Under the pieces are notes generated by a model that searched no databases, was not told the DNA's origin, and worked only from the letters and a program-made list of their open reading frames with translations. Positions 1-32,000 of a DNA stretch of 32,000 nucleotides are shown piece after piece (positions within the stretch are counted from its first letter, which is position 1; each line of letters opens with the position of its first letter). The translations under genes and the position numbers were made by a program. This DNA comes from an uncultured Calditrichaceae bacterium (lineage in GTDB: Bacteria > Zhuqueibacterota > Zhuqueibacteria > Oceanimicrobiales > Oceanimicrobiaceae). The stretch spans positions 50,805 through 82,804 of the forward strand of contig CAYVXE010000003.1 in the NCBI GenBank assembly GCA_964455375.1, written 5' to 3'.

Positions 1-234
1 ACCGAACTAACGTTTTCAACGGTACTCATCGTCAATCTATTGGGCTACCTGGTCATTTACTCGCTTGGAATCTTGATTCTTTATGTGAACTTGAATTACG
101 TTGTTGGTCAGTCAAGACTTTTTTCAGAAGTTCTCTGGCTGGGTTGTTTTATCTTTATTCCGGGAAGTCTCATAAAGGCCACCATTAGCGCATTTGTTAC
201 GTTGAAATTAACGAATGTTTTAAACAGGTTATGA
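1..234 (+). CDS. C-terminal fragment of an integral membrane protein, possibly a BioY-like/ECF S-component (N-terminus outside the window)
   Basis: Frame 1 is open from base 1 to the TGA at 232-234. The sequence is hydrophobic throughout. The C-terminal ...LGCFIFIPGSLIKATISAFV resembles the conserved PF(I/L)PGD(L/I)(I/L)K end of BioY proteins. The stop overlaps the anmK start (ATGA at 231-234). Confidence 0.4.
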   Translation, partial: TELTFSTVLIVNLLGYLVIYSLGILILYVNLNYVVGQSRLFSEVLWLGCFIFIPGSLIKATISAFVTLKLTNVLNRL

Positions 235-1439
235 AAATGTTTGAACCAAGTATGTTAACTCGTATAATGGACATTTCTCAAAAAGGCGAACGCCTGGCCA
301 TCGGCTTGATGTCCGGGACTTCCGTGGATGGTGTCGATGCCGCATTGGTGAAAATAAAGGGTTCCGGATTGCAAACAGATATAACCCTGGAAGGGTTTCT
401 TTCCTTTCCCTATCCGGACGGGTTAAAAGAAGTTGTTCTTGAAAATTCCACGCCGGGACAGGGTAGTGTTGATGGTCTTTGCCGTCTGAATGTTTTGCTG
501 GGAGAAATTTTTGCCCACGCGTCCCAGGCACTTTTAAAAGCGGCAGGTGTTTCTCCCGAACAGGTTGATTTTATCGGCTCGCACGGACAAACGGTCCAGC
601 ACTTACCAGAAAAAGAAAAACAATTCGGCTACGATATTCAGGCGACATTACAAATAGCCGAACCAGCGGTTATCGCCAGGCGTACCGGCATTTTGACCGT
701 AGCCGATTTTCGGCCTGCCGATCTTGCGCTGGGCGGACAGGGCGCACCACTGGTGCCTTATTTTGATTATCTTTTGTTTCGGTCAGATGTGAAAAACAGG
801 GCATTGCTCAATATTGGTGGTATTTCTAATTTTACCGTTTTAATAAAAAACGGCACGGTGAACGATGTTATCGCATATGATACCGGCCCGGGCAATATGG
901 TGCTCGATTGGCTCATGCAGGCGTTGCTGAAGAAGCCGTTCGATGAGAGCGGAAAAACAGCACAGTCCGGACAGATTTCTGAACCGTTGTTGAAGACTGC
1001 TCTGCTGCATCCGTATTTTGCAAAGCGACCGCCAAAATCAACCGGTAGAGAAGAATTTGGAGAAGTGTTTTCAAAAACGTTTCTAAAAGAAGCCCAAAAA
1101 TTGAATCTTTCCGTAGAAGATACCATTGCAACCGCGGCGCAGTTAACTATCGAAGGTGTTTGGCACAGCTACGAAAGCGATGTAAAGCCGGCCGTTCAGA
1201 TTGACGAATGGATCATTAGCGGAGGCGGTGCAAAAAATAAATTTTTACTGGCACAATTAGGAAAAAGGGCCGCACCGGCGCAGGTGAAGATCATAGATGA
1301 CCTTGGCTTGTCTTCCGATGCTAAAGAGGCTGTTTGTTTTGCTGTTCTGGCAAATGAAACGCTTATGGGAAACTGCAACAATGTCCCGTCCGCCACCGGT
1401 GCTGCAAAGCAAACGATTCTGGGTAAAATATGCTTTTGA
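231..1439 (+). CDS. anmK: anhydro-N-acetylmuramic acid kinase
   Basis: The 402-aa ORF carries AnmK signature blocks: GLMSGTSVDGVDAALV, GSHGQTVQH, DFRPADLALGGQGAPLVPYFD, LNIGGISN, YDTGPGNM, PKSTGREEFG and SGGGAKN. Confidence 0.9.
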   Translation: MKMFEPSMLTRIMDISQKGERLAIGLMSGTSVDGVDAALVKIKGSGLQTDITLEGFLSFPYPDGLKEVVLENSTPGQGSVDGLCRLNVLLGEIFAHASQALLKAAGVSPEQVDFIGSHGQTVQHLPEKEKQFGYDIQATLQIAEPAVIARRTGILTVADFRPADLALGGQGAPLVPYFDYLLFRSDVKNRALLNIGGISNFTVLIKNGTVNDVIAYDTGPGNMVLDWLMQALLKKPFDESGKTAQSGQISEPLLKTALLHPYFAKRPPKSTGREEFGEVFSKTFLKEAQKLNLSVEDTIATAAQLTIEGVWHSYESDVKPAVQIDEWIISGGGAKNKFLLAQLGKRAAPAQVKIIDDLGLSSDAKEAVCFAVLANETLMGNCNNVPSATGAAKQTILGKICF

Positions 1440-1461
1440 GGAGAGGACGTACACAAACCGG

Positions 1462-1487
1462 AAAAAAACCGTTAAGCGGTTGTTTTA
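1462..1487 (+). terminator. weak hairpin plus T-rich tail downstream of anmK
   Basis: AACCG (1467-1471) pairs with CGGTT (1477-1481) around a 5-nt loop. An A-run lies upstream and GTTTTAT downstream. The stem is short, so this is tentative. Confidence 0.3.
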
Positions 1488-1592
1488 TAATTGTCTTGAT
1501 TAACCTGAGTTTAATATCTATATTTAACATTCAATATTGGGGGAGAACACGGCGTAAATTATTGTTTAAGACCTAACCCGGTACAAAGAATC

Positions 1593-2168
1593 ATGTTGCG
1601 TAAACAAGAAACCCAAAAAAAATCCGTTTTCAATTTTCATGTCGGTGATGCTATTTGGGGTAATATTTTTAAAAAGGACTCCAGTGAGAAAGAAACGATT
1701 CGGGCAATTTTACGGCAAATACCTCTATTTCGCGGGATGAATAAATACAGTTTAAACGAATTTGAGAAACTTATGCACCGGCGCACCTATAAAGCAGACG
1801 AAACAATTTTCTGGGAAGGCGAACCTGGCGTGGGTATGTACGTGGTATTGGAAGGGAGCATCGGCATATACAAAGAAAGTCTGGAAGCAGGTCGGGAGGA
1901 GTTGGCAACATTAAAACGAGGGGAGTTTTTGGGTGAGCTTGCATTATTGGATGAATCTCCGCGCTCGGCCTCTGCGGTTGCTCTGGAGAAATCTGTAATT
2001 CTGGGACTTTTTCGACCGGATTTAATGGAATTAATTGAAAGAAAGCCGCGATTAGGAAATAGATTCCTTTTTCAGTTAGCATCGCTCATCGGAGAACGCT
2101 TAAAGCACACCAACGAAGAATTACAGGCCCTGTGGACAAAACTGGAGGAATCGAAAGTCATCACATGA
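1593..2168 (+). CDS. cyclic nucleotide-binding (CAP effector) domain protein with no DNA-binding domain
   Basis: The 191-aa ORF shows the cNMP-binding pattern: GEPGVGMYVVLEGSIGIY, then RGEFLGELALLDESPRSASAVA. The C-terminus is a short helical tail (EELQALWTKLEE), not a helix-turn-helix. Confidence 0.8.
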   Translation: MLRKQETQKKSVFNFHVGDAIWGNIFKKDSSEKETIRAILRQIPLFRGMNKYSLNEFEKLMHRRTYKADETIFWEGEPGVGMYVVLEGSIGIYKESLEAGREELATLKRGEFLGELALLDESPRSASAVALEKSVILGLFRPDLMELIERKPRLGNRFLFQLASLIGERLKHTNEELQALWTKLEESKVIT

Positions 2169-3241
2169 AAGCCACGGAAAACGGCACGCAAGTATTTACC
2201 ATCAGCTTCAGTCCCAGAACCGTCCGTAAATTGGTACTGTGGGGCTTTATTGGCCTGGCTGTCTTAGGAATTATCGCCTTGTTGCCGGCGTTGCGTTCGG
2301 TGCTCACCACCATCATTGTAGCCCTTTTTCTGGCCTTTCTTCTTGAACCGGTGGTCACATTTATTGAAAATCGCGGTGTTGAACGCTTGTTTGCTTCTGC
2401 GTTGGTCTTTCTGTTCATTCTGATGTTAGCATTGTTAGCATTTAAATATCTGGTGCCGGTTTTTAGCAATGAAATTCATCAATTAAGTACAGGCTTTAGT
2501 GAGCAGTCCGGCGATGATATTTTAAAGAAGATCCAACAGAAATTAGGTGATACCATTCCGATTTTAGACAATCCGTTACTCCAGGATGAGCTTCGGTCAA
2601 AGGTCAATTCAATTTTGAAAAGTAGCTTTTCCATGGTGGTAAACGCACTGTCGACAATCGTTTCCCTTGTTATGATGGCATTTATGACCTTTTTCTTTTT
2701 GAAAGACGGCCGGCGAATGAAAAAGGCTGTTATAAGCTGGGTACCAAATCGCTATTTTGAGATGTCTTTAATTCTGTTACATAAAATGTCTACGCAATTA
2801 GGCCGGTACATTCGCGGCCAGTTATTGGTGGCCAGCATCGTCGGAGCGCTTTCAATTTTCGCGCTTTATTTGCTGGATATTCGCTATTATTTTTTCATTG
2901 GCGCCATTGCCGGTATCGCGAATATGATTCCATATTTCGGCCCGTTGGTTGGCGCCGTTCCTGCAATTATTATTGCTCTGATCGATACGGGCTCCATGGG
3001 GTCCGTTGCTGCGGTAGCTGTGGCATTTGCAAGTATCCAATTATTTGAAAATATCTTCGTCTCCCCGGTTATTGTTTCAAAAAGTGTTGAGTTACATCCG
3101 CTAACGATAATCATGGTCATTTTAATTGGCGGTCAGCTTTTGGGTCTTTTGGGCATGCTTCTCGCCGTACCAACGGCAAGTATGATCAAAGTGACGGCGC
3201 AAGAGATTTCCTGGGGTGTAAAACATTACCGGATTTTTTAA
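2165..3241 (+). CDS. AI-2E family (PerM/YhhT, UPF0118) transporter
   Basis: The product is polytopic and hydrophobic, with the family motif region ANMIPYFGPLVGAVPAIIIAL. I prefer the ATG at 2165, which forms an ATGA overlap with the upstream stop at 2166-2168. The track start at 2132 is the alternative. Confidence 0.85.
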   Translation: MKATENGTQVFTISFSPRTVRKLVLWGFIGLAVLGIIALLPALRSVLTTIIVALFLAFLLEPVVTFIENRGVERLFASALVFLFILMLALLAFKYLVPVFSNEIHQLSTGFSEQSGDDILKKIQQKLGDTIPILDNPLLQDELRSKVNSILKSSFSMVVNALSTIVSLVMMAFMTFFFLKDGRRMKKAVISWVPNRYFEMSLILLHKMSTQLGRYIRGQLLVASIVGALSIFALYLLDIRYYFFIGAIAGIANMIPYFGPLVGAVPAIIIALIDTGSMGSVAAVAVAFASIQLFENIFVSPVIVSKSVELHPLTIIMVILIGGQLLGLLGMLLAVPTASMIKVTAQEISWGVKHYRIF

Positions 3242-3254
3242 ATCGATTTTATTT

Positions 3255-4223
3255 ATGTCCTCTTCTTCCGTTTCGCGTCAAAACCATCTCGTTGCTTTGC
3301 TGGCATTCACGACTGTCCTCTTTGCTTCGTGTACCCGGTCCGTCACCGGCGATGCTTCAATCGTAATGAACTGGCAGGCCGTGGATTCGCTCAACACAAA
3401 ATTACCCGATGGAATACGGGTCTATTCCGGTTCCAACGAGCATTTGCCGTTGAAAGCGTGGTATGTGCGTATTCAAGAGTCCCGGCCAGAGATTTTTACA
3501 AAAGTATTGCTGTCGGATGATTCCAGAGACAATCGTGAGACCGTCTCCAGTTTTGCCCATGATGAAAACGCCGTCGTCGCAATCAACGCCGGCTATTTTG
3601 TAATGGGACAAACGCCAGCGCGACATGCCGGTTTACTGGTTTGTGATGGCAAAATAATGGCTTCTGCAACGCGATCTGTTATGCGAAAAGCGGTCCGGTA
3701 TCCCGCAGCCCGCTCAGCGATCGGCTTTACTGAAGACGATAGAATTGATATCAAGTGGGTGCGCAATCGTCACGATACGCTTTTCGCCTGGTCCGAACCA
3801 CTTAAAAACAGGCAAAACAAACCGAAAAAGTTAGATTTTAAGCGAGCGATCCTGTGGCAGGTGAACGATGCCGTTTCTGCCGGCCCCATGTTAATTTCCA
3901 AAGGTAAGGTTCATGTGGCGACAGACGAGGAAGTGTTCTTCGGGTCTGCCATTCCCAATGTCCATCCGCGGAGCGCCGCGGGAATTACCGCCAATGGCGA
4001 GCTTATTTTAATGGCTGTGGATGGTCGTCAACCGGAGAGCCGCGGCGTTAACCTGGAAGAACTTGCTGATTTAATGCTCGGAGTTGGCTCTGTGTGGGCG
4101 CTGAACTTAGATGGTGGCGGATCCACGACTCTAATCGTGAACGGTCTTCGCCTGAATCGTCCGTCGGGTGGGGACACCGAACGAGAAGTCATGTCGGTGC
4201 TGGCGACATTTGTCAGAAAATAG
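3255..4223 (+). CDS. phosphodiester glycosidase family (DUF2233) lipoprotein
   Basis: A signal peptide with lipobox is present (LFASC). Family motifs are INAGYF and NLDGGGSTT. Confidence 0.75.
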   Translation: MSSSSVSRQNHLVALLAFTTVLFASCTRSVTGDASIVMNWQAVDSLNTKLPDGIRVYSGSNEHLPLKAWYVRIQESRPEIFTKVLLSDDSRDNRETVSSFAHDENAVVAINAGYFVMGQTPARHAGLLVCDGKIMASATRSVMRKAVRYPAARSAIGFTEDDRIDIKWVRNRHDTLFAWSEPLKNRQNKPKKLDFKRAILWQVNDAVSAGPMLISKGKVHVATDEEVFFGSAIPNVHPRSAAGITANGELILMAVDGRQPESRGVNLEELADLMLGVGSVWALNLDGGGSTTLIVNGLRLNRPSGGDTEREVMSVLATFVRK

Positions 4224-4264
4224 CAAGGCTCAGAGAAAACATGTAGCACCGAAAGGGATCTTGA

Positions 4265-4609
4265 ATGAAAAAAGTAGATTGGTTTTATTTTCGCAACGGC
4301 TGAACGAGCTGTAAGAGAGCGCAAGAGTTTCTTGCCTTGAATCATGTGGACATCAATACGACAGTCAGCGCCTCAAAGAAATTGCAGATTGAGGATGCAA
4401 AGAAACTCCTTAGGGAGAAGGAGCGGCTGTATGTTGCGAAGGGGAAAAAGATCAGACGTTTTAATTTGCAGGAAGACATTGCGACTCCGGAAGAGTTGGT
4501 TACATTTCTTTTAGGTCCTACGGGAAACTTGCGTGCCCCCACGATCCAGGTCGGTCGTACATTACTCGTAGGTTTCAACCAGGCAATTTATGAAGAAGTT
4601 TTCAGGTAA
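4265..4609 (+). CDS. ArsC/Spx-family selenoprotein (114 aa, Sec encoded by TGA 4301-4303)
   Basis: The ATG at 4265 immediately follows an in-frame stop at 4262-4264, with AAGGGA 7 nt upstream. The translation reads MKKVDWFYFRNG-U-TSCKRAQEFL and runs in frame into the track ORF 4337-4609. The U-T-S-C sits where ArsC/Spx proteins carry CxxC. The C-terminal LRAPTIQVGRTLLVGFN matches the family (Spx: LLRRPIIIDEKRLQVGYN). Confidence 0.75.
4321..4335 (+). promoter_or_regulatory. candidate SECIS-like hairpin downstream of the in-frame UGA
   Basis: GCAAGA-GTT-TCTTGC is a perfect 6-bp hairpin with GU in the apical loop. It starts 17 nt after the UGA. Whether it matches a real bacterial SECIS model is unverified. 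Confidence 0.4.
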
Positions 4610-5456
4610 GGCGTCTCAAATAAATATACAAAAGAAAAGATGGTTACAGGTGCTGGTCTTTTCTGTTTGCATCGTTGTGATCGTTCTCTTTTTGGTTTCA
4701 AACACGCTTAAAATTCAAACGGTTAATTTACAGCAGTCATCCTTTTCAAACGTCTTGCGGGGCAAGCGGGCAATTTTACTAAGCGACTTGCATCTGAGCG
4801 CGGGAAACAAGACGTCTGTTTCACAATTATTGTTCGCTATCGAAAAGATAAAACCGGACATTATTTTCCTGGTGGGTGATTTTGTTCCCTGGACCTCGAC
4901 AAAAGAGGATTACAGGAATGTTTTCCATTTTCTAAAAGAACTATCTGCTCCGCTTGGTGTGTACGCGGTTTTGGGTGATTCGGATTATCAGCGCAGCAGG
5001 GAGAGTTGTACCTTTTGCCACAGTCAGAATATACGCAAACCGACACCGCTAAATCAGGTTAAATTTATCCGGGACAGTTTTATCGATCTGAACCTGAACG
5101 GTCGTTTCTTGCGCATTGCTGGTGTTGACAGCCGTGAGGGGCTGAGACCGCGACTGCAAAATGTTCCACCGCTTATCGTTCGCACACCGGTCATCTTGCT
5201 TAGCCATACATCGACGGTATATCATAAAATTCCGAAAGGCAGGAATGTACTCGTTCTGTCTGGTGATACCCATGGTGGCCAGGTTTATTTGCCGACTTTT
5301 CTATGGAAACTTTGGGGTCGTAAACCGGACCCGGAGCACATGTACGGTTATTTCAAAGATGGTGAGAAAAGTTTGTATGTTACCAGTGGCACAGGTACAT
5401 CCGATTTCCCGTTTCGTTTTGGGGTGCGGCCTGAAATAGCCGTGTTTAAATTTTAG
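4590..5456 (+). CDS. metallophosphoesterase (calcineurin-like) with N-terminal membrane anchor
   Basis: Motifs present are LSDLHL, VGDF, LGDSD and GDTHGGQ. An N-terminal TM is present (WLQVLVFSVCIVVIVLFLV). The start overlaps the selenoprotein gene by 20 nt. Confidence 0.8.
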   Translation: MKKFSGKASQINIQKKRWLQVLVFSVCIVVIVLFLVSNTLKIQTVNLQQSSFSNVLRGKRAILLSDLHLSAGNKTSVSQLLFAIEKIKPDIIFLVGDFVPWTSTKEDYRNVFHFLKELSAPLGVYAVLGDSDYQRSRESCTFCHSQNIRKPTPLNQVKFIRDSFIDLNLNGRFLRIAGVDSREGLRPRLQNVPPLIVRTPVILLSHTSTVYHKIPKGRNVLVLSGDTHGGQVYLPTFLWKLWGRKPDPEHMYGYFKDGEKSLYVTSGTGTSDFPFRFGVRPEIAVFKF

Positions 5457-5467
5457 GAAAAGGACCG

Positions 5468-6025
5468 ATGTTTTGCAGTAAGAATCTTTTACAAAAGATC
5501 GTTTTTTGGAGCGTCTTACCACTTGTTTTTTGTGCCTGTGCGAGGAACGACACAGAAACAGAACCATTTGACTTTGATTTTGAAACGGAAGCCGATTTAA
5601 ATGCATTGACATGGGAGTGCCGGCAATTGTACAGCCTGTCTCCGGAACATGTGACGCATGGTAAATTCAGCCTAAAAGCAGAGCTTTATCCCGGTTTGTA
5701 CCCGGGGTTGAAAATTCGCCGGTTTGATCCGGACTGGTCGAGATATTCGGCGCTGCATTTTGATCTGTTTAATCCGCTTCCGGATTCCCTGCCGCTACAC
5801 ATTCGCATTGACGATCAACAGGAGCACCCTGAGTTTGAGAACCGTTTTAATTTGACGATCATGTTGCAACCGGGTGCCGGGCACTACATCCTGCCATTGA
5901 GCAAGGTGATAACCTCCGGCAGCAAACGGCCATTAAAGTTAAGCTCCATTGAGGCGGTTTACTTGTTTATCGTCCAGCCGAAGAAGGAAGTCGATCTATA
6001 TTTTGATTTTTTACACCTGGAGTAA
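5468..6025 (+). CDS. hypothetical secreted protein or lipoprotein
   Basis: The 185-aa ORF has an N-terminal signal-like segment ending VFCAC. I recognise no family. It lies 11 nt after the upstream gene. Confidence 0.5.
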   Translation: MFCSKNLLQKIVFWSVLPLVFCACARNDTETEPFDFDFETEADLNALTWECRQLYSLSPEHVTHGKFSLKAELYPGLYPGLKIRRFDPDWSRYSALHFDLFNPLPDSLPLHIRIDDQQEHPEFENRFNLTIMLQPGAGHYILPLSKVITSGSKRPLKLSSIEAVYLFIVQPKKEVDLYFDFLHLE

Positions 6026-6061
6026 AGCACACATCTGCTACCGCATGAGGTTGAATGAAAC

Positions 6062-7690
6062 TTACCGGTCAACATATTCTATGGTAAAGCCTTTAATGTG
6101 TACACTCTCTGCGCCGTTAATAGATCCGTTTATAAATTGCGGGTATTGGTTTGCAATTTTTGCATAATGATAAACGTTGATGAAATATTTTCCTGGCGAG
6201 AAGGGAAACGTTCCACTGTCGCGCATAACCGTGTGTGGCTCTCCCGGATCATCGGGTACAACTTTGTACCCTCCTGCGTTGGGATTTAGCGGTTTTGTTT
6301 TGTTTCCGCTTTCGTCCTGAAGTTCCAGGTAAAAACTTTCGTTTTTTTGCTCGTCGCCACTGTTGTACCAGACAGTCGTATCGATTCTGTATTTCCCCCG
6401 GGTTTTGATGTCGACCTCAGCTACGTGTAAGTCGGAAGAACCGGACTCTCCGCCATCTGCCAGGACGACGCTTTCGACAGAAACCGTGATTGGTGCAACG
6501 GGTTCGACGATTTCAAGGATTTTTAATCCACCGACACCGTTGGCGACAAAGACAAGATTGTCTTTGGAGGCGACAAAATTCGTTGAACCTTCGAATGTCG
6601 CTTTACCTAAAGACACGATGCCGGCAAGGGTGATTTTGCCGATCATCAAGCCGTCGCTACCATTTGCCATGAAAAGGCGTCCGTTTGCTACCGAGACGCC
6701 ATTTGTCTGGCCGCCGGTTGGCGCCGGAATGGCGGTGGCTACCGTTTCGTTTTTTAAATCTACAACCAAAACGCCACAGCGGAAAGCGGATAGATAAACA
6801 TTGTCTCCATCGACAGCCATTTCTGCTTTTTCCTGAAGAAAATTATCACATCCAAGGCTGATTGTTTTAATAAAAGTCAAGGTAGAACGATCAAACAAAT
6901 GCAGGTTCGTTCCGGTTCCCTCCAAAACCAAAACATAGGAATCGGTTTTATCGATCGCCTTCGCCCCCTCCAGGGGGATTTGTTTTTCCAGCGAAAGGGC
7001 GTGTTGTTTGAACACTGAGAGCGCCCCGTTTGTCGTACCGGATGTTACAAAGACCGAGTTATCAAAACAGGCCACATCGTTGGCGTTAAAACTTGGCAGG
7101 TCAAACCGTTGAGAATTATCCGTCAGTCGATTAGCCTGTAAGTCGAGAATTTCAAGGCAGGCCGGTGTGTCAAATACTGGATTGCGGTCACTGGCCGTTG
7201 CTTCACCAAGGAAAAGTTTTCCTGCAAATGCTGTCGCAATGGTGATGTCGGTGTCCAGAAACAGCGCCTGCGATAGTAAAATCGGATGTTCGGGGTTTAC
7301 CACATCGACGATTTCCACAGCGCCACGATATTGATTTTGCGCGGTGCTGTATGAAACATACGCGTGTGAATCGTCAAACGTTACGTGACTGGCATGTAAG
7401 AATTGTCCGTCCACAATCGGCGGGGAAACTTCAGCCCTTAGTTTCAGTTGAAACGGCACTGTTTGTGAAAGATAGCTTGCACCGGTTTTTCGTGTCGAAA
7501 ACTCTACCGGAATTGTTTTGTTTACATAAGTAATTTGAGCACTTAAAGTCGCTTCATCATTTTCGAGTTGTATTCTGTCGCCGTTATTTGCTGGTTCCGT
7601 GGGTTGATTGCCGCAGGCATAAAAGAAACAACTCACAGAGAAGAGAATAAAAACAGAGAAACGTATGCGAGTGCGTGACGTCATAATCAT
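6062..7690 (-). CDS. LVIVD-repeat beta-propeller lipoprotein with an extra C-terminal beta-rich domain
   Basis: A lipobox is present (FFYACGNQ). LVIVD-type repeats recur: EIVDVVNPEHP, LEILDLQAN, GVLVVDLKN and GLKILEIVEP. Confidence 0.6.
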   Translation of the reverse strand: MIMTSRTRIRFSVFILFSVSCFFYACGNQPTEPANNGDRIQLENDEATLSAQITYVNKTIPVEFSTRKTGASYLSQTVPFQLKLRAEVSPPIVDGQFLHASHVTFDDSHAYVSYSTAQNQYRGAVEIVDVVNPEHPILLSQALFLDTDITIATAFAGKLFLGEATASDRNPVFDTPACLEILDLQANRLTDNSQRFDLPSFNANDVACFDNSVFVTSGTTNGALSVFKQHALSLEKQIPLEGAKAIDKTDSYVLVLEGTGTNLHLFDRSTLTFIKTISLGCDNFLQEKAEMAVDGDNVYLSAFRCGVLVVDLKNETVATAIPAPTGGQTNGVSVANGRLFMANGSDGLMIGKITLAGIVSLGKATFEGSTNFVASKDNLVFVANGVGGLKILEIVEPVAPITVSVESVVLADGGESGSSDLHVAEVDIKTRGKYRIDTTVWYNSGDEQKNESFYLELQDESGNKTKPLNPNAGGYKVVPDDPGEPHTVMRDSGTFPFSPGKYFINVYHYAKIANQYPQFINGSINGAESVHIKGFTIEYVDR

Positions 7691-7820
7691 CCCTAATCGT
7701 TAAAAAGAATTCCTGTATAAACGTAGAAATATTATCGACGTCCTTTCGGAGAAATTAACCAATTTGAACGTAATGAAAGATATGGCAGCTCTTGTGGGAA
7801 TCGGGGTTAAATTGCTCGAC

Positions 7821-8714
7821 TTAGAAATATATCACGCCCTGATTGTCGGCTGTGAAAATTCGACATACCGCTGGAATATTCAAGGCGCGTGCTTTTTGCT
7901 GCCAGGCGTCCTGCAAAGATGTTCCGTCATCTGCGGTAAAGGCCAGGATCGTTGATCCAGACCCGCTGACACAGACTCCGAGTGCTTTCGATTCGACGGC
8001 GACCCCTGCAAATGCGTCGTAGCCGGGGATGAGTTGTTTGCGATACGGTTGGTGTATTTTATCCTGCATGGCGATGGATAACGCTTCGTAATTTTTACTC
8101 ATGAACGCATGTGTGAGAAGAGCGCTGCGTTGAATGTTGAAAACCGCGTCTTTGTGGCTCACCGAACCGGGTAAAATCTGCCGTGCCGCTTTGGTGGAAA
8201 TGGTCACGTCGGGAATTAACGCGACCATCGTGAGACTGGGTTCTACGGGAAACGCTTTTGTCACCGGACGGCCTTTCTCAAGGCAATTTATCGTGAAGCC
8301 GCCAAACAGTGACGCCGCGGCATTTTCCGGATGGCCTTCAAGTTCGTTTGCCAGGGAAAGCAGGTACTCTTTTTTTGTGTTTAGGCCGGTGAGTTTTGCG
8401 GCACAAGCCAATCCTGCAATCGTTGCTGCGCCACTGCTTCCAAGACCACGGGACAAAGGAATCTCATTTTTGACTGTGATGTTCAAGGCAGGCAGCATTT
8501 GGTTGACATGAAGGAAAAACTTTTTTACTGCCAGATAAACAAGATTTGTTTCGTCGCGGGGAATTTCATCGGCGCCTTCACCGGAAACCTCGATGTGCAG
8601 GTCTGTGGGGCTGACGTCCATTTTTACGGTCAGGTACATCTGTAGCGCCAGACCGAAGGTGTCGAATCCAGAACCGAGATTCGATGTGGATGCGGGAACC
8701 CGGACGTTAACCAT
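7821..8714 (-). CDS. thrB: homoserine kinase
   Basis: The internal start MVNVRVPASTSNLGSGFDTFGLAL (CAT at 8712-8714) gives 297 aa. The GHMP-kinase motif PLSRGLGSSGA is present. The track ORF's 123-aa N-terminal extension overlaps pyrE and is rejected. Confidence 0.9.
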   Translation of the reverse strand: MVNVRVPASTSNLGSGFDTFGLALQMYLTVKMDVSPTDLHIEVSGEGADEIPRDETNLVYLAVKKFFLHVNQMLPALNITVKNEIPLSRGLGSSGAATIAGLACAAKLTGLNTKKEYLLSLANELEGHPENAAASLFGGFTINCLEKGRPVTKAFPVEPSLTMVALIPDVTISTKAARQILPGSVSHKDAVFNIQRSALLTHAFMSKNYEALSIAMQDKIHQPYRKQLIPGYDAFAGVAVESKALGVCVSGSGSTILAFTADDGTSLQDAWQQKARALNIPAVCRIFTADNQGVIYF

Positions 8715-9291
8715 TTTTTTGCAGGCCCCTGCTTCCCGGCTTGTGTGCCGGGCCGAGATTCTTAACGGCCGGATCATCCGGTTGGAATGTTTCAATCTGC
8801 AACTGCATGACCGAAAAAAAGTCAAGTCCGAACTGTGCGTTCCCCCCGCTGCGATCGACGATGCAGCCGACACCCAAGGGATTGGCGCCAAGTGAATGCA
8901 CCAGTTCGATGACTTCTTTGACCGAACCGCCGGTGGTAATGACGTCCTCCACCACGAGAATCGTTTCATCCTTTTGAATGGCAAAGTTTCTGCGTAAAGC
9001 CATACGCCCGTTTTCTCTTTCGGCAAAGATCGCGCGAACCCCCAGCGCGCGGGCAACTTCATGCGCAACGATGATGCCGCCAATTGCAGGCGCGATCACC
9101 GACTGAACGTTTCTGTTTTGATAATGATCGGCGATTTCAGAGCAGAGCTTTTCGGCATACTGCGGATGCTGCAGGACTTTGGCGCACTGGAAATATTGAG
9201 TGCTGTGCAATCCGGACGTTAAAATGAAATGGCCATTTAGCAGCGCACCGGTTTGTTGAAAAATAGTTAAAACGTCGTCGTTGGTCATCAT
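8707..9291 (-). CDS. pyrE: orotate phosphoribosyltransferase
   Basis: The 194-aa ORF has the PRPP-binding loop VVEDVITTGGS and an N-terminal GHFILTSGLHS. It overlaps the thrB start by 8 nt. Confidence 0.9.
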   Translation of the reverse strand: MMTNDDVLTIFQQTGALLNGHFILTSGLHSTQYFQCAKVLQHPQYAEKLCSEIADHYQNRNVQSVIAPAIGGIIVAHEVARALGVRAIFAERENGRMALRRNFAIQKDETILVVEDVITTGGSVKEVIELVHSLGANPLGVGCIVDRSGGNAQFGLDFFSVMQLQIETFQPDDPAVKNLGPAHKPGSRGLQKNG

Positions 9292-10121
9292 ATTTTTTTA
9301 TGTGAAAGTTTTGCTTTTCTAAATTGATTTATTTGTTCATTAAGTCTTTCTGCTTCCCTCCCAGCGACCTCAGCAAAGTCATTTTCGGAGGATTTGTAAA
9401 GGATGCCGCGGCTTGAATTGATAAACGCGCGCCCCCCATTCGGGTCGGTGCCGAACGCAACTGCTGTCTGCAAATTTCCCCCTTGTGCGCCAACCCCGGG
9501 AATGAGGAAAGGCAGACGAGGAGCTAAGGTGCGAATGGTTTTCATCTGTTGCGGGTGTGTGGCACCGGCAACCAGACCGCAATTCTCATGACGATTCCAT
9601 GCTAATACCGAACGAATCACGTGTGCATAAAGCGGTTCTCCGTCCACCGTGAGGTGTTGGATGTCTTTGGCGCCTGGATTTGATGTGACTCCGAGAATAA
9701 AAGCGCCCTTTTCGGAACGGCCAATAAAAGGAGCTACCGAGTCGCACCCCATGTACGGGTTCACAGTGACGGCGTCAAAATTCAGATTTTCAAAAATAGC
9801 CCGGGCATACATTTCAGAAGACGTTCCGATGTCGGCACGTTTTGCGTCGGCAATGGTTATGATATCTTCCGGCATGTGATCCATCAGGCGTTCAAGCACG
9901 TTCCAGCCTTTGACGCCCTCTGCTTCGAAAAATGCAAAATTGAGTTTAAATGCCGCAGCGACCTCTTTGGTTGCAGAAATGATTTCAGAACAGAAAACAA
10001 ATAATGCGTCCGGGTGGTTCTTTAGAGAGTCAGGAAACTTCCGACAGTCCGGATCCAATCCCACACAAAGTAAACTGTTCTTCTTTTTTATGATTGCATC
10101 TGTTTTTTCGTAAAAGGTCAT
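9288..10121 (-). CDS. pyrF: orotidine 5'-phosphate decarboxylase (type 2)
   Basis: The internal start MTFYEKTDAIIKKKNSLLCVGLDPD (CAT 10119-10121) gives 277 aa. Motifs include DAKRADIG and PGVGAQGG. The stop overlaps the pyrE start (ATGA). Confidence 0.9.
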   Translation of the reverse strand: MTFYEKTDAIIKKKNSLLCVGLDPDCRKFPDSLKNHPDALFVFCSEIISATKEVAAAFKLNFAFFEAEGVKGWNVLERLMDHMPEDIITIADAKRADIGTSSEMYARAIFENLNFDAVTVNPYMGCDSVAPFIGRSEKGAFILGVTSNPGAKDIQHLTVDGEPLYAHVIRSVLAWNRHENCGLVAGATHPQQMKTIRTLAPRLPFLIPGVGAQGGNLQTAVAFGTDPNGGRAFINSSRGILYKSSENDFAEVAGREAERLNEQINQFRKAKLSHKKI

Positions 10122-10156
10122 TGTATCTTTTTGCCGTAAAAACTCATTATTAAGAA

Positions 10157-11068
10157 TCAATGGCCGCCGGGGCCGTGATATGCTTCTTCTCCAGCTTCGA
10201 TTTTTACCGCCAGTCGATTTTGTGCCGGAGGCAACGGACAGGTGGCAAAGCGGGTAAAAGCGCATGGTGGATCATACGCTTTATTAAAGTCGATGGTAAG
10301 ATTGCCCAAGCTGTCCGGTTTGTCGATAACCAGGAATCGTCCACCGCCGTAAGTTTCTTCGCCATTGGTTTCATCACCGAAAATAACCCAGTAACCGCCA
10401 TCGTCGTCCAGAGTGTCGAGTTTGTAGGTTTTCCCGTGTATTTTAAATGCAAGCGCTCCGGGTGACGGTTCGTGGATTGTGGTCCCGAGAACGGTGGGAA
10501 TGGGGATGCTTTTAGGTGGATCATAGGGTTCAAATGTGGCCGTAAGCCGCCAGTTTTGATCCACCGGGAACCTTTCTACTCCGGGAAAATCGGATATGAG
10601 TGGGCTGTCGAGGTCGCGCAATCGTACGCCAAATGCATCACCGCGCTTGATAATGAACCATCTGAGGGAACCGAGTTTTAGAGTCGTTTTGTTGCTTTCC
10701 GTATCAGGGGTGAGCGTCAGGGTGGTCACGTTCTTTTCTTGATAATAAACGTTTACGCCGCTCCTGATTTTCACCGTAACGTGACCATTTTTGAGATAAA
10801 AAGTTCCTATCCGTTTGGGGGCTTGTCCCGGAAAAACAATATCATTCTGCGGACCGGAACCAAAGGTGTTTTTTCCTTGTTTTAGCCAAAACAACCCGAC
10901 CAGATTCAGCCACCCAGTATCACTTTTCAGATCAGCAATGCGTTTTTGATGCCAGCTTTCGATGTCAGCGAGATATTGCGTGTTATCCATTCTGGGCGAA
11001 GACTGTTGCTGGCATCCGATAATCGGCATTAGAAAAACAAGTGCGATGAACACGTTTAGCAAGCGCAA
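10157..11068 (-). CDS. DUF1684 domain-containing lipoprotein
   Basis: A lipobox is present (PIIGCQQ). DUF1684-like blocks are WLNLVGLFWL, GRFLVIDKPD and IDFNKAYDPPCAF...CPLPPAQNRL. Confidence 0.8.
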   Translation of the reverse strand: MRLLNVFIALVFLMPIIGCQQQSSPRMDNTQYLADIESWHQKRIADLKSDTGWLNLVGLFWLKQGKNTFGSGPQNDIVFPGQAPKRIGTFYLKNGHVTVKIRSGVNVYYQEKNVTTLTLTPDTESNKTTLKLGSLRWFIIKRGDAFGVRLRDLDSPLISDFPGVERFPVDQNWRLTATFEPYDPPKSIPIPTVLGTTIHEPSPGALAFKIHGKTYKLDTLDDDGGYWVIFGDETNGEETYGGGRFLVIDKPDSLGNLTIDFNKAYDPPCAFTRFATCPLPPAQNRLAVKIEAGEEAYHGPGGH

Positions 11069-11258
11069 AATTTTTCTCCAGTATAAATAGGTTTGTATTT
11101 AGCAATCAATTTAAAGATTTTGCAAGAAAGAATCAAAGAAAAATCGGCAGCTTTTTTCTTTACATAATAGAAGAGAATGCGTATTTTACATTTGTATGTG
11201 ACACACCGAGCAATCGTTGCTTACCTTAAAACCACTCAATATTGTTCCGGAGGGAAAA

Positions 11259-12563
11259 ATGAAGCTTAAATTGCATTGGCAGATTATTATCGGTTTAATT
11301 TTAGGTCTGATTTATGGAATCGTTGCTGCGATAAATGGTTGGGGTGCGTTTACGTCTGATTGGATCGCTCCTTTCGGGAAAATATTTATTAATTTACTAA
11401 AATTGATTGCCATTCCGCTCATTCTCGGATCACTAATTTCCGGTGTTGCTTCTCTCTCGGATTTAAAAAAGCTTTCCCGTATCGGCGGCAAGACCATTTT
11501 TATTTATATAACCACCACGGCTGTTTCCGTGACGATAGGGCTACTCATCGTAAATATGCTCAGACCAGGGAAAAGTGTTCCCCAGGATATGCGAGTAAAA
11601 CTACAGTCCGTCTACCAAACGGATGTGCAAACGAAGAAACAAGCTGCCCAGCAAGCTAAAGAACGCGGACCGTTACAACCCTTGGTGGATATAGTACCGT
11701 CCAATTTTGCCAACTCTGCTGCCAGTAATCGAAATATGCTGCAAGTTGTGTTTTTCGCAATTTTCATTGGTATTGGCATCATTCAAGTATCCGAAGAGAA
11801 GGCGAAACCGTTCCTGGGTTTTTTCAAGGGGTTAAATGACGTGATTATAAAAATGGTGGATAATATAATGCTTATGGCACCCATCGGTGTCTTTGCTCTC
11901 ATTGCCGATACCATCAACAGTGTTGCTAAAGATAATATTCACCAGGTCGGGGAGTTGTTAGGTGCGTTAGGCTACTACTGTTTGGCGGTTATTCTCGGCC
12001 TTCTTGTACAAACACTGGTCACCTATCCGATCATATTAAAGTTGTTCACGCCGATGCCGATTGTGAAATTTTTCAAAGGTATTTCACAAGCACAGATTTT
12101 AGCTTTCTCCACCAGTTCCAGTGGCGCGACACTTCCGGTTACAATGGAGAGTTGCGAGAAAAATCTCGGTGTTTCAGAAGAAGTGTCTGCTTTTGTTCTG
12201 CCGCTTGGTGCTACCATAAACATGGATGGCACCGCACTTTACCAGGCGGTTGCAGCGGTTTTTATCGCCCAGACACTCGGGCTTGATTTAGATATTGGCG
12301 CCCAACTGACGATCATTCTGACCGCGGTCTTAGCGTCCATTGGGACGGCTGCAGTGCCGGGAGCCGGTATTATCATGCTAGTGATTATTCTGGAAGCGAT
12401 TCATGTTCCCAGCGCCGGGATTGCTCTGATTTTAGGCGTCGACCGAATTCTGGATATGTGCCGAACGGTTACGAATATCACTGGAGATTCAACGGTTGCC
12501 GTAACTATCGCGGCCACAGAAGGCCAGTTGGCAGACGTAAAGGACGACAATTGGAAAAATTAA
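11259..12563 (+). CDS. dicarboxylate/amino acid:cation symporter (GltP/GltT/DctA family)
   Basis: Family motifs are SSSGATLPVTME, ATINMDGTALYQ and ITGD. The chosen start ATG 11259 (MKLKLHWQII) is preceded by GGAGGG. Confidence 0.9.
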   Translation: MKLKLHWQIIIGLILGLIYGIVAAINGWGAFTSDWIAPFGKIFINLLKLIAIPLILGSLISGVASLSDLKKLSRIGGKTIFIYITTTAVSVTIGLLIVNMLRPGKSVPQDMRVKLQSVYQTDVQTKKQAAQQAKERGPLQPLVDIVPSNFANSAASNRNMLQVVFFAIFIGIGIIQVSEEKAKPFLGFFKGLNDVIIKMVDNIMLMAPIGVFALIADTINSVAKDNIHQVGELLGALGYYCLAVILGLLVQTLVTYPIILKLFTPMPIVKFFKGISQAQILAFSTSSSGATLPVTMESCEKNLGVSEEVSAFVLPLGATINMDGTALYQAVAAVFIAQTLGLDLDIGAQLTIILTAVLASIGTAAVPGAGIIMLVIILEAIHVPSAGIALILGVDRILDMCRTVTNITGDSTVAVTIAATEGQLADVKDDNWKN

Positions 12564-12646
12564 ATCCTGTATCTGTTAAAATGTTTTAATAAGTAAAAAT
12601 ACACTTGTTTTTTGTGATTTTTGCTCACTAAGAAGAAAACAGGTAG

Positions 12647-12666
12647 TGTGAATAAAGTGTGGATAA
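12647..12666. promoter_or_regulatory. tandem DnaA boxes: TGTGAATAA (1 mismatch) and TGTGGATAA (perfect)
   Basis: 12647-12655 is TGTGAATAA. 12658-12666 is TGTGGATAA, the reverse complement of the consensus TTATCCACA. The two are 2 nt apart. Confidence 0.6.
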
Positions 12667-12937
12667 CTTTTAAGAGATGGCTATATTTTCTTTATATCTT
12701 AAAATAACGCAAAATTCTCAAGAAACTGCGAATTTGGGCGAATAATACGGATTTTTTGGCGACAGATAAAACTTCAGCCGTTTTATGGTTGTCATAAGCT
12801 TTAAATAATTAATGGTTTACGTAGATTTATTTGTTGGGATTCAGGTGAGGTGTTCCGGCTAGAACCTTTTATTGCTTTAAGTATTAATAATTGACAACAG
12901 ATATTGACTTGCATGTCTCTTAGGCCACAGTGGAATG

Positions 12938-12961
12938 TTATCCACAAAAAAATGTGGATAA
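12938..12961. promoter_or_regulatory. inverted pair of perfect DnaA boxes
   Basis: TTATCCACA (12938-12946) and TGTGGATAA (12953-12961) are separated by AAAAAA. A further one-mismatch box, TGTGTATAA, lies at 13041-13049. Confidence 0.65.
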
Positions 12962-13087
12962 CTTGTTGAGGCTAAGGAAAAGTGATAGTGAGTTTAGATG
13001 CTTGTTTTACAACGCAATTAGCCGGAAAGATGATGGAGATTGTGTATAAAATATGATTTGAAGGCTTTGGTAAGTGGCAAATAATCG

Positions 13088-13116
13088 TTGACTTTATGTG
13101 AAAAGATTCTTAAATA
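13088..13116 (+). promoter_or_regulatory. sigma-70-like promoter candidate for the DUF92 gene
   Basis: TTGACT (13088-13093), 17 nt, then TAAATA (13111-13116). This would give a very short leader before the ATG at 13132. Confidence 0.3.
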
Positions 13117-13131
13117 TCAGCATTATTTTTC

Positions 13132-13953
13132 ATGGAATCAAATGTGGTTTATCTGGGTGGTTTTATTCTTGCCACAACGGCTGCTGTGGTGTCTTATCGA
13201 TTAAAACTGTTGACCAGAGGGGGGGCGTTCGTTGCTTTTCTGATGGGGTGGATCGTTTTCAGCCTGGGTCAACTTCCATTTAGTGCGCCGATATTATTCT
13301 TTTTTGTCTCGTCTAACCTGTTGTCAAAAACTAATCACACGCAAAAGTCAAGGTTATATATTTTTGCTAATGATATGGATCGAAGAAATTGGTTTCAAGT
13401 CTTCGCGAATGGATTTGTACCAACCATTCTGGTCATTGCCTGGAGTTTTAAGCATGACATGCGGGTTGTGTTTCTTTTTCTCATCGCTCTGGCATCGGCA
13501 ACATCGGACACATGGGCCAGTGAAATCGGAATTCTGTCACAGAAAAAACCACGTTCCATTATTTCATTTAAGCCGGCAGACGCAGGCAGCTCTGGCGGAG
13601 TCACGTTGCTTGGTTTCTGGGGAGCTGCTATCGGATCTTTTTCCCTTGCAATAACGGGGGGATGGATTTTTTATCGTTTGGCCCACATAAATTTTACCTG
13701 GTATCATATCTTTTCGATTTTCGCGATCGGAGTGTTTTCACAGACCGTCGATAGTATTTTAGGTGCCAGTTTACAAGCAAAGTATCTTTGTCCGGTTTGC
13801 CAAAAAACAATTGAAAAACCAACACACCTGGAACACGGTCCGGCCCGCTGTGTTGCCGGGTTTTCCTGGGTGGACAATAGCGTAGTTAACTTATTCTCCA
13901 TTATCATCGGCACGCTGGTCGGATGGTTGAGTTTAGGGACAATGCAACAGTAA
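13132..13953 (+). CDS. DUF92 (TMEM19-like) integral membrane protein
   Basis: The product is polytopic. It has the conserved SDTWASEIG block and a C-terminal CPVC...HLEHG metal-ribbon-like segment typical of the family. Confidence 0.8.
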   Translation: MESNVVYLGGFILATTAAVVSYRLKLLTRGGAFVAFLMGWIVFSLGQLPFSAPILFFFVSSNLLSKTNHTQKSRLYIFANDMDRRNWFQVFANGFVPTILVIAWSFKHDMRVVFLFLIALASATSDTWASEIGILSQKKPRSIISFKPADAGSSGGVTLLGFWGAAIGSFSLAITGGWIFYRLAHINFTWYHIFSIFAIGVFSQTVDSILGASLQAKYLCPVCQKTIEKPTHLEHGPARCVAGFSWVDNSVVNLFSIIIGTLVGWLSLGTMQQ

Positions 13954-13965
13954 AGGAATGAAAAT

Positions 13966-14262
13966 ATGGCACTGAAAAAAAAATGGAAAATCGGTCTGTT
14001 CATCACAAGTATTTTTGTGTTGATTATTTATTTGTTTTTTGCGGGTGACTACAATTTATATCATTTATGGAAATTGAAGCAGAAGAGGAAAGCGTTGATT
14101 TCTGAGATTGCAAATCAGAAGAAAAAAAACTTGGACCTCCAGACAGAAATTCAAAAATTAAAAGCAGATTCCACACATATAGAGAAGATTGCCCGTGAAA
14201 AATATACCATGGGCAAAAAAGGCGAAACGATTTATAAATTCAATCAGAAGGCACAGAAGTGA
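13966..14262 (+). CDS. septum formation initiator family protein (FtsB/DivIC-like)
   Basis: The 98-aa ORF has one N-terminal TM, a coiled coil (KKKNLDLQTEIQKLK) and a C-terminal IAREKYTMGKKGETIY. Confidence 0.7.
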   Translation: MALKKKWKIGLFITSIFVLIIYLFFAGDYNLYHLWKLKQKRKALISEIANQKKKNLDLQTEIQKLKADSTHIEKIAREKYTMGKKGETIYKFNQKAQK

Positions 14263-14948
14263 GCGATTCAAAACCCTTGGTGCCAAAAGGAGGCATCGGT
14301 AAAAAATTCAGAGCTTATTTTTTAACCGGATTGCTGGTATTGGTTCCTTTAGCTGTAACGTATTTTATCATCAAACTTTTATTTCTTTCAATCGATGATA
14401 TCTTAAACGATTTTGTATCCAGGCTTCTATACAGATTCGGTCTTGAAATTGGTGGAAGAAGAATTCCAGGCATTGGTTTTATCACGTTAATCTTAATCAT
14501 TACCTTTACCGGGTTGTTTACACGAAATTATTTCGGTAAAAAGCTGGTGGATTTGGGCGATCGATTGATGCAGAGAATTCCTTTGATTAATCGTGTTTAT
14601 GGCGCTACAAAACAAATCAGTCAGGCTTTTTTTTCGGCAAAGCGAGAGGTTTTTAAAAAGGCCGTTTTGTTTGAATATCCCAGGAAAGGAATTTATTCCA
14701 TCGGGTTTTATACGCAGGATACCAGGGGGTCTGTTCAGGACGCGCTGGAAGACGACGTCGTGAGTGTTTTTTTGCCAACGACCCCAAATCCGACGTCTGG
14801 CTTTTTGCTGTTTGTGAAAAAGGCGGAAATGGTTGAATTAGATCTCACCATTGAAGAAGCGTTGAAGCTGGTTATTTCCGGCGGAGCTATCGTACCTGAT
14901 GCTAATAAGAATCCAACAAGAATTCAAAACCCGAAAAACAAGGGTTAA
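14259..14948 (+). CDS. DUF502 domain-containing membrane protein
   Basis: The GTG start overlaps the upstream stop (GTGA). Motifs are IPGIGFITLI, RIPLINRVY and PTTPNPTSGFLLFV. Confidence 0.8.
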   Translation: MSDSKPLVPKGGIGKKFRAYFLTGLLVLVPLAVTYFIIKLLFLSIDDILNDFVSRLLYRFGLEIGGRRIPGIGFITLILIITFTGLFTRNYFGKKLVDLGDRLMQRIPLINRVYGATKQISQAFFSAKREVFKKAVLFEYPRKGIYSIGFYTQDTRGSVQDALEDDVVSVFLPTTPNPTSGFLLFVKKAEMVELDLTIEEALKLVISGGAIVPDANKNPTRIQNPKNKG

Positions 14949-14963
14949 TTTCCATAGAGAAAA

Positions 14964-16853
14964 ATGTGTTTGAGTAAATTAATGGCATGGACCATTTTAG
15001 CAACTGGAGTACTTAGCGGGTCTCCGGACGGTCTGGCGATTGCTCAAACAGGCGTTAACACCGAGCCTCTGCTGATGCAACCGCGGTATTCACGATTAAA
15101 TTTCAACCGGTCGCTTAATATTTACGAATGGTTTTACAGATTCAATTACCATAAACGCGTTGGCAAAAAACTGCAATTCCTTTTGCGAGAGAATTATCGT
15201 ACAACGTTACAGCAAACGAAAGCAAAAGATTTATGGAAGGACGATCAGAATTTTGTGGTGCAGTTCACGTATCCCTTTGCTACAAAGCTTATGTTTGAAG
15301 CATCGTTCGACTCCCGTGTTTTGTCGGATCCCTTGGCTGGCTTTGATAACAGTGTGACCTATTATTCCGGCACCACAAAAATACATTATACGCCGTTTAG
15401 GAATATAAGGCTATCACCGCAAATCAGTCGTCAGTGGCAAACGCAACTGGAGCAAAGCGACCAGGGGGTGGGGTATGGATTAGCCGCGGATGTTGATCGG
15501 TTCGATTTTAATGGCTACAGCACGAATTTGACATTTTTCGGAGAAAGGGATATATTCCCAAAACGGAGGAACGATGATATTAAATTTCGCTATACGATTA
15601 AGCGGCAGTTTTATGAATCCACAGCAGATACGCTGGCGATCATTTTTGACCGGTTACGCCGCGATAGTTTCGATGCGTTTACGACCGGTGTTTTTATACG
15701 CAACTTAATCCAGTCCCGAAGGGGTATCGAAAATAAACTTAGTTACAAGGTTGGCTCTTCTTCGGTTCTTTATGTTAAAAATGCGCTTTTATCAACATCG
15801 TTCAAAGTGAAGAATATAAAAGGCAGCTCCACAGATTTACAGAAGGAGGATGCAGGATTCGAGTCACGGCATTCGCTGAATTTGAAAATGAAAAAGTCAA
15901 AGTGGGTTGGAAACGTGGGTTGGAATTTTCGGCTTCGTACACGCGACGATAAACGTAAGGTCGACCGCACACCGGACCCCTTTGGCCGTTTCCCGACAGT
16001 GGGATTTGACTCGGAAGATAAGTTAGTAGAATTAAACACACACAGCGGATATGCGTTGAGCTCGGCGGATTCTTTAGGATTTTTTGCTGCCGTTTCAAAA
16101 TTTCAATACGATACGTCAGATACGACAAGTCCCAATGATCATGATTTTATTCGCTGGCAAGTATTCTTTTCACATGCACATACGTTTAACAAAACGTTAC
16201 ATCTGGTTTGGTCGGGAGGGGTATTCTTAAATCATTTTGTTTTTATTTCCGGGAGATTCAGCAGTGGTAATAATTGGGAGCGGATCTTTCAGTTGACTCC
16301 TGAAGTGGTTTTTCAGCCGCAACGGCAATGGTATTTCAAGCAGAAGTTTATCGTCCGGTCAAAATACCAAACGTATGATTTTGACGATGCTGCGACGAGC
16401 AATCGAAATATCGTCAGCCGTCAATTTATTGTATCTAATATCAGCCATTTCCCGTTTCCCGGGAATATGAGTGCGGAGTTGTCCGTTGATCTTGAGTTAG
16501 CAGAACAGGGACGTTTATTTTATAGTCGTTGGCGGCAGAATTTAGCTCTCTCCTGGCAAAATCGGGAAATTCGTTTTATGCTAAAAAAAAGATTACATTC
16601 CGGTATGAATATATCGGTTGGAGGAAGTTATTTCAACCAGAAACGCTGGCAACATAATCTCAATTCGAAGGGTAATTTCGACAAAAAATTGCAGACAATG
16701 CATACCAATTGGGGGCCGATTGTTCAGGTCAGGTATCAACCGCACCCTTCGATGGAAGTTTTGTTTTTAGGAAATATTCAGTTTGTTAATTCGTTTCGCA
16801 GACGCACAGAAACAATCAATAATTTCGACGTGAATGTCAATTGGTTTTTTTAA
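14964..16853 (+). CDS. hypothetical outer-membrane beta-barrel protein
   Basis: The 629-aa ORF has a signal peptide and alternating aromatic/polar beta-strand-like texture. It ends in an aromatic residue (...VNWFF). I recognise no family. Confidence 0.5.
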   Translation: MCLSKLMAWTILATGVLSGSPDGLAIAQTGVNTEPLLMQPRYSRLNFNRSLNIYEWFYRFNYHKRVGKKLQFLLRENYRTTLQQTKAKDLWKDDQNFVVQFTYPFATKLMFEASFDSRVLSDPLAGFDNSVTYYSGTTKIHYTPFRNIRLSPQISRQWQTQLEQSDQGVGYGLAADVDRFDFNGYSTNLTFFGERDIFPKRRNDDIKFRYTIKRQFYESTADTLAIIFDRLRRDSFDAFTTGVFIRNLIQSRRGIENKLSYKVGSSSVLYVKNALLSTSFKVKNIKGSSTDLQKEDAGFESRHSLNLKMKKSKWVGNVGWNFRLRTRDDKRKVDRTPDPFGRFPTVGFDSEDKLVELNTHSGYALSSADSLGFFAAVSKFQYDTSDTTSPNDHDFIRWQVFFSHAHTFNKTLHLVWSGGVFLNHFVFISGRFSSGNNWERIFQLTPEVVFQPQRQWYFKQKFIVRSKYQTYDFDDAATSNRNIVSRQFIVSNISHFPFPGNMSAELSVDLELAEQGRLFYSRWRQNLALSWQNREIRFMLKKRLHSGMNISVGGSYFNQKRWQHNLNSKGNFDKKLQTMHTNWGPIVQVRYQPHPSMEVLFLGNIQFVNSFRRRTETINNFDVNVNWFF

Positions 16854-16868
16854 AGTGAAAGGAATTGC

Positions 16869-17291
16869 GTGACTAAGAAAAGAAAAAACGAATTTGAAAT
16901 GACGATTCCCAGCAGTCTTGAACATATAGCGGCCGTAGAAAAATTATGTGAAAAAGCTGCCAACAAAATGAGTTTTAATGAAGAGGATAAGGATAGTCTC
17001 GCAATTGCGGTAACTGAGGCAGTGAATAATGCAATTTTACACGGCAACAAACAAAATGAAAATAAACACGTCACCATAAAATTTTTGTTTGAAGAAAGAA
17101 AACTTATTTGTAAAATTAGAGATGAAGGCGAGGGCTTTAACCCCCAAAATGTTGGTGATCCGTTAGCACCGGAAAATTTACTTAAAGAAAGCGGACGCGG
17201 GATTTTTATTTTATCATCATTAATGGATGATGTGAAATATGCTTTTTCAGAAAACGGCACCGAGATTATTTTGATTAAAGAAAAAAAGTAA
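16869..17291 (+). CDS. anti-sigma regulatory factor / Ser-Thr kinase (RsbW/SpoIIAB-like HATPase)
   Basis: The GTG start is preceded by AAAGGA. The N-box is EAVNNAILHGN, with G-boxes DEGEGF and GRGIFI. The ORF is 140 aa. Confidence 0.75.
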   Translation: MTKKRKNEFEMTIPSSLEHIAAVEKLCEKAANKMSFNEEDKDSLAIAVTEAVNNAILHGNKQNENKHVTIKFLFEERKLICKIRDEGEGFNPQNVGDPLAPENLLKESGRGIFILSSLMDDVKYAFSENGTEIILIKEKK

Positions 17292-17344
17292 AGAAGATTT
17301 TGAGTTGGCGATGTCTCAACTTTCAGAAGTTTTGACATCGGAGA

Positions 17345-17386
17345 CCGTTCTCGTTTTCGAAGATAAAAACGAAGCGGTTTTTTATT
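17345..17386 (+). terminator. intrinsic terminator, in or just before the thiC leader
   Basis: CCGTTCTCGTTTT (17345-17357) pairs with AAAACGAAGCGG (17366-17377): 12 bp with one bulged C and a 7-nt loop. A TTTTTTATT tract follows immediately. The element ends about 20 nt before the thiC Shine-Dalgarno AAGGAGG. Confidence 0.7.
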
Positions 17387-17404
17387 CATACTAAGGAGGA
17401 TTGA

Positions 17405-18823
<1,419 letters not shown>

Positions 18824-18850
18824 GCCCTGTTAGGCGGCTTAACAGCGAGT

Positions 18851-19066
18851 ATATTAGTTAGTGATTGAACGAAAACGTCAATTTTATCCGGGCGGTTGCC
18901 GGATTCCGAACCCGCTGTTCAGGGTGAGGAATCTGGAGCGTTAACAGTGATCTATTATAAAAACAGTTTCTTAGAATCAAACACATGCGCGTTGCCAGAG
19001 TTCTCCCCGGCGTCGGCCGGGTCGAAATGACAGAACGTGAGTTTTCGGTGAATCACTAGTTAGTGT
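18851..19066 (+). ncRNA. candidate structured RNA of unknown class, closed by a 26-position helix
   Basis: 18851-18876 pairs with 19041-19066 at 24 of 26 positions. Four of those are G-U pairs, which are valid only for a plus-strand transcript. Internal GC hairpins lie at 18887-18905 (ATCCGG/CCGGAT) and 19006-19021 (CCCGGC/GCCGGG). No ORF of 60 aa or more falls in this spacer. Confidence 0.3.
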
Positions 19067-19170
19067 CGTTCCAAATAGGCGAGCGTATTAGTGACCGGGT
19101 GCTCAACTCGTCGTGAATCTGTCATAACAATCTATAGAATGAATGTTTCAGGTAAAATGAAGGAGAGACG

Positions 19171-19641
19171 ATGTCTTTGTTGATTGGTGATAATTTGGTT
19201 GTCAGCATGCATTATAAGCTAACTGACGATGACGGAAACGTGCTGGATAGTTCAGAAGGTTCTGAGCCACTGGCTTATTTACACGGTTCAGGCAATATCA
19301 TATCCGGATTGGAAAAGGCGCTTGTAGGTAAAGTAGAGGGAGATTCTCTGCAGGTAAGGGTTGAGCCTGTGGATGGCTATGGCGAGGTCAGGCCTGACCT
19401 AATACAGACCGTCGAAAGGGCGGTTTTTCAGGGTGTAGAGTCCGTTGAGGCGGGCATGGCGTTTGAGGCAAAGGCGCCGGACGGCTCCCTTCAGCGCATT
19501 ATGGTGAAGAAAGTGGACGGCGATGAAGTCACAATTGATGCCAATCACCCACTGGCAGGTGTCGTGCTGCATTTTGATGTTGATATTGTCGGGGTGCGGG
19601 AGGCGACGGAAGAAGAAGTCGCCCATGGCCATGCTCACTAG
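19171..19641 (+). CDS. slyD: FKBP-type peptidyl-prolyl cis-trans isomerase SlyD
   Basis: The 156-aa ORF carries VSMHYKLTDDDGNVLDSS...PLAYLHGSGNIISGLEKAL, an IF-domain insertion and a short His-rich tail (HGHAH). The Shine-Dalgarno is AAGGAG. Confidence 0.9.
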   Translation: MSLLIGDNLVVSMHYKLTDDDGNVLDSSEGSEPLAYLHGSGNIISGLEKALVGKVEGDSLQVRVEPVDGYGEVRPDLIQTVERAVFQGVESVEAGMAFEAKAPDGSLQRIMVKKVDGDEVTIDANHPLAGVVLHFDVDIVGVREATEEEVAHGHAH

Positions 19642-19772
19642 ATGAGCATTTCCTAATTAACGTTGCCCAAAACGCTACAGAACGACAGAACTCCATAATA
19701 AGCAAGGATTTCGTCAGATAAAAAAGAAAGGGGATGTAGCCAATGCAAAGGATGCGCTTTTTCAAAGGTCAA

Positions 19773-20273
19773 ATGAAGACGCTGCTTTTCAAATATGGCA
19801 TAATCGCGCTGCCGCTTTTGGCCGGGATTTGCCTGGGAGGCTGTGCGGTTAACGAAACAAAGCCAAATGATGAAAATCGCGCGCCAGAAAAACCGGTGGC
19901 TCAAGTCAACTCTGTGCAAGTCAGCGGAGAGCCAAATGCTTACCAGTTCTCAGTGGGAATCATGAGCCCTGACAAAGGCTGTGAACAATACGCGGACTGG
20001 TGGGAAGTTCTCTCAGAAAATGGAACCTTGATTTATCGGCGAATTTTAGCCCATAGCCATGTTAATGAGCAGCCATTTGTGCGTTCCGGGCAACCGGTGC
20101 GAATACAAGCCAATGACGTTGTTTACATTCGTGGTCACATGCATCCGGGAGGATACGGCGGCAACGTTTTTACAGGGACGGTGCAAGATGGATTCCGGGA
20201 AGTTACGGTCAGCGCCGACTTTGCGGCGGGCGTAGAAAAAGAGCCCCCCCAACCCACTGATTGTGCCTTTTGA
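19773..20273 (+). CDS. hypothetical lipoprotein
   Basis: The likely start MKTLLFKYGIIALPLLAGICLGGC has an LGGC lipobox. The track start at 19743 is the alternative. I recognise no family. The protein is His/Cys-containing (HSHVNE, GHMHPGGYGG). Confidence 0.5.
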   Translation: MKTLLFKYGIIALPLLAGICLGGCAVNETKPNDENRAPEKPVAQVNSVQVSGEPNAYQFSVGIMSPDKGCEQYADWWEVLSENGTLIYRRILAHSHVNEQPFVRSGQPVRIQANDVVYIRGHMHPGGYGGNVFTGTVQDGFREVTVSADFAAGVEKEPPQPTDCAF

Positions 20274-20282
20274 TGAACAAAT

Positions 20283-22544
20283 CTATTTTGAACCCCCTCC
20301 CAGCAAATTTAACATCTCCCGAGCATCCGTCGTTGGGGCATTACAGGCAAAATTCTTACAAACATACGCCGTTGCTTTGCCGTCGACGGACTTTTGAAAT
20401 TCCGTAAAAGCTGCGATGTTTGTTATTGGTGGCTTTTCTTTTTCACCGGGGCGGAACAACACAACTTTGTTGGGAAGATAGTTCGTTTGCAATGTCTTCA
20501 GCATCTCCTGCGTATCTTTGTCTGACAGGGTGCCGGCAATGACGACTTCGTAGGTTGGGCCGAAGGCAAAAAGCAATGCAGATATGAGTTGTGTACTACT
20601 AATGGGTGACTGCGTCAGTTGGGTCGAGAATGCTTTGCCAATGGCCACGGTTTTTTCTTCCAGGTCGGTGCTGCCGGTCATTCTGCTTAGACGCAGGAGG
20701 TTCATCGCTGCTACCGAATTTCCCGAAGGGATGGCGCCGTCGTAAATTTCTTTATTTCTAACCAACAGATCTCCCTGACTATTTGTTGCAAAAAAGAATC
20801 CGCCATTTTTTGTATCCCAAAAATCCTTCAACATAATATCGTTGAGGTAAATGGCCCGCTGCAGATAGTCTATATCAAACGTCGCTTCGTAGAGATTGAG
20901 CATTCCCCAGACCATAAAGGCGTAATCGTCCGAGTGTGCCGGTAAAGCTGCTTCTCCCTGACGGTAGCGTTTCAGGAGTTTCCCGTCTTTATCCCGCACG
21001 GAATCCCAGATAAAATCAGCCGCTTTACGCGCCGCCGTGGCGTACGTCGGTTCATTTAAAACGGCAGCGCCTTCTGCGAGAGCAGCGATCATCATGCCGT
21101 TCCAGTCGGTGAGAACTTTGTCGTCTTTAAAGGGATGCACGCGTTTTTCGCGCACGGAAAAAAGTTTTTTTCTGGCTTTTTCCCACCGTTGCTTTAATTG
21201 TTCTTCTGAAACAGACTGCTCTTTTGCCAGCTCGCCCCAGGTTTTTTTTAAATACAGAATGCTGCCGCCAGTTTTCTGTTGTGTCGCCTGATCAAGAAAG
21301 TTTCCACCGGCTTCGACGTTGAACAGTTTAATGACGAAGTCACCTTCTTCCTTGCCGAGAACATCTGTAATTTTCTCCGGCGTCCATAAATAGAAAAGTC
21401 CCTCTTCTCCCTCACTGTCGGCGTCTTCTGCGGAATAAAACCCACCTTCCGGTGAGGTCATATCGCGCAAAACATAGGTGAAAATGTCACGGGCGATCTC
21501 GGCATATTCCTGTTTGCCGGTTGCCTGGAAGGCCTCGACATAAGCCATGGCCAGACCGGCCTGGTCGTAGAGCATTTTTTCGAAATGCGGCAAAAACCAC
21601 CGCTGGTCTGTGGAGTAGCGATGGAACCCGAAACCAACCTGATCGAACATGCCGCCAAGATGCATCTGCTGCAGCGTTTTTTCCACCATCTCCAGCGCCT
21701 TTGGGCTTTTGTATTGCTGCCAATAACGCAGCAGAAAAGTCAGATTGTGTGGTGAAGGAAACTTTGGCGCCTGACCAAAGCCGCCGTAGGTGGGATCGAA
21801 GCGTTGACTCAGTTGTTGAAAAGCCGTTTGCAAGACCTGTTTATCCAGTGCGCTGCCCGGTTGGCCGCCTGTGTTTTTTTGCAGAAAATCGACGACGCGG
21901 TCTGCGCTTGTAAGAATTTTTTGCCGGTCTGTTTTCCATGATTTGTCGATACCCGGGATAAGATCCAGCATGCCGACTCTCTGGAAGCGACTCGTTTTCG
22001 GGAAATAGGTGCCGGCATAAAACGGCTTTTTATCGGGCGTCATGATGATCGTCAATGGCCAGCCGCCGCTGCCGGTCATAGCGGTACAGACCTGCATATA
22101 GATTTGATCGATATCCGGGCGTTCTTCCCGGTCGACTTTAATGCAGACGAATGTTTTATTCAACAATGCGGCAACCGTGGAGTCTTCAAAAGATTCATGT
22201 TCCATGACGTGGCACCAGTGGCAGGTGGAGTAACCGATGGAAAGAAAAATCGGTTTGTCTTCTCTCCGCGCTTTTGCAAATGCTTCTTCTCCCCAGGGAT
22301 ACCAGTCCACCGGGTTTCTGGCATGTTGTAAGAGATAGGGACTTTTTTGAAAAATGAGTCGGTTAAACTCGGGTCCGCCGTCCTTCGGCAAACGGGCAAT
22401 TTCTGCTGCGGACGGCAATCCTACCCGGCCGTCCTTTGTATGTTCTTGTGACATAGGTTTTCCATGGTATCGTTGAATAGTTATGGCCAATATTAAAACA
22501 GCTAAAATTCCAAACAGGAAAATAAGTTTGATATATTTTTTCAT
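20283..22544 (-). CDS. thioredoxin domain-containing protein (DUF255/YyaL family with a six-hairpin glycosidase-like C-terminal domain)
   Basis: The 753-aa ORF carries [36 protein letters not shown] and GGWPL, all typical of DUF255. An N-terminal signal or anchor is present. Confidence 0.9.
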
Positions 22545-22798
22545 GATTTACAATAGTCGGATATGATTGTTTTGAAATTAATGGATGCGATATTAGTAAT
22601 GAACGTTCAGGGTTAGAGATTTGTTCCGAATATAAAAAAAGCTTTTAAAAATGCAAAGAAAAGCGGGCTCTGCACGATTATGCTAAGTTTTTGTGAAAGT
22701 GTGTCGGCATAAATGTTTAAAAATTGCAACAACAATTTAGAATTAGTCACACCATCCGATAAGATGAAGTAAATTCATTAACCAAATCTAAACAAAAG

Positions 22799-24607
22799 AT
22801 GACGAAAATGGTGAAATCTAAAGATGTTGTTTATGCCCTGTGCCTTTTACTCTTACCTGCCGCCGGCATTTCGCAGATTTATGAACCGCAAAAACCGCTT
22901 TCTGAAATTGAAAGTTCCATGGAGGCGAATTTAACCTGGAATCTGCAAAGCGCACTGTTGCTGTATTACCCGGAGAACAAGTTTGTTGTTAAGGCGGATG
23001 TACGATTACAAAAAGTAAAGCCCAAACGGGTGCTACCAAAGTTACCGGACGCACTTTTGAGCAGAAGCGTAAACAATTTGCCCGGCTTACCCTACGTTCC
23101 CCTGGATTTTGGAGAAGCAACACCGCCCCAACAAAAACGTGACAATTTAAGAAACTATGTTCGGGAAAACAATTTTCAAGTGGCGAGTATCCGGGTGAAT
23201 GTGCTGGTTGATGCGAGCCTGCGTGAAAGTGACTGGGCATTCATTCGTCGCTATTCGGCCCTTGTGGCTGATTTGGAACCGACCCGGGGCGATCAGATTC
23301 GCATTGAGCGGTTAACGTTTCCGGATAAAGCGACTTTTTTTGCAGCAAAGCAGAAGCCTGAGGTGCAACAGCCGGCTAAAACGAAACCACCGCAACAGGC
23401 GCAGATCATCCCGTCTGATTTCGATTGGCGTCCATACGCGTTTGCCGGAGGCATTGCTCTTCTGTTGATCATCGCGTTCTTTCTTGGCATTCGGGCAATT
23501 ACAAAATCCATAAAGAAATCCATGAGTAAAAATGATGCGGTTGCTGCAAAAGATCAATCGCCGCTTCCGGTATCCCGGGCTGCTGTGGCAAAACACAGGC
23601 AGGAAACAGATCAAACACGGGGAACGTCTGAAACGCCCAATTACCATCAGTTGAGATCCGAAATGATGGATACTATCGTCGGCACGCCGTCTTCCGCCGC
23701 CGCGGTTTTTAACCAATGGATTGAAGAGAGAGACGAAGCCGGGACAAAAGATGTGGCCGCCCTGCTTACGGGAGTGTCAAAACCACTGGCCGAACTCCTG
23801 ACACCGTATTTTGGCAAGGAGACCGCCGGCGCCGTGAAAAGTAAAATGGCGGAGATGGAAAAGGATGTACCGGAAAGCGAGGTCGATGAATTAATTAAAT
23901 TGTTTAATGGCGATTTGCGTAAACTGGTGGTGAAGGAAAGCAAAGACCCCAAAGAAAATGACGCCCTTGCCTTTTTGAACCAGATGAGCGATAACCAGTT
24001 GGAACATTTGCTGAAGCCGTTGAAGACCGGCATTAAAGCCATCGTTTTGGCACAGATGCGTTCTAATCGTGCGGCAAAGTTTCTAAGCAAAATGGATGCG
24101 GATGAGAAAAAAGAAGTGTTGGTGTCGATGGGCAATATTGAACATCTTCCGTTGGATGTTTATCAACACATTGCCCGGCAACTGGCAGCACGTGCGAACA
24201 AACTGGAAAAAATGCGCTACGTGCGCGCCAATGGCGTGGACGCGGTGGTGAAAGTTATGGAGCATCTCGATGAAAAGACGCAGGACGACCTGTTGAACCA
24301 CCTGCAAACCCAGGACGTAAAACTCGCACAGAAAGTCCATCAGAAATTTATGACGTTTAATCAGTTGCTGGACATGCCGGAGGAAGAAATTCAGAAAGTC
24401 GCACTGGAGGTGGATCGCGAGATCTTAGCAAAATCGCTCGTTACAGTGGATGAAGAAACCGTGGTCAGAATCGTCTCGGCGCTGCCGGAAAAGTTGCAGG
24501 AACTGGTGACAGCAAGTCTTGAATCTAACCACGACATACCTGAAAATGAAGTGGCACAGGCGCGACGGGCATTGATGCGATCGTTGCGAGAAAGCCAAAA
24601 ACAATAA
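22799..24607 (+). CDS. membrane-anchored FliF(C-terminal portion)-FliG fusion-like protein
   Basis: The 602-aa ORF has, in order: an N-terminal signal/TM; a periplasmic segment of about 180 aa ending in a FliF-like VASIRVNVLVD...RGDQIRIERLTF; and a TM at about aa 213-233. It continues with a FliF-C-like helix AAAVFNQWIEE, then FliG N/M/C-like sequence to the end. The last part includes FMTFNQLLDMPEEEIQKVALEVDREILAKSL, compared with E. coli FliG MFVFENLVDVDDRSIQRLLQEVDSESLLIALKG. Confidence 0.7.
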   Translation: MTKMVKSKDVVYALCLLLLPAAGISQIYEPQKPLSEIESSMEANLTWNLQSALLLYYPENKFVVKADVRLQKVKPKRVLPKLPDALLSRSVNNLPGLPYVPLDFGEATPPQQKRDNLRNYVRENNFQVASIRVNVLVDASLRESDWAFIRRYSALVADLEPTRGDQIRIERLTFPDKATFFAAKQKPEVQQPAKTKPPQQAQIIPSDFDWRPYAFAGGIALLLIIAFFLGIRAITKSIKKSMSKNDAVAAKDQSPLPVSRAAVAKHRQETDQTRGTSETPNYHQLRSEMMDTIVGTPSSAAAVFNQWIEERDEAGTKDVAALLTGVSKPLAELLTPYFGKETAGAVKSKMAEMEKDVPESEVDELIKLFNGDLRKLVVKESKDPKENDALAFLNQMSDNQLEHLLKPLKTGIKAIVLAQMRSNRAAKFLSKMDADEKKEVLVSMGNIEHLPLDVYQHIARQLAARANKLEKMRYVRANGVDAVVKVMEHLDEKTQDDLLNHLQTQDVKLAQKVHQKFMTFNQLLDMPEEEIQKVALEVDREILAKSLVTVDEETVVRIVSALPEKLQELVTASLESNHDIPENEVAQARRALMRSLRESQKQ

Positions 24608-24630
24608 AAAACCTAATAAATGAGTGAATA

Positions 24631-25752
24631 ATGAGAAAACAAATAATAATATTAGCAGCGTTTGTTTTGTTGACAGGAGCATCATGGTCACCGGTCAATG
24701 CCCAGCCCGGCGACGATGATATTCTCAAGCTTGCAGAAGAAATTTTCCAGCAAATTCCGCGGGATTTGTCGGAAATCGATCCGCAACTCGGCAGAATAGC
24801 AGTTTACCGGTTGGAAACCGACAATAAATTCATTTCGGCATCTCTGCAGGAACACATCAAAAGCCGGTTGTTGGAAATTATGAGCCAACTGGATCAGCCG
24901 AGGGTCGTTTCCCTGCCGAAGTTAAACACGTTGCAGATTTCCTCTACGGACACAACGTTCTCGATTTTGAACTCCCTGCCGACGCCGGAAGACGTGTGGC
25001 GGGTAGGTAAAAAGCTGCGTGTGGATGCATTTCTTGAAGGCAATTTGACCTACATTCCGCAAAAAGCACTCCTTGTTGATTTGCGTTTAAACCGCATCGG
25101 GACCAATGAAGTTCTCTGGGCAAAGTCATATTCCGCGTATGAGAAAAATTTGAAGTTGCCGAAAGTAAATCCTTTGCGAAAAAGTATCAACGCCGGCTTA
25201 GAAATTTTTAATGTGGACGTGACCGTTCCCACGGACTCGCTCATCAGTTCTGATTTCAGCAACCGACTTATTCAGTATTCAGCTTATGTGGGCGTTTACC
25301 AGTACGTCACGCCCAAAAGCAGATTGCGCTATGAATTGCGTCTGGGTCTGTCTTATTTGTCAGATGGCATTCAGCTTAACAAAGGGTCGTTCGCAAAGAA
25401 TTCTTTTTACTATGATTCCGGCAGTACATTTCAGTTTGGCCGGCCCTCATCTTTAAATATTCGTTCCCTTCTTACCTCTGCCATTGCGGAAAACAAACAG
25501 AACCCGGCCGGTGACTGGTTGTCGGTTTATCTCTCCATTACCCGCTATTTTGCTGTGAATATGCCCGATATAACCGGATTTGGAATTGGTTTTCGCAGTG
25601 ACATCAATACCCATTTTTCTGTTTCTGCCGGAATTGCCGTCGTTGTGGGGAAGGAATTTAGTTCCGGTCGTATTTTACCGACCAATGAACGCGCCCGCAT
25701 AAAAGTTCACGGTCTGCACTACGATATTCAATTTTTACAATTTACATTTTAA
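24631..25752 (+). CDS. outer-membrane protein: periplasmic alpha/beta domain (CsgG/LpoB/FlgO-like pattern) plus predicted beta-barrel
   Basis: A type-I signal peptide is present (VNA/QP). The N-terminal half reads RIAVYRLETDNK...RVVS...LRVDAFLEGNLTY...LVDLRLNRIGTNEVLWAKSYS. The C-terminal half has beta-strand texture and ends ...LQFTF. The family call is at pattern level only. Confidence 0.5.
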   Translation: MRKQIIILAAFVLLTGASWSPVNAQPGDDDILKLAEEIFQQIPRDLSEIDPQLGRIAVYRLETDNKFISASLQEHIKSRLLEIMSQLDQPRVVSLPKLNTLQISSTDTTFSILNSLPTPEDVWRVGKKLRVDAFLEGNLTYIPQKALLVDLRLNRIGTNEVLWAKSYSAYEKNLKLPKVNPLRKSINAGLEIFNVDVTVPTDSLISSDFSNRLIQYSAYVGVYQYVTPKSRLRYELRLGLSYLSDGIQLNKGSFAKNSFYYDSGSTFQFGRPSSLNIRSLLTSAIAENKQNPAGDWLSVYLSITRYFAVNMPDITGFGIGFRSDINTHFSVSAGIAVVVGKEFSSGRILPTNERARIKVHGLHYDIQFLQFTF

Positions 25753-25790
25753 GTTAATCTGGATTTTACTCTACCTATAGGATTGTAACC

Positions 25791-26438
25791 ATGAAACAAA
25801 CAATTGTAATGATAACCGCAAAATCAGCGATTTTTGCTTTTTTGATGACCATGGCCAGCGGTTTCGGTCTTTGGAGTTGTGCAAATCAATCCAAATCATT
25901 GCAGCGTCAGGTAACCGAAACGTCTACTGCGGATTCATCGGCAGTCGGTAAATTAAAAAAGAAGACCTATCTGAAGGTTAAATTTCATCAGAACGACACA
26001 GATGTGGAGCTGGTTTTAGACCCGGAAGCCCAAAATCTGGCCCTGGATTTTGTCAGAAGCCCGGATGGCCAATTGCAGGTTTTTGACGGCGATTCGTCAT
26101 TGATAAAGAAGGAAAAGGATCCTGAGCTGACGAACGGACTTTTGAAGAAACTGCAGAACAGGAAAGACGGTCTGGACAGGGAGGACCTCACAGACGAAAT
26201 CGTTCAGGATATCAATGAAGCACAGCGGTTATTTTATCAGAAAGAATACATACAGGCTCTAAAGGTCCTGCAGGCCTCTCTGGAAAAGAGAAAGTCAGCC
26301 ACCGCGTATGCGCTTGGCGGCTCTATTTACTACGTCAACGGCGATATTGAGGAGGCTGTCAATGCCTGGGAAAATGCACTAAAAATTAATCCGGATCTGC
26401 AGGATGTAAAAGAATTGGTGGATCGGTATAAACAATAG
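25791..26438 (+). CDS. TPR-containing lipoprotein
   Basis: The signal ends in the lipobox GLWSC. The middle is charged. The C-terminal region is TPR-like (YIQALKVLQASLEK...AYALGGSIYYVNGDIEEAVNAWENALKINPD). Confidence 0.65.
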   Translation: MKQTIVMITAKSAIFAFLMTMASGFGLWSCANQSKSLQRQVTETSTADSSAVGKLKKKTYLKVKFHQNDTDVELVLDPEAQNLALDFVRSPDGQLQVFDGDSSLIKKEKDPELTNGLLKKLQNRKDGLDREDLTDEIVQDINEAQRLFYQKEYIQALKVLQASLEKRKSATAYALGGSIYYVNGDIEEAVNAWENALKINPDLQDVKELVDRYKQ

Positions 26439-26460
26439 TACAAAATAAAAGGACAGAATT

Positions 26461-27282
26461 GTGTTAACATTATTAGGATTTGTTGTAGGCGTTGCTCTTG
26501 TTGGTTATGGCATTTCAACCGGAAAAGCTCCTCCGGAAATATTTTTAAACTGGCAGGGACTGGCCATTGTCTGCGGTGGTTCCATCGCTGCGATTGTGGT
26601 CTCTTACCCCATTCCTGAAATCGTGCGTGCCTTTACATCGTATTTTATCATTTTTCGGTCCGGCGCGCATAAATATATCAAAGCCATTGATAAAATGGTA
26701 TCCTGCATTCGCACCTATCAGCGGGAGGGCCAGGAAAAACTCTTACAGATTCTGGCATCCGGGACAAAGCTGTGGATATTTTACGACGGTGTGCAGATGA
26801 AGTCCGTGGGCTATTCTCAGGAAGAAACGAAGGAGATTCTCGAAGACCAGATTCGCTGGCAAATGACCCGGGAAATGAAGCAGCATCATCTGTTTTCGAC
26901 GATGGCAAAAGTTGCACCGGCATTTGGTATGATCGGCACGCTCATCGGGCTCATCAATATGCTTATTACGTTGCAGAGTCATCCGGGCAACGTCGGCAGC
27001 GGCCTTGCCATTGCTTTGACAACGACCTTTTACGGTTTGATTTTGGCGAACATCATCTTCGCACCAATTGCCGAAAAATTAAAAGAGCGCGCAGAAAATA
27101 ATTTTCTCATCGAGACCATGCAACTGGAAGCTGTGATGATGCTTTATGAAGATCGCAACTATGTGTATGCCCGCGACAAATTAGCCGCGTATTTGAATGC
27201 AGCTAATCGTAAAAAAGTGCAGAAGGTTGCTGGCAAAATGGATTTTTCAAAAAACAAAAAACGGTTTAAAAAAGTTGCTTAA
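26461..27282 (+). CDS. motA: MotA/PomA-type stator proton-channel protein
   Basis: The GTG start is preceded by AAAGGA. The topology is 4-TM: two TMs, a cytoplasmic loop of about 100 aa, then two TMs. The MotA_ExbB core APAFGMIGTLIGLINML...GLAIALTTTFYGLILANIIFAPIAEKL is present. Confidence 0.85.
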   Translation: MLTLLGFVVGVALVGYGISTGKAPPEIFLNWQGLAIVCGGSIAAIVVSYPIPEIVRAFTSYFIIFRSGAHKYIKAIDKMVSCIRTYQREGQEKLLQILASGTKLWIFYDGVQMKSVGYSQEETKEILEDQIRWQMTREMKQHHLFSTMAKVAPAFGMIGTLIGLINMLITLQSHPGNVGSGLAIALTTTFYGLILANIIFAPIAEKLKERAENNFLIETMQLEAVMMLYEDRNYVYARDKLAAYLNAANRKKVQKVAGKMDFSKNKKRFKKVA

Positions 27283-27316
27283 GAGTTTTAATAAAAGAAG
27301 TGGGAGTTAGTTTTTT

Positions 27317-27952
27317 ATGGAAATCAAACTGCACAACAATGTTTTTTCCAGAGAGGATGAGTCACAGTCCTGGCTTTTGTCTTACAGTGATATGGTGACA
27401 CTTTTGCTGGCATTTTTTGTTTTGTTTTTTGCCATTTCACAAGTGGATCAGGCTAAATTTGAATCCATTATGCAGTATTTTAACCGTGAAAATACCATGC
27501 CGCTGCAGGTTTTGGAACAAAAATTTAAAGCATTGGTGCAGCAACATCATCTTGAAAAAAGTGTGGATGTGCAGTTGACGCCGGACGGATTGCTGGTTAA
27601 TTTTCAGGACGAGATTCTTTTTGAATCCGGCAAAGCAGAACTGAACACAAAATCTTTTCCGATTTTAACCTCCATGGCAGGCCTTTTGAAAGACGAGGCC
27701 GTGGCAAAACGCCATGTACAGGTTCAAGGCCATACCGACAGTGTGCCGTTGGCAAAAAATTCTTTATATCCTTCAAATTGGGAATTGTCCGGTGCGCGTT
27801 CGGCGCGGGTTATTCGCTATTTAATTCGGGAAGGATTGAGTCCGGCGCGTTTTGTATCTGTGGGCTATGCTGACACCCGGCTGCGAGTTGCGGAAGCGGA
27901 AAACAACCGTGGTCTGCAAGCCAATCGCAGGGTTAGTTTTCTCATTAAATAA
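27317..27952 (+). CDS. motB: MotB-type stator protein with OmpA-like peptidoglycan-binding domain
   Basis: The N-terminal WLLSYSDMVTLLLAFFVLFF is the MotB TM carrying the conserved Asp. The C-terminus is OmpA-like (GHTDSVP, NWELSGARSARVIRYL, NRRVSFLI). Confidence 0.85.
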   Translation: MEIKLHNNVFSREDESQSWLLSYSDMVTLLLAFFVLFFAISQVDQAKFESIMQYFNRENTMPLQVLEQKFKALVQQHHLEKSVDVQLTPDGLLVNFQDEILFESGKAELNTKSFPILTSMAGLLKDEAVAKRHVQVQGHTDSVPLAKNSLYPSNWELSGARSARVIRYLIREGLSPARFVSVGYADTRLRVAEAENNRGLQANRRVSFLIK

Positions 27953-28371
27953 AAAATTGATTTGTTCGGTAAGTGTCCGGAAATAAACTCGGTGTCTGCG
28001 TACAGGGAAGGCGGCCCGGATGGATGGGAACTGTACACGCCGATGACATCTCTTAAAACCTGCTCAACATTCATTAGACATAGATTCCTAAACTTATTTT
28101 AAAAAGTGAACGTTGTTGTGTTTAAAGCTGACACCCCGTCAAAACGTGAACAACTCAGCAAATCAGGCGCGCTTACCGCAGAACCTCGGAGATGCACAGA
28201 GTCTCGTATCTCTTTAGAATTAGAAATCACGCAACTAAAGGGCGTCGGCTGAATTTGTTTGGTTTGCTGCCTATTCACGACCTGCAGTTAAGCACGGGCT
28301 AAAGCCACGTGCCACACAAGTCTTTTGAATCATGTCAGGGGCACCCGGCGCATGTTGTAGCCAGTACTATT

Positions 28372-29628
28372 TCAATTTACTATCATTTCATACAGCTTAT
28401 CTTTATTACTTTCAGTTTTCATTTTTTCGCTTATTAATTTTGTATTTCTTTTGTAGGATTCATTATTGATTAGGTCTAACAATTTACTTTCAAAGTTCTT
28501 TTCATTAAGGTGTTTTATTGACATTCCCTTTGGGCCCAGATGTAACTTGGAAATTGTCTCATTCCAATAGAATTGATCTAGGATGTGAGGAATAATCAAG
28601 CTTGGACAAGCATATTTCAATGCCGTATGTGTGGTTCCAGCCCCTCCATGGTGAACGACAGCATGCATTTTGGGGAATATCCAATCGTAAGGTATATTAC
28701 TCACAAAGTGAATGTGATCTGAAGATTCAGTAGTTTTCTCCAGCCCTCCCCATGAAGTATTGATAATAGCTGAAACTTTATTCCTTTTCAGTACTTCAAC
28801 TATGATGCGGGTTTTTTCTCTTGGATTGGAATTAGACATACTCCCAAAAGTGATCAGGATAACTTTTTTATACTTCTTGAGAAAATCTACTAATTCTTTA
28901 TCGGGTTGCCAATTTTTTGTTTTATCTCTTTCATAGTAACCAACAACGTGAGCAACTGAAGGCCAATATTCAGGCTTAGGAAATAGTGAAGGAGAAACAG
29001 CATAAAAGGTCTTTTCTTTTTCAAGCATCGCCTTTTTTATTGACGAAGCAGTAATTTTTAATCCAGGGTAATCTTTGCGATATCGTTTTGACACTAGTTT
29101 CAAGATGATGGCCTTGATGGTATTTCCCAGCCAGGCACTTAATATATTCATGACTATTCCATAGTTACCCAATATGGTAAGATGGTTAATAGCATGTGCT
29201 ACACCTGGTATAGGACTTACCAAGATAGATTTACCAGGGTTAGCCATTCCCCAGATAAGACTATAATTACATTTTGGATGGTATAGAATTCTATCAGGAT
29301 TTTCTTCTTTTTGAGTGTAATGATGTAATGCTAGAATATCTTTTGATAGTTTCAGACCAACTCTAGCCATTTTTATCAGGAATCCAATTCTTTTAAAAAT
29401 GGAACCTTGACCACCCATAAACATTTTTGCTTCTTTACCATCCAACATAATATCAAGAAATTCTTTGCTGAAACCACTGAAAGGAAGTTCCATTTGTTCA
29501 ACAGTTTCTCTAAATTGTTCTGGGAAGACGCAGATTACATCCCAATTCTTTTCTTTTAATAGCTGTGCGATTGCTAAAAACGGTTCGATATCCCCTCTCG
29601 TACCTATTGAAAATAAGATTGCTTTCAT
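28372..29628 (-). CDS. GT1-family UDP-glycosyltransferase (MGT/sterol-glucosyltransferase-like)
   Basis: The N-terminal SIGTRGDIEPFLAIAQLLKEKNWDV is a GT28-N-like block. The C-terminal donor-binding motif is HHGGAGTTHTALKYACPSLIIPHILDQFYW. The gene is conspicuously AT-rich compared with its neighbours. Confidence 0.85.
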   Translation of the reverse strand: MKAILFSIGTRGDIEPFLAIAQLLKEKNWDVICVFPEQFRETVEQMELPFSGFSKEFLDIMLDGKEAKMFMGGQGSIFKRIGFLIKMARVGLKLSKDILALHHYTQKEENPDRILYHPKCNYSLIWGMANPGKSILVSPIPGVAHAINHLTILGNYGIVMNILSAWLGNTIKAIILKLVSKRYRKDYPGLKITASSIKKAMLEKEKTFYAVSPSLFPKPEYWPSVAHVVGYYERDKTKNWQPDKELVDFLKKYKKVILITFGSMSNSNPREKTRIIVEVLKRNKVSAIINTSWGGLEKTTESSDHIHFVSNIPYDWIFPKMHAVVHHGGAGTTHTALKYACPSLIIPHILDQFYWNETISKLHLGPKGMSIKHLNEKNFESKLLDLINNESYKRNTKLISEKMKTESNKDKLYEMIVN

Positions 29629-29799
29629 ATTAGATTTGTCTGTTTCTGTATTGGCTACAACGTTTGTGTAAATTCATTGTTCTTGCACTGCGCAAATGAT
29701 GGGATATAAACAATTGTTTATATTTTTCATATATCAATTTATTTTTTCCGTACATATAATGCCTGCGATAACCCGCCAAAAACTTTAAACTATTTCTAC

Positions 29800-29826
29800 G
29801 ACCAAAACGCGCACGCGTTTATGGTC
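29800..29826 (-). terminator. hairpin downstream of the AlaDH-family gene (non-canonical terminator candidate)
   Basis: GACCA-AAACGC...GCGTTT-A-TGGTC forms 11 bp with one bulge and a 4-nt loop. It lies about 50 nt past the stop at 29875. No clean U-tract follows on the minus strand, so this is tentative. Confidence 0.3.
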
Positions 29827-29874
29827 GGGTTGATTGCTATGTTATGTGCTACTTAATCCAATATTCTCGAATCG

Positions 29875-31032
29875 TTAGTTTCTGTCCATATTAATGGCGG
29901 CGTGCGGATATAACGCTTCACGATTCTGAAATGAAATAATATCTGGTTTTTGAATAACGCCAGCATCAATATTCACAGCTTGTCGAATGGTTTCACTTTG
30001 TTGCCAGCTCTCATACCCCGCTAACACGGTCGGCAAATGGACAACGAGGGCAGCAGAGATAGACCGCGATGCACTTTCCCATAGATAGCTTGGTGTATGA
30101 TCCACGGCGTAGTAATCTACTTCTCCAATTTTAAACATAGGATTTTTAAATGTGGTTGGTTTGGCAAAAAAGAACCCCATACCCTCATCGCAACTGACGT
30201 CAATAATCAGGCTGCCTGGCTTGAGATGAGATATATCATCTTCTGTCACAAAAAGGATGGGATGATCTGGTTCTTGTAGGATTCCGTTCACGATGATTTC
30301 AGATTGGTTGATCAGATTAGCCAATGGTTGTTCAGTTCCATCATGCTCTACCGCCAAAATGCGCGCTTCATCTTCATTGCCTTCCCGAATACGGACATAG
30401 TGACAATCAAGTACTTCCTCACGTACCTCGTGGTCGGGACGTTGAATGCAAATTGTGATATCTCTAAAACCACGTGCTTTTAGGGCGTATATTGCGCCAC
30501 GGCTGACCGCACCAAAACTAAAAATGACCACTTTGCGTTGGTTACCGTAGTGACCGTCGATTCCTTTCAGTTGCAGCGCATGTAATACCGCGCAGTAGCC
30601 CGCCATTTCGTTGTTTTTATAAAAAGTGTGGCGGCCAATCTGTCCGTTGGGTCCCCAAACAAACATATCCTCAAAAGCGATAAGTGTCTGCTTGCGATCG
30701 ATCGCAGCCTGAGTGTGCGACCTTTGCTGTACACAATGCGGATAGCCCCAAAGAATTCCACCCTCACATAGTTCTTCAAAATCCGCTAACACTGGTTTGG
30801 GAAGGATGACATTCCCAATATTTGCTAGTAGTTCGTGGCGTGAGGCAACGCCACCTGACTGATCAGACATTTCTGAATCGGTAATACCGAAAGGTGTTCC
30901 ATAACCCTCCTCAAATATCAGCTGACGACGAATTTCTTCGGGAAGGCGTATTAGATGTTCCGGATGGATTGGAATACGTCGCTCATCCTCTTTTCTTGAA
31001 GTACCAATGACTCCAAATTTTAATTTATTCAT
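29875..31032 (-). CDS. alanine dehydrogenase/PNT-family NAD(P)-dependent oxidoreductase (saccharopine dehydrogenase / N5-(carboxyethyl)ornithine synthase-like)
   Basis: The 385-aa ORF starts KFGVIGTSRKEDERRIPIHPEHL, an AlaDH/PNT N-domain pattern. It has a Rossmann glycine motif VVIFSFGAVSRGAIYALKARG. Its C-terminal IIDVSCDEG...VDHTPSYLWESAS resembles the saccharopine DH/CEOS layout. Confidence 0.6.
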   Translation of the reverse strand: MNKLKFGVIGTSRKEDERRIPIHPEHLIRLPEEIRRQLIFEEGYGTPFGITDSEMSDQSGGVASRHELLANIGNVILPKPVLADFEELCEGGILWGYPHCVQQRSHTQAAIDRKQTLIAFEDMFVWGPNGQIGRHTFYKNNEMAGYCAVLHALQLKGIDGHYGNQRKVVIFSFGAVSRGAIYALKARGFRDITICIQRPDHEVREEVLDCHYVRIREGNEDEARILAVEHDGTEQPLANLINQSEIIVNGILQEPDHPILFVTEDDISHLKPGSLIIDVSCDEGMGFFFAKPTTFKNPMFKIGEVDYYAVDHTPSYLWESASRSISAALVVHLPTVLAGYESWQQSETIRQAVNIDAGVIQKPDIISFQNREALYPHAAINMDRN

Positions 31033-31333
31033 AGAGTTTCCTTCTTTCTACTAGAATTTACTTTTGTGATTATATCGAAGCATTTTCAAAGGTCTAATGT
31101 ACTCGTTTTATATGATTACGCAATCTTTTCACAAAACGATGTTCTCAATCGCTCATACCATACACTGATTCAAAACTCTCTCGTTTACTTTAAAAAGAGG
31201 AAAAAAGTACTTACGTATTCGAATGCTCATATCGCAACAGGTTTATGGTTGTGATTCACAACCCTCTCGCGGTGATCCACACATCCAGAAGCACACAAAA
31301 ATTAAAAAAATACGGAAAGCACATAACGGCCTG

Positions 31334-31445
31334 GGCGCTCAGCTGCCGCGCCCGGTACCGCGCTACAGTCCGCCAAAGTCCCCCGTGGCGCGGTCAGTTG
31401 CAGCGCCGGGTTATACGGCGCTGTCTTCGGTAGCGCCAACTGTAG
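31334..31445. repeat. cluster of GC-rich GGCGC/GCGCC-based hairpins
   Basis: Three hairpins are present: GGCGC/GCGCC (31334-31352), GCGCCG/CGGCGC (31403-31421) and GGCGCT/AGCGCC (31417-31437). The last two share an arm and are mutually exclusive. A 7-bp helix, CTACAGT (31363-31369) with ACTGTAG (31439-31445), brackets the latter two. Confidence 0.35.
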
Positions 31446-31580
31446 TCTTTCCGAGAGGAATTCACGAATCCCTGAATTCCTACTCTTCGAAGGGATCTCT
31501 ATCTCTTCGAGTCTTTCAATCATGACCCGCGCTGGAGGATTGTTCAGAGCCCGTCCGTCAGCTCTGAATTTATGTCCTGC

Positions 31581-32000
31581 TCAGCTCAGGCTGAACGGCG
31601 GGTATTGATCTGTGACGAGCAGGAAAGCATACGCCTGGACGCGCAGGCCCCACCTGCCCACCCCCACGACGAAGTCGAACAGTCCTCTCGGGTATCGGCC
31701 GGTGAAGAGGATCGCGAACCAAGTGAATACCACGGCGAAGAGTGCGATGATCGCCAGCAGCGCCAGCACAATGTAGTGCGGGATCGCCAGGAACCACTTG
31801 ACCAGCGGCAGCCACCGATTCAGGTCGCGTTTCACGTCCGGGTAGTCGATCTCCAGGTGTACGGACTGCTCCTCGACGGTCGAAGGATACTGATCCGTCA
31901 GCAGCAGGAAGTAGGCGCCGACCCGCGCTGAGAAGCGCACCAACTCACGCGCGAAATCGAACCACCAGCGTGGGTAGCGCTGCCTGAAGACGATCATCAG
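31581..32000 (-). CDS. DUF4389 domain-containing membrane protein (probably N-terminally truncated by the window edge)
   Basis: The DUF4389 pattern is repeated: YPRWWFDF...RVGAYFLLLTDQYPS and WFAILFTGRYPRGLFDF...RVQAYAFLLVTDQYPPF. The frame stays open to base 32000. The gene is GC-rich, unlike the rest of the window. Confidence 0.75.
   Translation of the reverse strand: MMIVFRQRYPRWWFDFARELVRFSARVGAYFLLLTDQYPSTVEEQSVHLEIDYPDVKRDLNRWLPLVKWFLAIPHYIVLALLAIIALFAVVFTWFAILFTGRYPRGLFDFVVGVGRWGLRVQAYAFLLVTDQYPPFSLS

Follow-up and report, generated by a model that had tools for sequence, protein, structure and literature searches.

The window, a stretch of 32,000 nucleotides (G000:C3:50805-82804) from an assembly of 230 contigs that is 98% complete, carries a short gene of which standard ORF calling recovers only the latter part. 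An earlier note on this DNA had pointed out that the ORF list gives solely a 90-aa frame from 4337, that the same frame can be read from an ATG at 4265 through TGA 4301-4303 into it, and that this ATG is the first codon past an in-frame stop. All of this holds on re-reading, the extended frame comprising 114 codons, with TGA 4262-4264 as the in-frame stop immediately ahead of ATG 4265-4267. Two details need adjustment: the AAGGGA upstream of the ATG stands 6 nt from it rather than the 7 nt claimed, and the gene span of 4265-4609, correct at its start, ends at 4612 when the stop codon is included. The TTG-initiated ORF is part of the selenoprotein and does not represent a separate gene. Downstream, a metallophosphoesterase ORF on the same strand (window 4590-5456) would overlap the 3' end of the selenoprotein gene by 20 nt if it starts at ATG 4590, with ATG 4640 as an alternative start. 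The features of the locus are collected in Table 1.

Table 1. Features of the selenoprotein locus, in window coordinates.
Feature	Position	Strand	Remarks and basis
Selenoprotein CDS	4265..4612	+	114 aa, Sec13; translation, NF041106 match, conserved N-terminus in orthologues
Shine-Dalgarno-like AAGGGA	4253..4258	+	6 nt upstream of ATG 4265; read off the sequence
UGA Sec codon	4301..4303	+	Residue 13, first position of U-x-x-C; TGA column kept in orthologues, Cys in homologues
TGT codon of Cys16	4310..4312	+	Presumed resolving cysteine of UxxC; invariant in 52/52 aligned family members
SECIS hairpin	4317..4338	+	Fold; invariant loop, pairing, compensatory changes, codon fixation
TTG-initiated ORF	4337..4609	+	90 aa; mechanical ORF list; C-terminal 79% of the real protein
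TAA stop of the selenoprotein frame	4610-4612	+	Frame read on from ATG 4265

Read through the TGA, the frame places the motif U13-T-S-C16 at the presumptive redox site, and the proposal that this TGA occupies the first position of the CxxC motif of the family is borne out by comparison with homologues. Twelve full-length homologues carry Cys at the TGA column within a C-x-T-C motif (P0006-P0016 and P0031; alignment A1), so that Cys-containing relatives do place their Cys opposite the TGA, as the earlier note had suggested should be checked. All seven orthologues found in related genomes (34-57% identity) contain exactly one in-frame TGA, located at the same column, and share the N-terminal pattern D-W-x-Y-x-R-x-x-U-x-x-C. 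A broader scan, with one genome per species, found more than 590 relatives, from which the best 80 loci were taken; TGA stands at the Sec column in 75 of the 76 that could be parsed, and TGC in the remaining one. The TGA loci belong to Gammaproteobacteria/Pseudomonadales, Planctomycetota, Acidobacteriota, Myxococcota, KSB1, Zixibacteria and others, and together with the seven relatives they bring the number of orthologues that keep the TGA column to 82. Because the N-terminus is conserved and the TGA column aligns with Cys, the residues ahead of the TGA form part of the protein, and the family uses either Sec or Cys at the TGA position.

These comparisons bear directly on the view that the TGA simply terminates translation, in which case the true product would be the 90-aa protein from TTG 4337 and the 12 codons from ATG 4265 would be a chance mini-ORF. 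This is exactly what standard ORF calling yields, most database homologues are annotated likewise, and TGA is a normal stop in the host genome, where it closes 679 of 2,427 long frames (28%). However, the 12 residues encoded before the TGA are conserved across phyla, fall within the family model (the NF041106 match begins at residue 4) and constitute strand 1 of the predicted fold, whereas a protein begun at TTG 4337 would be missing strand 1 along with the entire UxxC motif; the TGA itself is conserved in 82 orthologues. In a 52-sequence alignment (A4), the invariant positions are W6, Y8, R10, U/C13, C16 and the G-x-x-G-N-L-R-x-P block; since the first three lie upstream of the TGA, the start of the protein is not at 4337, and the ordinary-stop explanation is extremely unlikely. 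The conservation of the N-terminal segment had itself been named in the earlier note as a point to be verified, and it was found as anticipated.

The same data argue against a pseudogene, in which a Cys codon (TGY) would have mutated to TGA in the host lineage. Such a change requires a single step from TGC or TGT, and Cys forms of the family do exist, the locus L068 being an example, but the TGA is present in 7/7 relatives and 75/76 distant loci, the remaining frame is intact and conserved, and the downstream codons show no relaxed selection. A nonsense mutation, moreover, would not bring with it a conserved downstream hairpin and the codon fixation described below, and the probability of this alternative is close to negligible.

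Two of the scanned loci deserve separate mention. L068, in a Bdellovibrionales MAG (SYDY01000101.1), is the sole TGC locus among the 76 parsed; inspected by eye, it has no downstream hairpin and lacks GUU at the conserved position, as would be expected if the hairpin were needed solely for Sec insertion. In a relative whose genome is 70% complete, the orthologue (L038/L039; G024:C264:881-1218) is split over two frames, 881-1069 and 1054-1218, indicating a frameshift besides the Sec TGA that is either real or an assembly error.

Downstream of the UGA lies a perfect 6-bp hairpin, GCAAGA-GTT-TCTTGC, at 4321-4335. It starts 16-17 nt past the UGA, in agreement with the 17 nt reported before. The core stem pairs 4321-4325 with 4331-4335, the invariant apical-loop GUU corresponds to 4327-4329, and folding of the window sequence allows the stem to be extended by pairing 4317-4319 with 4336-4338, leaving C4320 bulged. 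When folded as a single sequence, the hairpin is not unusually stable relative to shuffled versions (z = +0.67 and -0.72), and the weight of the argument therefore rests on the comparison of orthologues rather than on this one sequence. An Rfam scan of positions 4000-4900 at E<=10 returned no SECIS and no other credible family, which is little surprise given how difficult it is to describe bacterial SECIS elements by one model (PMC12013277).

Among orthologues, with the U of the UGA taken as position 1, GUU occupies positions +27..29 in 81 of 81 distinct Sec-type sequences. Its flanks adopt either of two pairing registers, in which 6.9 of 8 positions are paired on average versus 2.6-4.1 at slid offsets, a control that is unaffected by the sorting of sequences into subtypes. 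When the sequences are assigned to two subtypes by their better-pairing register, a procedure that inflates the per-subtype percentages, 94% of cells pair in the subtype of the window (26 sequences, stem CGCAAG/CTTGCG; 26-64% with the 3' partners slid) and 88% in the larger sister subtype (52 sequences, stem based on TCCA/TGGA), giving a range of 88-94% across both versus 20-64% slid. The window subtype displays almost no covariation, its changes being mainly from A-U to G-U. The sister subtype exhibits compensatory changes in 5 of 8 pairs (24 cells), and its covariation score was reached by none of 500 shuffles. Stem sequences show no relation between the two subtypes, yet both stems close on the same loop.

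Two independent signs at the level of the protein agree with this. Over the hairpin, codons are almost fixed in the seven closest orthologues (CTT for Leu and GAG for Glu, each in 7/7), versus three to four synonymous codons in use for invariant residues outside it. Phe22, whose UUY codon supplies the UU of the loop, is invariant in all 41 Sec forms, with Y, F, H or C at this position in Cys forms; residue 21 of Sec forms is confined to E, K, G, R or Q, and the third position of its codon is G in every one of the 81 nucleotide sequences. The RNA element constrains the protein sequence in this way, fixing Phe22 and the third base of codon 21 in Sec forms only. The GU in the apical loop is the SelB contact in the E. 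coli element.

As judged by sequence comparison, the hairpin is a conserved SECIS element selected as RNA, and UGA 4301-4303 is a conserved coding position aligned with Cys. The SECIS search recommended in the earlier note finds its answer here, as the hairpin behaves as a SECIS over 81 orthologues with respect to loop, pairing and compensatory changes. It also bears the published hallmark of bacterial SECIS elements, namely a small apical loop with a conserved G right after the UGA (PMC1088965). Like the E. coli fdhF-type element captured by the bSECISearch consensus, it is a stem-loop of the coding region that follows the UGA immediately and carries a conserved G in its small apical loop (PMC1088965); its stem differs in sequence, however, and its loop GUU is fixed at +27..29 and tied to a conserved x-Phe codon pair.

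The selenoprotein call had been taken to imply a selA/selB/selC/selD system in this organism, and the host genome contains selA, selB and two selD genes, as well as the 3' part of a selC truncated by a contig end. Full-length selB is located on C151 (339.4 bits against a cut-off of 242.25), and selA on C52 (G000:C52:27630-28949; 552.9 bits against 267.9) runs into the contig end. The two selD genes score 399.1 and 382.5 bits against 125, the second having Sec at the canonical site. Directly downstream of selB (L001:3432-4493, G000:C151), selD contains a single in-frame TGA at codon 21 within S-C-A-G-U-A-G-K, the catalytic Sec/Cys site of selenophosphate synthetase; it encodes a Sec-containing SelD and constitutes a second, textbook selenoprotein gene of the host genome, which a standard gene caller would truncate as well. 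The other selD (L010:322-2529, G000:C58) encodes 735 aa without any in-frame stop and carries a NifS-like class-V aminotransferase domain at its N-terminus, an arrangement suggestive of a cysteine desulfurase or selenocysteine lyase fused to SelD.

Conventional searches for tRNA-Sec gave negative results: Rfam RF01852 retrieved only class II Leu/Ser tRNAs from the host genome, ARAGORN reported no tRNA-Sec in the whole genome, a loose anticodon/T-loop regular expression produced only noise, and an Rfam scan around selA, selB and selD yielded nothing. A 91-nt 'tRNA-???' with a two-base anticodon, called by ARAGORN at G000:C32:6116-6206 (minus strand), was dismissed as spurious owing to its poor acceptor stem. 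Probing with a tRNA-Sec from a same-family relative, however, located the 3' part of selC at the end of C70 (G000:C70:22703-22753, minus strand). In the reverse-complemented contig, the terminal 51 nt can be aligned with the tRNA-Sec of relatives over the variable arm, T arm and 3' acceptor strand; a 35-nt core is 94% identical to a tRNA-Sec of the same family, and synteny extends to the flanking gene, which shows 73% amino acid identity over 191 aa to the neighbour of tRNA-Sec in a same-family relative. The 5' half with the anticodon was not found at contig ends or elsewhere in the assembly. The end of C70 cuts selC just 3' of the anticodon stem, and the tRNA searches therefore suggest, probably wrongly, that tRNA-Sec is absent. 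Full tRNA-Sec genes occur in 17 of 20 relatives, and the host would probably possess a complete one. An arrangement in which selC adjoins selA, both lying at contig ends, was also considered and lacks support, as relatives have no selA beside tRNA-Sec.

The presence of this system bears on a further alternative, in which the TGA specifies a standard amino acid, Trp or Gly as under genetic codes 4 or 25, or is passed by unspecific readthrough. Three full-length database homologues (P0003-P0005) do have W at the Sec position, some gene caller having read Trp, presumably by translating the TGA as such. Nevertheless, TGA is not reassigned in this genome because it closes more than a quarter of the long frames; the true full-length homologues have Cys in the CxxC motif and never Trp or Gly; a dedicated Sec system, including a Sec-containing SelD, is encoded; and the G in the small apical loop of the hairpin is a SECIS hallmark (PMC1088965). 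Either form of this alternative is accordingly very improbable.

Taken together, TGA conservation, the SECIS element and the Sec genes support the selenoprotein interpretation as a whole, and we assign a probability of about 93% to the reading that 4265-4612 on the forward strand is one gene, encoding a 114-residue selenoprotein of the ArsC/Spx superfamily (NF041106), likely an oxidoreductase, whose UGA is read via SECIS. Going by how bacteria are known to insert selenocysteine, SelB loaded with Sec-tRNA(Sec) would bind the hairpin at about 4317-4338, including its GUU apical loop, while the ribosome is positioned at the UGA, and selenocysteine would be inserted there in place of termination.

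In terms of family, the window protein with its TGA translated as Cys (P0001) was used for profile scoring. It matches NCBIfam NF041106 (ArsC_rel_Se_1, "ArsC family (seleno)protein") at 122.9 bits (E 7.8e-36), well above the cut-off of 85, residues 4-109 covering profile positions 1-107 of 107. The match to Pfam PF03960 (ArsC) is marginal, at 25.8 bits over residues 11-111 against a gathering threshold of 24. Membership among the Spx/MgsR regulators was rejected, as the scores fall below the curated cut-offs (38.3 against 75.05 bits for TIGR01617 and 28.7 against 123 for NF002459), and so was membership among the arsenate reductases, for which no equivalog model appears among the NCBIfam matches at E<=1. 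The earlier suggestion that the rest of the protein fits an ArsC/Spx fold is borne out by the NF041106 and Pfam ArsC scores and by the fold matches of a predicted structure.

Selenoproteins of this kind have been recorded repeatedly. The Sargasso Sea survey reported ArsC-type selenoproteins with a UxxS motif as "arsenate reductase" (PMC1088965), complete genomes revealed "ArsC-like" selenoproteins in Desulfotalea and Desulfuromonas (PMC1794560), and the GOS survey distinguished "ArsC 1" (pfam03960, UxxS) from "Arsenate reductase 2" (cd03032, UxxC, 42 Sec sequences) (PMC2398784). With its UxxC motif, the window protein fits the latter family, which corresponds to NF041106. It shares with this family the UxxC motif with Sec in first place, the alternation of Sec and Cys, a full-length score above the cut-off and a SECIS hairpin that immediately follows the Sec codon and bears a G in its small apical loop (the criterion of PMC1088965). 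There is no structural difference between the window protein and the family; the window gene is mis-called as a 90-aa ORF. The remark in the earlier note that ArsC-like selenoproteins are already known and that the novelty is modest was correct (NCBIfam NF041106; PMC1794560; PMC2398784).

The relationship to better-characterized proteins is more distant. Spx/MgsR proteins (TIGR01617), which are CxxC redox-switch regulators binding RNA polymerase in Firmicutes, provide the top sequence and fold match among solved structures, with an N-terminal CxxC at the same position and an equivalent L-R-x-P loop ahead of strand 3, whereas the window protein has Sec in place of Cys, scores below the TIGR01617 cut-off and reaches a TM-score of only ~0.55. 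Together with R773-type ArsC, the UxxS "ArsC 1" proteins (PMC1088965, PMC2398784) and YffB, it belongs to the common PF03960 clan/family and shares a thioredoxin-like core with an N-terminal nucleophile. Unlike "ArsC 1", however, it has a UxxC rather than a UxxS motif, and unlike glutaredoxin-coupled ArsC, its locus is without nearby ars genes.

A confident AlphaFold2 model built from the 52-sequence alignment (pLDDT 95.2, pTM 0.87) comprises a strand at 6-9, a helix at 14-25, a strand at 33-35, a helix at 42-49 and a beta-hairpin at 54-59/62-67, followed by a helix at 75-80, strands at 93-96 and 99-102, and a helix at 106-113. By fold, the model comes closest to Spx, to ArsC-related proteins without assigned function, to YffB and to glutaredoxins, with TM-scores of only ~0.55, and sequence matches to solved structures are weak (E 3e-4 for Spx). 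The predicted beta-hairpin and short helices of the middle part may be the reason for this only moderate superposition on Spx. In the model, Sec13 is situated at the N-terminal end of helix 1, right after strand 1, which would be the nucleophile position of thioredoxin-fold CxxC proteins, and P92 of the invariant N-L-R-A-P segment immediately precedes strand 93-96, a location that would correspond to the conserved proline loop of the thioredoxin fold.

The genomic neighbourhood includes an upstream NAGPA-like glycosidase gene and nearby genes for a metallophosphoesterase and an AI-2E transporter; no ars operon context was found among these neighbours. Across orthologous loci there is no conserved neighbourhood, one close relative alone sharing the AI-2E transporter gene, and context therefore offers no functional clue. 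By analogy with thioredoxin-fold chemistry, the product is most likely a small selenol/thiol oxidoreductase: Sec13 would serve as the nucleophile at the start of helix 1, Cys16, one helical turn on, would be the resolving residue, the conserved G-P-T-G-N-L-R-A-P loop would end in proline ahead of strand 3, and the protein would cycle through a Sec13-Cys16 selenenylsulfide. Neither arsenate reduction nor Spx-like binding of RNA polymerase by the window protein is supported.

The immediate value of these findings is for annotation. Gene calling reduces the gene to a 90-aa fragment devoid of its active site, and most database homologues have suffered the same fate: close homologues are mostly 77-90-aa fragments that begin after the Sec codon and cover ~70-80% of the query, and about 100 of the top 120 database matches (P0002-P0121) are truncated. 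The family is systematically mis-annotated in public protein sets, either as post-Sec fragments or with Trp at the Sec position. As it has been catalogued as a selenoprotein family since the marine surveys of 2005-2008, the present result corrects a gene call and is not a discovery; it adds a new member to a known family and leaves general knowledge of selenoproteins unchanged.

A more far-reaching proposal combines two parts, and their joint truth is rather unlikely at present. It holds that the UxxC family might be a distinct group of thioredoxin-fold selenol oxidoreductases with its own middle subdomain, neither arsenate reductase nor Spx-type regulator, and that its SECIS, whose GUU at +27..29 never varies while the stems can replace one another over at least six phyla, might define a delimited cross-phylum class of SelB recognition. 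If this were true, a recognition constraint of SelB shared across phyla would even fix a Phe in the protein. For the organism itself, the genome sequence indicates active use of selenocysteine, which helps in interpreting other in-frame TGAs there.

Follow-up and report, generated by a model that had tools for sequence, protein, structure and literature searches.

The intergenic spacer at 12564-13131 of the window (the whole 32-kb stretch of DNA that was analyzed, contig C3:50805-82804) is 568 nt long, has a GC content of 31.9% and lies between a sodium:dicarboxylate symporter (SDF) family gene (11217-12563, plus strand) and a gene for a DUF92 membrane protein. It houses the whole of a DnaA-box module, located ~63.4 kb along the contig, together with the predicted promoter of the genes that follow. 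These genes form an operon of four members (13132-16853), all on the plus strand, which encode the DUF92 membrane protein (13132-13953), an FtsB/DivIC septum-formation initiator (13966-14262), a DUF502 membrane protein (14259-14948) and a conserved 629-aa protein with no Pfam match (14964-16853). FtsB/DivIC is a partner of FtsL. The predicted promoter (13088-13116, plus strand) consists of a TTGACT hexamer (13088-13093), a 17-nt spacer and a TAAATA hexamer (13111-13116). In GC-richer relatives, the DUF92 ORFs reach ~500 aa, and their N-terminal half, which has no Pfam domain, may reflect over-extension of the ORF.

Perfect matches to the box TTATCCACA occur at 12658-12666 (minus strand), 12938-12946 (plus strand) and 12953-12961 (minus strand), and these are the only three in the 32-kb window. 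Boxes with a single mismatch occur at 12647-12655 and 13041-13049 (both minus strand). All five had been placed at these coordinates by the original prediction and were recovered there, as was their arrangement into a tandem pair in an 11-bp register and an inverted pair with A6 in between. The accompanying claim that the cluster exceeds chance also held up, since three perfect boxes never arose when the spacer was shuffled 2000 times (mean 0.008); boxes with at most one mismatch numbered five, versus a mean of 0.24 in the same 2000 shuffles. In the whole draft genome (4.66 Mb, 230 contigs) there are 82 perfect boxes. When 600-nt windows were ranked genome-wide by box density, the dnaA-dnaN spacer came first and the module spacer second, with the spacer upstream of dnaA below it and a site on contig C132 as the next candidate. 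A 12-mer, TGTGGATAACTT, has only three genomic copies, one upstream of dnaA and one in each of the two anchors of the spacer described below. Since the 9-mer and the 12-mer also mark the true origin at dnaA, they can be taken as the site that this lineage's own DnaA recognizes.

The boxes are organized as two anchors flanking an interior. Anchor 1 (12647-12666, minus strand) is the tandem pair, composed of the weak box TTATTCACA (one mismatch, 12647-12655) and the perfect box at 12658-12666; on the plus strand, it reads TGTGAATAA-AG-TGTGGATAA-CTT. Anchor 2 (12938-12961) has as its conserved member the perfect minus-strand box at 12953-12961, oriented like anchor 1; across A6 from it is a perfect inverted partner (12938-12946, plus strand) that occurs in some genera only. 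The AT-rich interior (12667-12937) holds no further DnaA boxes, and among relatives its length is kept and its sequence is not. Within it lies CTGCGA (12726-12731, plus strand), the source genome's own copy of a (T/C)TGCGA motif that is kept ~65–90 nt past anchor 1 across the source genome's family (f1). Several relatives have, after the motif, a box-like ATATCCACA in the opposite orientation, of which the source genome has a degenerate form. The TTGCGA form was considered as a -35 element and rejected, there being no -10 of the σ70 type at the right spacing in any relative. Beyond anchor 2, the remaining one-mismatch box, TTATACACA (13041-13049, minus strand), precedes the operon promoter's -35 hexamer by 39 nt.

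The original prediction further held that no dnaA lies nearby. This is true of the window but not of the contig, where dnaA (C3:40462-41811) is found 9 kb before the window starts and 21.6 kb upstream of the cluster.

A two-anchor pattern across the class

Comparison was made with 125 genomes of the class (79 of high quality), all of them draft MAGs, with taxon labels used as given in the records. The nearest genomes belong to other genera and carry labels such as KSB1, Caldithrix, Calditrichaceae or Calditrichota MAGs. When the spacer was aligned with those of relatives at the DNA level, only the box motifs were found in common, and conservation was therefore assessed through synteny and patterns. 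Among family relatives with DUF92-ftsB-DUF502, 9 of 11 have at least one perfect box in the upstream spacer; eight of these nine have two or more, and the ninth locus is cut by a contig end. The boxes of these relatives are oriented as in the source genome, with 257–302 bp from distal to proximal, and their distal anchor has the tandem consensus TGTGAAyAA-nn-TGTGGATAA-CTT.

The pattern extends well beyond the family. The tandem pattern, which is the consensus of anchor 1 throughout the class, occurs in 43 of the 125 class genomes, with no match for a reversed control. Two perfect direct boxes separated by a gap of 245–300 nt occur in 88 of the 125 (61 of the 79 of high quality), versus a single match for the reversed pattern, although the genomes are related and such counts overstate the number of independent observations. 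The conservation of the boxes among relatives, on which the original prediction depended, is thus strong. The two-box pattern is found in nearly every family, usually as one copy per genome, and widening the gap to 301–356 nt adds ~10 further module-like cases at 311–329 bp, with little past that. The element is present in about 70–80% of the genomes of the class.

The geometry of the module is also constrained. Measured from start to start, the anchors are spaced 263–329 bp apart (median 293, IQR 282–302), and the spacing is tight within genera. Each anchor follows a weak-strong-weak consensus, in which weaker boxes flank a perfect box at an 11-bp step on either side. In 54 of 56 modules, AT content is higher in the interior than around it, and no sequence within the interior is conserved class-wide. 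Weak boxes (up to two mismatches) between the anchors show no excess, with 27 and 29 observed versus 24 and 21 in shuffles, and helical phasing of the anchor spacing was unsupported (Rayleigh p 0.2–0.7). No match to the IHF consensus WATCARNNNNTTR was found on either strand of the spacer, a result to be read with the caveat that the phylum's own IHF/HU preference may differ.

Two other kinds of element were considered for this stretch and rejected. One was a structured RNA; a permissive Rfam search of 12300-13400 returned one chance-level match (E 0.75), and the folding z-scores of the interior were 0.22 and 1.02 on the two strands. A small protein is likewise poorly accommodated by the interior, where no ORF exceeds 48 aa and none is conserved. 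Taken together, the cluster in the spacer is a functional-looking, conserved, single-copy, two-part candidate module for DnaA binding, and one that is distinct from oriC.

The module, the operon and DnaA

A recurrent feature of the module is the operon downstream of it. In an unbiased pattern search, DUF92 and/or ftsB-DUF502 followed the module in a fixed orientation at 22 of 26 assessable loci. Operon genes were preceded by the module in all three loci of family f7, three of four in f8, both in f6 and both in f15, as well as in f9 and f12, and the linkage has been seen in at least nine families. Downstream of the module in one f8 genome (G107), the four-gene operon is complete, while in five genomes that lack DUF92 at this place (G008, G014, G005, G009 and G017), the module directly precedes ftsB-DUF502. 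The symporter gene is the upstream neighbor in several f1 genera and not in other families. A promoter-like element before the first operon gene is strongly conserved, in the form TTGACTTT...TTAAATA in f1 and TTGC(A/T)T...GTAAATA in f12. In the source genome, the distances from the perfect boxes to the downstream -35 hexamer are 127 and 430 nt. In relatives, the promoter is found 61–345 nt or more downstream of anchor 2, which places the perfect boxes clear of the core promoter.

The module also occurs without the operon. In four f1 genera (G003, G007, G010 and G011), the two are unlinked, and the module keeps both perfect anchors beside unrelated or convergent genes, namely lolA/ftsK, an OMP gene and a ZIP transporter gene, or an RNase H gene. 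In three of these (G003, G007 and G010), no box with up to one mismatch was found in the DNA examined upstream of the relocated operon, which in G003 was only ~430 nt; in G011, the relocated operon has one-mismatch boxes only. The conserved promoter motif accompanies the relocated operon in G007, G010 and G011 and was not found in G003. In family f10 (six genomes checked, from several genera), the module precedes a gene for a C25 peptidase or an FGGY kinase, and in f14 it precedes smc. The persistence of the module without the operon argues for a function of its own.

Distance from dnaA differs considerably among families. In f1, the five genomes that could be tested (the source genome, G004, G013, G012 and G005) all have the module 19–40 kb from dnaA; it is 73 kb away in f14 (G082) and 126 kb away in f10 (G124). 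Contig geometry gives lower bounds for three other families, with at least 268 kb in f5 (G029), at least 567 kb in f12 (G077) and at least 683 kb in f8 (G107), and a partial copy in f9 (G055) is 820 kb away. Since the modules of f5, f8, f9 and f12 are far from dnaA, closeness to the origin is a trait of the family and not of the class.

We favor, with a probability of roughly 0.55, the reading that the module has a dual role, in which a non-origin locus of DnaA assembly both modulates the adjacent operon according to DnaA status and sequesters or otherwise regulates DnaA. DnaA would bind both anchors with high affinity and would probably bridge them across the flexible, AT-rich interior of ~295 bp. 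A loop of this kind is likelier than a continuous filament, because the interior has no array of weak boxes and the anchors no helical phasing; the continuous-filament model was rejected on the former ground, the weak-box counts of the interior being those expected from shuffles. In what would be its ancestral position, the module sits just upstream of the DUF92-ftsB-DUF502 promoter. Transcription of this divisome/envelope operon would there respond to the level or nucleotide state of DnaA. At the same time, the module could serve as a DnaA sink or regulatory site and in this way affect initiation, and in family f1 a site ~20 kb from oriC would be duplicated right after initiation. Several findings stand against the dual role. 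The distance between anchor 2 and the promoter varies (61–345 nt or more), unlike the constant spacing of a classical activator or repressor, and the perfect boxes of the source genome are 127–430 nt away from the -35 hexamer. At least three f1 genera have an operon with no boxes close by, closeness to the origin does not extend to the whole class, and neither an IHF consensus site nor helical phasing of the anchors was found. The linkage of module and operon could be inherited gene order instead of function. Of the roles raised by the original prediction, the two that involve no origin are viable, one being titration or reactivation of DnaA and the other control by DnaA of a promoter for the operon at 13132.

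A bolder proposal, which can be advanced only tentatively, is that the module is a dedicated, autonomous locus for control of the DnaA cycle, a functional counterpart of datA or DARS in this class (MAGs labelled Calditrichota or KSB1) that would have arisen before the ftsB operon and would link initiation to division. Its architecture would be its own, with DnaA bridging two tandem-box anchors over ~295 bp of AT-rich DNA. If this were so, no such locus would have been defined before outside Proteobacteria, Firmicutes and Actinobacteria, and this one would have been defined by comparative genomics alone.

Two narrower readings would each keep one half of the dual role. One of them, which we regard as rather unlikely, is that the module is purely cis-regulatory, with DnaA acting as a transcription factor for DUF92-ftsB-DUF502 and so coupling replication to division, with no part in initiation. 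The fixed-orientation linkage to the operon across the class, maintained while the upstream neighbor varies, is what such a reading would predict. It would also be in keeping with the joint inversion of module and operon relative to dnaA in G013, with a module that in f5, f8 and f12 still adjoins the operon although dnaA is hundreds of kb away, with the one-mismatch box just upstream of the -35 hexamer, and with the precedent of ftsL and ftsZ (PMC8203912). However, both perfect anchors survive loss of the operon in f10, f14 and the four f1 genera, and the relocated operon lacks nearby boxes in G003, G007 and G010, with the promoter motif nevertheless kept in G007, G010 and G011. Moreover, the distance from module to promoter is variable, whereas the anchor-to-anchor length is conserved without any obvious promoter logic.

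The other narrower reading, also improbable, is that the module is purely autonomous. It would then be a DnaA-cycle locus that works like datA (titration or stimulated ATP hydrolysis) or like DARS (reactivation), with its linkage to ftsB nothing but inherited order. The single copy per genome, the internal architecture conserved irrespective of neighbors and the survival of the module without the operon are all consistent with this, and so are the 19–40 kb that separate it from dnaA in f1 and the distances in f14 and f10. On the other hand, the distance from dnaA spans 19 kb to more than 680 kb among families, no match to the IHF consensus occurs in the spacer, and the DARS-like inverted box pair of the source genome is not conserved. 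Gene order also provides no easy explanation for an operon that stays linked in nine or more families when the upstream neighbor does not.

The chromosomal origin at dnaA

The original prediction had allowed for an origin unlinked from dnaA, and perfect boxes grouped densely on both sides of an AT-rich interior would be in keeping with a chromosomal origin, a second origin or part of a split one. Such an interpretation is now very improbable, because the skew minimum, the denser boxes, the unwinding sequences, parS and the synteny of an origin are all found at dnaA. There, perfect boxes number two upstream and three downstream of the gene, and the gene order is rpmH|dnaA-dnaN-recF-gyrB-gyrA. 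Two perfect parS sites (C3:33983 and C3:35914) lie 5–7 kb to the left of dnaA.

The dnaA-dnaN spacer has the sequence order expected of a site where unwinding begins. Work on the basal unwinding system has defined it as one or more DnaA boxes, a spacer of up to 16 bp, at least three DnaA-trios and an AT-rich unwinding tract (PMC8287927). The spacer between dnaA and dnaN reads GTTATCCAC-TTATCCACA, gtct, CTACTACTACTA-GTA and then a long AT-rich tract. Since CTA is 3'-GAT-5' on the other strand, this amounts to two paired boxes and, after a 4-nt spacer, four consensus DnaA-trios. It is the sole match in the genome to a strict box-plus-CTACTACTA pattern. Class-wide, the strict trio pattern is matched only by the source genome and one other; it is too strict to show conservation, and the dnaA-dnaN spacers of relatives were therefore inspected directly, with three related genera found to have the same origin layout as the source genome. 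Beside the module anchors, by comparison, the search for trios yielded a loose A-centred run in the source genome and none conserved in relatives.

The skew data agree with this placement. GC skew passes from ~-0.15 to ~+0.13 at 40–42 kb of C3. A gene-level skew regression, in which the factors were replication direction and gene strand, placed the best switch at 37–42 kb of C3 (residual sum of squares 226–246), whereas a switch placed at the module (63.5 kb) fitted far worse (354) and collapsed the replication term. Minus-strand genes between dnaA and the module (C3:56.9-61.1 kb) still have positive skew. Three genomes of other genera (G013, G004 and G012) have the module and dnaA on a single contig; in these, too, the switch is at dnaA and not at the module, and perfect boxes in 80–117 kb are confined to the module and the two sides of dnaA. 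The skew around the module and dnaA of G055 is noisy and uninformative, and G107 and G077 were used in its place. In both, the sign of the skew is uniform in the DNA around the module, and the skew changes near dnaA.

With the skew minimum and a better box cluster both 21.6 kb away at dnaA, and the same found in the three other genera, the skew switch, the box clusters, the trio and AT-rich unwinding sequences, parS and synteny identify oriC as the ordinary dnaA-dnaN locus. This is the outcome that the original prediction had named as refuting an origin in the spacer. The module spacer is not oriC, and a dense cluster of DnaA boxes is by itself insufficient to call an origin. Least credible of all is a chance cluster or a decaying, functionless relic, since, although a second pair of perfect boxes in the genome (279 bp apart inside a 578-aa ORF on contig C132, and treated as a chance occurrence) indicates that isolated pairs can arise by chance, this reading is refuted by the absence of the observed count from every one of the shuffles and by conservation of the pattern, so much commoner than its control, amid otherwise unalignable DNA.

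Comparison with known systems

Non-origin DnaA loci that time replication have been well characterized mainly in E. coli (datA and DARS) and B. subtilis (the DnaA-box clusters, or DBCs), and to our knowledge DnaA buffering in other phyla is largely unexplored. The module is a compact, single-copy and easily recognized element, clear in its architecture and repeatedly linked to a divisome operon, and it occurs in a poorly studied, mostly uncultured class. It is therefore a candidate both for replication control beyond the model phyla and for direct wiring between the initiator and division.

Like datA of E. coli, the module is a single-copy, non-coding locus away from oriC with several high-affinity boxes (predicted as such here), and its structure and position are kept among relatives. 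In datA, the IHF site between the DnaA boxes is essential. The module differs in having no sequence homology to datA, a different box arrangement and no match to the IHF consensus. DARS1 and DARS2 of E. coli are also non-origin box clusters, and their core is a compact set of three boxes in which I and II are oppositely oriented. The inverted pair of anchor 2 superficially recalls these core boxes, but the inverted partner is unconserved, and the conserved part of the module is a pair of direct anchors ~295 bp apart, not a compact core. The IHF and Fis elements of DARS were not identified at the module.

A second comparison is with bipartite origins and basal unwinding, as described for B. subtilis and H. 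pylori (PMC8287927, PMC3479198). Here, the likeness belongs to the true origin, which has boxes on both sides of dnaA and, in the dnaA-dnaN spacer, the same combination of paired boxes with DnaA-trios and AT-rich DNA. The module itself has no conserved trios and is off the skew switch; it resembles oriC in its box cluster, and differs from it in skew and in the sequences for basal unwinding.

A third comparison is with division promoters under DnaA control. Precedents are the binding of DnaA to the promoter region of ftsL in B. subtilis and to that of ftsZ in Caulobacter (PMC8203912), and the module similarly places boxes upstream of a divisome gene, an arrangement that would couple replication status to division. 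The boxes have been conserved along with the operon at most of the assessable loci, with f10, f14 and the four f1 genera as exceptions. Unlike those of the known division promoters, however, they are 127–430 nt away from the predicted -35 hexamer, at distances that vary in relatives, and the operon has no boxes nearby in some genera.

The closest parallel is perhaps with the DBCs that B. subtilis carries outside oriC (Ishikawa 2007; Okumura 2012, PMC3245932). These have been found to control neighboring genes and also to restrain initiation, which is a dual role of the kind favored here (Okumura et al., PMC3245932). Both systems consist of intergenic clusters of consensus boxes off oriC, with the real oriC at dnaA-dnaN, and in family f1 the cluster is also near oriC and upstream of genes that are potentially DnaA-regulated. 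In B. subtilis, though, there are six clusters whose neighbors vary among Bacillus species, whereas here there is essentially one module, with a fixed two-anchor geometry, before the same operon in most families of the class. Closeness to the origin is not class-wide for the module. By likeness, then, the module appears to be of the DBC/datA type and a homologue of none of DBC, datA or DARS. Its apparently new features are the fixed two-anchor geometry, the single copy and the class-wide retention.

Replication origin and parS sites

The replication origin of the source genome is located at dnaA, where oriC occupies C3:40024-42113 (locus L002) in a bipartite layout, outside the window and 9-11 kb before its start. 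Perfect DnaA boxes flank the dnaA gene on both sides, with two upstream and three downstream. In the spacer between dnaA and dnaN, a box pair is followed in order by a gtct spacer, by CTACTACTACTA-GTA, which comprises four 3'-GAT-5' trios, and by an AT-rich tract. Perfect parS sites (TGTTTCACGTGAAACA) also occur on this contig outside the window, at C3:33983 and C3:35914, some 5-7 kb to the left of dnaA, and no further perfect copies were found in the genome.

Conserved motifs in and beyond the module

Within the module, the two-anchor array of DnaA boxes in the spacer at 12564-13131, a (T/C)TGCGA motif (12726-12731) is kept among family f1 modules at about 65-90 nt past the first anchor. In some genera it is followed by a box-like ATATCCACA, which is less conserved than (T/C)TGCGA itself. 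No promoter logic was found for the (T/C)TGCGA motif in family f1 modules.

A promoter-like element lies at 13088-13116, directly 5' of the DUF92/ftsB operon, and is strongly conserved across families, occurring at the same position in loci L101-L125 and L245-L247. Its consensus consists of TTGACTTT, about 9 nt, AAATTT, 3 nt and TTAAATA. Because the -10 element is only about 15 nt from the annotated ATG of the operon, the arrangement implies either that the mRNA would be near-leaderless or that the start codon is later than annotated.

Operon proteins and gene order

The DUF92 protein (13132-13953) carries a C-terminal C220-x2-C223 ... H232-C233 cluster that is invariant in 11 genera (alignment A1), a pattern suggestive of a tail that binds metal. 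A 629-aa protein lacking any Pfam match (14964-16853) is encoded downstream of DUF502; it is kept at this fourth position in families f1, f8 and f12, at 23-51% identity. In f12, an enolase gene occurs between DUF92 and the remaining operon genes (L194, on contig C3 of genome G077).

Modules and DnaA boxes at other loci

Modules also occur unlinked from the ftsB operon, upstream of smc in family f14 (L267, genome G082) and upstream of a C25-family peptidase or FGGY kinase gene in family f10 (L255-L260). A perfect same-orientation box pair 279 bp apart at C132:2368-2655 of the source genome mimics the spacing of the module, but it lies inside a 578-aa ORF and is probably due to chance.

Finally, in Anaerolineales MAGs (L053, L100), two tandem perfect DnaA boxes 22 bp apart occur immediately 5' of DUF92 genes, about 130 to 30 nt upstream. 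These boxes belong to a different phylum and are oriented oppositely to the module; they may represent a connection of DnaA with DUF92 that is independent of it.

Follow-up and report, generated by a model that had tools for sequence, protein, structure and literature searches.

Five genes on the forward strand, g1 to g5, form a compact cluster in the window, i.e. the whole 32 kb stretch of DNA that was analysed (Table 1). The gene and strand layout was borne out by the ORF check, with intergenic gaps of 23, 38, 22 and 34 nt. These tight same-strand gaps and the spacers on either side agree with an initial annotation of the locus as a self-contained operon, and the gene identities proposed there (a fusion of the C-terminal part of FliF to FliG, an outer-membrane (OM) protein, a TPR lipoprotein, MotA and MotB) hold in profile and fold searches. 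No further flagellar gene was detected in the window using Pfam on all other ORFs of ≥150 aa, or in a phmmer search of all ORF fragments of ≥50 aa with 44 flagellar and chemotaxis queries from E. coli; in these searches, an export gate, ATPase, rod, hook, filament and FliM/FliN were absent from the module and its surroundings. The earlier claim that no other flagellar genes lie nearby is thereby upheld for the 32 kb.

Table 1. Genes, domains and predicted promoter of the five-gene module and its flanks.
Feature	Position	Strand	Details
DUF255-type gene, divergent from g1	20283-22544	-	254-nt spacer up to g1
Predicted sigma-28 (FliA)-like promoter	22736..22762	+	TTTAGAATT-N11-CCGATAA; 3' end ~36 nt ahead of g1 ATG
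g1 ORF	22799-24607	+	602 aa
g1 RBM3-like periplasmic ring-building-motif domain	22898..23323	+	residues 34-175; AF2, Foldseek, hhalign
g1 single TM helix, FliF TM2 equivalent	23429..23533	+	residues ~211-245; AF2 helix, aligns with E. coli FliF TM2
g1 equivalent of FliF C-terminal FliG-binding helices	23633..23731	+	residues ~279-311; hhalign
g1 FliG N, M and C domains	23732..24604	+	residues ~312-601; PDB profile, Foldseek, FliG alignment
g2 ORF	24631-25752	+	373 aa
g2 TolB-N/LpoB/PelC-like alpha/beta domain (modelled)	24712-25140	+	residues 28-170, after signal peptide
g2 small 8-10-strand beta-barrel (modelled)	25177-25749	+	residues 183-372, ending LQFTF
g3 ORF	25791-26438	+	215 aa; lipobox LWSC, Cys30
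g3 C-terminal TPR domain	26217-26411	+	residues 143-207; Pfam TPR_2 2.9e-8 and other TPR families
g4 ORF	26461-27282	+	273 aa, GTG start
g5 ORF	27317-27952	+	211 aa
g5 TM and plug helix		+	plug helix residues 14-57; MotB_plug 7e-18; conserved TM Asp in SYSDMVTLL
g5 OmpA-like peptidoglycan-binding domain		+	residues 101-197; OmpA 8e-16
Glycosyltransferase gene, strand opposite to g5	28372-29628		419 nt past g5

The first gene, g1, encodes a protein in which the C-terminal third of FliF is fused end to end to a complete FliG; from FliF it keeps RBM3, TM2 and the FliG-binding helix but not RBM1 and RBM2 (AF2, hhalign). The g1 family profile gave one colinear hhalign alignment (440 columns, probability 97%, E 1.1e-10) to concatenated E. 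coli FliF(361-552) and FliG. Pfam returned FliG_C (4.6e-15), FliG_N (1.2e-8) and FliG_M (2.9e-8), with only 0.052 for YscJ_FliF_C, and FliG matches were also obtained in NCBIfam and PDB profile searches (1lkv, FliG MC, E 4.8e-19). The AF2 model (pLDDT 75) matched full-length FliG (∼315 columns; 9n49_G, 8wiw_3, 3hjl) and FliF RBM3 in Foldseek. The FliG/FliF homology of g1 is thus backed by both profiles and fold.

The RBM3-like domain runs, based on AF2 secondary structure, in the order alpha-beta, insertion (residues 73-116), beta-alpha-beta and an RGD...FP end; in the family alignment, the insertion carries an invariant LPGLP and the terminal RGD...FP motif is likewise invariant. Its Foldseek matches were FliF S-ring/RBM3 structures (8z5v_A, 6sd3_Q, 7cg7_A; TMt 0.5-0.57, probability 1.0, E 4e-3 to 7e-2), and hhalign paired it with E. 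coli FliF 374-430 (probability 88.7%, E 2.6e-6). The beta-collar of FliF is shrunk to a loop of ∼45 residues in the AF2 model. The FliG-binding-helix segment, TPSSAAAVFNQWIEER, aligned with DPRVVALVIRQWINND of E. coli (hhalign), and W307 does not vary in the close family and hardly varies in the broad one. Compared with FliG of E. coli and T. maritima in an alignment, g1 lacks the FliM-binding EHPQ motif, has an invariant KPLKxG in its place and retains an MFxF-like motif, FMTF. Within the torque helix, the R281 equivalent is kept as K/R and the KSB1 clade has A-S in place of D288/D289, while K264 and R297 of E. coli FliG are not retained; the canonical electrostatic FliG interface is therefore altered.

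The head-to-tail topology of g1 is that of engineered FliF-FliG fusions (Salmonella; Vibrio 8z4d/8z4g), and the FliG part of 8z4d was matched by the g1 profile (E 1.8e-16). The engineered Vibrio fusion is described as forming MS-rings in membranes (bioRxiv 10.1101/2023.02.06.527414; PMC11481574). Unlike g1, which is natural and contains only the last FliF third, these are laboratory constructs of full-length FliF (∼945 aa).

By their sequences, g4 and g5 are a stator of flagellar type (PomA/MotB-like) that keeps the plug, the channel Asp and the peptidoglycan anchor, not a Tol/Exb pair. Pfam assigned g4 to MotA_ExbB (2e-26), and its best NCBIfam scores were to PomA/MotP at ∼130 bits (PomA 131), versus 27 for TolQ (cutoff 221) and 18 for ExbB. 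It aligns colinearly with MotA of E. coli, has equivalents of P173 and P222 and a shorter cytoplasmic loop, and its GTG start is supported because the N-terminus aligns with that of E. coli MotA. The g5 protein, whose N-terminal region is almost invariant across homologues, scored 139-158 bits against MotD/MotS/MotB in NCBIfam.

No Pfam family was assigned to g2 in the Pfam search; its AF2 model (pLDDT 82) shows it to be a secreted protein that combines an OM barrel with a TolB-N/LpoB-like domain in the periplasm. Foldseek matched the model to TolB (E 5.5e-7), LpoB (4q6z, TMt 0.62) and the barrels OprG, OmpA, Ail and NspA; the TolB beta-propeller is absent from it. The signal peptide and a C-terminal aromatic residue are conserved among g2 homologues, one of which (1/29) matched Pfam FlgO weakly (E 1.3e-3). 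The third gene, g3, encodes a TPR lipoprotein, in which the Cys behind the hydrophobic leader is conserved in most homologues. The analogy drawn initially, with H-ring proteins and TPR stator scaffolds, is reasonable in view of the g2 fold on an OM barrel, the single weak FlgO match and the existence of known TPR stator scaffolds (PMC7990780).

The same five genes recur in the same order in other loci, so the arrangement is not due to chance. Among related genome loci, which are KSB1/Calditrichota MAGs, the order g1-g2-g3-g4-g5 was kept in all 15 that were long enough to show it; it was also found in L029, L030, L032, L033 and L034, and in two distant lineages (L020 and L021) whose g1 is ∼20-25% identical to that of the window. 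The recurrence suggested as a check in the initial annotation is thus seen at both ranges. The flanks are unrelated between loci, and phmmer detected no flagellar structural gene within ±10 kb of ∼30 module copies (455 kb total). The fused g1 family comprises at least 173 clusters at 50% identity (full-length, E≤1e-30), some distant members bearing an N-terminal LysM domain, and the family alignments show little or no variation in LPGLP, RGD and W307. Across 40-100% identity, >25 loci have all five ORFs intact. The five genes thus travel together as one module behind a predicted sigma-28-like promoter (see below). No earlier description of this module was found in the literature searched, and, conserved and apparently undescribed as it is, it may show what the motor core does without an attached flagellum.

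Non-motile genomes often contain rotor and stator genes but no filament genes, a pattern usually taken to mark remnants (PMC12199754); on that reading, the module would be a functionless relic of a lost flagellar system. Alternatively, it could be a regulatory decoy, its membrane FliG ring sequestering stator units. Either is highly improbable given the intact ORFs, invariant motifs and fixed order, the conservation of a dedicated promoter, and the co-evolution of the envelope partners g2 and g3 with g1, distant lineages included. Furthermore, a decoy would not need stator genes of its own.

The sigma-28-like promoter upstream of g1 is new in this analysis. The pattern TCAAGAATT-N11-CCGATGA was found upstream of g1 in most loci, as compared with a sigma-28 consensus of TCTAAAG (-35) and GCCGATAA (-10) with the same 14-nt spacing (PMC12784957). 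Every match to the fitted pattern (16/16; 378 kb x 2 strands) lay directly upstream of g1 on the coding strand, and with a looser pattern, 14 of the 39 matches in 911 kb fell upstream of g1. A variant, TCAAGAAAAC...GCCGATCA, occurs at ∼-121 in L010, L033 and L034, and L029 and L032 carry degenerate copies. As predicted by the fitted pattern, the promoter is specific to the g1 operon, and would tie it to the flagellar-type regulatory class, which counts against full independence from the flagellum. A FliA-type sigma factor probably switches the operon on, in which case it would be co-expressed with late motility genes in flagellated hosts.

Genome-level context was taken from KSB1 Table S7 (PMC9012183), where most flagellated genomes of clade IV are listed with fliG=2, fliF=1, fliM=1 and motA=2, flagellated clade II genomes have a single fliG and motA, and in two genomes of clade III only fliG, motA and motB are present, with ∼30 other flagellar KOs at zero. 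We infer that g1 is counted among the “fliG” entries of this table; the four identified assemblies with module loci (GCA_022562085.1, GCA_022574215.1, GCA_025450675.1 and GCA_054026595.1) are absent from it. That flagellated clades carry fliF separately, along with a second copy of fliG, speaks against the module being simply the rotor and stator locus of a complete regulon that lacks its own fliF and fliG, as had been considered at the outset. A complete flagellar cluster has been reported for C. abyssi (PMC5317091).

Together with the conserved promoter, the apparent presence of the module alongside complete flagellar gene sets in clade IV of KSB1 (PMC9012183), and presumably in Calditrichota too, could point to a component accessory to the canonical flagellum, expressed along with the late flagellar genes and functionless without a flagellum. 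It would act as an alternative or additional rotor-stator set, or as a periplasmic scaffold in or beside the basal body; g2 and g3 are similar to scaffold classes known from flagella (PMC7990780), and the weak FlgO match of one g2 homologue fits as well. We nevertheless consider this quite unlikely: with its own membrane anchor and ring-building domain, g1 would be a competitor of FliF and not a partner, its FliM-binding motif is missing, and flagellar genes never adjoin the module in ∼30 loci. Furthermore, two KSB1 genomes seemingly hold only fliG, motA and motB, and flagellated clade II genomes do with a single fliG and motA (PMC9012183).

The interpretation we favor, at about an even chance, is that the products of the five genes make up a self-contained machine derived from the flagellar motor core and lacking a filament, a separate rotor-stator device of the envelope under flagellar-type regulation. 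Like the motor core, the module has a protein homologous and colinear to FliF (RBM3, TM2 and C-terminal helix) and FliG N/M/C, stator subunits of flagellar type that have the plug, channel Asp, conserved prolines and an OmpA-like anchor, and a putative promoter of the class that drives late flagellar genes. Unlike it, the module lacks export gate, ATPase, rod, hook, filament and FliM/FliN; FliF and FliG are one polypeptide, without RBM1/RBM2, with a reduced beta-collar, KPLKxG for EHPQ and A-S for D288/D289; and the partners, an OM-barrel protein and a TPR lipoprotein, are encoded in the module itself.

In such a machine, g1 would oligomerize via its RBM3-like domain into an inner-membrane ring presenting a FliG ring on the cytoplasmic side. 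Ion flow through the peptidoglycan-anchored g4/g5 would push on FliG_C, so that the g1 ring is turned or strained; the coupling ion would be H+, or possibly Na+ because PomA-like Thr residues are present. On the OM side, g2 and g3 may form a periplasmic scaffold, similar to a T/H-ring or PflA/PflB disk, that positions the stators or takes up mechanical output through the LPGLP-bearing loop of g1. The export gate, rod, hook and FliM/FliN switch are all missing, so the machine would not drive a propeller; its output is probably work on the envelope. The scaffolds compared were the Vibrio T-ring/H-ring (MotX/MotY, FlgO/FlgP/FlgT), Campylobacter PflA/PflB/FlgP and spirochaete FlbB/BB0236/FlcA, in which OM-associated and TPR/Sel1-type proteins accompany PomAB-like stators, as g2 and g3 do here; in those scaffolds, stator recruitment requires these proteins (PMC7990780). 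Those scaffolds, however, assemble on rod or LP rings, absent here, and profile searches found no significant sequence membership of module proteins in their families, such that the analogy is one of how they work only.

The altered charges of the FliG interface (D288/D289, K264, R297) count against the rotor-stator machine, and free rotation of a g1 ring is hard to picture if LysM, where present, binds peptidoglycan. Both features would suit a non-rotary force transducer of the Tol-Pal/TonB kind, with an anchored rather than freely spinning g1. Here the MotAB-type motor would pull g1 through a FliG-MotA contact instead of a TM-helix contact, and the g1 periplasmic domain would pass force to g2 and g3 without sustained rotation; this would serve in tethering the OM, in constriction or in energizing OM proteins. 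The make-up parallels that of Tol-Pal (TolQ-TolR-TolA-TolB-Pal-CpoB), likewise an envelope-spanning set of five/six genes: a MotA/TolQ-family motor pair, an inner-membrane-anchored partner, a TolB-N-like domain, an OmpA-like peptidoglycan binder and a CpoB-like TPR protein. The module nonetheless lacks TolA, the TolB beta-propeller and a Pal lipoprotein, and its coupling would be via cytoplasmic FliG. We think the transducer unlikely, as g4/g5 score as flagellar stators with the flagellar-specific plug kept, and g1 has a complete FliG, an MFxF-like hinge and RBM3, a known builder of large rings.

Ion-driven 5:2 motors of the MotAB family with non-flagellar envelope output include GldLM/PorLM (T9SS gliding), AglRQS-Glt (Myxococcus) and ZorAB of Zorya, and Agl-Glt uses OM barrels and TPR proteins too. 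To the best of our knowledge, none of these uses FliG or FliF. A profile search gave no ZorA match for g4, and the match of g5 to ZorB was generic (65 bits versus 158 for MotD).

Lastly, two points run against the rotor-stator machine: the predicted promoter favors a flagellar linkage, and three variant loci (L022, L026 and L028) are without adjacent motAB. Even where these variant loci lack motAB, a g3-like TPR protein adjoins g1.

All five genes of the module (g1 to g5) were found exactly where the initial annotation had placed them, in the same orientation and with intergenic gaps of 23, 38, 22 and 34 nt. A 254-nt spacer lies between g1 and a divergent thioredoxin-fold/DUF255-type gene, and g5 is followed by 419 nt and then by an opposite-strand glycosyltransferase. 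This downstream spacer contained short unsupported ORFs only and gave a fold z-score of 0.74, and a scan for sigma-70 promoters and terminators returned counts no higher than the shuffle level. Outside the module the window carries ordinary chromosomal genes (AnmK, ThiC, FKBP and AlaDH-like genes, and those for a cNMP-binding protein, an AI-2E transporter and an SDF symporter), and no tRNA or Rfam matches were obtained within the window. The export gate, ATPase, rod, hook, filament and FliM/N had also been described as missing from the 32 kb; this was upheld by Pfam and by a query set of 44 E. coli flagellar and chemotaxis proteins, which recovered no other flagellar or chemotaxis gene among all ORF fragments of ≥50 aa. 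Four ORFs in the window could not be assigned to a Pfam or NCBIfam family (5468-6025, +, 185 aa; 14964-16853, +, 629 aa; 16850-17518, -, 222 aa; 19743-20273, +, 176 aa), the 222-aa ORF overlapping the start of thiC on the other strand, so that it may not be a real gene.

Coordinates of the module genes and of the promoter-like element upstream of them.
Feature	Window position	Strand	Remarks
Sigma-28 (FliA)-like promoter, TCAAGAATT-N11-CCGATGA	22736-22762		Also upstream of g1 in most of the related loci L001-L019, L033 and L034
g1, predicted FliF-FliG fusion	22799-24607	+	ORF call
g2, predicted OM-barrel protein	24631-25752	+	ORF call
g3, predicted TPR lipoprotein	25791-26438	+	ORF call
g4, predicted MotA-type stator subunit	26461-27282	+	ORF call, GTG start
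g5, predicted MotB-type stator subunit	27317-27952	+	ORF call

When compared by hhalign with E. coli FliF (C-terminal 192 residues) followed by FliG, the g1-family profile aligned as a single colinear block of 440 columns (97%, E 1e-10), running from the end of RBM3, where the RGD motif lies, through TM2 and the FliG-binding helix at the FliF C-terminus (DPRVVALVIRQWINND in E. coli, TPSSAAAVFNQWIEER in g1) to the FliG N, M and C domains. Because the family profile is colinear with the C-terminal part of E. coli FliF joined to FliG, we identify g1, at the level of sequence, as a genuine natural fusion of the C-terminal third of FliF to FliG; this agrees with the initial annotation, and the profile, Foldseek and hhalign results are in accord. 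The FliG portion was matched in Pfam by FliG_C (56.3 bits, cutoff 23.3) and FliG_M (34.2 bits, cutoff 25), with FliG_N and MgtE_N also above their cutoffs, and the family profile found the middle and C-terminal domains of T. maritima FliG (PDB 1lkv) at E 4.8e-19 over g1 residues 386-595. The FliG equivalog TIGR00207 scored 71.4 bits, across model positions 109-318 only and short of its cutoff of 226.7. For the FliF portion, YscJ_FliF_C reached 14.4 bits in the window g1 (E 0.052, below the cutoff of 23.8) and was recorded in many homologues, and the N-terminal YscJ_FliF family of Pfam had no match in g1. A broad alignment of the g1 family (A4) matched E. coli FliF 374-430 with a probability of 88.7% (E 2.6e-6) and continued colinearly through TM2, and g1 residues 279-385 were matched to E. 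coli FliF 520-552 plus FliG 1-100, including the PxxxAxVxxQWI motif.

The AlphaFold model of g1 (pLDDT 75) predicts a signal-peptide-like N-terminus, a periplasmic alpha-beta/beta-alpha-beta unit at residues 34-172 split by a low-confidence insertion of ∼45 residues, a TM helix at 211-245 followed by a variable linker, and an all-helical cytoplasmic part at 279-601. Foldseek aligned the cytoplasmic part to full-length FliG over ∼315 columns (probability 1.0) and matched the periplasmic unit with FliF in its RBM3/S-ring region (TMt 0.5-0.57, probability 1.0, E-values modest). With only ∼190 periplasmic residues forming this single unit, g1 is without the RBM1 and RBM2 domains of FliF, which surround the export gate, and the beta-collar is mostly missing, the insertion being only ∼45 residues long. 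The EHPQ motif of FliG_M, the contact for FliM, is likewise absent: its place is taken by KPLKxG, invariant within the KSB1 clade, or, in more distant relatives, by acidic residues that vary. Of the charged torque-helix residues of E. coli FliG, R281 has a K/R equivalent throughout the family, K264 and R297 have no conserved counterpart, and the pair D288/D289 reads A-S in the KSB1 clade but D-E in some of the distant members; an MFxF-like hinge is retained as FMTF. That the locus might be a canonical, dispersed fliF/fliG locus was rejected, as g1 is without RBM1/2 and EHPQ and flagellated KSB1 are reported to carry a separate fliF together with an additional fliG.

Profile comparisons identify g4 and g5 as flagellar-type stator subunits, not TolQR or ExbBD. 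g4 matched MotA_ExbB in Pfam (92.6 bits), and its best NCBIfam families were PomA/MotP at ∼131 bits, where equivalog cutoffs of 341-394 were not reached; it is colinear with full-length E. coli MotA, with a shorter cytoplasmic loop and with equivalents of the conserved TM3/TM4 prolines P173 and P222 present. g5 matched MotB_plug (64.4 bits) and OmpA (58.6 bits) in Pfam and MotD/MotS/MotB in NCBIfam (139-158 bits, MotD being top at 158, below its cutoff of 283). The Asp of its SYSDMVTLL segment is conserved in all homologues and the first 60 residues are almost invariant. The MotA/PomA and MotB identities originally given to g4 and g5 were thus borne out by profile scores, channel Asp, plug and OmpA-like domain. 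A Zorya or other defence system was rejected, with PADLOC giving nothing for g1-g4 and only generic ZorB models (≤65.6 bits) for g5. In the TM3 and TM4 segments of g4, GMIGTLIGL and LTTTFYG, Thr stands in place of the Ala or Val-Gly of E. coli MotA, and we take these positions to be the PomA sites T158, T185 and T186. The three PomA residues are required for Na+ conduction (PMC6677748), and the PomA-like Thr residues hint that the g4/g5 stator may be Na+-coupled. The g4 family also has a conserved basic C-terminal tail (...KK[RK]FKK[VA]A or ...KKAA; window 27190-27282), and E. coli MotA is without such a tail.

No match to g2 was found among Pfam, NCBIfam or PDB sequence families. Its model (pLDDT 82) places an alpha/beta domain (28-170) after a signal peptide and ends in a small beta-barrel (183-372). 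The Foldseek neighbors were TolB-N, LpoB (TMt 0.62) and PelC for the first domain and 8-stranded OM barrels such as OprG, OmpA, Ail and NspA for the second; the signal peptide and a C-terminal LQ[YF][TS]F are conserved in homologues. g3 has a lipobox (LWSC) and a C-terminal TPR domain, and a Cys follows the hydrophobic leader in most homologues. PomAB-type stators need periplasmic scaffolds such as MotX/MotY, FlgO/P/T and PflA/PflB (PMC7990780), and g2 and g3 are proposed, by analogy, as an OM-side counterpart of these. Pfam FlgO (PF17680) gave a weak match in one of 29 members of the g2 family (E 1.3e-3) and none to the window g2 at E≤10.

Close relatives of g1 numbered 41 (41-100% identity, all ∼585-615 aa) and, where named, came from candidate division KSB1, Calditrichaeota or "bacterium"; a profile search with A4 recovered these 41 again without adding taxa. 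Scanning a single genome for each GTDB species located 19 g1 loci, all in MAGs of the KSB1/Calditrichota group. Recurrence of the five-gene synteny, a check named in the initial annotation, was seen in every informative case: all 15 loci of sufficient length have the order g1-g2-g3-g4-g5, at 42-72% identity and with unrelated flanking genes, and the same arrangement occurs in five further loci. It was also present around two distant g1 members, one on a 1.36-Mb contig, which are ∼20-25% identical to the window g1 and whose loci (L020 and L021) carry recognisable g2 and g3 orthologues. A decoy or relic is one rival explanation of the module, an unlikely one; a pseudogene relic was rejected in view of the conservation.

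An exhaustive profile search of 1.84 billion representatives extended the g1 family to at least 173 proteins at E≤1e-30. Because nearly all of the best 150 of these (to E 3e-35) were 560-780 aa long and aligned end to end with the g1 profile, the fused FliF-FliG architecture is, as judged from these alignments, a large family and not a local oddity. Three variant loci (L022 8042-13746, L026 4889-9336 and L028 6894-12429) have no adjacent motAB or g2. L022 additionally has a Sel1-repeat protein, and the L028 copy is preceded by a series of small unknown proteins and by a protein of 1006 aa with a g3-like C-terminus. Since these variants always retain a g3-like TPR protein beside g1, the conserved core of the family may be the fusion plus the TPR protein.

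Some distant fusion members (P0175; P0225, at L027 401-2560) carry LysM, a peptidoglycan-binding domain, N-terminal to the RBM3-like domain, and such fusions are hard to reconcile with a freely rotating ring. A rival to rotation is that the module acts as a non-rotary, Tol-like force transducer. Compared with Tol-Pal, g2 shares only the TolB N-domain-like fold, a barrel replacing the propeller, and membership of Tol-Pal itself was rejected on the TolQ score of g4 (26.8 bits, far under the cutoff of 221).

Upstream of g1, the window and most KSB1/Calditrichota loci share the element T(C/T)(A/T)AG(A/T)(A/T)TT-N11-12-CCGAT(G/A/T)(A/T), usually ending 35-45 nt before the g1 ATG. The fitted pattern had 16 matches in 378 kb on both strands, every one of them upstream of g1 on the coding strand, and a looser pattern had 39 matches in 911 kb, 14 at g1. 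The sigma-28 consensus consists of a -35 TCTAAAG and a -10 GCCGATAA placed 14 nt apart (PMC12784957); the g1-upstream element matches this class in its -35, -10 and spacing, not the strict consensus, which had no match. Since this conserved sigma-28-like element precedes g1, a FliA-type sigma factor would be expected to read the operon in the KSB1/Calditrichota clade. Across ∼455 kb of related loci it occurred at no place other than upstream of g1, and the two distant five-gene loci, L020 and L021, do not have it. The ECF sigma gene ∼4 kb upstream in L014 is not a FliA. In some loci the element lies 120-380 nt before the g1 start (L003 4926-5304; L010, L033 and L034, where the variant TCAAGAAAAC...GCCGATCA is at ∼-121), which implies long 5' leaders or mis-called g1 starts, and two further loci have degenerate copies.

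A further rival is that the module serves as an accessory of the canonical flagellum, and on this point a published gene-count table for KSB1 genomes gives indirect evidence (PMC9012183, Table S7). In clade IV, genomes with complete flagellar sets have for the most part fliG=2, motA=2, motB=3, fliF=1 and fliM=1, and clade II genomes have full sets in single copies (PMC9012183, Table S7). The clade III genomes GCA_002085355.1 and GCA_014729735.1 have one fliG, one motA and one motB each, ∼30 other flagellar KOs being zero in both with the exception of a FlgD call, and fliA being present in one of the two (PMC9012183, Table S7). The counts, which are not tied to g1, fit the pattern expected of a module that adds to, and does not replace, canonical fliF/fliG and that is able to stand alone; the assemblies of four g1 carriers (P0009, P0010, P0016 and P0038) are not among the Table S7 genomes. 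In Caldithrix abyssi all flagellar genes lie in one cluster (PMC5317091). Compared with a complete flagellum, no export gate (FlhA/B, FliPQR), FliI, rod, hook, filament or FliM/N, and no flagellar structural gene, was found in the window or within ±10 kb of any of the ∼30 copies (window plus loci, 455 kb).

Every identifiable part of the module derives from the flagellar motor. The parts list, homologies, co-inheritance and specialised promoter are established by observation. Tentatively, and with clearly less than even confidence, we also make the more radical proposal that the module is an autonomous, non-flagellar rotary machine, in which a FliF-FliG ring is spun by its own stators and linked to the OM barrel and the TPR lipoprotein, without T3SS, rod or filament, and which also operates in non-flagellated FCB-group bacteria. 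As the most likely mode of action of the module, g1 would form a ring through its RBM3-like domain and present FliG to the stators, ion flow through peptidoglycan-anchored g4/g5 would exert torque on FliG_C, and g2 and g3 would act as an OM-side scaffold or else as receivers of the mechanical output. More speculatively, the g3 TPR domain could plausibly bind the invariant LPGLP loop of g1, and the divergent charges of the torque helix could insulate the g1 rotor from the flagellar stators of the cell. The output cannot be a propeller, because there is no export gate, rod or switch protein.

If the proposal of an autonomous machine is correct, the flagellar rotor-stator pair would be put to a use not recognised before, such as surface movement or envelope or polymer handling, and the machine could represent a stripped-down derivative or else a surviving cousin of a proto-motor that preceded the export apparatus. 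Should the g1 ring rotate, no simpler flagellar-type rotor would be known, and it would be attractive for structural and single-molecule work; it would also give 5:2 ion motors a new output and provide a data point on the evolutionary relation of the flagellar motor core to the type III export apparatus. The module is in any case a compact, testable five-gene object, with a dedicated stator, envelope partners and a minimal rotor that combines the RBM3 ring and FliG in a single chain, and its conservation extends over a large and mostly uncultured radiation. Natural FliF-FliG fusions, FliG-like proteins with MotAB and non-flagellar FliG systems were looked for in 8 million full texts and not found, the returns being engineered fusions and MotAB reviews only, and neither g1 nor g2 has a model in NCBIfam (June 2026). 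A 2025 survey left open the role of rotor proteins in genomes without filaments (PMC12199754).

These findings also bear on annotation, as g1, g4 and g5 genes are labelled "FliG", "MotA" and "MotB" (JGI annotates g1 relatives as "FliG") and are counted as flagellar in MAG-based metabolic reconstructions. The FlgD KO is also called in the non-flagellated KSB1 clades I and III (PMC9012183, Table S7); these calls are probably false positives from FlgD-like Ig domains, a caution against taking KO tables as evidence for flagella. Public taxonomic labels of g1-bearing MAGs look unreliable as well: L018 is labelled Cytophagia, and the upstream DNA of L017 (labelled Bacteroidetes bacterium HyVt-473) is nearly identical to that of L009 (KSB1 S139_20), under a different phylum label.

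Follow-up and report, generated by a model that had tools for sequence, protein, structure and literature searches.

FliG and the flagellar-type MotAB stators are, to our knowledge, found solely as parts of flagella. In E. coli, fliF and fliG lie side by side with an 8-nt overlap. Engineered FliF-FliG fusions assemble rings (PMC6079021, PMC10941966, PMC11481574), and so does the isolated third ring-building motif (RBM3) of Salmonella FliF (PMC8786727). The only natural precedent that we found in the literature for a protein joining FliF to FliG is a shorter fusion of ~330 amino acids (aa) in the Chlamydiaceae (Bergeron 2016; PMC4768692), and no description was found of the five-gene operon reported here, which encodes a longer fusion together with its own MotA/MotB stator and two putative outer-envelope proteins.

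The window (the whole 32,000-nt stretch of DNA that was analyzed) carries, on its plus strand like all of the features described below, a 602-aa fusion gene (22799..24607) in which the last third of FliF, from RBM3 onward, is joined directly to a complete FliG. The initial annotation had proposed such a natural fusion in a single ORF without a stop, and both the reading frame and the landmarks that it named (the RBM-like end, the linker, the transmembrane (TM) helix, the FliG-binding helix, and the FliG-N-like and FliG-M-like stretches) were recovered exactly. A profile of 54 family sequences is collinear with E. coli FliF residues 374 to 551 (33 bits) and then with FliG residues 5 to 321 (113 bits), placing the join at the exact meeting point of the two adjacent E. 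coli genes, and Foldseek searches with the AF2 model returned FliG as well as FliF RBM3/S-ring chains. The frame from 22799 to 24607 contains no internal stop, and both other frames contain stops across 23600 to 23800. P0001, the protein as deposited, has 599 aa against 602 for the ORF, a length that would fit a start at an ATG three codons downstream. Hydropathy analysis identified only two hydrophobic segments in the fusion protein, at ~aa 9 to 28 and ~aa 210 to 239.

A survey of homologs found the same fused ORF in 41 close full-length sequences and across the distant family, for which 173 representatives were recovered at E < 1e-30, with ~170 full-length cluster representatives from independent assemblies. 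All family members are uncultured MAGs, and the phyla named among them are KSB1, Calditrichota (Calditrichaeota), Fibrobacterota, and Elusimicrobiota, the taxon names of distant members being taken from cluster look-ups. In the close clade, column identity averages 57% along the whole protein, and every domain contains dozens of invariant positions; a second database search (the 54-sequence alignment, A2) recovered the same close clade only and no further taxa. A missing stop codon or a frameshift that merged two genes during sequencing or assembly has prior plausibility alone in its favor, given that the E. coli genes are overlapping neighbors. However, the conservation of the fused layout in the 41 close and ~170 distant representatives, drawn from NCBI, ENA, JGI, and Logan assemblies, excludes such an artefact for practical purposes, and simple read-through would not explain a protein from which the N-terminal two-fifths of FliF (the first TM helix, RBM1, and RBM2) is missing. 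One candidate for a stand-alone 331-aa "split" version (P0176) was rejected as a fragment, as its own cluster has a 589-aa member.

At the N terminus of the fusion protein is a signal peptide or membrane anchor (aa 1 to 26; 22799..22876; hydropathy peak at aa 9 to 28) that ends in a family-conserved Ala-Gln, of which Q26 is nearly invariant in the alignment of homologs; cleavage may follow this segment. The periplasmic part, ~180 residues in all, contains one RBM only, the RBM3-like domain (aa 34 to 174; 22898..23320), with the order alpha, beta, insert, beta, alpha, RGD, beta (AF2 secondary structure H34-56, E62-72, E126-138, H143-156, and E166-172). Its end (VASIRVNV...RGD...LTF, aa 128 to 174) had already been likened to the last RBM of FliF, a comparison borne out by the HMM alignment of the domain to E. 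coli FliF 374 to 440 (with a weak extra match to 221 to 280) and by Foldseek matches to FliF RBM3/S-ring chains (probability 1.0; target TM-score (TMt), 0.5 to 0.57). The domain thus has the RBM3 fold, including the insert that separates beta1 from beta2 and, toward its C terminus, the RGD-beta element. The Pfam YscJ_FliF_C model scored 14.4 bits on the window fusion, below the cutoff of 23.8, and 24.4 bits, above it, on a distant member (P0150). RBM1 and RBM2, the SctJ-homology region that houses the export gate, were not found in the fusion, and there was no Pfam YscJ_FliF match to it; the periplasmic part is indeed shortened, to one RBM equivalent to RBM3 with a collar insert of ~45 aa. This insert (aa 73 to 125; 23015..23173), which by its location and by the HMM alignment corresponds to the beta-collar insert of FliF, has low pLDDT in the monomer AF2 model and carries a family-invariant LPGLP motif (aa 94 to 98), with no variation at P95 and almost none at G96 among 54 diverse members. 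In some distant members the supposed rotor bears a peptidoglycan-binding LysM domain at its periplasmic side, an arrangement that is hard to square with free rotation.

Between the RBM3-like domain and the membrane lies a P/Q-rich linker (aa 175 to 212; 23321..23434), recognized by its composition, with its P/Q-rich core at aa 185 to 202; it is variable among homologs and disordered in the AF2 model. The TM helix that follows, YAFAGGIALLLIIAFFLGI (aa 213 to 231; 23435..23491), is equivalent to FliF TM2 by hydropathy, by an AF2 helix spanning aa 211 to 245, and by its alignment to the TM2 region. The cytoplasmic region at aa 279 to 311 (23633..23731), modeled as two helices at aa 279 to 295 and aa 297 to 311 with pLDDT of >80, includes SSAAAVFNQWIEE (aa 298 to 310), which had been noted to resemble the FliG-binding C-terminal helix of FliF. 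HMM alignment matches it to DPRVVALVIRQWINND of E. coli FliF (residues 535 to 551), and these helices would accordingly be the equivalents of those with which FliF receives the N-domain of FliG.

The rest of the protein is alignable over its full length with the armadillo-like N, M, and C domains of FliG. The N-domain equivalent (aa 312 to 385; 23732..23953) is aligned by the A2 profile to E. coli FliG from residue 5 and was also matched by Foldseek, the middle-domain equivalent (aa 386 to 479; 23954..24235) scored 34.2 bits against Pfam FliG_M, and the C-domain equivalent (aa 480 to 602; 24236..24604) scored 56.3 bits (E = 4.6e-15) against FliG_C, whose cutoff is 23.3. All three Pfam FliG models were above cutoff, so that the FliG-N-like (from aa 315), FliG-M-like (aa 412 to 451), and FliG-C-like stretches read earlier from the translation are confirmed by Pfam and by profile alignment. 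The family profile matched Thermotoga maritima FliG-MC among PDB sequences (E = 1.9e-18), and the AF2 model aligned to full-length FliG chains over 310 to 318 columns (E of ~1e-7). These scores put the homology well outside what chance would give. Equivalog-level FliG scores were below threshold (71.4 bits versus 226.7 for TIGR00207; 34.8 versus 550 for PRK05686). An identity of aa 290 to 602 as MgtE_N, under which FliG-specific support would be absent, was rejected, as that match is weaker and overlapping and as FliG_C and the N-M-C alignment are specific to FliG. The FliM-binding EHPQ motif is not conserved: E125/H126/P127/Q128 are replaced by L/K/T/G in the window fusion, the L and K being invariant in the close clade, and in the wider family 116 of 170 members retain E125, whereas HPQ is lost. 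The Gly-Gly linker of the middle domain is N-G in the fusion, and MFxF of the C-domain is FMTF.

Directly downstream of the two genes that follow the fusion lies the stator pair, confirming that the fusion is encoded beside its own stator. MotA (273 aa; 26461..27282) is of the short-loop PomA/MotP type by profile matches, NCBIfam, and alignments, has four TM helices with a cytoplasmic torque domain, and matches solved flagellar MotA/PomA over its full length (E = 1e-55 to 7e-48). The adjacent motB gene (27317..27952) encodes a 211-aa protein with the channel Asp (D25, equivalent to E. coli D32), a plug, and an OmpA-like peptidoglycan-binding domain (Pfam bit scores, both above cutoff, of 64 for MotB_plug and 58.6 for OmpA). 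D25 of MotB and P153 and P202 of MotA (equivalent to P173 and P222) are conserved in alignments. Equivalog scores are again low (NCBIfam MotP/PomA, ~131 bits versus cutoffs of 341 to 394), and of the R90/E98 pair of E. coli MotA only the arginine is kept (R88); the E98 equivalent is L95, and this position is nonacidic across the whole close clade. Zorya or another listed defense system was also rejected as an identity: PADLOC gave generic ZorB-type matches to MotB, no ZorA match to MotA, no Zorya effectors, and no matches to the other three operon genes.

The rotor side of this interface has diverged as well. In the torque-helix equivalent, LPEKLQELVTASLESNHDIP (aa 562 to 581; 24482..24541), HMM alignment places K264, R281, D288, D289, and R297 of E. 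coli FliG on V548, K565, A572, S573, and P581, in agreement with the V/K/A/S/P series of the initial annotation, and of the five charges only the R281 equivalent is kept. The conclusion drawn there, that the electrostatic interface with MotA is mostly absent, is overstated, as the R281 equivalent remains and the helix is still highly charged (E564, K565, E568, and E575). Across the family, 161 of 170 members have a basic residue (Lys or Arg) at the R281 equivalent, and 65 of 170 have an acidic one (Glu or Asp) at the D289 equivalent. An Elusimicrobiota member (L033) has both D288 and E289, and an Elusimicrobiota member retains both canonical rotor-stator pairs, so the torque-helix and MotA divergence of the window clade is probably derived. 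The cognate MotA offers no clean compensatory charge change: the clade loses the D288/D289 and MotA E98 equivalents and retains their usual partners, MotA R88 and FliG K565, a pattern that reads in the alignments as co-divergence, not as a swap. With four torque charges and the E98 equivalent replaced, a contact like that of E. coli cannot be assumed.

The five genes occur in the order fusion, outer-membrane beta-barrel, TPR lipoprotein, MotA, MotB, with intergenic gaps of 22 to 38 nt in the window. This order is identical in every cassette locus that is long enough, including those of the distant Fibrobacterota and Elusimicrobiota members, and clustering of flanking ORFs of the cassette loci found no conserved sixth gene. 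The second gene (24631..25752) always encodes the outer-membrane protein, 373 aa long, with a signal peptide, a TolB-N/LpoB-like (possibly FlgO-like) periplasmic domain, a predicted beta-barrel of ~10 strands, and a C-terminal Phe. Its fold came from structure prediction (AF2 pLDDT, 82), as its profile had no match among PDB sequences; Foldseek matched the LpoB C-domain (TMt, 0.59 to 0.62) and the OprG, OmpA, OmpX, Ail, and FadL barrels, and Pfam FlgO matched 1 of 29 homologs (E = 1.3e-3). The TPR lipoprotein (215 aa; 25791..26438) combines a lipobox Cys, conserved in alignments, with a small conserved beta-rich domain and C-terminal TPR repeats (Pfam TPR_2 and TPR_11); its profile gave generic TPR matches only against the PDB.

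A candidate promoter motif resembling that of sigma-28 (FliA) lies upstream of the fusion (22736..22763; TTTAG, a 14-nt spacer, and TCCGATAA). The pattern T[TCA][AT]AG-N13-15-nCCGAT was present 60 to 390 nt upstream of the fusion in 16 loci of the KSB1/Calditrichota clade, including the window, and only 3 further matches were found in 658 kb on both strands. The motif resembles the sigma-28 consensus TAAAG-N14-GCCGATAA, and it could equally mean that the cassette works together with a flagellum. A generic sigma-70 promoter and terminator scan gave no more than chance, and neither an Rfam family nor a tRNA was detected in the window.

No FliM, FliN, or other switch gene is part of the operon itself, nor is any gene for export, rod, hook, or filament, and no other flagellar genes were found in the 32,000-nt window or adjoining the cassette in the loci examined, so that the FliM/FliN gene context of a flagellar FliG is absent there. 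In a study of KSB1, two MAGs have fliG and motA KOs without fliF, fliM, flhA, flhB, or fliC, and many flagellated MAGs carry fliG and motA twice but fliF and fliM once, these being KO counts from incomplete MAGs (Table S7 of PMC9012183). The cassette members P0009 and P0010 come from other assemblies (GCA_022562085.1 and GCA_022574215.1) than those of the KO table, which leaves the case for the cassette in flagella-free genomes an indirect one.

Taken together, these features point, with a probability of roughly 60%, to a flagellum-derived, self-contained rotor-stator motor that spans the envelope and couples ion flow to the outer envelope. By homology with FliF, which assembles into rings of ~34 subunits, the RBM3-like domain would oligomerize into an inner-membrane ring with one FliG per subunit on its cytoplasmic face. 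Peptidoglycan-anchored stators of the MotA5B2 type would conduct ions by way of the MotB Asp and the MotA prolines and push on the helix of the FliG C-domain, so that the ring would be turned or put under torque. Rotation would presumably not be switched by the chemotaxis route, given the lack of a FliM-binding motif and of a FliM or FliN gene. Without RBM1/RBM2, export gate, rod, hook, and filament, the output may pass periplasmically to the barrel and the TPR lipoprotein, plausibly coupled by the invariant LPGLP loop on its long P/Q-rich tether, and surface movement and outer-membrane or cargo dynamics are candidate roles. We further entertain, at somewhat less than even odds, that the cassette is a stand-alone nonflagellar rotary organelle, a FliF-RBM3/FliG ring spun by MotAB and joined to an outer-membrane complex, present in flagella-free bacteria and beside flagella. 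If so, the motor core may have been exapted or, with lower likelihood, the cassette may be a surviving relative of the preflagellar rotor-stator module that models of flagellar origins propose.

The same proteins could instead act as a nonrotary force transducer similar to Tol-Pal or TonB, with MotAB pulling on or remodeling a static, possibly peptidoglycan-tethered FliF/FliG assembly that, rather than rotating continuously, passes energy to the barrel and the TPR lipoprotein in the service of envelope integrity, division, or transport. The parts list is Tol-Pal-like in its 5:2-type motor, inner-membrane-spanning partner, TolB-N-like domain, OmpA-like peptidoglycan binder, and TPR protein, which resembles CpoB, and both the LysM domains of some members and the loss of canonical rotor-stator charges in the window clade would fit. 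We nevertheless regard this as unlikely: MotA and MotB are flagellar-type and not TolQR/ExbBD (TolQ, 26.8 bits versus a cutoff of 221, compared with 1e-55 for solved MotA), and their partner is a complete FliG with an R281 equivalent, borne on a motif whose sole known role is ring formation.

Less probable still is an accessory or alternative rotor-stator set at or around the basal body of a true flagellum, such as an additional torque ring or an alternative stator scaffold, that would resemble the Vibrio H-ring/T-ring proteins FlgO, MotX, and MotY. The sigma-28-like motif, the paired fliG and motA KOs of many flagellated KSB1 MAGs, the weak FlgO match of the outer-membrane protein, and the TPR gene upstream of motAB, which recalls MotX/PflB, speak for it, but the cassette never adjoins other flagellar genes in the loci examined, two KSB1 MAGs seem, on indirect grounds, to have fliG and motA with no other flagellar genes, and the fusion, with neither RBM1/RBM2 nor a FliM-binding motif, cannot stand in for FliF or FliG in a flagellum. 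Rotor proteins without filaments are reported from ~11% of nonmotile species and have at times been interpreted as remnants (bioRxiv 10.1101/2024.12.05.626484). A decaying, functionless remnant of a lost flagellum is very improbable here, however, in view of the intact ORFs, the strict five-gene synteny in members named from four phyla, the 57% identity of the close clade with invariant residues in every domain, and the conserved promoter motif.

The fusion and its operon suggest that evolution has put the flagellar motor core to another use. An operon found in several phyla that holds only the torque core and outer-membrane partners would make that core a separable, reused module and bears on models of how flagella were assembled from simpler parts. 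If the stand-alone organelle is real, it would be the first known nonflagellar machine with a FliG-type rotor. For structural and single-molecule studies, the cassette provides a minimal rotor-stator system of five proteins, and it is also a natural experiment in rewired rotor-stator electrostatics. "FliG" or "MotA" annotations alone are no proof of flagellar motility in KSB1, Calditrichota, Fibrobacterota, and Elusimicrobiota MAGs.

Among ion-driven units of the MotA/B family, TolQR-TolA/TolB/Pal/CpoB, ExbBD-TonB, GldLM, AglRQS, and ZorAB likewise have partners that reach the outer membrane. In contrast to the Tol/Exb class, the cassette has a flagellar-type stator and a FliG-type partner, and scores beyond that for TolQ are equally low (ExbB, 18 bits versus 206; ExbD, E = 0.47). 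With the Vibrio proteins FlgO, FlgP, FlgT, MotX, and MotY, the cassette shares an outer-membrane-associated protein, here with a possibly FlgO-like domain, and a TPR/Sel1-like repeat protein beside the stator; the cassette protein is, however, a predicted integral beta-barrel, and Pfam FlgO matched only 1 of its 29 homologs, weakly.

A natural fusion encoded next to its own stator had been expected to be unusual; natural FliF-FliG fusion as such already has the Chlamydiaceae precedent (PMC4768692), which the initial annotation did not mention. The chlamydial protein also has a shortened FliF periplasmic region, a TM helix, and FliG-like sequence in the absence of a complete flagellum; by the paper's description, it contains an RBM2-like domain and a second RBM-like region, has only the FliG middle domain recognized, and is related to the injectisome, and this description sets it apart from the present family, whose members are ~600 aa long, with RBM3 only, a complete FliG, and MotAB always alongside. 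The engineered Salmonella and Vibrio fusions have the same end-to-start junction and assemble rings but are laboratory constructs with full-length FliF inside complete flagella. Closest of all is the flagellar core of FliF and FliG with MotA/MotB or PomA/PomB, which shares RBM3, TM2, the FliG-binding helices, the N/M/C order of FliG, and the R281 equivalent, along with the short-loop PomA/MotP-type MotA, the MotB plug, the OmpA domain, the channel Asp, and the prolines of its stators. The cassette differs in having one polypeptide in place of two; in lacking the first TM helix, RBM1, RBM2, and about half of the collar insert of FliF; in lacking EHPQ of FliG, with D288, D289, K264, and R297 replaced in the window clade; and in having, where the flagellum has FliM/FliN, export, rod, hook, and filament, an outer-membrane barrel and a TPR lipoprotein.

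The fusion is encoded by an uninterrupted open reading frame of 602 amino acids (22799-24607, + strand), and stop codons are present in both other frames across the proposed junction. All landmarks listed in the initial annotation lie where it put them, including an N-terminal hydrophobic segment (aa 9-28), a beta-alpha-RGD-beta element (aa 128-174), a P/Q-rich linker (aa 185-202), a transmembrane (TM) helix (aa 213-231; nucleotides 23435-23491), and the sequence SSAAAVFNQWIEE (aa 298-310), from which FliG-like helical sequence extends to the C terminus. The deposited protein (P0001) contains 599 amino acids, a length that would fit initiation at the ATG three codons downstream (22808 instead of 22799).

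Pfam FliG_C matched the fusion with 56.3 bits (cut-off, 23.3), FliG_N and FliG_M both scored over their cut-offs, and YscJ_FliF_C matched aa 120-174 below threshold. A profile of 39 close homologues matched T. maritima FliG-MC among PDB sequences (E = 1.9e-18). In a second profile, of 54 diverse family members, E. coli FliG 5-321 aligned to positions 310-600 (113 bits) and E. coli FliF 374-551, which spans the C-terminal half of RBM3 including the RGD, TM2, and the FliG-binding helix DPRVVALVIRQWINND, aligned to positions 130-308 (33 bits); FliF 221-280, which contains RBM3's first helix and strand, matched positions 26-85 weakly. On these alignments, the fusion follows FliF collinearly from RBM3 through the final residues and then FliG from the first. 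The join is the exact junction of adjacent fliF and fliG genes, which in E. coli overlap by 8 nt. The AlphaFold2 (AF2) model (mean pLDDT, 74.9) contains a periplasmic alpha-beta-beta-alpha-beta domain with a disordered insert (aa 73-116) after the first two elements, followed by the TM helix, a disordered cytoplasmic linker, and an all-helical region (aa 279-601). In Foldseek searches of the PDB with this model, the top matches were to FliG, whose full-length chains gave as many as 318 aligned columns, and many FliF RBM3/S-ring chains came next (probability, 1.0; target TM-score, 0.5-0.57). Neither RBM1 nor RBM2 was found by Pfam, by the diverse-family alignments, or by AF2/Foldseek, and the beta-collar position holds an insert of about 45 aa, where E. 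coli FliF has one of about 93. The collinearity and the missing RBM1 and RBM2 uphold the original description of a natural FliF-FliG fusion with a shortened periplasmic part.

Full-length homologues (n = 41; 41-100% identity, 559-615 aa) were found in NCBI, ENA, JGI, and Logan assemblies, and an exhaustive HMM search of 1.84 billion representatives returned 173 at E < 1e-30, most of which were 560-730 aa long and matched end to end. These 41 close homologues and 173 representatives, from independent assemblies, exclude an artefactual joining of two genes, which had been raised as a point to check. Named members belong to candidate division KSB1, Calditrichaeota, Fibrobacterota/Fibrobacterales, Elusimicrobiota, and one "Deltaproteobacteria" MAG. 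In public sources, proteins of the family go by "FliG," "FliG C-terminal domain-containing protein," or "hypothetical." A 331-aa "stand-alone" match (P0176) was rejected as a fragment.

Downstream of the fusion are four more genes in the same orientation, separated by 22-38 nt, that encode a secreted protein of 373 aa (24631-25752), a tetratricopeptide repeat (TPR) lipoprotein of 215 aa (25791-26438), MotA (26461-27282), and MotB (27317-27952). Profile and domain matches support the earlier assignment of the last two as a stator encoded beside the fusion. The MotA profile matched solved flagellar MotA/PomA over their full length (E = 1e-55 to 7e-48), the channel prolines P153 and P202 are invariant, and the cytoplasmic loop is short and of the PomA/MotP type; scores are far under the NCBIfam equivalog cut-offs. 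MotB retains the channel aspartate (D25), the plug, and the OmpA-like domain. The 373-aa protein had no Pfam or PDB sequence match, and its AF2 model (pLDDT, 82) comprises a periplasmic alpha/beta domain and then a barrel of about 10 strands with a terminal Phe. Foldseek related the former to the fold of the LpoB C-domain and the TolB N-domain and the latter to small outer-membrane barrels such as OprG, OmpA, OmpX, and Ail; a weak Pfam FlgO match occurred in 1 of 29 homologues. In the TPR protein, the lipobox Cys and one small domain are conserved, and the TPR repeats are of a generic kind.

Gene order in the cassette is identical at every locus with enough downstream sequence, including the distant L027 (Fibrobacterota), L033 (Elusimicrobiota), L026, and L028. 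Long contigs with the cassette include ERZ25074695 ctg340502 (1.36 Mb), the contig that encodes P0048 (768 kb), JAJDAF010000010 (330 kb), and QQUE01000014 (210 kb). Flanking genes differ at every locus, clustering of flanking open reading frames revealed no sixth conserved gene, and the window contains no other flagellar genes. L032 (ENA ERZ28563687 scaffold_427, "Deltaproteobacteria bacterium RIFOXYA12_FULL_61_11," 6456-10597) is an outlier in which the fusion has no adjoining MotA/MotB; the fusion is flanked directly 5' by a TPR gene and 3' by a 217-aa gene, with a PilZ-domain gene about 1.2 kb upstream. L020, from a Calditrichaceae MAG, has its outer-membrane protein gene divided between two open reading frames (1405-1788 and 1814-2548), reflecting either a frameshift or pseudogene or an assembly error. 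A CsgG-family gene (6249-7175) just 5' of the cassette in L001, from a Calditrichaeota CLD2 MAG, is not conserved at other loci. In the window, a divergent gene (20283-22544, - strand) encodes 753 aa with a DUF255 thioredoxin-like domain and a glycosyl-hydrolase-9-like region; the 254 nt between it and the fusion gene also contain the putative cassette promoter. Five other window open reading frames of 176-629 aa (6062-7690, -; 14964-16853, +; 16850-17518, -; 19743-20273, +; 5468-6025, +) had no Pfam match at E <= 1e-5.

The sigma-28 (FliA) consensus is TAAAG-N14-GCCGATAA. In 16 loci of the KSB1/Calditrichota clade (the window, L001, L003, L004, L006-L016, and L034), the fusion gene is preceded at a distance of 60-390 nt by a predicted promoter resembling it, T[TCA][AT]AG-N13-15-nCCGAT, with the conserved form T[TC][AT]AG, 14-15 nt, nCCGAT[GA]A; in the window, the putative motif occupies 22736-22763 (TTTAG, 14 nt, TCCGATAA). 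A scan of both strands over 658 kb gave only 3 other matches to the pattern. Besides the one before the fusion gene, the window has two matches, at 12037 (+), inside the coding region of an open reading frame (11217-12563), and at 16585 (-), which are probably due to chance. The motif was not found upstream of the distant cassettes (Fibrobacterota, Elusimicrobiota, L026, and L028), and upstream sequences in L027 and L033 look like sigma-70 boxes.

The torque-helix residues had been placed on V/K/A/S/P, leaving the interface with MotA mostly absent. Alignment of 170 family members to E. coli FliG confirmed the mapping but showed "mostly absent" to be overstated. The equivalent of R281 (K565 here) is basic in 161 members (R in 107, K in 54), and E564, K565, E568, and E575 keep the helix charged. 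The family has mostly S or A at D288 (A572), E (58) or S (57) at D289 (S573), hydrophobic residues at K264 (V548), and S, P, or T at R297 (P581); in the 39 close-clade sequences, the D288 and D289 equivalents are always A and S. In MotA, the R90 equivalent is R88, and the E98 equivalent is L95, a position that is non-acidic in the whole close clade. Across 21 paired sequences, FliG and MotA showed co-divergence and no clean charge compensation. In L033, FliG retains R281, D288, and E289, and MotA has K and E at the R90/E98 positions. Because L033 keeps both sets of charges, the canonical interface looks ancestral to the family, and FliG and MotA would both have diverged in the KSB1/Calditrichota clade, for which the 21 pairs provide no more than a lead. 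The FliM-binding motif EHPQ is replaced by L-K-T-G, consistent with the missing FliM/FliN genes.

Flagella are encoded by Caldithrix and by KSB1 clades II and IV (PMC5317091, PMC9012183). Two clade III MAGs (GCA_002085355.1 and GCA_014729735.1) have one fliG KO and one motA KO and no fliF, fliM, flhA, flhB, or fliC KOs; many clade IV MAGs have two each of fliG and motA and one each of fliF and fliM, and in many KSB1 MAGs two fliA accompany the doubled fliG/motA (Table S7, PMC9012183). These counts, indirect evidence from MAGs that could not be matched to the cassette loci, fit a cassette that is solitary in some genomes and accompanies a flagellum in others. The cassette may be accompanied by a second FliA paralogue, and KO tables, by registering the cassette genes as fliG and motA, may have inflated flagellar motility calls in MAG studies.

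The most economical reading is that the cassette is a flagellum-derived rotor-stator module. RBM3 would form an inner-membrane ring, as isolated Salmonella RBM3 does (PMC8786727), carrying one FliG per subunit and driven by peptidoglycan-anchored MotAB units; engineered FliF-FliG fusions form rings (PMC6079021, PMC10941966, PMC11481574). Without export gate, rod, or switch, output would be passed to the outer-membrane barrel and lipoprotein of the operon, possibly through an invariant LPGLP loop on the long P/Q-rich tether.

A rival reading is a non-rotary, Tol-Pal-like force transducer, favored by the TolB-N-like and TPR makeup of the operon and by LysM peptidoglycan-binding domains N-terminal to the RBM3-like domain in two distant members (P0188, aa 69-111; P0138, aa 52-94). 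LysM on a supposed rotor is puzzling, being at odds with a freely rotating ring. The sigma-28-like putative promoter would instead suit an accessory of a true flagellum. A decaying relic and an artefact are effectively excluded by the conservation of the cassette and of the fusion, respectively.

No account of the cassette was found in searches of the literature on FliG/MotAB outside flagella, on fusions, or on these phyla. A recent survey reports filament-less rotor proteins and raises the question of another function (bioRxiv 10.1101/2024.12.05.626484). The only natural FliF-FliG fusion found described, a Chlamydiaceae protein, differs from the present one in being shorter and in combining only RBM2 with FliG-M (PMC4768692).
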